A stretch of DNA of 64,000 nucleotides from Macrostomum lignano (taxonomy: Eukaryota), in assembly GCA_002269645.1 (NCBI GenBank), contig NIVC01002903.1, positions 1 through 64,000 on the forward strand. Direction: 5' to 3'. Numbering within the stretch: position 1 is the stretch's first letter; each line of letters begins with the position of its first letter. Made by a program: the position numbers and the translations under genes. Under the pieces are notes generated by a model. That model had not been told where the DNA came from and searched no databases. It was given only the letters and a program-made list of their open reading frames with translations. Of the stretch, positions 1 through 64,000 are shown piece by piece.

Positions 1-351
1 TTTAGGAAAAACAAAAACTTTAAGAATTCAAACAAATTTTTGAACAAATAATTTTTTCGACTTCTTCTTTCGCAATCAATGCAACAAATGATTATATAAG
101 AACAGTAAGTGTATTGTTGTCAGCTACAGTTGAAGGAATATATGATACGCAAATTAGAAGGCAAAAATGCTGAAAAGAATTTCAGCTGCTTTACTACTGT
201 CAGTAGTGTGCACTTACACATGCTCCTCTCTTGAAAGTGAAGGAAAAAGTTATTCGCATTAATTTGGTTTTTAATTATCTCCGTCATAAGGTGGAAAACT
301 TCGCATTGTTCTAACTGGGTAGCTTCCCGTGTCTAGCGACTGAATAGATTT

Positions 352-1820
352 CTGATCTAGCCCACATGCATGAAGGATTAGAATGGATTACTGATCTAGC
401 CAATGTCGATGAAGGAATAGAATGGATTGCTAATCTAGCAAATATGGATGAAGGAATAGAATTGATTGCTAATCTAGCAAATATGGATGAAGGAATAGAA
501 TGGATTGCTAATCTAGCCAACATGGATGAAGGAATAGAATGGATTGCTAATCTAGCCTACATGGATGAATGAATAGAATGGATTGCTAATCTAGCCAACA
601 TGGATGAATGAATAGAATGGATTGCTAATCTAGCCAGTGTCGATGAAGGAATAGAATGGATTGCTAATCTAGCCAGTGTCGATGAAGGAATAGAATGGAT
701 TGCTTATCTAGCCAACATGGATGAAGGAATAGAATGGATTGCTAATCTAGCCAACATGGATGAAGGAATAGAATGGATTGCTAATCTAGCCAACATGGAT
801 GAAGGAATAGAATGGATTGCTAATCTAGCCAACATGGATGCAGGAATAGAATGGATTGCTAATCTAGCCAACATGGATGAAGGAATAGAATGGATTGCTA
901 ATCTAGCCAACATGGATGCAGGAATAGAATGGATTGCTAATCTAGCCGACATGGATGCAGGAATAGAATGGATTGCTAATCTAGCCACATGGATGCAGGA
1001 ATAGAATGGATTGCTAATCTAGCCAACATGGATGAAGGAATAGAATGGATTGCTAATCTAGCCAACATGGATGAAGGAATAGAATGGATTGCTAATCTAG
1101 CCGACATGGATGAAGGAATATAATGGATTGCTAATCTAGCCGACATGGATGAAGGAATAGAATGGATTGCTAATCTAGCCGACATGGATGAAGGAATAGA
1201 ATGGATTGCTAATCTAGCCAACATGGATGAAGGAATAGAATGGATTGCTAATCTAGCCAACATGGATGAAGGAATAGAATGGATTGCTAATCTAGCCGAC
1301 ATGGATGAAGGAATAGAATGGATTGCTAATCTAGCCGACATGGATGAAGGAATAGAATGGATTGCTAATCTAGCCAACATGGATGAAGGAATAGAATGGA
1401 TTGCTAATCTAGCCAACATGGATGAAGGAATAGAATGGATTGCTAATCTAGCCACATGGATGAAGGAATAGAATGGATTGCTAATCTAGCCGACATGGAT
1501 GAAGGAATAGAATGGATTGCTAATCTAGCCGACATGGATGAAGGAATAGAATGGATTGCTAATCTAGCCGACATGGATGCAGGAATAGAATGGATTGCTA
1601 ATCTAGCCGACATGGATGAGGAATAGAATGGATTGCTAATCTAGCCGACATGGATGAAGGAATAGAATGGATTGCTAATCTAGCCGACATGGATGAAGGA
1701 ATAAATGGATTGCTAATCTAGCCGACATGGATGAAGGAATAGAATGGATTGCTAATCTAGCCGACATGGATGCAGGAATAGAATGGATTGCTAATCTAGC
1801 CGATATGGATGAAGGAATAT
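352..1820. repeat. 39-bp minisatellite (ATGGATGAAGGAATAGAATGGATTGCTAATCTAGCCAAC)n, probably in CFAP299 intron 2
   Basis: Direct 39-bp periodicity, about 37 copies; the MDEGIEWIANLAN ORFs are translations of the unit. Confidence 0.95.
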
Positions 1821-2087
1821 ACTGAACTGCCAGATTGGCGAAATTTGATGGGGTAATGCCTAATGTGTCCGAAGCAATGGTAATGCTATTGTACAAATTA
1901 TTCCATATTCCAAAGCAATTAGAAACCCACATACTTTAAACTGATTTCGAAATTCGCAAATAGAAAAATCTCTGCTTAATAAAGAAGAAATGACGGGGCG
2001 AAAGTGCTTCACAAAAATGGCGCCCAAAGACCACTCTAGTACACTACTTTAATACAACGGTGTCCTTGAGGGCACACATGGACTCAC

Positions 2088-2418
2088 TTCTGCTGCGTCT
2101 GCTTCGATAGCTTGGCAGCCTCGGCGGCCTCCTTCCTAGCCGCGAATTCCTCCCGCTTGAGGACCTCGCCGCTGCCGCGGTAGCCGAGTTCCACAAGTTG
2201 GCGAGCCAGCTCCTCATCCTTCGGTTTGAGTAGATATGATTTGCCGTTTGAACTTCTTGAACTTTGCCGAAGATTGAAAGTTTTAAATAAAAGACTGCTA
2301 TTTAACTAACCTCAAGGTAGTGCAGGTCCAAAGGAGTGACCTGGCTGTCTAGAAAGTCCTCATAGGTGTTGAACTCTGTCACAATGCTGTCCGCACCACC
2401 AACTGCTTCGTCTTCCAT
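2088..2418 (-). CDS. CFAP299: Cilia- and flagella-associated protein 299 (C4orf22 family), coding exons 1 (2311-2418) and 2 (2088-2218); remaining exons lie left of the window
   Basis: Spliced translation MEDEAVGGADSIVTEFNTYEDFLDSQVTPLDLHYLE|DEELARQLVELGYRGSGEVLKREEFAARKEAAE matches the recalled CFAP299 N-terminus (IVTQFNAYEDFLDSQIT..DLYYLEDETLARQLVELGYRG). 92-bp GT-AG phase-0 intron at 2219-2310; GTGAGT donor at 2087. Not in the ORF track. Confidence 0.92.
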
Positions 2419-3898
2419 TGCTTACTGAAAAGATCACGTTTTTCTGTTTTGATTTTTTTAAATTCAGCAAGAAACATTGAAATCTCATTTTGGCTGCATG
2501 GCTTATTGAAAAAAGTATCCATTGTGTGAATTTTTTAAGAAAAAACTTTCTATTGTCTTTTTATGTGCTGTATGGCATTAAATTTGCTTTCTTCCAAACT
2601 AAAAGTCAACCAGATAAAGTCAGAGTTTGATGCTTTTTAAGATTAATGAGAAAAACTATAATAGTAGCTGAATTGCTTCTTTTTTATGAATTATTTTTAA
2701 GAGCTATTATCTATAAATTAAAGTAAGAACTATCTTACAAATTTTACTAAAGTGCAACATGCTTATATATTATGTTATAATATAACCTTATGTGATTAAA
2801 TATTCGCTATGTATTTTCATTGATATCCTCCATATTGCGAGAGAGTACTAATTCTGCCTATTCAGGATAAAATGTATATCTCGTTTTCTTATTTCGAAAA
2901 ATTCGTTGTCTTTTTACAAATAACTCGTAATCTCACAGTGTGAGTGAAAACTTGAAAGGCTGCGATAAAATTGATTGAAGTAGTAAAAAATAAGACCGTG
3001 CCTAATAATAATATAGCTAACACATTTCTCGAGGTTGGTAATCGACGAAATTATTAAGTACGCTTGTAAAAACATTTTAGGTTTAAAAACATTTATTTTC
3101 CTAACAATTAAAAACGAACATATTGCAAAAATACGCATGTCATTGCTTTTTAAATAGTGAGGCGTACTTGGAAACGAATTTGCTACTTAGTATAATAAAG
3201 TTTTATGTAGCTTTTATTATTAGACCTAAACTCTGAGAGTAATACATAGTTTAGAAGTAATATTAACCCATGAAAACGTGTTTTTTAGTTTTTCTTTTTT
3301 ACGAAACTTAGATACAGATCCACGTTGGCCTTTAAAGCTAAATTTTTTTCGAAATAGTCACTTTTCTGTTCTGAAACCATAAAATAATAAGGGTTTGAGC
3401 AGTTCAATAATGACAACTAACATTATGATGATTGATATTTTGTACACAAATAATGAAATACATTATTGCATTCTTTTAAATGCAAATCACAAAGCAACTT
3501 GAAGTTTGCGTATAAAAAAGGGTCTATAAAATTGCAAAATTAAAAACTATTATCTCTATTTTTATTGTTTATGTAAATCAAGGGTAAAATAGCTGATAAA
3601 TCATAAGCTTAACTGGCATAATTTTATTTGTATTTTAAGTATTAAATACTTTTAATACCTCTATAAAGCATTTCTGCCAATAAGTTTGTTTTAGTTTGCA
3701 CTTGGAATTACGTTTAAACGTCATCTGCTGACGATTGTTCAAGGAATATTCAAAAGCCTTCCAGCGACTTATACTAATGATACTAAGTATATAAACGTAT
3801 ATAGGTTGGGTGAGTTTAGAAAGAATATGAGAGAATAATACTGATAATACAGAAAGAGTATAGCATACGTGCTCGTACGTGCATGTGCAAGAATAAAC

Positions 3899-4640
3899 AT
3901 GAGTAGCGTGTGGAACTGGGTTGGATCAAGAATTTCAACATCCTTTAGCTACTTTCTTGAGTTATTCGGATTAAAAAATAAAAACGGTACGTTTCTAGTC
4001 ATCGGCCTGGATAATGCCGGAAAAACGACTCTTTTGCGAAGGCTGAAAGAAGGCACTATGGGCACGCCGGTACCGACCTGGTATTCGTCGAAGTATGAAT
4101 TCTCCTTTGGTGGCATCTACTTCACAGCTTTTGATGTCGGGGGACATGAACAAGTGAGAAAGGTTTGGCGAACCTATTTTCCAGCAGTGGATGCGATCAT
4201 TTTTATTGTTGACGCCTCTGACCATCAAAGGTGCGTACATGTTTACATGGACAACCGTGTGTACAACGGTTAAAGCTAATTAAATCACGAATGTAAAGTA
4301 ATAATTTTCTTTTGAAAAACCACCGAATCGCACCAATTCCAAAAGGTTCTCCGAGGCGCGCGCCGAGCTCGACTCGCTATTGTCCGACATCTCGATCCCA
4401 GCTGACGCGCCGCTGCTGCTGCTGGGCAATAAGATCGACCGGCCGACAGCAGCGTCAGAGGAGGATCTGCGTCGCTGGCTTGGCGTGCAGCACCGGACAA
4501 CTGGGAAGCAGCTGGCTCAGGCTGGCGCCGCTGCGGGCATCGAGTTCCAGTCTAGGCCAATGGAACTGTTCATGTGCTCCGTTCTGCAGCAACAGGGTTA
4601 CGGGGAAGCGTTTCGATGGCTGACCAGTCACATGCGCTAA
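3899..4640 (+). CDS. SAR1: Divergent SAR1-family small GTPase, 208 aa, 2 exons (3899-4230, 4346-4640)
   Basis: G1 GLDNAGKTT, G3 DVGGHEQVRKVW, G4 LGNKID, Sar1-specific RPMELFMCSV..QGYGEAFRWL C-terminus, N-terminal amphipathic helix; phase-2 GT-AG intron 4231-4345 joins the frames. Confidence 0.9.
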
Positions 4641-4995
4641 TCCAGAGACGAAGGCGACTAATCCATAGTGACCTACATGTAATATGCTCCATGCGTATGC
4701 ACGTTTTATTTGAGATCCTTTAGTTGCTAACGTAGCTGTTGTATTGCCCCAAAATGCACATACATGTAATTTGTAATTTGCTAGCTTGTAAACGAGAGGC
4801 GTCTATAAATTAATAATGGTACTTCAGTAGTAATCAGTAGCATTTAGACTCAATTGTAATTTAGAATCTGCAAATTTTGCAGTACACCTAAGCAAGAACC
4901 TAAGAAAAACAAATTACAGGCCTAAAATTTGCATTGCGGGCGTTTGGATGATGTAGAACGTAGAAATGACACAATCGGATATATCGTCTAAAAAT

Positions 4996-6050
4996 TGCTA
5001 TCTGGGGGGATGCTTGCTATCTGGGGGGATGCTTGCTATGTGGGGGGATGCTTGCTATCTGGGGGGATGCTTGCTATCTGGGAGGATGCTTGCTATCTGG
5101 GGGATGCTTGCTATCTGGGGGATGCTTGTATCTGGGGGATGCTTGCTATCTGGGGGATGCTTGCTATCTGGGGGATGCTTGCTATCTGGGAGGATGCTTG
5201 CTATCTGGGGGATGCTTGCTATCTGGGAGGATGCTTGCTATCTAGGGGGATGCTTGCTATCTGGGGGGATGCTTGCTATCTGGGGGATGCTTGCTATCTG
5301 GGGGATGCTTGTTATCTGGGGGATGCTTGCTATCTGGGGGATGCTTGTTATCTGGGGGATGCTTGCTATCTGGGGGATGCTTGCTATCTGGGGATGCTTG
5401 CTATCTGGGGGATGCTTGCTATCTGGGGGATGCTTGCTATCTGGGGGATGCTTGTATCTGGGGGATGCTTGCTATCTGGGGGGATGCTTGCTATCTGGGG
5501 GGATGCTTGCTATCTGGGGGGATGCTTGCTATCTGGGAGGATGCTTGCTATCTGGGGGATGCTTACTATCTGGGAGGATGCTTGCTATCTGGGGGATGCT
5601 TGCTATCTGGGGGGATGCTTACTTTCTGGGGGATGCTTGCTATCTGGGAGGATGCTTGCTATCTGGCGGGATGCTTGCCATCTGGGGGGATGCTTACTAT
5701 CTGGGAGGATGCTTGCTATCTGGGTGGATGCTTACTATCTGGGAGGATGCTTGCTATCTGGGTGGATGCTTACTATCTGGGGGGATGCTTGCTATCTGGG
5801 AGGATGCTTGCTATCTGGGGGGATGCTTGCTATCTGGGGGGATGCTTGCTATCTGGGAGGATGCTTGCTATCTGGGTGGATGCTTACTATCTGGGGGGAT
5901 GCTTGCTATCTGGGAGGATGCTTGCTATCTGGGTGGATGCTTGCTATCTGAGAGGATGCTTGCTATCTGGGGGATGCTTGCTATCTGGGGGGATGCTTGC
6001 TATCTGGGGGGATGCTTGCTATCTGGGTGGATGCTTGCTCTCTTGGGGAT
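4996..6050. repeat. 16-18-bp minisatellite (ATGCTTGCTATCTGGG[G]nG)
   Basis: Direct periodicity with variable G-run length; the GDACYL/MLAIWG ORFs are artefacts. Confidence 0.95.
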
Positions 6051-6132
6051 GTTTTCTATTTAGGGGGAATGTCTGTTATCTTCGTGAAACATTATGTTAT
6101 TGTCTTTCTGTTGTTTAGAAAAAAAGAAAGAG

Positions 6133-6166
6133 CAGGGACTACTCAAACATGTTTGAGTAGTCCCTG
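6133..6166. mobile_element. 34-bp TIR-only hAT-like micro-element
   Basis: Perfect palindrome CAGGGACTACTCAAACA/TGTTTGAGTAGTCCCTG flanked by the identical 8-mer AGAAAGAG (6125-6132 and 6167-6174); CAGGG termini and an 8-bp TSD are hAT hallmarks. Confidence 0.75.
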
Positions 6167-7174
6167 AGAAAGAGATTCATAGTAAACATCTGTGTCCGTG
6201 ACAATTGTACTCGAACAAGGTGATTTATAAAACTGAAGAAGGAATTGGTTCTTAAGAAAATGAGCTTTTTTAATTGTTTTCCATAAATAAGTTTTGCTCC
6301 TTGCTTATTGGGCGCCCCGAAGGGGGGCACTAGATTGCTAGTCAAGTACAAAAAACTAATGACACGAAAACTCCCCTCAAAAATATGATCTATTCTACGA
6401 GCTAGATATGTACCACACTAAAATCTGACCAAACGTTAATCAATAAAACACCACAATATTTTATCCATCCCAACAATTCGAAAATAATTGGCTCAAATCA
6501 GATCTACTACTTAAAAGGCTAAAAAACTACACATAATTGAGCTTGAAAGAAAATACACCTACATCCTTTAAGCAACTAATTTTAAATAAACAATTCGAAA
6601 ACATTTCTAAGCTCTCCGTTTGATTCAGTATATTGACAGCGCTGCCTCGATGAAGTCAGAAAGTTCTGAGAGTAGCGCGCGGGCTTTTGCGGCATGTGTT
6701 GTCAGGTAAATTGCGTCATACAAGTGATACATGCGGCTTGCAAAATAAGCATTGGATATAAGCTGTGACTCAAAGGTAATCGAGCGGCTCGAGAAAGAAG
6801 TGCGCGAGGACGAGCAGAATGTGCAAAATCTGCTAATAATCTCTTAGTAGCGAAATCTCTAGAGACGGCGAACCAGACGGCTCGAAATCTCCATAGGCAG
6901 AGGGTGCTGCTGTATTGTTTAATCAAAACTTCAGACTCGATTTTTAGCATCAATAATAAACATAATGATTAATAAAAAACCGTTTTCAATAGCATTGTGC
7001 GTAACCTTTTCACTAACCTCAGAAACGCATTATGCAACTGCTGATAAGGGTGCTGATAAGGGTAACAAAAGTGACTATTTTTCACACCTCTTACATGCTA
7101 CTTGTCAGATGCTTTGAATCTGATAAACTTGCATCAAAGGAAACCATACCCCACTCACAGTTGCGGTTGACCTG

Positions 7175-8087
7175 GGGCCCGTGCTATAGAATACTCTTAA
7201 CTCCTAAATCCTTAAGAGTGTCCTAACTCCTAGCTCCTAGCTGGCTTTTCTGTGCTATAGAATCAAGAGTAAATTTAAGAGCTAGGAGGCTCCTTAAGGA
7301 CGTTAGGAGACTCCTGGGTGAATTTAGGAGACCTCTTTAGGGTTTGTCGCGTGCTATAGAATAAGGAGCGGAGCGTAGGAGCTAGGAGCTAGGAATTGCC
7401 GTTTAGGAGTGAGTTTTAGGAGTGCGTGTCCTATAGAAGGAGCGAAACTCATTTCTAGCTCCTAACTCCTAGTTAAGACTTCAAGGGCCAAATTTCACTC
7501 TTAGGTTATAGTAGGATCGTGTGATTCGTTTCTTTTTTCATGTTTTCGGACAGTGAGCTAGGCTCCGACGATGAGGGAGCTAATGATCGGCGACCCAGAC
7601 AATTTAAGCAGAGGATTAACTTTTTTGAAGAATATAATACTGTGTCACGATTTCGGCTCAATGAGAATCAACTCTTGGCGACATTCAAGGATGACCTCTC
7701 TCCACATTTCAATCTTGAGTGCTTTTGTTATTGTTGGCGAAAAGGCACCGAAAAGGTACACGTCCTTTCGAGCCGCAATCGCTTTAAGAAACGCAACTTT
7801 TTGGTTTGCTTGCATTGTTTGAATTCACGAATTGCTCCTATAATTACTCCTTAAGGTGCGTACATTTAGGAGTTTAATTAGCACGTAGATTGGCAGACTC
7901 CTTAGCCAATCGCCTTACACTCCTTAGAACTCCTCCTCACTCCTATGCTGCACTCCTTAAAACAACTCCTAGCTCCTAACTCTTGATTCTTGAACTCTAT
8001 AGCCCACAAAATCGATTCGCTCCTTGCTAGGAGCACTCCTGACTCCTAACTCCTTACTCTTTGCTCTTAAATCTATAGCATGGGCCC
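7175..8087. mobile_element. Non-autonomous PIF/Harbinger deletion derivative (913 bp)
   Basis: 16-bp TIRs GGGCCC(G/A)TGCTATAGA with 1 mismatch; 3-bp TSD CTG; many TAGGAG/CTCCTA subterminal motifs. Internal + fragment RPRQFKQRINFFEEY..SRFRL resembles a Harbinger transposase N-terminus; internal - ORF 7645-7815 (FLKAIAARKDVYLFGAFSPTITKALKIEMWREV) resembles the Myb/SANT-like partner. Confidence 0.88.
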
Positions 8088-8360
8088 CTGGTCGTCAAAA
8101 CTGCATATGAGCGTGTTTATGCTCCAATTAGTCGTGTCGTGTAAAACGAAGGGAAGTGACAGGCTATTTTTATATGCTATGCAATACAGTCGAGTATATT
8201 TGCAGTTGCTTTAAAAAAACAAATTAACGCACGCACAGCAGAGATTTTGAGTGACTAAAACAAAAAATCATAATATTGCTTTTAGTTTAGTAACAAGACC
8301 AAATACAGGCAGCGTAAAGAACCGAGTCCTTAAAGGGTGATGAGAACTGACCACGACCAG

Positions 8361-8822
8361 TTAAGATTCCGGGAGAAGATTCTGAGGGAGGGAGCGGAGG
8401 GGAAGATCAGATCGCACATTGATAAGAGATTCTCAAGTTTACATGTTCCATGAATGTTTGTTATTGTGTTCACAAGAAGTAATCAAGTCAAGCATTTACT
8501 TGAAGCAATTAGTACTTCAGTTAGATATAGAAACTCGCACAATGTCTTCAACAGTGATCGCCTTTGGCTGACTTCCAAATCGACTCAGTAGTTTAGCGGA
8601 AGCCGCCAGCGTTGCCAGAGTTGGTCTCGGCGGAGGCTGAGGATGGGGCTGAGGCTGATGGTGCACCCCTGCGCCCTCTCTGGCATTACTAGCCGGTTTT
8701 TCCGAGATGAAGCTGACTTCGGTTACGCGGCTATCATTGTGATCAAAGTTCTGCTGGTTGCTCTCATAGTCCACGTCGTCATCGATGGCGGCGCTCTCCA
8801 AGTCTGTGTTCGGCTTGGCCAT
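8361..8822 (-). CDS. Unidentified two-exon coding segment (8541-8822, 8361-8381); small gene or distal TTLL10 exons
   Basis: ORF MAKPNTDLESAAIDDD...AITVEDI, donor GTGCGA at 8540, strong pyrimidine acceptor CTCCCTCCCTCAG before 8381 giving NLLPES*; no recognisable domain. Confidence 0.4.
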
Positions 8823-10277
8823 GCTTGGTTGTGGCTTGGTGCTGGTGGACTTGGTTGTTCTGGTTCAAATTCCGATAAAATGCTGGATAAGTTACCCCGC
8901 TCGATATCAGACTAGCCTATAGAGGTCGGTCGATTCCTTCAAGGCCAATCGATATTAACAGGGGTGGGTGAACTAAAACGTGTACATTCTTGCAATGTAC
9001 ATCAAACGCACTAACCTTGGCTGTGAAAAGCGGCCTGTCCAACCGCCAAATTAGTTCAGTAGCTTGCTTAACCCGACTGACACGACGCCACCCCCTACTC
9101 CCACCGAGAATGTACATGCAGAACTTTGTGTACATAGTCGGCGGTAAGGATTAATTTCCCTCAGAGCTATAAATAGAATCATTCACTTCAGTTGAACAAC
9201 CCTTGACCTTGGCCTTGAGCCTTTGAGTAAAGACCATTTGCAAGCCATTTAACTTTCTTTAGAAGTGCAATAGCCCCAGTAATATTACATTAGATTCAGC
9301 AACATTGAAAACCGCCGCCCTAGACCCAGTGCACCTGAGTGAGAGTTGAAAACCTTCTGTCATATGCAGTTTAGTGAGCTGAAGTCGATCGCTCTGCCAA
9401 TGCTCTAGGGTGTTGGTTTTCAATGTTGCTGAGTACGCTCGCATGTATGCCAAAATCTTTTAAAAGCTTTGAATAATAAATTTACTACTGCTTGTTTATT
9501 TTTTTGAGAAAACAAGGAACTATTCTCTTCAAAAACCATAAAGACAAGATAAAGGAAAATCGCAGAGGAGCAACCAAAAAAACGCGCACCCAAAATGGCT
9601 TGAATTCACTTTCAATCGCAGCATTATTACCATTTGTACTTCGAGTAAAAAAGTAAAAATGCAAATTACACAAAGCTGCAGTTTGACATGTCACGCTTGC
9701 TACTTGTTGTAAGTAGTGCAATATGGAAGGACAATTGAAGCGCTAGCTTATTACAGATACACAGAAAAATTTTACGGAGCACAATACTAAACAGACTACT
9801 AAAAGTATCAGTATATTCTGCGTGCATAATTTGATTTTTAAAGCAGATTTTAATTCAATTAAAAATACCAGTCACGGGTCTCAAATTCGATTAAACTCCT
9901 TCATTGAATTGATATAGGGATGGCGATTTTTCGAAAATAATTATTATAGCTCCTATCGAGGACCGACAATTGGCAAGGGGATCGAACCAGGCATGCCAAA
10001 GTCGAGAAGCTCACTGTCTCATCGAAGTTTTTGCATGATTAAAAATGCTAATTTCTGCTCCAGCAGAAAGAATTAAAATGAGTTGGTTGACTTTGCGGCA
10101 AAATAAATTTTTTCTCAAGCCGATATCATTTCTTCTTGCAGAAAATTTTTCAGAGAGAAAAAGCTTGAATTTGCTTTCAACACCGTGAGTATAACATCTT
10201 TTATTGTTTCTCCTGTCGGCTGCCCTTGCCCTGCCTCCCTCGCTACTGTCCATGGCTGAATCGGTGGACCTACTCTG

Positions 10278-10650
10278 GCCTCATTTGCCCAGCGTATAGA
10301 TTGCAGTTGTCTATGGCCCAATCGATGGTGACCTCCTCTAGCCTCATTTGCCCAGTGTATACATTGCAGTTGTCTATGGCCCAATCGATGGTGACCTCCT
10401 TTAGCCTCATTTGCCCAGTGTATACATTGCAGTTGTCTATGGCCTAATCGATGGTGACCTCCTCTAGCCTCATTTGCCCAGCGTATAGATTGCAGTTGTC
10501 TATGGCACAATCGATGGTGACCTCCTCTAGCCTCATTTGCCCAGTGTATACATTGCAGTTGTCTATGGCCCAATCGATGGTGACCTTCTCTAGCCTCATT
10601 TGCCCAGTGTATACATTGCAGTTGTCTATGGCTCAATCGATGGTGACCTT
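10278..10650. repeat. 63-bp tandem repeat, about 6 copies
   Basis: GCCTCAT anchor recurs at 10278, 10341 and 10404. Confidence 0.9.
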
Positions 10651-10713
10651 CCCCGTCCTTGGCTTTGCCCCGGCTTGACAGTTCAAGAATGATCTAGCAC
10701 AGAAAGTGAATAA

Positions 10714-13700
10714 TCAAAATTTGCCAATAGATTTGACAACAGCTGCCTGACTGGCACTGCTTGGCTTGGTCTGTGACAGTGACAGACTACTTTTTGCTTT
10801 CTGCAGCCTGACCGCTACCGCGCCACGCTGCTGGCGCTGTGGCAAGGTCTGTTGCGTATGTTGCTTCTGCAGCTGTTGGGGTTGACTGTTCGACGAGCTA
10901 GCAGTTGATGGCCGACTCAGATGCAGATTCTCCGAGGATTTCGCGCTGGAGATTCCTGAATTTGCGTGCAGATTCAGTGCCGGCATGCTCCTAGTCCGGC
11001 TGCTCAGCTGCCCAGCCTTCTGCTGCCGCTCGACCAGAGTCGGCCTCGGCTGTCTGGGACGCGAGCTGCTGTCGTAGATCAGCTGGAATTCCTTTTGCTG
11101 TCCGGACAGTGGCAGAACTGGCTGACGGCGGAACACGCGGTCGAAAGCCTCGGCGGCGATGGCCAGGGCTTCGTGGACAACGCCAGGTATGATGGCTTCC
11201 TGGGTGGAGTTGTACAGGCCCAAGGCCGGAGTGGAGTTCAACTCCAGGAGCCACACCTGGATGGAGAGAAGCGATTGGAAGGCTTTTCAATGCTGGGTGG
11301 GCCGCATTTGTACAGTTGATGAGAATCTGCTACCTTCTATTCTTATATTCGTGCCCGTTTTGCTGACCCTTGGGCACACATGCGAGCAGGGGGACACGTA
11401 CGCGGGTACACGCTAACATCATATGTATGGTACAGTAGGCCCTGACTTTTCCATTACCTTCAGGCTACCGGACATTCCCCCTGTCATTTCCCCTCCCGCA
11501 TGCGTTTCCCCTTTCCCATTCCCCTTTCCCCTTCGGCGGCGCTTCCTCTTGGGACATTTCCCCTCCGGGATTTTTCCTCCGCCGTTTCCCCTCCGGCGTT
11601 TCCCTTCGAAATGAAAATTGACATGAAAGTGGAAGTGGCCGGGCACCTCCAGCCAGGCGTGCTGGTAGGCAGCTGCCAACCGCCGGAACCGCTGGTCGCA
11701 CGCCTTCCATATCCTGCGCTGGGCGGTTGGCTCTGCACCAGTTTTCGGACCGTTGATCGGCATGGTGATCAAACTAGAAGCGCCGGAGAGAAAACAGTGG
11801 AAGGGAATGTTGGAGGGGAAACGGCGGAAGGGAAACGGCGGAGGGGAATTGCCGGAGGGGAAGTGCCGGAGTGGCAATCTACTACTGTCCGGAGGGGAAG
11901 TGCCGGAGTGGCAATCTAATACTGTCCGGGGGGAAGTACCGGAGGGAATCTGTCCTCAAGGGGAAACACCGGAGGGGAAATGACGGAGGGGACGTGAATG
12001 ACTCGACAAGCGCGAGGCTAATTTGCGTGCCGGGACTCCAAAACTATTGTGAATCCGGGTACTCTGGCACAAGAGTCATACACGGTACGGTGCGATAACA
12101 AGCAATCCAGGGATTAAAGAAGACAAGATCTGAGCAAGAAGTATGCAGCAGGTGGACTCACCTTGCCGGATTCCTCCACCAGGAAATCGCAGCCGAACAG
12201 CTCAAAGCAGCCGCAGGCGGTGGCCAGCTTTGGTCGAGTCGCCGCGACAAGGTGCGCCAGCGCCTGACGGATGCTGACCTGCATCCCGGAGATAGCGAAG
12301 TCCTTGTCCAGTCCTAACTGTTCGCAGTGCTCGTTGATGTGGCAATTCAGCCTGTCGATTGACCAGATTGTCTCCTCCCGGGCCGCATCGTAGGCGGAGT
12401 CCTTCTGCTGCACGGCTTGATTGGTCAGGTGCAAGCAGAGATCGTCGCTTTTCAGGTCGAAGTCGCGGCAGGTGAGCCGGGCGTAGCCGGGGTGGTAGAA
12501 GGCCAGGCAGTTGAGGTTTAGCGTGGCCAGCACTAGCAGGTAGACGCGCAGATCGAATTTCTTACCGGCCAGCAGCAGTGGCCGCTCGATGTACTTTTGA
12601 ATGACCCAGTCGCGTCGCGGCTCGCCGTTCGTGCGCTCGTCGTTGAACAGATTACGGAAGTCGAGCTCGGCGCGCACCAGCTTGATGCCTTCGCCTCGGT
12701 TCAGCGTTGCGGGCTTGCAGATCCACAGGCTGCCGGACTCCGAGCTCATCCGGCGAAGGAACTGCAGCCTCTGCATCGCGGTGCGCAACACAAAGGTCGC
12801 CGGCAGGACGGCGTCGGCCGTTAGGCGGGGATGATCGCGGCAGCGGCTTACTTGACTTACTTGACTTAGCTGCAGGGTGGTCCGTAGACACAGCGGGGAG
12901 GCGAGGGTCGCCCATTCCGCTAGCCCCTGAAGGCCCGCAGACAGGCAGAGGCGTGGGGCCGGTCAGGGTGGTCCGCCGGTCCGTCCTGCAGCGTGATCTT
13001 CCGTTGGGAAGAAACTGGCTCGTCTAGTCGCCCGAAGGAACTGGATGAGCCGTGGGATGCTGTCGGGCTGGCAAACCTCGTCAATGGACGGGTTCGGCCC
13101 GAGGTAGCGTAGCCGGTCTCTGTTAAAGAAAGGGCAGTGACAGACAAAGTGCTGAGCATCTTCATTGTCGCACTCGCAAAAGGGGCAAATTTCGCTCTCG
13201 AGGTCGCCTCGGAGGAAGCAGTGCCTGGCGAGGTAGCCATGGCCGGTAAGGGTCATGACAAGGGCTCGAATATCCTTCCGATTCTGGTTCAGAAGGATGT
13301 TTCTGAGCCTGTGAGACGGGCAAGGAACCGCGGCACGAGATTGCCGGCAGTTTTGGGTGCCCGCCCATCTGTCCCTGTGGAGGGAGTCAGCCCAGTCGTC
13401 GATCTGACGATTGATGACTGTCAAGGGCATAGGGACCAGGGGGGCAGGGCCGAAAAAAGAGCCAGAGCCGCCCCTCTTGGCGAGGGTGTCTGCCAGCTCG
13501 TTCCCCGGAAACCCTGCGTGCCCTGGGATCCACTTCAGCCTGACAGTATTGCTTCTGGCCAGGAGGTTGAGCTGCCGGGCGCAGTCGGCGACTGTCCGGG
13601 AGTTCGTTGTGGTGTGGCAAAGGGCCTGTAAGGCCGCTTGGCTGTCGGAGTGGATGACAATAGTCTTTCCTCTCGTAACCTTGGCGTTTAGCTCTGCAGC

Positions 13701-16700
13701 GCAAGAGCTGATGGCAAGGACTTCGTTCTGGAAGACTGTGGAGAGTCTACCAGTGTGCTGGGCATGCGTGGCAATTACGCGGCCGTTGATGATGATGCAG
13801 ACCCCAAAGCCGGCGCGACCGTCTTTGATGGATCCGTCCGTGTAGCAATGGACCTCCTGGAAATTCCAGTGGTCATTGGCAGCATCCCTAGAGGGGATGG
13901 TGACCTTGTAGCGCTGAAAGAGGTTGAGAGTGCGGGGTTCGCCGTCAGATAGGACGTGGAGCCCGCCGCTGTCTCTCAAGTCCTTGAGGCAGAGGTCAGC
14001 GTGGGGCAGAAGCTTGCGCTTAGCCATGGCCCTATGGGGCTGGATTCGAATGCCAGCGTCAGCTAGACGGCGGGCAGTCTTAGCCGCTTCCCTGCGGACA
14101 AAGATGTCCAGCGGAGGAATGTTGAGGAAGGCGTTGAGGCCATCGTAAGGAGCAGACGGAGGGGCGCTCATGATCGTGCGACAAGCGCGCCCTTGCGCTC
14201 TCCTGAGAGCCTCTAGACAGGTCTTTATCTGCAGGGCGCTAGCCCAGATCAGGCCGCCATACGAGATAGCGGGCCTAACCATTGCAGTGTAGATCCACCA
14301 GAGGCGCTTGGGGGTGAGCCCCCAGGTGGTGCCGACGGCCCTGCGCAATTGCGCGAGGACTGCGAAGGCCTTTTTGGCTTTTGTTTGAACGTGGGGAGAC
14401 CAGTTCAGCCTGTGGTCCAGGGTAATACCCAGACATTTAGTCTGCTTGCAGAAGGGGATTTCCCTTCCGTAAAGCGTGAGCGGCCGAATCTGCCACTTGG
14501 TCCTGCTGGTGAACATGATCGCTGCGGTCTTAGTCTCAGAGAGCCTTAAACCACAGCGGTCCGCCCATTGCTCAGCAGCGTAGATGAAGTTCTGAAGAAG
14601 GTCCCTGAGGGTATCAGGGGACGGACCAGATGCCACCGCGGTGACATCGTCCGCATATCCAACTTTCAGAATGGGGTCAGGCCGAACATCCCGGAGGAGC
14701 TCATCGATGACCATATTCCAGAGAACTGGAGACAGCACCCCACCTTGCGGGCTACCTTTGCAGACGGGGACCGTCCTCTGGTAGCCCAGCAGACTGGCGG
14801 TGGCCGTGCGATGGCTGATCATGTACATGATCCATCTGGTGAGATGTGAGTGCGTTAGCCTCTCACAAAGAGCTCTTCGGAACGCCTCAAAGAGGACGTT
14901 ATCGAAGGCGCCAATGATGTCCAGGAAGATCCCCAGAGCAAAGCCACTACCAAGCACGGCCTTCTCGAGTTTATCGACCAGGACGTGCAGCGCGCTTTCA
15001 GTGGAGCGACCCGCCCGAAAAGCGTGCTGGTTCTCGCTGAGAGGTTTGTTCTTCAGCTCAACAGAGAGAAGGCGCCAAAGCACCAGTCTCTCCATCAGCT
15101 TGACCAGGGAGGAGGTCAAGCTGATCGGTCTGAAGGATTTGATAGAATGGTAGTCCGGGCGGCCTGGCTTAGGGATAAAGATCACCTTTGCCTCGGTCCA
15201 TGCCTGCGGGACATAACCAAGCGTGATGCATGCCCGAAGAAGGCTGCAAAGTTTGCGCAGGAAGCCTGGGCATTTAACCGCCTCTCTTAGAAGGGCCGGT
15301 ACAATGCCGTCGGGTCCTGGGGCTTTGAAAGGCTTGAAGGAATTTGCCGCTCTCACAATGCGGTCCTCCGTGATGATAGATGCAGCCAGCGCGTGACCTC
15401 CCTCCGAGTGATCCGGAGTGGTCTGGTTAGCTGGCTCGTTAGGGAAAAACGCAGTGAGCATTACATCAAGCGTTTCCCCTGGGTTGTCCGTGGACGTACC
15501 GTCGGTGCGTTTGACCGAGGAGAGCTTAGACATTTTGTCCAGCGTGAGCGCTTTCACAACTCTGGAGGTGGGGCGTGAGCCCTCTAGCTCCTCACAGTAT
15601 TGTCGCCATTTTTGAGCCTTTGCATTCCTAACCTGCCTTTTAAACTCATGAATTGCTTCATGATAGGCGGTTTGGTCTGCAGGGCTCTTAGTTTTAGTTG
15701 CTCTGCGGTGGAGTCTCTTAGCCCTGCGACGGAGGTTGCCGAGCTCGGGATTCCACCACGGCGCCGATTTTTTCCCTTTATAGGCTTTTAAAGGGCAGGA
15801 CGCCTCAAAGGCGGCGGTTAGCGTCTCTGTCAAAACAGTCGCGCACTCATCCGCCTCTCGGCACGACGTGATCGTGAATGGTTGGCCAGGAGACCGATGG
15901 AATTCCTTCAGGGCGAGCCCGAAGGTTTCCCAATCAGTATTTCTGGCGTTCCGTCTCCACATAACACGAGTTGCGCTACGCGCGGCCATTAGGTTGAAGG
16001 AGATGAACTTGTGATCCGATAGTGAGGACACTGGAAGCACCCGCCACGCCCCAATACTCTGGTAGAGTCTGGGCGTTGCGAGCGTAGCGTCGATCACCTC
16101 CGACCACCGTCCGTTGTCAAAGGTAGGGGTGGACCCAGAGTTGCAGAACTCGAGGGTCGTAGAGGCAACGTAGGCTAGGAGGTCTTCGCCTCTCTGATTA
16201 ATGCCAGTGCTGCCCCAGTGAGTGTGGTGGGCGTTGATGTCGCCGGCAACCATGAGCTCGTAGTTTTGGCAGAGCAGAGCTCTACCAGCGTAGCGAGGGC
16301 TCTGGGGACGACCGCAGCATCGCCTGGTAGGTAAACCGAGGCAATGAGGGTGGTCTTCCCAGGAAGAAGGTCCTCGGATTGGATGACGCAGATGTCCCTG
16401 TTGGACAGGTCCGATCTGAGCCACGCACTGAGCGTTTTGCTCGCAAAGATGCAAGCTCTGGGAGGCTGGTTGGCCTCGCGAGGGCAGCGGCACTGCGGCG
16501 CAGCGTCCTGAGCTCTGAGAGTCTCCGGTAGGAGCAGCTTGTTGGTCAGGCAGCGGGTGCCGGGCAGGCGGCTGATGATGTGCTGCCCGGGCCGCATCTT
16601 GCGGATGAACAGGTCGGCCTGGCAGCCATTGCACCAGATCAGAGTGAGCGGCGGCGCCGCCTGCGGCTGCTGCGTATGCGGCGACGAGAGAATGGCCGAG

Positions 16701-17223
16701 TCGGCCGCCTCTGGCCAGTTTAAGCGCCGCATCACCTCGCGGATTCTGCAGAGAGTCGCATGATTGAACCGCTCTTAAGCTTTGCACTGTCTGGAGAAAC
16801 CAAACGCAGTGGTCAAGTTCTTTTTTAGAAAATTTCTGGAGACAATTCGAATATTTTGGGACTGGGTGCAATCAAACTAGTTAAGCACGGGTTTGACCAA
16901 GGACTACTCAAGTAGGAATGGCACAGCTCGACTCATTGGCTTTATTAATCTATTTTATCATTCTTAGCTGATGACTGTAACAAAATGTGTTTTAGAGTGA
17001 CGTCATTCAGAGTGACGTCAAATTTCACGACAGCGCATCAAAGGCGATGGGTCACTTTCCTGACTCGTGCTCACATTTTTGCTCCGTACTGCGTGGCCAG
17101 GTAGCAGGAACAGGTGCGGCGTCCGCTGGCACCGCGACTGCTCCGAGGCGTCTTCCCGGCCATCGGCCGGTTTCTACCGGTGGACAGCCGGGTCAGCGGC
17201 TCTGCGGCGCCCTCGTCCTCCAT
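10714..17223 (-). CDS. TTLL10: TTLL10-type tubulin polyglycylase interrupted by a retrotransposon; exons 17075-17223, 16483-16745 + 12162-12838, 10714-11256; pre-insertion ORF 543 aa
   Basis: WICKP..RGEGI, QKYIERPLL..GKKFDLRVY, GYARLT, HLTNQAVQ, FELFGCDFL, VWLLELNSTP..IPGVVHE, and N-terminal LIWC..SRLPGTRCLTNK..LR align in order with recalled TTLL10. All introns are GT-AG and phase-consistent; removing 12848-16482 plus one TSD copy restores the frame. Confidence 0.9.
11464..12005. mobile_element. MITE/foldback-like element in the TTLL10 intron
   Basis: Left arm is rich in TTTCCCCTCC motifs and the right arm in GGAGGGGAA; imperfect inverted repeat GTCATTTCCCCTCC / GGAGGGGAAATGAC near the ends; no TSD found. 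Confidence 0.45.
12848..16482 (-). mobile_element. 5'-truncated non-LTR retrotransposon (APE-RT-RNase H; LOA/R1-like, I group)
   Basis: APE motifs SVYLP, GDINAHH..WGS, IDATL, SDHK; RT motifs FRPISL, QGGVLSP, YADD; RNase H YTDGS, DSQAAL, WIPGH..GNELAD; C-terminal CPFC..H..CHC; stop at 12963; 3' tail (TAAGTCAAG)2TAA; 9-bp TSD GCCGCTGCC at 12839-12847 and 16483-16491; one frameshift near 16264-16267. Confidence 0.95.
16998..17020. promoter_or_regulatory. Two perfect CRE palindromes (TGACGTCA) in TTLL10 intron 1
   Basis: TGACGTCA at 16998-17005 and 17013-17020; function untested. Confidence 0.35.
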
Positions 17224-18527
17224 GGCGTGAAGAGGCAGAATCTCTTCACTGCTCACTTAACTCAATTGGCCCTCTCTGAGTTCTGTCCAAGGCCTGTCAC
17301 TTGTTGTAAACTTTAAGTATGCAGTGGGTTCCCACCCTCTTATCTATTCTTTCTCCTGTTAGTCAGTTCCCTTCTCATTTTGGTGGGGATTACTTAGCGA
17401 GGCGGAGTGACTGTGCGGGGGGCGGCTTTCGGATTGGCCTGCGAAAGAAGACAGAGAGCCAGGGAGAGATCAGAAGGGGGAGTTTCAGTGGGGGCAGAGA
17501 AAATGACAAGACGCGCAGGCTTTGGCTCTCACAAGCGCTGCCCAGACATGCAGATATTTGAGATCGAAGCCAACCGGCTGCTCAAAATGGAAGGGCAGAC
17601 ATTTCACAGGGCAGTTTTTTACTGTCGCCATTCCCTAAGCAAGCGATCCGGCAGAGCCAGAGCACCAGAAACCAGACAAACTTGCTCAGAAGAATGAGCT
17701 GAGCCAGCTCAGGCGTTGCCGGGCAGGCGGTAGGATAATTATCCCAATGCCAGCTGTCTCAAGAATCTGCAGAATTCAGAGCGATTCGTTGTAAACCCTC
17801 GAGGGGGGGGGTTCGCTAAGATCTTTGAATTTTTTGTCAACCCTTAGTTTACCAAGATAACGCTAGCGAATCTTCACTTGCTACTGGTAGTAGTGTAGCT
17901 AGGACGCAGCTTTTGACAAGCAGATTTTATTCCTTATAACTTTTTTTATAACTACGTGCTTAGCTCGTAAAGTCCCGAAGGGTCCCATCGGACTGACTTC
18001 AAAGCACTGAAATTGGATGATGAAGTACGCAGATTTTTTATAGTCTACAATATCTCTTTAAGGCCTGTAACATCTCTTTTAGGTCTCAAATGCTACATCC
18101 CCTCTTGGAATGAAAATAGGTGAATTAATAGTTATGCAATGAATTAGTGACCCCAAGCTTACTTCCAGATACATTTTTACACTCTGTAGTTGCATTGAAA
18201 AGTGCACTATGGAAATATTGTAACCATGCTGGACTCAGATGAGGCAATCCTCACTGATACCCGTTGCTGCCGTCAACCTGACGTGCTTTTCCTGCTCACC
18301 TCGACTGAGGGTTCACTCATCAGAATTCCGACAAGCTTTTGAAAGGCGCGCTGGCCAAGGTAATTCCGGATTATAGAATGGGAGTGGAAGGTTTGGGATA
18401 AAATCACGGGAGAACTTCGTAGGTGTTAGAAAACATGATAGCTTATAGAGAGAGGAGAGCATGCAGAGAGAAGACGGAGAAACGAAGATTGGAATCGTAA
18501 AAGATTCGATAAAATCAGTTAAAATTT

Positions 18528-18541
18528 GTTGCCATGGTAAC
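18528..18541. promoter_or_regulatory. RFX X-box GTTGCCATGGTAAC
   Basis: Matches the X-box consensus; lies 1.3 kb upstream of the ciliary gene TTLL10. Confidence 0.6.
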
Positions 18542-18980
18542 CAGCTGGGGGATTTCGAAGAAAATACACTATTATTTGTTCCGTCAATTGATCCTTAAGC
18601 AACTCGACGACTGTCTGAGTCTCTGAATTGAGTTCCATAGACTCACCCGGGCCATGATGAACATGGGAACTACCTGTTTCCTTTCCCTTCTCTCTCTCTC
18701 CCTCTTTCCAGCCTTTTTCTGCATAGCAACAGGCATAGCAACAGGCCCGTCGTCTCCAAGCGCCCTGCCAGCTCAAAAGTAACTGAAAACTGTTGGTGGC
18801 TGCACAGCCAGACTCAGCCTGAGTACTCTGGGCTATTATTTTCTTTCCAGCCTCCGCCCTCTCCATCTCTCTCTCTCTCTCTCTTTGTCGCTGAGTCTAC
18901 TAAAAAGTTCCTTCGGGTTTTGGAATCTGTATTTTTTTGTCTGGTCACTAAAGATCTTCTCGCCGACTTGGTGCAGTGCG

Positions 18981-18984
<4 letters not shown>

Positions 18985-19024
<40 letters not shown>
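18985..19024. repeat. (GA)n microsatellite
   Basis: Direct reading. Confidence 0.95.
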
Positions 19025-19028
<4 letters not shown>

Positions 19029-19499
19029 ACCTATTTTTAATCTCATACAATCGCTTGCCCTCCCCATACAAGCTTTTTCTCTTCTGCTGGGGCCCGGGGC
19101 TGTCTGTCTTTGCCCAGAGAGGACAGAGGAGAGAGAGAGGGTGATGAGGGAGAGAGGCTGCTGGGGAGCCAATAGAAGAAGAGGTTTCCTAGCCGAGGGT
19201 TGGACACTGGTAGTGAAAGACTGAGAGATGAGAGATGAGGGAGGCGGCTGGGCGCCAGAAAGCAGTTGACATAATCTTTCAAACATAAATAGCTCAATTT
19301 TTCTGTTTGGACTCGCTGCTTGTAAGATTAGCGAGCGCACCTCGCATAAAAAAGCTCATTTTTAGCGAAGCCTTGAGCCGCAGTGGAAATATTCGGTGAA
19401 ATGTTTGTCCAAACCCACGCGCCCGAATGCAATCACAACAGGAACAGAACTGGCATCTTCCTGGCTGCTCAGGTGAGCTGTGGTTCCGCACACGGGAGA

Positions 19500-20585
19500 G
19501 ACTGAGAGTGAATGGATAAGAGTGAATGGGAGAGAGTGAATTGGAGAGAGTGAATAGGAGAGAGTGAATAACTAAAAAATGAATGACTGAGAGTGAATTG
19601 GAGAGAGTGAATAGGAGAGAGTGAATGGCTGAGAGTGATTGGCTGAGAGTGAATGGCTGAGAGTGAATGGCTGAGAGTGAATGGCTGAGAGTGAATGGCT
19701 GAGAGTGATTGGCTGAGAGTGAATGGCTGAGAGTGAATGGCTGAGAGTGAATGGCTGAGAGTGAATGGCTGAGAGTGAATGGCTGAGAGTGAATGGCTGA
19801 GAGTGAATGGCTGAGAGTGAATGGCTGAGAGTGAATGGCTGAGAGTGAATGGCTGAGAGTGAATGGCTGAGAGTGAATGGCTGAGAGTGAATGGCTGAGA
19901 GTGAATGGCTGAGAGTGAATGGCTGAGAGTGAATGGCTGAGAGTGAATGGCTGAGAGTGAATGGCTGAGAGTGAATGGCTGAGAGTGAATGGCTGAGAGT
20001 GAATGGCTGAGAGTGAATGGCTGAGAGTGAATGGCTGAGAGTGAATGGCTGAGAGTGAATGGCTGAGAGTGAATGGCTGAGAGTGAATGGCTGAGAGTGA
20101 ATGGCTGAGAGTGAATGGCTGAGAGTGAATGGCTGAGAGTGAATGGCTGAGAGTGAATGGCTGAGAGTGAATGGCTGAGAGTGAATGGCTGAGAGTGAAT
20201 GGCTGAGAGTGATTGGCTGAGAGTGAATGGCTGAGAGTGAATGGCTGAGAGTGAATGGCTGAGAGTGAATGGCTGAGAGTGAATGGCTGAGAGTGAATGG
20301 CTGAGAGTGAATGGCTGAGAGTGAATGGCTGAGAGTGAATGGCAGAGAGTGAATGGCTGAGAGTGAATGGCTGAGAGTGAATGGCAGAGAGTGAATGGCT
20401 GAGAGTGAATGGCTGAGAGTGAATGGCTGAGAGTGAATGGCTGTGAGTGAATAGGAGGGAGTGAATGGCTGAGAGTGAATGGCTGAGAGTGAATGGCTGA
20501 GAGTGAATGGCTGAGAGTGAATGGCTGAGAGTGAATGGCTGAGAGTGAATGGCTGAGAGTAAATGGTTGAGAGTGACTGAGAGAG
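19500..20585. repeat. 14-bp minisatellite (GAGAGTGAATGGCT)n
   Basis: Highly homogeneous array starting just after a CAG|GTGAGC donor at 19471/19472. Confidence 0.95.
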
Positions 20586-20659
20586 AGTGAATATAAGGGT
20601 GTCGTAAGAATGTGAATGAATGTAGATGTAAGAGTGGATGTACGAATGGAGGATTGTGA

Positions 20660-20930
20660 AGGATGGCCAGGGGAGTGAAGGATGGCCAGGGGAGTGAAGG
20701 ATGGCCAGGGGAGTGAAGGATGGCCAGGGGAGTGAAGGATGGCCAGGGGAGTGAAGGATGGCCAGGGGAGTGAAGGATGGCCAGGGGAGTGAAGGATGGC
20801 CAGGGGAGTGAAGGATGGCCAGGGGAGTGAAGGATGGCCAGGGGAGTGAAGGATGGCCAGGGGAGTGAAGGATGGCCAGGGGAGTGAAGGATGGCCAGGG
20901 GAGTGAAGGATGGCCAGGGGAGTGAAGGGT
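20660..20930. repeat. 19-bp minisatellite (GGATGGCCAGGGGAGTGAA)n
   Basis: Near-perfect 19-bp periodicity. Confidence 0.95.
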
Positions 20931-21474
20931 GGCAAGTGAGGGTACTAGGCTATGTAATAAATAGGTAAAAATGCGCACGCCATGTCAGCGGAAGCAGAGA
21001 CGGGCCAGAGACTCGGGCAGGCGGTTAAGCGGAAGGAGACACGTGTGGGGAGAAATCATAAAATCTGTCAAAGTTACGCTCATCAATCTGTGCTGTCATG
21101 CTGAAATGCAGCAGAATCTGGTTGCCAGTGGCAACCGAAGCAGAAAATTCCTAGCTCTTGTTGACTTTGAGAAGCCACTACGCCTCTCTGAATTATTGTC
21201 TGAATAATTGCTAAGCGTATTTCTATCTACATTCTCTATTAGGGGTTGAGCTATTTTGAGCATTGATGAGGCCGCCTCACGGCTGCTGAGGGGTTTTGTC
21301 AAGCTGACGGGTCCGTGGAAGAGGGACGAAAGTGAGCAGAGGCGGCAAAAACAAGTGACAGACAGAATGAAGACAATTAAACTTGGGAGAGATGTGCGTT
21401 GCTGGGCCATTGTACTAGTATTTAGGATGGTTACGAGAAGGTCAGCCAGATTGACTGGTAGATTAGTAGGGACA

Positions 21475-22950
21475 GGCAGAGGGCAGACAGACAGATGGCA
21501 GACAGGCAGAGAGGCAGAGGGCAGACAGGCAGAGAGGCAGAGAGGCAGAGGGCAGAGAGGCAGAGGCCAGAGAGACAGAGAGGCAGAGGGCAGAGAGGCA
21601 GAGGGCAGAGAGGCAGAGAGGCAGAGGGCAGAGAGGCAGAGAGGCAGAGAGGCAGAGGGCGGAGAGGCAGAGGGCAGAGAGGCAGAGAGGCAAAGGGCGG
21701 AGAGGCAGAGGCCAGAGAGGCAGAGGCCAGAGAGACAGAGGGCAGAAGGCAGAGGGGCAGAGAGGCAGAGGGCAGAGAGGCAGAGGCCAGAGAGACAGAG
21801 AGGCAGAGGGCAGAGAGGCAGAGGGCAGAGAGGCAGAGAGGCAGAGGGCAGAGAGGCAGAGAGGCAGAGGGCAGAGAGGCAGAGAGGCAAAGGGCGGAGA
21901 GGCAGAGGGCAGAGAGGCAGACAGGCAGAGGGCAGAGTGCAGAGAGGCAGAGAGGCAGAGGGCAGAGAGGCAGAGAGGCAGAGAGGCATAGGGCGGAGAG
22001 GCAGAGGGCAGAGAGGCAGAGAGGCAGAGGGCAGAGAGGCAGAGAGGCAGAGGGCAGAGAGGCAGAGAGGCAGAGAGGCATAGGGCGGAGAGGCAGAGGG
22101 CAGAGAGGCAGAGAGGCAAAGGGCGGAGAGGCAGAGGGCAGAGAGGCAGACAGGCAGAGGGCAGAGTGCAGAGAGGCAGAGGGCAGAGAGGCAGAGGCCA
22201 GAGAGACAGAGAGGCAGAGGGCAGACAGGCAGAGGGCAGAGAGGCAGCGAGGCAGAGGGCAGAGGGCAGAGTGGCAGAGAGGCAGAGAGGCAGAGAGGCA
22301 GAGAGGCAGAGGGCAGAAGGCAGAGAGGCAGAGAGGCAGAGGGCAGAGAGGCAGACAGGCAGAGGGCAGAGAGGCAGACAGGCAGAGGGCAGAGTGGCAG
22401 AGAGGCAGAGGGCAGAAGGCAGAGGGCAGAGAGGCAAAGGGCAGAGAGGCAGAGGGCAGAGAGGCAGAGGGCAGAGAGGCAGAGAGGCATAAGGCAGAAG
22501 GCAGAGGGCAGAGAGACAAAGGGCAGAGAGGCAGAGGGCAGAGAGGCAGAGAGGCAGAGGGCAGAGGGCAGAAGGCAGAGGGCAGAGAGGCAGACAGGCA
22601 GAGGGCAGAGTGGCAGAGAGGCAGAAGGCAGAGAGGCAGAGAGGCAGAGGGCAGAGCGCAGACAGGCAGAGAGGCAGAGGGCAGAAGGCAGAGGGCAGAG
22701 AGGCAGACAGGCAGAGGGCAGAGTGGCAGAGAGGCAGAGGGCAGTAGGCAGAGGGCAGAGAGGCAGACAGGCAGAGGGCAGAGTGGCAGAGAGGCAGAGG
22801 GCAGAAGGCAGAGGGCAGAGAGGCAAAGGGCGGAGAGGCAGAGGGCAGAGGCAGAGGGCAGAGAGGCAGAGGGCAGAGAGGCAGAGGGCAGAGAGGCAAA
22901 GGGCGGAGAGGCAGAGGTCAGAGAGGCAGAGGGCAGACAGGCAGAGGAGG
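21475..22950. repeat. Compound GGCAGAG/GGCAGAGA satellite
   Basis: Mixed 7/8-bp units; the long RQRAE/LCLSA ORFs are artefacts. Confidence 0.95.
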
Positions 22951-23002
22951 GGTAGAGGGGCAGGCGAGAGAAAAATCACCCAATTCCGCCGTCTGTTCGC
23001 AG

Positions 23003-26550
<3,548 letters not shown>

Positions 26551-26619
26551 GAAACGGGATTTCCTGGAATTTCAAGATTTATCAGTGAGTTTTTGTTTTG
26601 AGTATTTTTTCCGCAGTCG

Positions 26620-28615
26620 ATCATGAACTCAATCACCCCATGAACTCAATCATCCCATGAACTCAATCACCTCATGAACTCAATAACTCGATCATGAACT
26701 CAATCACCCCATGAACTCAATCACTCCATGAACTCAATCACTAATGAAATCACTCACCCCATGAACTCAATCACCCCATGAACTCAATCACCCCATGAAC
26801 TCAATCACCCCATGAACTTAATCACCCCATGAACTCAATCACTCATGAACTCAATCACTCATGAACTCAATCACCCCATGAACTCAATCACTAATGAACT
26901 CAATCACTCATGAACTCAATCACTCATGAACTCAATCACTCATGAACTCAATCACTCATGAACTCAATCACTCATGAACTCAATCACTCATGAACTCAAT
27001 CACCCCATGAACTCAATCACCCCATGAACTCAATCACCCCATGAACTCAATCACCCCATGAACTCAATCACTCATGAACTCAATCACCCTATGAACTCAA
27101 CCACCCCATGAACTCAACCACCCCATGAACTCAACCACCCCATGAACTCAATCACCCTATGAACTCAATCACCCCATGAACTCAATCACCCCATGAACTC
27201 AATCACTCATGAACTCAATCACTCATGAACTCAATCATTCATGAACTCAATCACCCTATGAACTCAACCACCCCATGAACTCAACCACCCCATGAACTCA
27301 ATCACCTCATGAACTCAATAACTCGATCATGAACTCAATCACCCCATGAACTCAATCACTCCATGAACTCAATCACTAATGAAATCACTCACCCCATGAA
27401 CTCAATCACCCCATGAACTCAATCACCCCATGAACTCAATCACCCCATGAACTTAATCACCCCATGAACTCAATCACTCATGAACTCAATCACTCATGAA
27501 CTCAATCACCCCATGAACTCAATCACTCATGAACTCAATCACTCATGAACTCAATCACTCATGAACTCAATCACTCATGAACTCAATCACTCATGAACTC
27601 AATCACTCATGAACTCAATCACCCCATGAACTCAATCACCCCATGAACTCAATCACCCCATGAACTCAATCACCCCATGAACTCAATCACCCCATGAACT
27701 CAATCACTCATGAACTCAATCACCCTATGAACTCAACCACCCCATGAACTCAACCACCCCATGAACTCAACCACCCCATGAACTCAATCACCCTATGAAC
27801 TCAATCACCCCATGAACTCAATCACCCCATGAACTCAATCACTCATGAACTCAATCACTCATGAACTCAATCATTCATGAACTCAATCACCCTATGAACT
27901 CAACCACCCCATGAACTCAACCACCCCATGAACTCAACCACCCTATGAACTCAATCACCCTATGAACTCAATCACCCCATGAACTCAATCATCCCATGAA
28001 CTCAATCACCTCATGAACTCAATAACTCGATCATGAACTCAATCACCCCATGAACTCAATCACTCCATGAACTCAATCACTAATGAAATCACTCACCCCA
28101 TGAACTCAATCACCCCATGAACTCAATCACCCCATGAACTCAATCACCCCATGAACTTAATCACCCCATGAACTCAATCACTCATGAACTCAATCACTCA
28201 TGAACTCAATCACCCCATGAACTCAATCACTCATGAACTCAATCACTCATGAACTCAATCACTCATGAACTCAATCACTCATGAACTCAATCACTCATGA
28301 ACTCAATCACTCATGAACTCAATCACCCCATGAACTCAATCACCCCATGAACTCAATCACCCCATGAACTCAATCACCCCATGAACTCAATCACCCCATG
28401 AACTCAATCACTCATGAACTCAATCACCCTATGAACTCAACCACCCCATGAACTCAACCACCCCATGAACTCAACCACCCCATGAACTCAATCACCCTAT
28501 GAACTCAATCACCCCATGAACTCAATCACCCCATGAACTCAATCACTCATGAACTCAATCACTCATGAACTCAATCATTCATGAACTCAATCACTCATGA
28601 ACTCAATCACTCATG
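26620..28615. repeat. 16/17-bp minisatellite CATGAACTCAATCAC(CC/T) with higher-order structure
   Basis: Monomer period 16-17 bp; a diagnostic variant block recurs at 26681, 27316 and 28020. Confidence 0.95.
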
Positions 28616-29438
28616 ACTCGCGCACTTCCGAACGTACTCATGAACTCACGACTTCACCCTGTATTTATTTACATCTGCCTTCTACCATTCGCCAATAATG
28701 TATTCCTGTAGCAATTATGCTTAGTTGGCTAGCATTTCCTTGTTCCAATATTTCCAACAAAATTCTCTCAAGTCTGACCGTAATTTTTGCTATTCGAGTG
28801 CCTCAGCTATCGCATATCAGTATCCCGAATCAACCGAATAAAGGCTGCGGGATAAAATGAGACAAATTGGCGAGATCCCCAGTTGAGAGGAGACAGATCC
28901 CAACGGAATGCGCGAGTCCTTCTCTCTTCCTCTCTCTCTTCCTCATCATCAATACCGCATCGCCGACACAATGCCCGCAAGCACAGGCCGGATTTCGCTT
29001 CCCAACCCTCCCTCTCCTTCCCTCCTCATCCCCAAGGTCCCCTCTTGGAGCCAATGGGATCCGCTCGATGCCAAGGAGGGAATTCTGCAGAGAGATAGTA
29101 AGTGAGAGAGGGGGAGGTACGGCAGAGGCTGCCTGTCCACCTCAGGCTGAGGCCCCAGCCCTAGAGTGGGGGAGGCAAAGGCCGGGCAGAGATGCAGAGG
29201 ACACATGCAGAGGCAGGGGATGCATGATTGATATTTTACACCGCGGATAAATGCATGGGGGGAGGTGAAGGCCGAGTAGACAGACTCAGAAGAGTGACTC
29301 AGACAGCACAAAGCACAGCTGGCATCTCAGCCACGAGGGTCTGCGGCAGGCGCTTTCAAGTTTTCCTTTCGAGTTGCATTGCTAATTTTGACCAGCCGAG
29401 TGGCCAGCTGTGGCCCGAGAGACTGCTCGAAGCGCTCG

Positions 29439-36263
<6,825 letters not shown>

Positions 36264-36489
36264 ACGCTGCAATTTCATAGAGTTTTTTCGAAGCTTGAGT
36301 TGTCCTTATTTGAAACTGTGCAGATTTTTAAACTGTGGAGAATTTTGTGTTCGCTCATCCCGTGCTCCCCCACCCAGCAGCTTCTGCCTGCTCTCGCAAT
36401 GCCTCTCTGCCTTTGAGCTGTTGACTGTCCGCTCGTATGATGCTCTCTTTTTGACATCCAATGACCCCACCTGACCCCTGACCCCTTGC

Positions 36490-36795
36490 TCTCTCCCGGA
36501 CTCTCTGTGCCCTTTCTCCCTCGCTCTCTCTACCTTCTCTCTCCCACCCTTTGTGCCCTCTCTGCCTCACCCTCTGTACCCTCTCCCCCTCACCCTCTCC
36601 ACCCTCTCCCCCTCACACTCTCTACCTTCTCTCTCTCACCCTCTGTGCCCTCTCTCCCTCACCCTCTCCACCCTTTCCCCTTACACTCTCTACCCTCTTT
36701 CTCACCCTCTGTACCCTCTCCTCCTCACCCTCTCTACCCTCTCTCCCTCACCCTCTCTACCCTCCCTCCCCCGCACCCTCTACCCTTCCCCTCTC
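36490..36795. repeat. CT-rich degenerate tandem repeat
   Basis: Repeated CCCTCTC/CACCCTCT motifs. Confidence 0.8.
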
Positions 36796-37719
36796 TAGCC
36801 TGTCAATCATCAATGATAAATATTGTCTTTAATTGTGTTGTCTCTGTTTCTGGTATTTTATTATCAATGTAATTCTTGCCTATGTTGTGCTTCGCTCACC
36901 TGCCTGAGCTGTCACAGGTGTCCGGGCAGAGTATCAGAACATTTCGTTTAGTTTGTACATCATCATCGACATGGCTGTTCTCAATGGTCCAATTCAGGAA
37001 AATAAGTCATGATTCCATTTTCTTGGAAAAGTATCAATATTTATTGTTTATGTCACGCGCCGCGCCAATTCAAATTCCAAGCCGAACGTGCTATTTTCTA
37101 AGAAACCCGAGCGTTTGAATTTCAGGCTCACTAAAAAAGCTAATTATCGAGGTGGAAAATTTCGGAAAAAACTTGCAAATGGTCTGAGCTGACGCACTTC
37201 CTCCCATTGGGTGTCTTCTCTTTGATTGCAATCCTGAGCCTTGAGCTGATCACAGTCACTCTCGCGCCCTCCTACTCAAATCTCTTCGTTTCCTTCCTTA
37301 GTTTATATATTCACCGAAATCAATTTGTTGTTTCTTTGGCGTCCGCCCTGCGTTGCTTAAATCCGTGTGCACTCGTTGTCGATTCCATTGATTTTCGATC
37401 AATCAATTTGTTCCGCGAATCGAACAATAAATTATTTCCGAGATGTTGTTCGTCTTTTGGAATGTTTCACCTCGATGTCAACCACTTGCTGTTTGTTTGA
37501 ATGCGTATGCTTACACGGCTGCGTGTTTCTGCAACAAAGAAGAAAAATGTTTGCAATACAGAATGACTGCAGGCCGTTTTAAAATGCCGTTTAAAAATTA
37601 AATTTTCCCAGGGTTGTTCCCAAGCTTAGGTAACTGATGGCTTTTGCATTCAATATTTATCTTTTGCAGTTGATAGCTTCAAAACGGGTTGTGTCTAAAT
37701 AAGGCTATGCCTGAAAATT

Positions 37720-38995
37720 GTGTCTAACAGGATGGTGTCTAAGCATATGTTGTCTAACCGAATGACTTCTGTAACAGGATGGTGTCTGACAAACTTGTGT
37801 CTAACAGGATGGTGTCTAACAGGATGGTGTCTAACAGGATGGTATCTAACAGGATGGTATCTAACAGGATGGTGTCTAACAGGATGGTGTCTAACGGGAT
37901 GGTATCTAACAGGATGGTGTCTAACAGGATGGTATCTAACAGGATTATGTCTAACAGGATGGTGTCTGACAAACTTGTGTCTAACAGGATGGTGTCTAAC
38001 AGGATGGTATCTAACAGGATGCTGTCTAACAGGATTATGTCTAACGGGATGGTATCTAACAGGATGATGTCTAACGGGATGGTATCTAACAGGATGGTGT
38101 CTAACAGGATGGTGTCTAACGGGATGGGGTTTAACAGGATAGTATCTAACAGGATGGTGTATGACAGGATGATGTCTAACGGGATGGTATCTAACAGGAT
38201 GATGTCTAACAGGATGGTATCTAACAGGATGGTATCTAACAGGATGGTATCTAACAGGATGGTATCTAACAGGATGGTATCTAACAGGATGGTGTCTAAC
38301 AGGATGGGGTCTAACAGGATAGTATCTAACAGGATTATGTCTAACGGGATGGTACTTAACAGGATGGTGTCTAACAGGATGATGTCTAACAGGATGGTAT
38401 CTAACAGGATGGTATCTAACAGGATGGTATCTTACAGGATGGTGTCTAACAGGATGGTATCTAACAGGATTATGTCTAACGGGATGGTACTTAACAGGAT
38501 GGTGTCTAACAGAATGGTGTCTAACAGGATGGTGTCTAACGGGATGGTATCTAACAGGATTATGTCTAACGGGATGGTACTTAACAGGATGGTGTCTAAC
38601 AGAATGGTGTCTAACAGGATGGTGTCTAACGGGATGGTATCTAACAGGATTATGTCTAACGGGATGGTACTTAACAGGATGGTGTCTAACAGGATGGTGT
38701 CTAACAGGATGGGGTCTAACAGGATAGTATCTAACAGGATGATGTATAACAGGATGGTGTCTAACGGGATGGTATCTAACAGGATTATGTCTAACGGGAT
38801 GGTACTTAACAGGATGGTGTCTAACAGGATGGTATCTAACAGGATGGTGTCTAACAGGATGATGTCTAACGGGATGGTATCTAACAGGATTATGTCTAAC
38901 AGGATGGTGTCTAACGGGATGGTATCTAACAGAATGGTGTCTAACAGGATGGTATCTAACAGGATGGTGTCGAACAGGATGGTATCTAACAGGAT
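37720..38995. repeat. 15-bp minisatellite (TCTAACAGGATGGTG)n
   Basis: 15-bp period; the MVSNR ORF is an artefact. Confidence 0.95.
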
Positions 38996-39692
38996 TAAGT
39001 TGAGGACTGGCGACCTCAAGTTAAATCCCAGCAGACAACACATCGTCAAACAAATTTATTGAAATTCAATAGCATTGCAAGCCCTTTGATTCCCCAGCCC
39101 ACGCCGAAAATGCAACACCATACGGATTCATAAAACCGACCCCCCAAACAGACCAAAAATGGAATTTTCAGCCGATCAGTTTTCTGCCCCCTCCCTTCCG
39201 TGAGATTTTTTAGATCGCCGGAAACTAGGAGCCGCTGTAGCCACGCGGAAGGCAGGCGAACCCGGTATGAAAGCTCCTGAGGCCGGGGGACTCGAACAGT
39301 AGCGAGTCTTAGATTGACAGAGAGACAGTGTATTTTGTATGCTCACCTGCTAGCCCCGTGCGTGCAGCTCCGGCTTCCGATAGCCCTGAGCTAGGCAAAA
39401 ATGTGCTCAAATAAAGATAGGGCTTGTATGATATCTATGGACTGGATTGATGGGACTCTGTGATTTGATTACTCCGAGGTAAATGGCTCGAATGGAAAAG
39501 TCTTGCTGGATAAAAATTAATTAATTAGGGGCGTTCGTTTGACTTGTCTAATTCGTATAAAAAACTGTTTTTCGAGTGAGTACACACTCTAATTAGCCTT
39601 GATATATATACATATATATATATATATATCTAGGTCTATATCTAGGTCTAGGTCTATATCTATATCTATATATAAATAAATATATACGAGCA

Positions 39693-39930
39693 TTGTTCTC
39701 AAAATAGAAACAAGCGGAAATGAGTAAAAATCTTGTTCTAAAAATAGAAACAAGCGGAAATGAGTAACAACCTTGTTCTAAAATTAGAAACAAGCAGCGA
39801 TTAGTCACAATCTTTTTCTAAAATTAGAAACAAGCAGCGATTAGTCACAATCGTGCTCTAAAAATAGAAGCATTTGGCCATTAGTCATTATCTAATTCTA
39901 AAAATAGAAACGAGAAGTGATGTCTAGTAT
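39693..39930. repeat. 40-bp tandem repeat x6 with an internal hairpin, next to a (TA)/TAGGTC tract
   Basis: Units start at 39693, 39733, 39773, 39813, 39853, 39893; core TTGTTCTA-AAAA-TAGAAACAA. Confidence 0.85.
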
Positions 39931-40879
39931 TTTATAAGAAATAGATGCACTCAAAATGTCGCGATAATTTGGTCAAAAAATTGCTGAATTGTTGCGTAAA
40001 TTTCTATCGGAAATTGAAATACCTGTAAAAACATAAGGAGATATGTAAAACAATTAGTCTAGCCCTTTCACTGCGATTTGGTCGTGATCACAGCCGTCAC
40101 TGTGATTTAGTATGCACAATACTAACGACTAAGTACAGACAAGAAATAGAATTGGCCCAAAGAGAGTCTATACTAGGGAGGCATAGAGGCGGGAACAAAA
40201 GCCAATGTCCTGTTGCTTTGTTGAACAAAGTATAAAGCTACGATTTATGGCGGATTAATGCCGGGGGAAACCGGAGGAGGATTTTTCAGGAGAAATCGCA
40301 GAGAGGCGCCCCCTGCGGGCATCGGTGGCCGGAGTCAACCCCCCCCCCCTATTCAATTAGCCCCGGCCCGAAAACTCAGCCGTGAAGCTTCCTTTCTCTG
40401 CCTTTGAGCCGGAATGCCATTTTAGAGGCGCAGAGAAGATCGGATGGGAGGAGAGGGAGAGAAAGTGAGCTGAAGGCAGTTTTTCCTCTCATTTCGCCGG
40501 GCACCGCAAAGGAGGATCCCGAACCCCCGCAGGGAAAGTGCGCTCTGTCAGAGTCTGCAAAATCATGTCGAGTTAGCAGCCCGTAGTCGGGAAGGTTGAT
40601 TAGGCCGCGGGAGCTGCTTTTCTCTCTTCTGGGGAATACAATGGCTGGTGATTTGAGTCCCTACTCGTTTTAGCTGTTAATTGTGCCTGTGCCTTCTCTC
40701 ACACTATTGTGCTCTCCTTAGTTGAGTGAATAAAAACAACTGCGATCCGCCTCCGGGCGCTACTGAGCTGCCGGGATTAAATTGCAAATTTGTTATTCCC
40801 CCATTAAGCTGATGAAAAAATTTACTTTTGGAGTCAATATACAACTGCTTGACTCTCGGAGAGAGAATGGAGGGAATTA

Positions 40880-41690
40880 GTGTACTGTAGATACAGTGGG
40901 AGATAGAATGGAGACAGAGGGGAGATAGAGAGGGGGATAAAGGGAGATAGAGGGAGATAGAGGAAGATAAAGGGGAGATAGTGGGGAGATAAAGGGGAGT
41001 TAGAGAGGAGATAGAAGGGAGATAGAGGGGAGATAGAAGGGAGATAGAGGGGGGATAGAGGGGAGATAGAGGAAGATAGAGGGCAGATAGAGGAAGATAG
41101 AGGGGAGATAGAGGAAGATAGAGGGGAGATAGAGGAAGATAGAGGGGAGATAGAGGAAGATAGAGGGGGGATAGAGGAAGATAGAGGGGAGATAGAGGAA
41201 GATAGAGGGGAGATAGAGGAAGATAGAGGGGAGATAGAGGAAGATAGAGGGGAGATAGAGGAAGATAGAGGAAGATAGAGGGGAGATGGAGGAAGATAGA
41301 GGGGAGATAGAGGAAGATAGAGGGGAGATAGAGGAAGATAGAGGGGAGATAGAGGAAGATAGAGGGGAGATAGAGGAAGATAGAGGGGAGATAGAGGGAG
41401 ATAGAGGGGAGATAGAGGAAGATAGAGGGGAGATAGAGGGAGATAGAGGGGAGATAGAGGAAGATAGAGGGGAGATAGAGGAAGATAGAGGGGAGATAGA
41501 GGAAGATAGAGGGGAGATAGAGGGAGATAGAGGGGAGATAGAGGAAGATAGAGGGGAGATAGAGGAAGATAGAGGGGAGATAGAGGAAGATAGAGAGGAG
41601 ATAGAGGAAGATAGAGGGGAGATAGAGGAAGATAGAGGGGAGATAGAGGAAGATAGAGGGGAGATAGAGGAAGATAGAGGGGAGATAGAG
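40880..41690. repeat. 21-bp purine minisatellite (GAGATAGAGGAAGATAGAGGG)n
   Basis: Direct periodicity. Confidence 0.95.
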
Positions 41691-42170
41691 CACAGAATGA
41701 AGCAAAAGAGCCAGAACGAGGTGGATGATCGAAGAGACAGGCTATGAGAAATAATTGAGACAAATGAAAAATGCTAATTATCTAGCAAAATTGAATTAAA
41801 AGTACTGAGAGGTAATTTAGCTCTATAAAAATAACGTTATTTCTAAAGGCTTAAGAGGTTCAATAGGTCCTTTTTATTCACGAGTCTGGAGCCGAAATGA
41901 GAGTCAGATGAACAGGGCGCGCCTTGAGTACCGCACTGAATCCTGGAGCACGGACTCCTCGTATCTAAGCGGGTAGCTTGTGATATGAATGCGGGAATTG
42001 TTGGGGGTCAGTTCAGGTTAAGCAGGATGCTCCTCATCCTCCCACGCGCAGATTGCAGACGCGGATATTCGTCCTCACTGGGAGTGAGTGAGCTAAGTCT
42101 ATGGAAGCACTGGCCAGATGCTAATTAGCTAACTCTGGAGGGTGCCTCATGCCGACGGCACCGAATCGTT

Positions 42171-42658
42171 GTCAGGAAGGCGCCAAGTCTATTATGTCAG
42201 GAAGGCGCCAAGTCTATTATGTCAGGAAGGCGCCAAATTTAGAATGTCAGGAAGGCTCCAAGTTTATTATGTCAGGAAGGCGCCAAGTCTATTATGTCAG
42301 GAAGGCGCCAAGTCTATTATGTCAGGAAGGCGCCAAATTTAGAATGTCAGGAAGGCGCCAAATTTAGAATGTCAGGAAGGCGCCAAATTTAGAATGTCAG
42401 GAAGGCGCCAAGGTTAGGATGTCAGGAAGGCGCTAAATTTAGAATGTCAGGAAGGCGTCAAGGTTAGGATATTAGAAAGGCGCCAAGTCTATTATGTCAG
42501 GAAGGCGCCAAAGTTAGAATGTCAGGAAGGCGCCAAAGTTAGAATGTCAGGAAGGCGCCAAAGTTAGGTTTCAGAAATGTGCCACGCTTATTATGTCAGG
42601 AAGGCGCCAAGTGCATTATGTCATAGAGGCGCCATTTTTTTCTGTCAGAAAGGCGCCC
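42171..42658. repeat. 25-bp minisatellite (GTCAGGAAGGCGCCAAGTCTATTAT and variants)
   Basis: GTCAGG at 42171 and 42196; constant GGAAGGCGCCAA core with variable linker. Confidence 0.9.
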
Positions 42659-45580
42659 TAAACTGGCGACCTCAAAAGTTGATCACGCGACCTTAATAAG
42701 ATCGAGTGGCAAAGTGCAGCTATTTTCTGTCACGATCATCAAAGGCTTTTCAAAGCTGCCAGCAAAGACTGCAGCGCGGCTCGACCTCTCCTACTCTTTA
42801 AAAATAAATTTAAACGCCGCTCCAGACGGGAGATCAGTCAGCTGGTGGGATGGCTCACTTCCACACGCTGTAAAAGTGGCTGCAGATGAGGAGCCGCTGG
42901 AACTGACGGGTTGGGAGGGACGAGCGGCGCCCTCAATTTTACCGTTCAATTTTTTTAAGAGCGATCCAAAATTAGCAGGCTCCCCTTTTTTAAACCTGGT
43001 TTTAGGTCGAATATGGGATCTCGTACTATCAAGCAAGCTCGGCTATTTTGGATTTGGGCTTTTTGGCTTAGTGTTTACCAATATTGCCCATGGATGAAAA
43101 AAATTTTTTTACTCATCCAGATGGAATCACGAGGTTTTCTAGAAAAAGTGCATTTTCTGTAGAAACGTCTCAGATTACCTGTTTAGTTTCTCTTACAATT
43201 TTTGAAGATTATTTACTTGCATCTCTTTCCTGCAACTCTCTTCCTGCTCTCATCCTGTTATTCCCCAATATTTTTCTGCTTCAGTGGAAGCATTATCAAA
43301 AAAGCTGAGTACCGTGTTTTGAATACAAAATAATCTTGCTAGCTTGAGCTAGCTACCGTCACGATATTTAAATAGATACACCAGCGTTGTGCATAACAAA
43401 CGGTATGCAGGCATTACTGAAGTAGAAGGACAGGAAGCTGCGTTTTTTGGAACTTTTTTCTGGGGCAGTTTTCCATACTATCATCAAAAAAACATCAAAC
43501 AATTTTATGTACATTAAGATACTCTATAGAGGCGCTCACGTACATGTACAAATCAGGAGAGTACAATTAGTACGTGCAGGTATGCTGGAACTTCTGGAAC
43601 TAAATAATGTTTCTAACGAACTATGATGTACATGTACCATTTGTAAGCCGATCGCGTATAGAATTACCTGGTACAATCTGGAATGTACGTATACCAATCG
43701 TGCCAACTACCTGTCCAAGGAATACTTTTAATAGAAGAATACTTAATTTACATAACATGATCTCAAACATAAAATTTGTTTGCATTTACATATATTACCT
43801 TCAAGGACGGACCCAAGGACTGACGATTTAATTATAAGTAGTCCTTGATCAGAGTGAAATGGATTTAACTTAAAAAAGTCACGATAAAACGGTGTTCGAC
43901 TAATGCTCGAGTGTGAATTTATAAAAAACTGATGTTTGTATTATTTTATTTATCATTAAAATTAATTAACCGCTAACTCAAATTGATTCAGCCTAAAAAA
44001 CTTCACAGTGGGCATAGCGATTTTGTTTTCTTGCCTTGGAACGTATGGCGTATGCTAGGTTGCTAATCAATAAATTATTATAAATTAGCAACAAACACAA
44101 CAATTATACGCTTCAATGATGGGGAAAAGTTAGACATAAAGGGTTTTTGATCAAGAAAACATTGGAAAACCGTTTTTAGATTTTAGATTATTGAGTTTAT
44201 TTTCTACTAAAGGCGACGGTAAATGGGTAAAAAGAACAAGTTATAACAAAAAATGTCTATTGTGCTAATATAAATTTATATTTCTGTGTCAAAAAAGTAG
44301 GAATCATTAAATTAAAACTATCTGCAAAATTATAAACAATTATTAAATAAATAAACAAGTTGAACACTAGCAAAGTAGATCCACAAACCATATTATAAAA
44401 GAAATAAAGTTAATCCTAACTTCCAGTTAATTTTAATAGGCTGAAAGCTTAAGATAGTGTTAAAGCCTGTCGATTTCTGTAGTGTAATTTATTTCCTATG
44501 GATTCCGTGTTCTGCAGTTTGTAAAAGCCTCTTGAGATGTTTGGTAAGCTATGTCTTAGTCTTGTGTCTTTTTGTTTTGCAATGCTAATTTTTACTCTAC
44601 AGTAGGGCAAAATTGACATTCAAGATTTCGTGCAAGAATACAGGAAGTAGAATAGGTGAAAAATTATGGCGTCTTTTTAAACCTTTACAATGCAATCACA
44701 ATTTTAAAACATGGCCGATATGCATGCGCGGTTACTAGTTATGAAGTTATGAACTTACTCAACGACTGCGTCTGTGTAAAGTTCAAAACTATGAATAAGT
44801 AAAATAACTTCACGTTAAATAATAAATTCACCCAACAGCCTGCCTAAACAAAGTCTTATGTTTAAAGAGGCCATAAAACTAATTATTTTTTGAAAAGCTC
44901 TCTACTTAGGCCCTAGCTTAGCCTTAAAAAAGAAGATTCAAGAAAACAGGAACAATGTCATTTATTATTTTTTAAATAACTATTTATGTGATCTTCCAAT
45001 CCTATCATTATACCAATGGTCATAAACTAGTATCAAACATGTATCATGTCCTCTCAATTACAACTTAGTTCCCCCAATTGTGACTTAATTTTCACTTTGT
45101 ATATGACTTTTCTTGCTTTTTTATCTTTTCTTTTCTTTCTCTTTTTCTCTCCTCTTTCCCCTCTCTCTGTCTTCTCCCTCCTTTCTTTTTCTTTTTTCTT
45201 TCCTTTTTTCCTTTTTTCTTTTTTTTCTACCAATTTTTCATTTTTTTATGTTTTTGATTTTGCAACTTACATTGGCTGGCGCTGGCGGCCATTTCACTTG
45301 TCTGGCTTGGACAGGCTGGATGGGTATTGGACATGTATGACATGTATATATATACTTAGTTATCAATTATCATGTGTGCCATAGTAGAGATGGACCAAAA
45401 GCAGACTTTTAATCAAAATCAAAATTGAAACTGAAAGTCAGCAACTTCCAAAATTGAAATAATTTCGGAAAGTTCCAAAGTTAAAATTTTTAAGCATTAT
45501 AGCAATTTGCTTTTTGATGCCTAAATTATAAATTAGAATTAGATTAAAAAATAGAAAGTTAGCCCTAACCTAATTAATTT

Positions 45581-46631
45581 GGACACTAGTCGTTTCAGTG
45601 ATAAGTCATTTTAGTGACAGTCATTTTGGTGACAAATAGTTGTTTTGGGGACAAGTTGTATTTGTAATAGACACTATTTTTGATAAAAAATAAGATTTTA
45701 TAAGTATAGTTATTTTAGTAATAACAGGCGCTTTATAATATTAGCTTGTAATTTTTTTGTTAATATTTATGTTTCTTATATATATATATTTAACAATTTC
45801 CATTAAAAGATTAAAATATTTAAAAAAAGAAATCAATCTAATTATATTGTTTTCTTTTTGTGCAGATCATTTTCAATTGTCCCAGAATATTCAGACACAA
45901 ACTATAAACCTATAAAAAATCTCATAAGATGACAACCACAAAAAAGTAGAGATTCATTGGACACCAATGGTATACTTAAGATTTTGAAAAGGGAAGGGAT
46001 AACTTTTAGAAACAAAACTATGTAGACTAATAAAATAGTTTTTTTGCAATGTTTGCTTAGAATATACATTTAAAAGAACTAAAACCATGTTTATTTGGCT
46101 AAAAAAACTTTACTTTGTGAAAATAAAAATAAAGCCGGCAGACATGTATCTTGTCTATAGCATTTAAGAAACTAGGGATTCATGGAAATATCATTTAAAA
46201 CATTTGAATATTAATTTTTAGGAAAATATATGCCAATTTTTGGCAATTTTGCTAAGTCTCAGCAGCTTTATTTTGCATTTTTTAAACTTATTTTTGTTTC
46301 CTATAAATCATCAAAATGGGGGAGAGATATATCCCCGTATCCCCTTCCTAGGTACGCCACTGCTGGACACTATGGCTAGATTAGAAAACAAATTCAAAAG
46401 ATCGCAACTCTGTAATTGTAAATAAACAAAATTAAATAAAGCAATATTTAACCCTTTTAGAAAATTATAAAATTTGAAGTTAATATCCCTTAAGATTTGC
46501 TAGGTAATTTTCTGTTTAAAAGCAGAATGGCTATCACTAAAAGGATATTTTTCTTGTCACCAAAATGACTTTTGCTTGTCACTAAAAAGACTGTTACCAA
46601 AACATCTTGTCACCAAAATGACTATAATCTA
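45581..46631. mobile_element. AT-rich foldback/MITE-like element
   Basis: Repeated AGTCATTTT(A/G)GTGAC motifs at the left end and the reverse-complement GTCACCAAAATGACT motifs at the right end. Confidence 0.55.
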
Positions 46632-46935
46632 TTAATTTAATAATAAGTATTTTGCAGTATGTTTTTACTTTTAACTAAGGTAGACCTAGTCCTAGGCCTT
46701 TTTTCATTTTGTTAAGCTAACCTACTATTTTAAAGTCTTTTCATTTCAATTTTTGTTTTAGTTTTTTTAGAAATCAAATATAAGCAATGTCAATGTGCAT
46801 ATGATTCAATAAACAAAGCTAAAATAAATTTTTTGTATTTTAAATTTTGTATAATCAAAACTATATTTATTAGCATTGTTGATCTACTTCATTATCACCT
46901 AGCTAAATCTTCTTAGCACACATGTTAGGCAATAA

Positions 46936-47516
46936 AATTCTGGCTATTTTGCCTTAAACCATTTTAGCCATTGCAAAAAACCATTTTGCCCACAAACTAG
47001 TTCAACTATCTAGGCATTTTGATCACAATGGTGATTATATAATATACAAATATATATGTATGTATTGCTAAGCTATATTTAGCTTTCAATGCTAATTTTT
47101 ATCTTTATATATAGGCATAAAAAGTTATTAATATTGCCTCAATTTGTAGAAAAAAAGAAACATGACAGAAATTCCCATTATATATTGGCTATACCTATCA
47201 TACATGTTATACACAAAAGTTATGTTTATAGCTATTATTAAACTATCATTCACTTGTATTATAGCTTGTGTCATTTGTGTTTGTAAGTTTTAGATAACTT
47301 TAGCATCAATATTATATTGTTTGCAAAATTATTTCATGTTGATAATTTTCTAAGAAGGCAAAAGTAAAGTATATAAAAGTATAATCTAAGTCATTTCAAT
47401 CAAAGGGAAGGAGGCTTGAAGACAAAATAGTCCATGGCTAAATGGTCTATAGGCCAAGTGGTTTGGGGGCAAAATGTCCATGGCTAAAATAGTTTATAGG
47501 CAAAATGACCAGTTAC
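46936..47516. mobile_element. AT-rich MITE-like element with long imperfect TIRs
   Basis: Left CTGGCTATTTTGCCT-TAAACCATTTTAGCCAT vs reverse complement of right CTGGTCATTTTGCCTATAAACTATTTTAGCCAT. Confidence 0.6.
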
Positions 47517-48664
47517 TAGCAATAGTGCAACTTGGAATTTTTCAAGGAGGGCAAATTCTAAAAAGGTAGAAATGCAAAGAAAGGTTTTTAGCTAAAAGGT
47601 TTCAAAGCTATTTAGAGCTCTACTCATCTCTTATCTTAAATGGTATAGAGAGGGTTGGCTCTATATTTCAATAAAAAAATTGCTTGGTGCCTCCTTCCTT
47701 TGATTTTTTCTAGTCTTTGCCTAAGAGAAAGGCAACCACCCTATCCTTTCCCTCCTATTTGTACCATTAATTGCTAAGTGTAGCCTTCTAAATAGGATAC
47801 AACAAATGCAATTAAATCAAACATATTCTTTGAAATTAAAGAAATATGCCAATTTTAACAAAATGGATATTATTTTAATTAAGAAAATGTTTTATAAAGC
47901 ATTTATTATATTGTTATTAAATTATTTTTATCATTTGGGCATATTAACTGGGGTACTAAAAAGCAATCTGGGTACCAAAATACCAGGCACCAAAAACCAT
48001 AGCAACTGTCACAATTAGGCAGTCCAATGAGTTGAAAAAATAGTAAAATGAATTTTAAAAAGTAAAAATGAATATAGTTCTTCTTTAAAAACATAAAAAT
48101 GAGGTGAAATGATATATTAAAATATGAAAGCTGAGAAAATTCTTTTCTTAAAATGTATAAAATTCTACAAATGGTAAAGTATACTAAAATTAATATGCTT
48201 TTTATAATTTTCCTTTTTGAAAAAATATATGCATATGACTCTTGTGAAAAATACAAAATAAGAAATTTTTTTGTGTCAAACTAAAGATAATTTTTCAACA
48301 AAAAATTGTCATTTGAATTTACTTTTTATCTGGTTTTGGTTAAGATTTATACTAAGAAATGTGAAAGAAGGTCAGTATGAGTGTTACACAACCTCAAATG
48401 TCTGTAGTGTCCTTTTCCAATCATCATTTTTGGTAAACGTTAGCTTTGAATTGGTCAGAAAGATATGGAAATATCTATGGATGAAACCAGTAATTAATTG
48501 CTAGTCAGATCTAATGGTGTCAGTGTTTGCATATTCCATACCAAGTGCTTGCTTTGCTTTTGGCCAAGGACTCAAATATGAGTTCTTTCCAAAGTCTTGA
48601 AAGTCAGCAGAGTCAAAGTTTTCATCCTGTGGTCTATAGGATAGAGTAGAGCCAAAATTGCTAA

Positions 48665-49450
48665 GGCTCATTCCATATAAGCATGGTCATAACATGACAG
48701 GTTATTTTTACTTATAAAATGAAATCTAATAATAGAATATACTAAACCAATATTTTAAATGAAAGATTATTTTGTCTAGAATATATTTATAGAGTTTCAT
48801 ATAGATATCATCATTAGTATAGATGCTATTAAACCTTAAATGACACTTATGGTTGTAACGACAGGATTTTCGACATATAGAAACTAAAAGGTAAAAGTCT
48901 TATAACATTTTTCATTTTTGATATTTTGCAATACATTTTTAAAATTTGACTAAGAACATCTTTAGAAATCATACTCTTTTATTAGAATATATAAACTCAA
49001 AAGGCAACAAAGATACAAAAGAAAAGGCAGCCTTATGGTCGTAACATTATGGTCGTAACATATTTTTTTCTGTCAATTCAGTAACTTTGAGGTACTAATA
49101 CATTAAAAATATAATAGATTATTTGGTCACCAATGCTTTTATCTGATGATGCAAGTACTATACTTTTATCTATAGTTTGTTTCAACCTTCAAAAGCTTTC
49201 TATTTGTTTTTAAAAGGTACAAAATCTTAATGATGTCTTTTGCTTCGAAAAATGTCCAAATTTTTACAAAAATGACTTTTTGCCAATTGATAACATACTA
49301 ATCAAACATTTTACTATTCCTTTATTCTTAGATTGTATATATTGCACAATATAAACATTTGGTAAAAAAATAGGCTAATTAGGCAATGGCAAGCAAAAAT
49401 ATTGACTTTTTTCTATTTTCCAAATATGTCCATCTTATATGGAATGAGCC
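48665..49450. mobile_element. 786-bp MITE with perfect 17-bp TIRs
   Basis: GGCTCATTCCATATAAG ... CTTATATGGAATGAGCC, flanked by CTAA on both sides (TSD CTAA, or TAA as in PIF/Harbinger Tourist elements). Confidence 0.8.
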
Positions 49451-50931
49451 CTAATCATATTTTTTTAATCCATGGTAAGAACAGCATAAAGAAAATAAGT
49501 TCAAGAAAGTGAGAAGACAAGTTCAAGGATGGCTAGTCCACTTTGAATGACCAGTAGTCATACTCTTGCCATCCCCACATGGCATGGTGTAACACCATTA
49601 CTGATCTTTTTCACATTTCCTGGTGTAACTCCAAACCAAAACCAGATAAAAAAGAAATTCAAAGGACAGGTTTTTATCATTGAAAAATTATCTTTAGTTT
49701 GACAAAAAAACATAAAAATTGGTCAAGCCACTAAGGAGCTGGAGCAAAGATTCTGAGAACTTTTGGGACACCCCATTGTGTATAGCTATAACTTTGTTTT
49801 TATTTTTAACAAAAATTGTATCAAGTTTTCAAAATACTTTTTTTACCAATAGGCTTGATGCTATGCATTGTTGACATCAATTTTTAATGCAGAATTTGTC
49901 ATAGAATCTTTTGCAGAGATTGTTTTTTACTTTTGCCTCCCACTTTTACCCATATAGAAGTTTAAGCATCCTCCAATAGTACATATATGGGTGTTTCTAC
50001 CAAATGTAAACAAAAATTAAATTAAAAAGTATAATAGATAGTAAAATAGTAAAACAACTTTTAAATATATTAAAACAAGAAAATATTTTAAGACATATTA
50101 AGCAGAGTAATAGAATATAACTAGAGTTACTACTATTAATATAATTTATAGACTATAATAGTTTCCATTGAGTCACTAACATATAATATACTAACAATAA
50201 ACTCTAATATATATACTAAAGATTAAAGAAGGTATTGTCTTATATTTGTCTTTGTCTATTAATATGTGGATATAATCTTTTAAAGCAAGGCTTTTAGGTT
50301 TGAAGTAATGATATATTTGCTGGGTAGGCCTTGTCTGAGCAAATTTAGAAAAATGTGACCATATCCCAAATTTTTTACCCTACCAATGTGCTCGCAGTAT
50401 GATTGATAACATGTTTGCTTTCAATCCTGTCCAGCTTATCTTCCTGTCTGCTAAACTGAAACTGGGGTTGCCTGCCTAAAGTGCGCTTTGTACTTTTGTA
50501 CTTTTGGCTGCCCTCAAATTTCAGGAGGCTCACTGCAGGCCGCCGGCAGGCCAGGCTGAGCCCCAGCGGCTGCAGCAGCGGCTTGGCGCCTCTCATATTG
50601 GCTCTGCGCAGCCACGGCGCCGGCCCACGCGCGCCACCGAGGCCGGGAGAGAGCTGAGTGCGCGCTAATTTAAACAGGCGCCGTGTACATTTTTTAAGTA
50701 GAGAAAAAAATTTGGCAAGCTGCCAATAATCCATCCTACATATTTTAATTAATGACAGATTTCAGTTTGGCCTGGCAGATTTACTTTATATTTATTGTTC
50801 ATCAGCTAGCATTACTAAGCAATACGGGGTACTACTGTAAGTAGCTAGCAGTAGCATAGTATACCTCTAAACGCTATCCGCAACCTCAATTCTAGATAGC
50901 TAGCTAGCCGAACTGGTCCTGTCGACAATTC

Positions 50932-53747
50932 ATGGAGAAATTCAAAGCCAAGCGGGGCGGCGGCCCCAGGTTCAATATGAACGCCCGGGCGGCGGCGGTA
51001 GCGGCTGGCAGCCGGATTGCCCGCCGAGGTCGCGGAGGCCGCGTCATTCGAGGCGGAGTCGGCCGCGGTGCATTTCCGGCCGCGGGTGCGGCGGCGGCGG
51101 CACCTTGTTGGTCTAATAACGCCGGCGCTAGCAGATTCCAGCTTCATCAACTGCAGCAGCAGCAGCAGCAGTTTCGGCGGCTGCCCTACCAGCAGCAGCA
51201 GAGAACTCAGCTCATCCGTCGAGTCTGGCAAAATCGTCGGGGTCGTCGCGGCGGCGGTGTCGCTACCAGTTCGAGCTCCGCTGGCGGGGCCGCCCATCAG
51301 CAGCAGCTGCAGAGCTCCGATCCGTTGAACCTGCGCTGGGTTGCGGCGGAGAGCCAGCGCAGGGAGCTGGCCGGCTTGTCGCCGATGCCTGGTGACAGCG
51401 CGCTCGGCTCCCCGGTGCTGCCGCCCGTTGACGAGGGCGCAGCCGGCCAGGCTGCTGTGGAAGGTGAGCGAAAGGTCTTGTAGAATTGGGTCAGTTGACG
51501 ATGCAGAATCTAAGCTGACGCGCATTCTAAGAATCTGAAGCTGACGCGCATTCTAAGAATCTAAGCTGACGCGCATTCTAAGAATCTGAAGCTGACGCGC
51601 ATTCTAAGAATCTGAAGCTGACGCGCATTCTAAGAATCTAAGCTGACGCGCATTCTAAGAATCTAAGCTGACGCGCATTCTAAGAATCTAAGCTGACGCG
51701 CATTCTAAGAATCTAAGCTGACGCGCATTCTAAGAATCTAAGCTGACGCGCATTCTAAGAATCTAAGCTGACGCGCATTCTAAGAATCTAAGCTGACGCG
51801 CATTCTAAGAATCTAAGCTGACGCGCATTCTAAGAATCTAAGCTGACGCACATTCTAAGAATCTAAGATGACGCGCATTCTAAGAATCTAAGCTGACGCG
51901 CATTCTAAGAATTTAAGATGACGCGCTTACTAATAATCTAAGATCTTTCTGTAAATTCTTGATTTTCTAATCGCAGGCGCAACGTTGGAGTCCTCTGAAG
52001 CCGTGTCCACTAGTAGCGCATGCGCGGAATCAACAGCAGCCAGCAGACCTTCAACGACATCCGCGTCGACCGCGGTGAACTCGTCGTCGTCATCAACGAC
52101 GACAGCGGGCTCGCACCGGTTCAAGCGGCCAGCCGGCGGGAACTTCGGCAGCAGTGGCGGTCGCAGCGGCGGCTTCTTCCAGCCAATCTACGGCAACTAT
52201 CGAGCCTATTACGGTAAGCGGCTTCGAGCGGGCAATTTGAATATTGGCAGACTGCAGGACGACCGGCTGGAACTGCTGCAGCCCGACTGGTATCTGGGCC
52301 GCGATGTGCTGGATATCGGCTGCAACGATGGCATTTTATCCTTGAAGATTGCCGAGACTCTGGGCGTGAAGTCTCTCACCGGGGTGGACATTGACGGCCA
52401 CCTGGTGCAGCGGGCACAGCGGAACCTGAGGCTGCGGGTGCGTGAGGCCGAAGCCGAGCTGAGGCTGAAACGGAACCTGGCTAGGGAGGGCTACCAGGTG
52501 AGGACTGTCTTCTGCTTCTGTACGTGTCCGATCTGCCTGTCTTTGTGTCCTATCTGCCTGTCTTTGTCCGATCTGCCTGTCTTTGTGTCCTATCTGCCTG
52601 TCTTTGTGTCCTATCTGCCTGTCTTTGTCCGATCTGCCTGTCTTTGTGTCCTATCTGCCTGTCTTTGTCCGATCTGCCTGTGCCTGTCTGTGTCCGATCT
52701 GTCTGTGTCCGATCTGCCTGTCTTTGTCTGTCCGATCTGCCTGTCTTTGTGTCCTATCTGCCTGTCTTTGTGTCCTATCTGCCTGTCTTTGTCCGATCTG
52801 CCTGTGCCTGTCTGTGTCCGATCTGTCTGTTCCGATCTGTCTGTTCCGATCTGTCTGTGTCCGATCTGTCTGTCTTTGTCTGTCTAATCCGCCTGTCTGT
52901 CTGTCTGTCTGTCTGTCCAATCTGTCTGTCTGTCTGTCTGTTTGTCTGTGTCCGATCTGCCTGTCTATCTGCTCCCCATATGTCTGTACGATCTCTCTGT
53001 ATTCTTCTGTCCCTAATCTGTCTTGGTCGTGTCTGATGACACCCTGTCGGTCTCATCCCGGTCATCCCGCAGGTGGAGTCGCGGCAGCAGGAGCGCACCG
53101 GCTTCCCCTACAACGTGTTCTTCCAGGCCGGCAACTACGTGCTGGACAGCGAGGAGCAGCTGGCCAAGGTCGAGGAGAACAAATACGACATCATCCAGGC
53201 ATTCAGCATCACCAAATGGATCCACCTGAACTGGGGCGATCGCGGCCTCAAATTATTCTTTCGCCGGGCGTTTCGCGAGCTCCGGCCGGACGGCAAGCTG
53301 ATCCTGGAGCCGCAGCCGTTCCAGTCCTACAAGAAGAAGCTGCTCTGCCCCGAGCACAAGCGCAACTACGCCAATATCGAGATGCGGCCGGAGAAATTTC
53401 GCGAATACTTGGAACGCGAGGTCGGCTTCGCTCATAGTCTGTACATCTCCGAGCAGCAGCAGTACCACGGATTCCAGCGACCCGTGCTCATGTGCACCAA
53501 GCCGACTGGCCGCACCCCCGCGCTGCAGGCCGCGCCGGCTCCGCACCCGCTGCCGGCTGGCACGGCCGGCGGGACCGCCGAGTCGCAGCGGGCGGCCGTG
53601 GCGATGGCGGCAGTCAGCAGTGCTGCCGAGACGCCGGAGTCCATCAGGCTGGCCGCCGCTTCGCCGCCCCAGCTGGAGGACGGACTGGACTCGTTTGATG
53701 AGGAGCGGGGTTTTGAGTCCGGCGGCAGCCAGCAGCAGGGAGATTAG
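50932..53747 (+). CDS. MEPCE: 7SK snRNA methylphosphate capping enzyme (Bin3 family), 575 aa; exons 50932-51463, 51977-52497, 53073-53747
   Basis: YGNYRAYYG, SAM motif VLDIGCNDG, GVDID, FPYNVFF..GNYV, SITKWIHLNWGD.GLK.FF, LRPDGKLILEPQP; GT-AG introns in phases 1 and 0; total 1728 nt. Confidence 0.95.
51512..51930. repeat. 25/26-bp minisatellite (AAGCTGACGCGCATTCTAAGAATCT)n in MEPCE intron 1
   Basis: Direct periodicity. Confidence 0.95.
52525..52970. repeat. ATCTGCCTGTCTTTGT(GT)CC / TCTG compound repeat in MEPCE intron 2
   Basis: Direct reading. Confidence 0.9.
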
Positions 53748-53859
53748 CGCTGGCTCTGCTGGCACCTGATTGTGCTTGTTAATGTTCTTTTATTCAGTCA
53801 GTTGCGGCTCTGGAGCTTGCGGTGGTACAGCTTATCAAATTTATAACTGAATCCCAGAT

Positions 53860-54320
53860 CCTCAGTTACTAGGCCAGCCTCACAGATTCCCAGTTGGTTA
53901 GCCAGCCTCCCAGATCCCCAGTTGCTTAGCCAGCTTCCCAGATCCCCAGTTGCTGCGCCAGCCTCCCAGATCCTCAGTTGCTGCGCCAGCCTCCCAGATC
54001 CCCAGTTGCTGCGCCAGCCTCCCAGATCCTCAGTTGCTGGCCCAGCCTCCCAGATCCTCAGTTGCTGATCCAGCCTCCCAGATCCTCAGTTGCTGATCCA
54101 GCCTCCCAGATCCTCAGTTGCTGCGCCAGCCTCCCAGATCCTCAGTTGCTGGGCCAGCCTCCCAGATCCTCAGTTGCTGTGCCAGCCTCCCAGATCCTCA
54201 GTTGCTGGGCCAGCCTCCCAGATCCTCAGCTGCTGAGCCGCCACTCGCTGCCCAGATCCTCAGCTGCTGAGCCGCCACTCGCTGCCCAGATCCTCAGCTG
54301 CTGAGCCGCCACTCGCTGCC
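53860..54320. repeat. 28-bp minisatellite (CCAGCCTCCCAGATCCTCAGTTGCTGNN)n
   Basis: GTTGCTG at 54061 and 54089. Confidence 0.9.
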
Positions 54321-54909
54321 TAGATACGAACATGGGTATTGTAAATAAGCTCCGTATTATCAGTGCTACTCAAGTGCAAGTAAATTTGCCCTTCATAGCT
54401 CCTTCCAACGATACAAGTGATAATCTGTCAAAGTTCTGCTGTTAAACATGAAATATCAAGGCTTACTGTATACTCTGAGATAGGTGAAGTCTTCATTGAA
54501 TTGCATATTTAACTCTTAGTTTATTATTTTATTGAGAAACTTTTAATATTGGCCTATTTTATTAGGAGTATCTCGCGACACTGGGGAGCCGCCATGCAGA
54601 GCGGACCGTCTGTGCCACGCCTTATAAACTGTCTGTTTTCCTGTCTGTTTATACACTTTGTTTATTTATATTTTGTTTTCACCCTGTCGCTAGGCAGCGC
54701 TAGTTAATGCACAGATACTGTCGTGGCAGTTTTTTTATTCTGAAAACTTTATTTGTTTGCCTGTTTGCTTTCTCCATGTGCAAAGCCGCCTGTGGCAGCT
54801 AATATGATATCGCGATCGGCTTCTGAGCCGTTTCGTACCTTTGTCGCCGTATTTTAACTTTGACTTGCCCCTCTTATCACGGTTCTCTGCGTCTCCGGAC
54901 ACCTGATTC

Positions 54910-55480
54910 TCGTCTGCCTTCTCTGCCTTCTCATCTGCCTACTCTGCCTTATCTGCCTACTCTGCCTTCTCATCTGCCTACTCTGACTTTCCATCTGCCT
55001 TCTCATCTGCCTTCTCTGCCTTCTCATCTGCCTTCTATCTGCCTTCTCTGCCTTCTTATCTGCCTTCTCATCTGCCTTCTCATCTGCCTTCTCATCTGCC
55101 TTCTCTGCCTTCTCATCTGCCTTCTCATCTGCCTTCTCTGCCTTCTCATCTGCCTTCTCATCTGCCTTCTCTGCCTTCTCATCTGCCTTCTCATCTGCCT
55201 TCTCATCGGCCTTCTCATCTGCCTACTCTGCCTTCTCATCTGCCTTCTCATCTGCCTACTCTGCCTTCTCATCTGCCTTCTCTGCCTTCTTCTCTGCCTT
55301 CTCATCTGCCTTCTCTGCCTTCTCATCTGCCTTCTCATCTGCCTTCTCATCTGCCTTCTCATCTGCCTTCTCTGCCTTCTCATCTGCCTTCTCATCTGCC
55401 TACTCTGCCTTCTCATCTGCCTTCTCTGCCTTCTTCTCTGCCTTCTCTGCCTTCTCATCTGCCTTCTCTGCCTTCTCATC
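54910..55480. repeat. 12/9-bp compound repeat CTGCCTTCT(CAT)
   Basis: Direct reading. Confidence 0.93.
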
Positions 55481-56284
55481 ACATTTTCTGCCGTCTCTCT
55501 TCCCCCCAGCTCCCCTCTTTCCCTGCCTTCCCTGCCCAATGCTGTTAATAAATTGAAATCCGACTCCTACACTCGCATCCCGCGCGCACTCCTGCATCCA
55601 CTCACTGCGGTCAGTACTAATGTGTAATAATACATTAGCCATAAAATCTACTCTATGCTACTGCTGCTAGCGACTCTGTGTGTACATTTCTGCGATCTTT
55701 TTCGCGCTAGGCTATTTCTAAACCTACTTTAATACACTAAAAAAAGATTTGCAAAAACTTGGAGTTATTATCATACGTAATGTCATAAACTATTAAATTA
55801 ATTATGCTTGTAAGTCTCTTGTGTAGAATCTGTTTTTCTACGGGTTTAGTGTGTATTTTGTAGAGTTTGTAAGCGGGACACTTGAGAAAAATTCACTTAG
55901 AGTGTATTAAGCGAGTGTGTGTTTTATATTCCTTACTAGTGACATACATTATAATAATTATATTCACAATAAGCGGTAGCCTCTACTCTAAGTAGCATTA
56001 TTTGGGCATATGCAAGATTAATTTAAAAGTATTGCTGGGAAAATTGTTGAAACGGTGGTGGAGCAGTTCACACGGTACGATTCATAGCGAACGGTTTTCT
56101 GTACATAAATGCTCAGCGAATGTCGCTTCATCTACTGTTCTTTTCAATTATTCTTGTCTAAAAAACTAAATAGGGTGAGTGTTGGTGACAGCTCTTGCAT
56201 AGGCTGCGGTGCGAATGGCAGGCCAGTTCTGCGAAAACATCACCTCTTGTAAAGGAATAAACCAATGGAATGCTCGAGTCATGC

Positions 56285-57195
56285 CTTGGGTCAGGGAATG
56301 GGATCTGGATTCCATTTGGGTCAGGGAATGGGATCTGGATTCGATTTGGGTCAGGGAATGGGATCTAGATTCCATTTGGGTCAGGGAATGGGGATCTAGA
56401 TTCCATTTGGGTCAGGAAATGAGGATCTAGATTCCATTTGGGTCAGGGAATGGGATCTGGACTCATTTGGGTCAGGGAATGGGGATCTGGACTCATTTGG
56501 TTCAGGGAATGGGGATCTGGACTCAATTGGGTCAGGGAATGGGGATCTGGACTCAATTGGTTCAGGGAATGGGGATCTGGACTCAATTGGGTCAGGGAAT
56601 GGGGGCCTGGACTCAATTGGTTCAGGGAATGGGGATCTGGACTCAATTGGGTCAGGGAATGGGGATCTGAACTCAATTGGGTCAGGGAATGGGGATCTGG
56701 ACTCAATTGGTTCAGGGAATGGGGATCTGGACTCAATTGGGTCAGGGAATGGGGGCCTGGACTCAATTGGTTCAGGGAATGGGGATCTGGACTCAATTGG
56801 GTCAGGGAATGGGGATCTGGACTCAATTGGGTCAGGGAATGGGGGCCTGGACTCAATTGGTTCAGGGAATGGGGATCTGGACTCAATTGGGTCAGGGAAT
56901 GGGGATCTGAACTCAATTGGGTCAGGGAATGGGGATCTGGACTCAATTGGGTCAGGGAATGGGGATCTGGACTCATTTGGGTCAGGGAATGGGGATCTGG
57001 ACTGAATTGGGTCAGGGAATGGGGACCTGGACTCAATTGGTTCAGGGAATGGGGATCTGGACTCATTTGGGTCAGGGAATGGGGATCTGGACTCAATTGG
57101 GTCAGGGAATAGGGATCTGGACTCCATTGGGTTGGGGAATGGGGATCTGGACTCAATTGGGTCAGGGAATGGGGATCTGGACTCATTTGGGTCAG
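56285..57195. repeat. 30-bp minisatellite (GGGTCAGGGAATGGGGATCTGGACTCAATT)n
   Basis: 30-bp period with 240-bp higher-order recurrence of variants. Confidence 0.95.
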
Positions 57196-57684
57196 GGCAA
57201 GCAAACCGTTATTCCGAGCCGCTGCCAGTTGCTAAGACAAATGTCCGTGATGCAGATTAAAAGTGCAAAGTGCAGGTCATTGTGCCAGGCTAAATCGAGC
57301 GTCACCTTTCCGGATGCAGCGAATAGCTAATGAGGTTATCGAACAATTGCAACAACTATGCACTATAGAAAATCTATAATGCTGCAGACATCAGCGCAAT
57401 CTTCGGCGAGCCCACTGCCGTACAGCGGGTGGCAATTAGGTTATCCTGAGCGGTGAACCCTGGCCAGCATAGTGGAGCCCCGCGTCAACTCATTTTCTGT
57501 CGCCTGAAATTGCTTTCTCAAATCAGGTTTGCCGTCTCTAAGTCCCCCCTGCCGGACTGCATGGGCGCGCCCTCCGATTCCACTTCGCCGAGCGGAATGC
57601 GCTAATCTCCTCTAATCCCTTCTGAAAATCACAACTTAAATAGCTTGAGAATGAGCATGAGAGATCACTGAGAATCCGTTAAAA

Positions 57685-58085
57685 CTGCCAGAGAATCTCC
57701 TAAAACTACCTGAGAATCTCCTAAAACTACCTGAGTCCCCTAAAACTGTCTGAGAATCTCCCTCTCTACAACTACTTGAGAATCTCCCCTAAAACTGTCT
57801 GAGAATCTCCCCTAAGACCCACTGAGTAAATTCTTTTAAAACTACCCTAGTATCTCCCCTAAAACTACCTGAGAATCTCCTAAAACTACCTGAGTCCCCT
57901 AAAACTACTTGAGAATCTCCCCTAAAACTGTCTGAGAATCTCCCCTAATACTCTCAGAGAATCTCCCCTAAGACCCACTGAGTAAATTCTTTTAAAACTA
58001 CCCTAGTATCTCCCCTAAAACTACCTGAGAACCTGCCTCTAGAACTACCTTAGAATCTCCCTTAAAATACTAGAGAATCTCCTCT
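57685..58085. repeat. Degenerate 21-22-bp repeat (CTAAAACTACCTGAGAATCTCC)
   Basis: Repeated GAGAATCTCC / CTAAAACT motifs. Confidence 0.85.
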
Positions 58086-58209
58086 AAAACTATTCGAGAT
58101 TATTATTTTGACCACTCCGATGAAGAAGAATTTCTAGGAACTGACAGCAACTTTATATCACTCGAAGGGTTTGTGAGGATCTCCAATACAGCCTCGATAG
58201 GTAGGGCTC

Positions 58210-58448
58210 TCAGCACAGGTAGGGCGAACTGCAGTAGACATTGTCCCCGGCTAGCCTTCTAGAAGCTGCGGCTGCCGCGCCTCGAGAATCGTCCAACCGT
58301 CTACTGTCGCTCGTGCCGCTGTCCGGATCGTCAACGTCTTGGAATGCCGGAGCGGCGGCGGCTCCGGCTGCTGACTGGGGTGGACACCGGCGCATCAGCG
58401 GCCGCTCCTGCTGAGATGTCGGCCGCACCAGCGGGAGAGACAGCTGGC
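58210..58448 (-). CDS. Probable terminal exon of an unidentified minus-strand gene
   Basis: GAGCAG acceptor, GC-rich open frame QLSLPLVRPT..DDPDSGTSDSRR..NVYCSSPYLC*; upstream exons not resolved. Confidence 0.45.
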
Positions 58449-58494
58449 CTGCTCGGGCTGGGGTGGGGCGGCGGCTGGGATGAAGGGTCGCGGT

Positions 58495-59535
58495 CATGGC
58501 TGATGAAGGGTCGGTGATGGCTGATGAAGGGTCGGTCATGGCTGATGAAGGGTCAGTGATGGATGATGAAGGGTCGGTGATGGCTGATGAAGGGTCGGTC
58601 ATGGCTGATGAAGGGTCAGTGATGGATGATGAAGGGTCGGTCATGGCTGATGAAGGGTCGGTCATGGCTGATGAAGGGTCGGTGATGGATGATGAAGGGT
58701 CGGTGATGGCTGATGAAGGGTCGGTGATGGCTGATGAAGGGTCGGTGATGGCTGATGAAGGGTCGGTCATGTCTGATGAAGGGTCGGTCATGGCTGATGA
58801 AGGGTCGGTCATGGCTGATGAAGGGTCGGTGATGGCTGATGAAGGGTCGGTCATGGCTGATGAAGGGTCAGTGATGGATGATGAAGGGTCGGTCATGGCT
58901 GATGAAGGGTCGGTCATGGCTGATGAAGGGTCAGTGATGGATGATGAAGGGTCGGTGATGGATGATGAGGGGTCAGTGATGGCTGATGAAGGGTCAGTGA
59001 TGGCTGATGAAGGGTCGGTGATGGCTGATGAAGGGTCAGTGATGGCTGATGAAGGGTCAGTGATGGCTGATGAAGGGTCAGTGATGGCTGATAAAGGGTT
59101 GGTGATGGCTGACGAAGGGTCAGTGATGGATGATGAAGGGTCGGTGATGGCTGATGAAGGGTCAGTGATGGCTGATGAAGGGTCGGTGATGGATGATGAA
59201 GGGTCAGTGATGGCTGATGAAGGGTCGGTGATGGATGATGAAGGGTCAGTGATGGCTGATGAAGGGTCGGTGATGGCTGATGAAGGGTCAGTGATGGCTG
59301 ATGAAGGGTCGGTGATGGCTGATGAAGGGTCAGTGATGGCTGATGAAGGGTCGGTGATGGATGATGAAGGGTCGGTGATGGATGATGAAGGGTCGGTGAT
59401 GGCTGATGAAGGGTCAGTGATGGATGATGAAGGGTCGGTGATGGCTGATGAAGGGTCAGTGATGGCTGATGAAGGGTCGGTGATGGCTGATGAAGGGTCG
59501 GTGATGGCTGATGAAGGGTCGGTGATGGCTGAGTA
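58495..59535. repeat. 21-bp minisatellite (GATGGCTGATGAAGGGTCGGT)n
   Basis: Direct periodicity; the MADEGSV ORF is an artefact. Confidence 0.95.
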
Positions 59536-60084
59536 AGCTATTGATAGAGTACATGTACATGTAGAGTTACAAGCAGTAATCCATCAGTGGTAAGATAGCA
59601 ACGGTGGTTAGAAACCCCATATTAGTTATTGTCAAAAAGCACACACTGACAACAAAACAAGGAAGTCGCTCTGCATGCGAACGGCATTGTCTGGGATACC
59701 CCGGCGTTCGCGTACTGTACACTGGCGTGTACACTGATACGGTTTGCCTGCACCGTGAAAATGCAACAGCAGGAACAGTTTTCACTGCTGGGAGTGGGCC
59801 AGGCCGAACCACTGTGACAGCCGGACAGCTGCCGCCTATCTGTCAGAGCTTTGCTGGGGCTGGGGCAATTTTTAACTTGGGGTCAGAATTGATAAGCCAT
59901 GCGGTTATCCGGCACTGCGCTGATGTGCTTGCAGATTTTGTTTGCGAATATTGCATCTCGAATTTCTGCGTGCCGAATCGCGTCCGGAATCTCAGCCAGA
60001 ATTTTGTGAATAATGCGATTGGATCTTTCAAATTTTATTCTTTAGTTGGCTTAGCCATTGCTGTGGTGCGGTTGGGATCACTTA

Positions 60085-61080
60085 GGTCTCTCATGGTTCA
60101 GTCAGGGTCTCTCATGGCTCAGTCAGGGTCTCTCATGGCTCAGTCAGGTCTCTCATGGCTCAGTCAGGGTCTCTCATGGCTCAGTCAGGTCTCTCATGGC
60201 TCAGTCAGGGTCTCTCATGGCTCAGTCAGGTCTTTCATGGCTCAGTCAGGGTCTCTCATGGCTCAGTCAGGTCTCTCATGGCTCAGTCAGGTCTCTCATG
60301 GCTCAGTCAGGTCTCTCATGGCTCAGTCAGGGTCTCTCATGGCTCAGTCAGGTCTCTCATGGTTCAGTCAGGTCTCTCGGGGTTCAGTCAAGTCTCTCAT
60401 GGCTCAGTCAGGGTCTCTCATGGCTCAGTAAGGTCTCTCATGGTTCAGTCAGGGTCTCTCATGGCTCAGTAAGGTCTCTCATGGTTCAGTCAGGGTCTCT
60501 CATGGCTCAGTCAGGGTCTCTCATGGCTCAGTCAGGGTCTCTCATGGCTCAGTCAGGTCTCTCATGGCTCAGTCAGGTCTCTCATGGTTCAGTCAGGGTC
60601 TCTCACGGCTCAGTCAGGTCTCTCATGACTGAGTAAGGGTCTCTCAAGGCTCAGTCAGGTCTCTCATGGCTCAGTCAGGTCTCTCATGGCTCAGTCAGGT
60701 CTCTCATGGCTCAGTCAGGTCTCTCATGGTTCAGTCAGGGTCTTTCATGGCTCAGTCAGGTCTCTCATGGTTCAGTCAGGGTCTCTCATGGTTCAGTCAG
60801 GTCTCTCATGGCTCAGTCAGGTCTCTCATGGTTCAGTCAGGGTCTCTCACGGCTCAGTCAGGTCTCTCATGACTCAGTAAGGGTCTCTCAAGGCTCAGTC
60901 AGGTCTCTCATGGCTCAGTCAGGTCTCTCATGACTCAGTAAGGGTCTCTCAAGGCTCAGTCAGGTCTCTCATGGCTCAGTCAGGTCTCTCATGGCTCAGT
61001 CAGGTCTCCCATGGTTCAGTCAGGTCTCTCGGGGTTCAGTCAGGGTCCCTTATGACTCACTAAGTAGGTCTCTCATGACT
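60085..61080. repeat. 20/21-bp minisatellite ([G]GGTCTCTCATGGCTCAGTCA)n
   Basis: Direct periodicity. Confidence 0.95.
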
Positions 61081-61814
61081 CACTAAGGTTCACTCAGGTC
61101 TTCTAATAAACTAATTAACTAAATAACTTTTGAATTTTTTCAATCCTCGCGCATCATTGTATTTTACGAGTGCGCACTGCAATTTGAAAAGTCAAGCGAG
61201 AGAAACGAACCCTGGTCAGAAATAGCAGAATTGTTTCCGCAGGAGGTCCAGGGATTAGGCGGGCTAATTGATACCCGCGATACTAATGTATCTTTATGGC
61301 CTCCACCACCGAGTGTTAGAGATGTGGGAGGAGATCGCAGAAATCTGGCGACCTTCCTCCCGTGTTTCTTCAGCCGGGGGCCAGCAAAACTGCATTGCTG
61401 GCAGTTCATAAAATTCCTGCGCTGCCGGTGGCTCAGCTCCGCTGGTTTCCCGTCTGGCTTTTTCTTTCTTTCGAATTTCTTTGGCCCACCGGGGCATTGC
61501 TGGGGATGTTGAGTGGCTCGCAGGCTGGAGTCCCGTCGGGGCTGGCCATTAGACTGCGTTAAAAATTTAACGGATTAATGGATTGCGAATTTAGGGGATC
61601 GGAGTGGACCCGCAGCGGCTTCTGCTGCGCGAGGCTCTGCCGCATGTGCACACGCGTGTGATGCTGTGTAGCGATAGCCTCATCTCCGGGGTGATGCAGA
61701 ATCCTTGTGAAGCATGTGGAACAAACATTACCTTCTGTGTGATACAACCCCACCTGGGTGAAACAATCATACTTACAGGGAGACAGCTAGACCGGCCCTT
61801 CTCAATCTCGTTTG

Positions 61815-62190
61815 ACACAATCTCACACTCCGAGTGACACAATCTCAACTTCCGAGTGACACAATCTCAACTTCCGAGTGACACAATCTCACACTCCGAG
61901 TGACACAATCTCAACTTCTGAGTGACACAATCTCAACTTCCGAGTGACACAATCTCAACTTCCGAGTGACACAATCTCAACTTCCGGGTGACACAATCTC
62001 ACCTTCCGAGTGACACAATCTCAACTTCCGAGTGACACAATCTCAACTTCCGAGTGACACAATCTCAACTTCCGGGTGACACAATCTCACCTTCCGAGTG
62101 ACACAATCTCAACTTCCGAGTGACACAATCTCACACTCCGAGTGACACGATCTCACACTCCGAGTGACACGATCTCACACTTCCGAGTGA
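61815..62190. repeat. 22-bp minisatellite (GAGTGACACAATCTCAACTTCC)n
   Basis: GTGACAC at 61988, 62010, 62032. Confidence 0.93.
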
Positions 62191-62864
62191 CACAAGACAC
62201 ACAATTCCTACAGTTCTTCCCCATTGCAGCTCCCTTATTGCTCACATTTGGGCCACTATGCCTGCTGATACAAAAAGTAAAGTTTATGTTGGTATCGTTT
62301 GTAATAATCTGTACTGAATTTTCGACTCTTAATGATTTCTCCTGGTTATAACCCCAGCATTATAGCTCGTGATCTTGTTGATATTGCCAAACATTCAGTG
62401 GTTACTGCAGCTAGCGCCGCACTCAAGTAATTTCTCTCCTATCCGCCCACAACCGTTGCGAATTCCGCAGCTCCCCCTGGCGCACTGATTGGGAATCGCT
62501 GCAGATTGCCCCCTCCCGCCCCAGGCTACATGGCAGCTGTTGAATGCAGCCTGGGCAGGTCAGTCAGTGGGGACAGGCGACACACAAAAGCTGAGGGAAG
62601 ACGCCGCGCACCACCTTTGGACTAATGAGCTCCCTCGCCTGCCCGGCTGTTGGGTAGTTGGGCTGTGAGACTGAGAGCTCAAGGGGAAGTGCAAGCGGCT
62701 ATAGCTGTTAAGACTCGAGTCTGCTCCCTGCTGCGCATTGGAAAGATGTTTGCAGGGATTTTACTTTGGGGAATAGAGGTTTCCAGTACTTAGAAATTGC
62801 TGATGGGCAGTGAATGGAGATTGATGGAGAATAATGGGAGAGTAGCCTGTGAATTCGTGGTGAA

Positions 62865-63320
62865 AGAATGGTGAATGGGTAGTGAAGGGATGGTGAATGG
62901 ACAGTGAAGGGACGGTGAATGGATAGTGAAGGGATGGTGAATGGACAGTGAAGGGATCGTGAATGGACAGTGAAGGGATGGTGAATGGATAGTGAAGGAA
63001 TGGTGAATGGATAGTGAAGGGATGGTGAATGGATAGTGAAGGGATGGTGAATGGATAGTGAAGGGATGGTGAATGGGCAGTGAAGGGATAGTGAATGGAT
63101 CGTGAAGGGACGGTGAATGAATTGTGAAGGGATGGTTAATGGATGATGGTGAATGGCAGTGAAGGGATTATGAATGACAGTGCAAGGATGGTGAATGGAT
63201 AGTGAAGGGATGGTGAATGGACATTGAAGGGATGGTGAATGGATAGTGCAGGGACGGTGAATATATAATGAAGGGACGGTGAATGTATAGTGAAGGGATG
63301 GTGAATGGCAGTGAATGGAT
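62865..63320. repeat. 22-bp minisatellite (GAATGGATAGTGAAGGGATGGT)n
   Basis: Direct periodicity. Confidence 0.9.
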
Positions 63321-64000
63321 AGTGAGTTGATAGAAAAAATATGACACATTAAGTGTGAACACACAATGCGCTAACAGGGAACTCAGTGAGGCGGTATCAA
63401 CTGAAGGTTGATTGGCCCATAAATCCAGAAACCTGGAGGCCGGTGGTTAACCAGGCGCACAGACCTCAGGCCTCAATTCATTGCAGCCTCAGGCTTGTAG
63501 GCCTCACAAAGCCAGAGATAATTGGCAGTGGAGGGAGGCTGAAAATACCTGCCTATCCTTGGCTGCTCCGACCCCCCCCCCCCAGAGATTCGCGGAAAAG
63601 ATTCAGCCGAAACAAATGAGTGCGAGGTGCAAACTTCGGGCGCAGGAAACAAATGGTTCAATAAAGATGAAGCAGCACTGATACCCGGCCTGTCCCCGCG
63701 CCCAGTCTCCCAGATGCTGCGAAGATTAACTGTGTAGAGGCCGGCACTGCTGCGTGCGGCCCCCAGCCTCCCCGGGTCCTCTACGGGTTTTTAAATCCCC
63801 AAAATGGGACGCGCGATGCCTCCTGCTTGACACTGATTTATGAAAAGTAGCCGCCGGAGTCGGTGGTTGAAAAGTAACACTTCCGTGTAGGCTGTGGAAG
63901 CTGTGCGAAAGCCCGGGGATCCCCGGGATCTGAGCTTTCAATCAAGTTCGGTTCGTTCAGCCAATCCTTTGTTGTCTCTCCTCTCTTTCGCTGTTTTGCA

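What the first reader, a model, noticed from the sequence alone, without database searches (positions are those of the whole stretch)
12839..16491. Recent LINE insertion into the middle of a TTLL10 coding exon
A perfect 9-bp TSD (GCCGCTGCC) flanks the element. The empty allele reads ...AQDAAPQCRCRDHPRLTADAVLPATFVLR... in frame, and all TTLL catalytic motifs remain intact, so the insertion is young. TTLL10 elongates glycine chains on axonemal tubulin, so this is a candidate natural loss-of-function allele in a ciliated animal, possibly tolerated because of duplicated homeologs (inference). The supplied 1302-aa ORF wrongly includes about 200 aa of out-of-frame TTLL10 intron and exon sequence.
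Basis: seen in the sequence. Interest (0 to 1): 0.7.

Follow-up and report, generated by a model that had tools for sequence, protein, structure and literature searches.

The report
LINE insertion breaking one TTLL10 copy
In the flatworm Macrostomum lignano, a 3.6-kb dead LINE retrotransposon sits in the middle of a coding exon of one of three near-identical copies of a TTLL10-type tubulin glycylase gene; it is a real but ordinary example of a jumping gene knocking out a redundant gene copy in a recently duplicated genome.

Summary
The window is contig NIVC01002903.1:1-64000 of the M. lignano Mlig_3_7 assembly. A 3,635-bp LINE (12848-16482, minus strand) is flanked by a perfect 9-bp duplication, GCCGCTGCC in gene orientation. 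Two other distinct copies of the locus in the same assembly (three contigs) carry this 9-mer once and no LINE. These are true empty sites.

With the LINE removed, the window copy gives an intact three-exon, 543-aa reading frame with a TTL domain. Its best named relatives are TTLL10 polyglycylases (215-226 bits, against 108-114 for TTLL3).

The LINE has partial endonuclease, reverse transcriptase and RNase H domains, which fits the I group. It lacks about the first 53 codons of ORF2 and everything upstream, and it has one 1-nt frameshift, so it cannot move on its own. As it stands the gene should encode 137 TTLL residues plus 102 LINE-derived residues and no catalytic core.

The host reading frame shows no other damage (9 synonymous and 3 non-synonymous window-specific changes), so the insertion post-dates the split of the three copies. 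Two intact copies remain.

Corrections: about 130 aa, not 200, of the 1302-aa ORF is host sequence, and "TTLL10" is a family-level assignment. The event is ordinary, so interest is low.

The parts
16483..16491 (-). Upstream (5') copy of the 9-bp target-site duplication, GCCGCTGCC in gene orientation
   Evidence: Exact match found. It is present once in the empty sites of L001, L002 and L003.
12848..16482 (-). 5'-truncated non-LTR retrotransposon (LINE) with partial endonuclease, reverse transcriptase (YADD) and RNase H domains and a C-terminal Cys/His motif. It is in the same orientation as the host gene.
   Evidence: Pfam domains. tblastn of full-length relatives starts at ORF2 residue ~54. 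Single copy in the window and absent from L001-L003.
12848..12869 (-). LINE 3' tail: about 2.3 copies of TAAGTCAAG, not poly(A), directly abutting the downstream duplication copy
   Evidence: Read. A related element, L005, shares the terminus CCCTGCAGCTAAGTCAA.
16262..16298 (-). Interval holding a 1-nt frameshift in the LINE endonuclease domain, probably in the A4 run at 16264-16267
   Evidence: Relatives P0011 and P0012 align in one frame for 16486-16262 and in another for 16298-12972. This could be a real mutation or a homopolymer error of the assembly.
12966..16274 (-). Open part of LINE ORF2 (1,103 codons with no stop)
12839..12847 (-). Downstream (3') copy of the 9-bp target-site duplication
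17075..17223 (-). TTLL10-like gene, exon 1 (ATG at 17223, GT donor after 17075)
   Evidence: tblastn of P0294 and direct reading.
16492..16745 (-). TTLL10-like gene, exon 2, part upstream of the insert (with the 9-mer at 16483-16491 this is 263 nt)
   Evidence: The frame runs on into the LINE and stops at 16175 (ORF 16175-16735).
12162..12847 (-). TTLL10-like gene, exon 2, part downstream of the insert. It encodes the ATP-grasp core (ICKP..GEGI, QKYIERPLLL..KFDLRVY, HLTNQ, FELFGCDF).
   Evidence: with invariant columns.
10714..11256 (-). TTLL10-like gene, exon 3 (WLLELNSTPAL to the stop codon)

Best explanation
A LINE of the RNase-H-bearing I group inserted by target-primed reverse transcription into exon 2 of one of the three homeologous copies of a TTLL10-family gene in Macrostomum lignano. 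TTLL10 enzymes are tubulin polyglycylases. The insertion happened after the three copies diverged. Reverse transcription stopped early, so the new copy lacks the 5' UTR, ORF1 and about the first 53 codons of ORF2. It is flanked by a 9-bp target-site duplication and cannot move by itself. The insert lies after codon 137 of 543, in a variable loop upstream of the whole ATP-grasp core. The unspliced reading frame yields a 239-aa product (137 TTLL residues plus 102 LINE-derived residues) that cannot be an active ligase, so this copy is a null. The loss is tolerated because two intact copies, and further TTLL10-like paralogs, remain. Shown here: the insertion, the duplication, the empty sites, the truncation, the intact host frame and the family assignments. 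Inferred: loss of function, tolerance through redundancy, and the relative age.
For: Identity of the window: it equals NIVC01002903.1:1-64000 of GCA_002269645.1, because L004 is the exact reverse complement of window 1-18822.

Empty sites: they lie on NIVC01001263.1, NIVC01002904.1 and NIVC01001921.1, with the 9-mer present once. L001 and L003 are the same copy (0 mismatches in 4,718), so there are three distinct copies. Their pairwise SNP distances are 1.05-1.27%. This matches the three subgenomes S, L1 and L2 and the 1.1% coding SNP rate reported for this line (PMC10733133).

Host reading frame: with the LINE removed it is 543 aa with no stop or indel. Window-specific changes are 9 synonymous and 3 non-synonymous, and none falls in the TTL core.

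LINE: domains; truncation and frameshift; 3' terminus shared with a relative that has ORF1 and ORF2. Fragments 94-100% identical at the amino-acid level occur in other M. lignano gene models, so the family has other close copies in this genome.

TTLL10 family: in an exhaustive phmmer search, the named hits among those looked up (ray, herring, scallop, oyster, frog, marsupial, lizard, Schistosoma) are almost all called polyglycylase TTLL10. BLASTP gives 215-226 bits to TTLL10 proteins against 108-114 to TTLL3. The closest solved structure is the glycylase TTLL3, 5vlq.

Annotation: no TTLL gene is annotated on the window contig.
Against: No reads, RNA data or population data were available. It is therefore not shown whether the insertion is fixed in its subgenome. 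Whether the copy is still transcribed is also unknown, as is whether some transcripts skip the insert. Which subgenome (S, L1 or L2) carries it is undetermined too. No DNA of other copies of this LINE family could be retrieved, so the age of the element itself is not measured. The synonymous excess on the window branch comes from an unrooted three-copy comparison. Part of that branch may belong to lineages that were always functional.
Confidence: 0.9

Rival explanations
1. Assembly artefact: the LINE was joined into this contig by a chimeric read or a collapse of repeats, and the true haplotype has an intact exon.
For: Mlig_3_7 is a long-read assembly of a neopolyploid in which 36% of the assembly length lies in scaffolds classed as chimeric (PMC10733133). 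The assembly also holds redundant contig ends (L001 = L003). No reads could be checked.
Against: A chimeric join would not produce a perfect 9-bp duplication of a sequence that is single-copy in the empty sites. It would also not place one junction exactly at the family's conserved 3' terminus and tail, or give the 5' truncation typical of LINEs. Both flanks also carry the same run of window-specific SNPs, so they come from one haplotype.
Confidence: 0.03
2. Old insertion: this copy has long been a pseudogene and the LINE is not recent.
For: In the ~1.3-kb block around the insert the window is the most diverged of the three copies (12 consecutive window-unique sites). The LINE carries one frameshift.
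Against: The host frame has no stop or indel in 1,632 nt. Window-specific changes are 9 synonymous to 3 non-synonymous, with none in the catalytic core. The two duplication copies are identical and 1,103 LINE codons are still open. The insert is absent from both other copies.
Confidence: 0.05
3. The interrupted gene is not a tubulin polyglycine elongase. It could be a lineage-specific TTLL10-like paralogue with another activity, so its loss says nothing about glycylation.
For: The protein is only 33-38% identical to named TTLL10 proteins, whereas Schistosoma TTLL10 is 44% identical to lizard TTLL10. M. lignano has at least four TTLL10-like gene groups. One close hit is named 'probable beta-tubulin polyglutamylase' by its source.
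Against: Of the M. lignano groups, this one scores highest against vertebrate TTLL10 (226 bits against 190, 179 and 117). Named best hits across animals are almost all TTLL10.
Confidence: 0.2
4. The insertion is a polymorphism segregating in the cultured line, or in one of two chromosome copies, rather than fixed in its subgenome.
For: The LINE family has near-identical fragments elsewhere in the genome, which suggests recent activity. Nothing here measures frequency.
Against: The contig is a consensus of reads from pooled worms of a highly inbred line, in which heterozygosity within each subgenome is reported as negligible.
Confidence: 0.15

Closest known systems
I-group non-LTR retrotransposons (clades I, Nimb, Ingi, Loa, Tad1, R1, Outcast)
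   Same: The domain order is AP-endonuclease, reverse transcriptase, then RNase H downstream of the RT, with a C-terminal Cys/His motif. A full-length relative has ORF1 plus ORF2. The 3' tail is a short tandem repeat rather than poly(A). The copy also shows a target-site duplication and 5' truncation. RNase H in animal LINEs is reported for this group (PMC4640811).
   Different: The clade within the group was not determined because no reference RT set was available. The relative's ORF1 matches no Pfam family. The closest full-length protein found is only 61% identical.
TTLL10, the tubulin polyglycylase that elongates glycine chains on axonemal tubulin
   Same: It has a TTL/ATP-grasp domain with all residues that are invariant across the TTLL10 and TTLL3 proteins aligned here. 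Best named hits are TTLL10 from many animal phyla. The function of TTLL10 is taken from PMC12340829.
   Different: It is shorter (543 aa) and only 33-38% identical to named TTLL10 proteins. It is one of several TTLL10-like paralogues in this species. Its activity is untested.
Gene loss (fractionation) by transposon insertion in young polyploids
   Same: One of three ~1%-diverged homeologous copies is disrupted while the others stay intact. Large insertions and deletions are reported as the main difference between M. lignano subgenomes.
   Different: Here the event is seen at a single gene. No subgenome bias or expression consequence was measured.

Membership tests
LINE / non-LTR retrotransposon (I group) | Reverse transcriptase domain with an intact active-site motif | tested here: met
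   RVT_1 at 7.3e-31. YADD is seen in the translation.
LINE / non-LTR retrotransposon (I group) | AP-type endonuclease N-terminal to the RT | tested here: met
   Exo_endo_phos_2 at 2.5e-16. Only the C-terminal part is present because of the 5' truncation and frameshift.
LINE / non-LTR retrotransposon (I group) | RNase H domain downstream of the RT | tested here: met
   RNase_H at 3.2e-14, residues 876-1004 of the translated ORF. The group definition is quoted from PMC4640811.
LINE / non-LTR retrotransposon (I group) | Marks of target-primed reverse transcription: target-site duplication, 3' tail at the junction, no terminal repeats, frequent 5' truncation | tested here: met
   The 9-bp duplication is verified against empty sites. 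Tail. Truncation.
LINE / non-LTR retrotransposon (I group) | Placement of the RT within a named clade by phylogeny | not tested
   No reference library of named LINE clades was available, and homologues in the protein database carry no transposon names.
TTLL10 (tubulin polyglycylase) | TTL / ATP-grasp domain with conserved nucleotide- and metal-binding residues | tested here: met
   PF03133 at 1.2e-39. The invariant K179, D233, R235, H274, N277, D355, E368 and N370 (P0294 numbering) are shared with TTLL10 and TTLL3. The window copy is identical in this region.
TTLL10 (tubulin polyglycylase) | Closer to TTLL10 than to TTLL3/8 or the glutamylases | tested here: met
   215-226 bits to nine named TTLL10 proteins against 108-114 bits to three TTLL3 proteins. 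Lizard TTLL10 scores this protein above TTLL3 in the reverse comparison.
TTLL10 (tubulin polyglycylase) | One-to-one orthology | tested here: inconclusive
   At least four TTLL10-like groups exist in M. lignano. This group scores best against vertebrate TTLL10, but no rooted tree was built.
TTLL10 (tubulin polyglycylase) | Elongates glycine chains from existing monoglycines on tubulin tails | not testable with these tools
   This needs an enzyme assay. The property is as described in PMC12340829.

The most novel reading that the evidence does not exclude
The insertion may mark a very early step of subgenome gene loss in a neopolyploid animal, driven by a LINE family that is still active. The ~1.3-kb block of window-unique variants centred on the insert sits between blocks where the window matches one or the other homeolog. 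This could mean that the 3.6 kb of non-homologous sequence locally blocks the gene conversion or recombination that otherwise shuffles the three copies.
Probability: 0.15. Interest if true: 0.45.

Novelty: new member of a known kind. Interest (0 to 1): 0.25.

Why it matters
The finding gives a cleanly documented natural null of one homeolog of a cilia-related tubulin-modifying enzyme gene, in a laboratory flatworm that has transgenesis tools. It also shows that an I-group LINE family has been active since the recent genome duplication. The window-specific SNPs and the two junctions make a ready PCR marker for telling the three subgenome copies apart. Beyond that it is an expected event: transposon-sized insertions and deletions are already known to be the main difference between the M. 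lignano subgenomes.

Tried and rejected
DNA of other copies of the LINE was sought so the insertion could be dated. The element is single-copy in the window and absent from L001-L003. The M. lignano proteins that contain near-identical fragments (P0018) are not on record with contigs, and neither is the 1302-aa ORF itself. The age therefore rests on indirect evidence.

The word-indexed protein search returned only TTLL3-named hits. This would have misled the family assignment. The exhaustive search plus cluster names corrected it to TTLL10.

The subgenome class of the contig was sought in the supplement of PMC10733133 and not found. Literature searches for the gene identifiers found nothing.

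An Rfam scan of the whole window found nothing.

The idea that the insert could be an intron was rejected, because its ends are CTCGCG...GTAA, with no GT...AG.
Full report
**What is in the sequence**

On the + strand, GGCAGCGGC occurs at 12839-12847 and again at 16483-16491. Both the gene and the insert lie on the minus strand, where the repeat reads GCCGCTGCC.

The 3,635 bases between the repeats (12848-16482) carry three Pfam domains: an endonuclease C-terminal part (Exo_endo_phos_2, 2.5e-16), a reverse transcriptase (RVT_1, 7.3e-31) and an RNase H (3.2e-14).

In gene orientation the insert ends in CTGCAGC-TAAGTCAAG-TAAGTCAAG-TAA, directly against the downstream repeat. It begins abruptly inside the endonuclease domain.

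**Empty-site test**

Joining the two flanks with one copy of the 9-mer gives an open frame reading ...LRAQDAAPQCRCRDHPRLTADAVLPATFVLRTAMQ.... A single Pfam TTL match (1.2e-39) spans the junction.

A protein search found Macrostomum lignano protein BOX15_Mlig002769g1 (P0001), 99% identical and containing exactly that peptide. Its contig (L001, NIVC01001263.1) is collinear with about 26 kb of the window.

The alignment breaks only at the insert. L001 6868-9408 matches window 19025-16483, and L001 9400-10731 matches window 12847-11557. The two pieces overlap by the 9 bases GCCGCTGCC, which L001 has once.

Two more annotated loci of the same assembly (L002 and L003, encoding P0294 and P0293) show the same empty site and no LINE.

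**Where the window comes from**

A 101-aa neighbouring gene of the window (8517-8822) is on record only on NIVC01002903.1 of GCA_002269645.1, at the same coordinates. The fetched locus is the exact reverse complement of window 1-18822.

The window is therefore part of the Mlig_3_7 assembly of the inbred DV1 line. The filled and empty sites sit on different contigs of one assembly. No TTLL gene is annotated on the window contig.

**How many copies**

L001 and L003 have 0 mismatches in 4,718 aligned bases, so they represent one copy twice. That leaves three distinct copies with pairwise SNP distances of 1.05-1.27% over 4.7 kb.

In the 1,476 nt of exons 2 and 3 that were compared, the copies differ at 15, 16 and 7 positions.

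This fits the published picture for the line: three homeologous subgenomes (S, L1, L2), an SNP rate of 2.2% genome-wide and 1.1% in coding sequence, and long insertions and deletions as the main difference between them (PMC10733133).

**The host gene**

In the window the gene has three exons on the minus strand:
- Exon 1 is 17223-17075.
- Exon 2 is 16745-12162, interrupted by the LINE.
- Exon 3 is 11256-10714.

The splice sites are canonical. With the LINE and one 9-mer removed, the frame is 543 aa with only the terminal stop. The insert lies after codon 137, in a loop where this gene has seven extra residues compared with its paralogues. It is upstream of every conserved ATP-grasp motif.

Read as it stands, the TTLL frame continues in frame into the LINE endonuclease frame and stops at 16175. 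The predicted product is 239 aa, made of 137 TTLL residues and 102 LINE-derived residues. Loss of function is inferred from this, not measured.

**Is the gene TTLL10?**

The word-indexed search gave only TTLL3-named hits, and the closest solved structure is the glycylase TTLL3 (5vlq, 1.5e-23).

The exhaustive phmmer search was more informative. Its best hits outside Macrostomum have E-values of 1e-57 to 1e-60. Wherever these hits carry a name, it is almost always 'polyglycylase TTLL10'. They come from lizard, ray, herring, arowana, frog, marsupial, scallop, pearl oyster and Schistosoma.

BLASTP gives 215-226 bits to these proteins against 108-114 bits to TTLL3. Among the M. lignano TTLL10-like groups, this one scores best against lizard TTLL10.

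Family membership is therefore supported. One-to-one orthology and enzyme activity remain open. The role of TTLL10 in elongating glycine chains on axonemal tubulin is taken from PMC12340829.

**The LINE**

Full-length relatives (P0011 and P0012, 58-61% identical) align from their residue ~54 onward. Residues 54-128 align in one frame (16486-16262) and residues 115 to the end align in another (16298-12972).

The copy therefore lacks about 53 codons of ORF2 and everything upstream. It also has one 1-nt frameshift, most likely in the A4 run at 16264-16267. That frameshift could be a real mutation or a homopolymer error of the long-read assembly.

A related element on a Logan contig (L005) has a 525-aa ORF1, a 1232-aa ORF2 and the same 3' terminus CCCTGCAGCTAAGTCAA. 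This fixes the 3' boundary independently.

RNase H downstream of the RT in an animal LINE points to the I group (PMC4640811). The clade within that group was not determined.

Fragments 94-100% identical at the protein level occur inside other M. lignano gene models (P0013, P0018). The family therefore has other close copies in this genome.

**Age**

LINEs do not excise precisely, so absence from the other two copies means the insertion followed their divergence.

On the window branch of the three-copy comparison there are 9 synonymous and 3 non-synonymous changes, and none lies in the TTL core. There are no stops or indels.

The two duplication copies are identical, and 1,103 LINE codons remain open.

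All of this fits a recent event, but no absolute date or copy-to-consensus divergence could be obtained.

**The 1302-aa ORF**

From 16871 to 16483 the ORF reads 42 aa of intron 1 and 88 aa of exon 2 out of frame, about 130 aa in total. The next ~69 aa are LINE endonuclease sequence in the wrong frame, up to the frameshift. About 200 aa are therefore spurious, but only about 130 of them are host sequence.

**Verdict**

The finding is real and correctly interpreted, and the kind of event is ordinary for this genome. A misassembly is very unlikely given the duplication, the tail, the truncation and the shared haplotype SNPs on both flanks. Only reads could exclude it formally.

Noticed in passing
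window 18809-10801 (LINE excluded), compared with L001 and L002: Variable sites among the three homeologous copies fall in blocks. There are 22 consecutive L002-unique sites (18809-17046), then 12 consecutive window-unique sites spanning the LINE site (16940-12477), then 14 consecutive L001-unique sites in intron 2 (11849-11569). This looks like recombination or gene conversion between homeologs.
   Followed up: partly
L001 (NIVC01001263.1, contig end) and L003 (NIVC01002904.1, contig end): The two loci are identical over 4.7 kb (0 mismatches, 3 gap columns) and both lie at contig ends. The assembly probably represents one copy twice, and the two gene models differ (489 aa and 322 aa).
   Followed up: partly
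window 16175-16745 (minus strand): The TTLL reading frame continues in frame into the LINE endonuclease frame. A transcript of this copy would encode a 239-aa TTLL-LINE chimera before the first stop.
   Followed up: partly
window 342-1819, 4995-6068, 19502-20592, 21474-22947, 24399-25042, 26622-28610, 37720-38995, 58479-59532 and many more: The window is packed with long minisatellite arrays (units of 8-63 bp, up to ~195 copies). Several lie in the intergenic and intronic DNA around the TTLL gene, and their lengths differ between homeologs.
   Followed up: no
window 51985-53747 (+ strand): A gene for a Bin3/MePCE-type methyltransferase (Pfam Bin3 9.9e-36, plus an N-terminal SAM-binding part), with a minisatellite (52524-52966) in the gap between the two coding parts.
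   Followed up: partly
proteins P0013, P0016, P0018 (UniProt models of an earlier M. lignano assembly): These gene models fuse fragments of this LINE family to unrelated host domains (leucine-rich repeats, a protein kinase, a peptidase S8). They are either annotation chimeras or further LINE copies inside or next to genes.
   Followed up: no
window 8517-8822 (minus strand): A 101-aa open reading frame with no Pfam match is annotated in all three homeologous copies. It differs by 2-4 residues between them.
   Followed up: no
L005:548-2125: ORF1 (525 aa) of the related full-length LINE from Logan run ERR14788467 matches no Pfam family at E <= 0.01.
   Followed up: no
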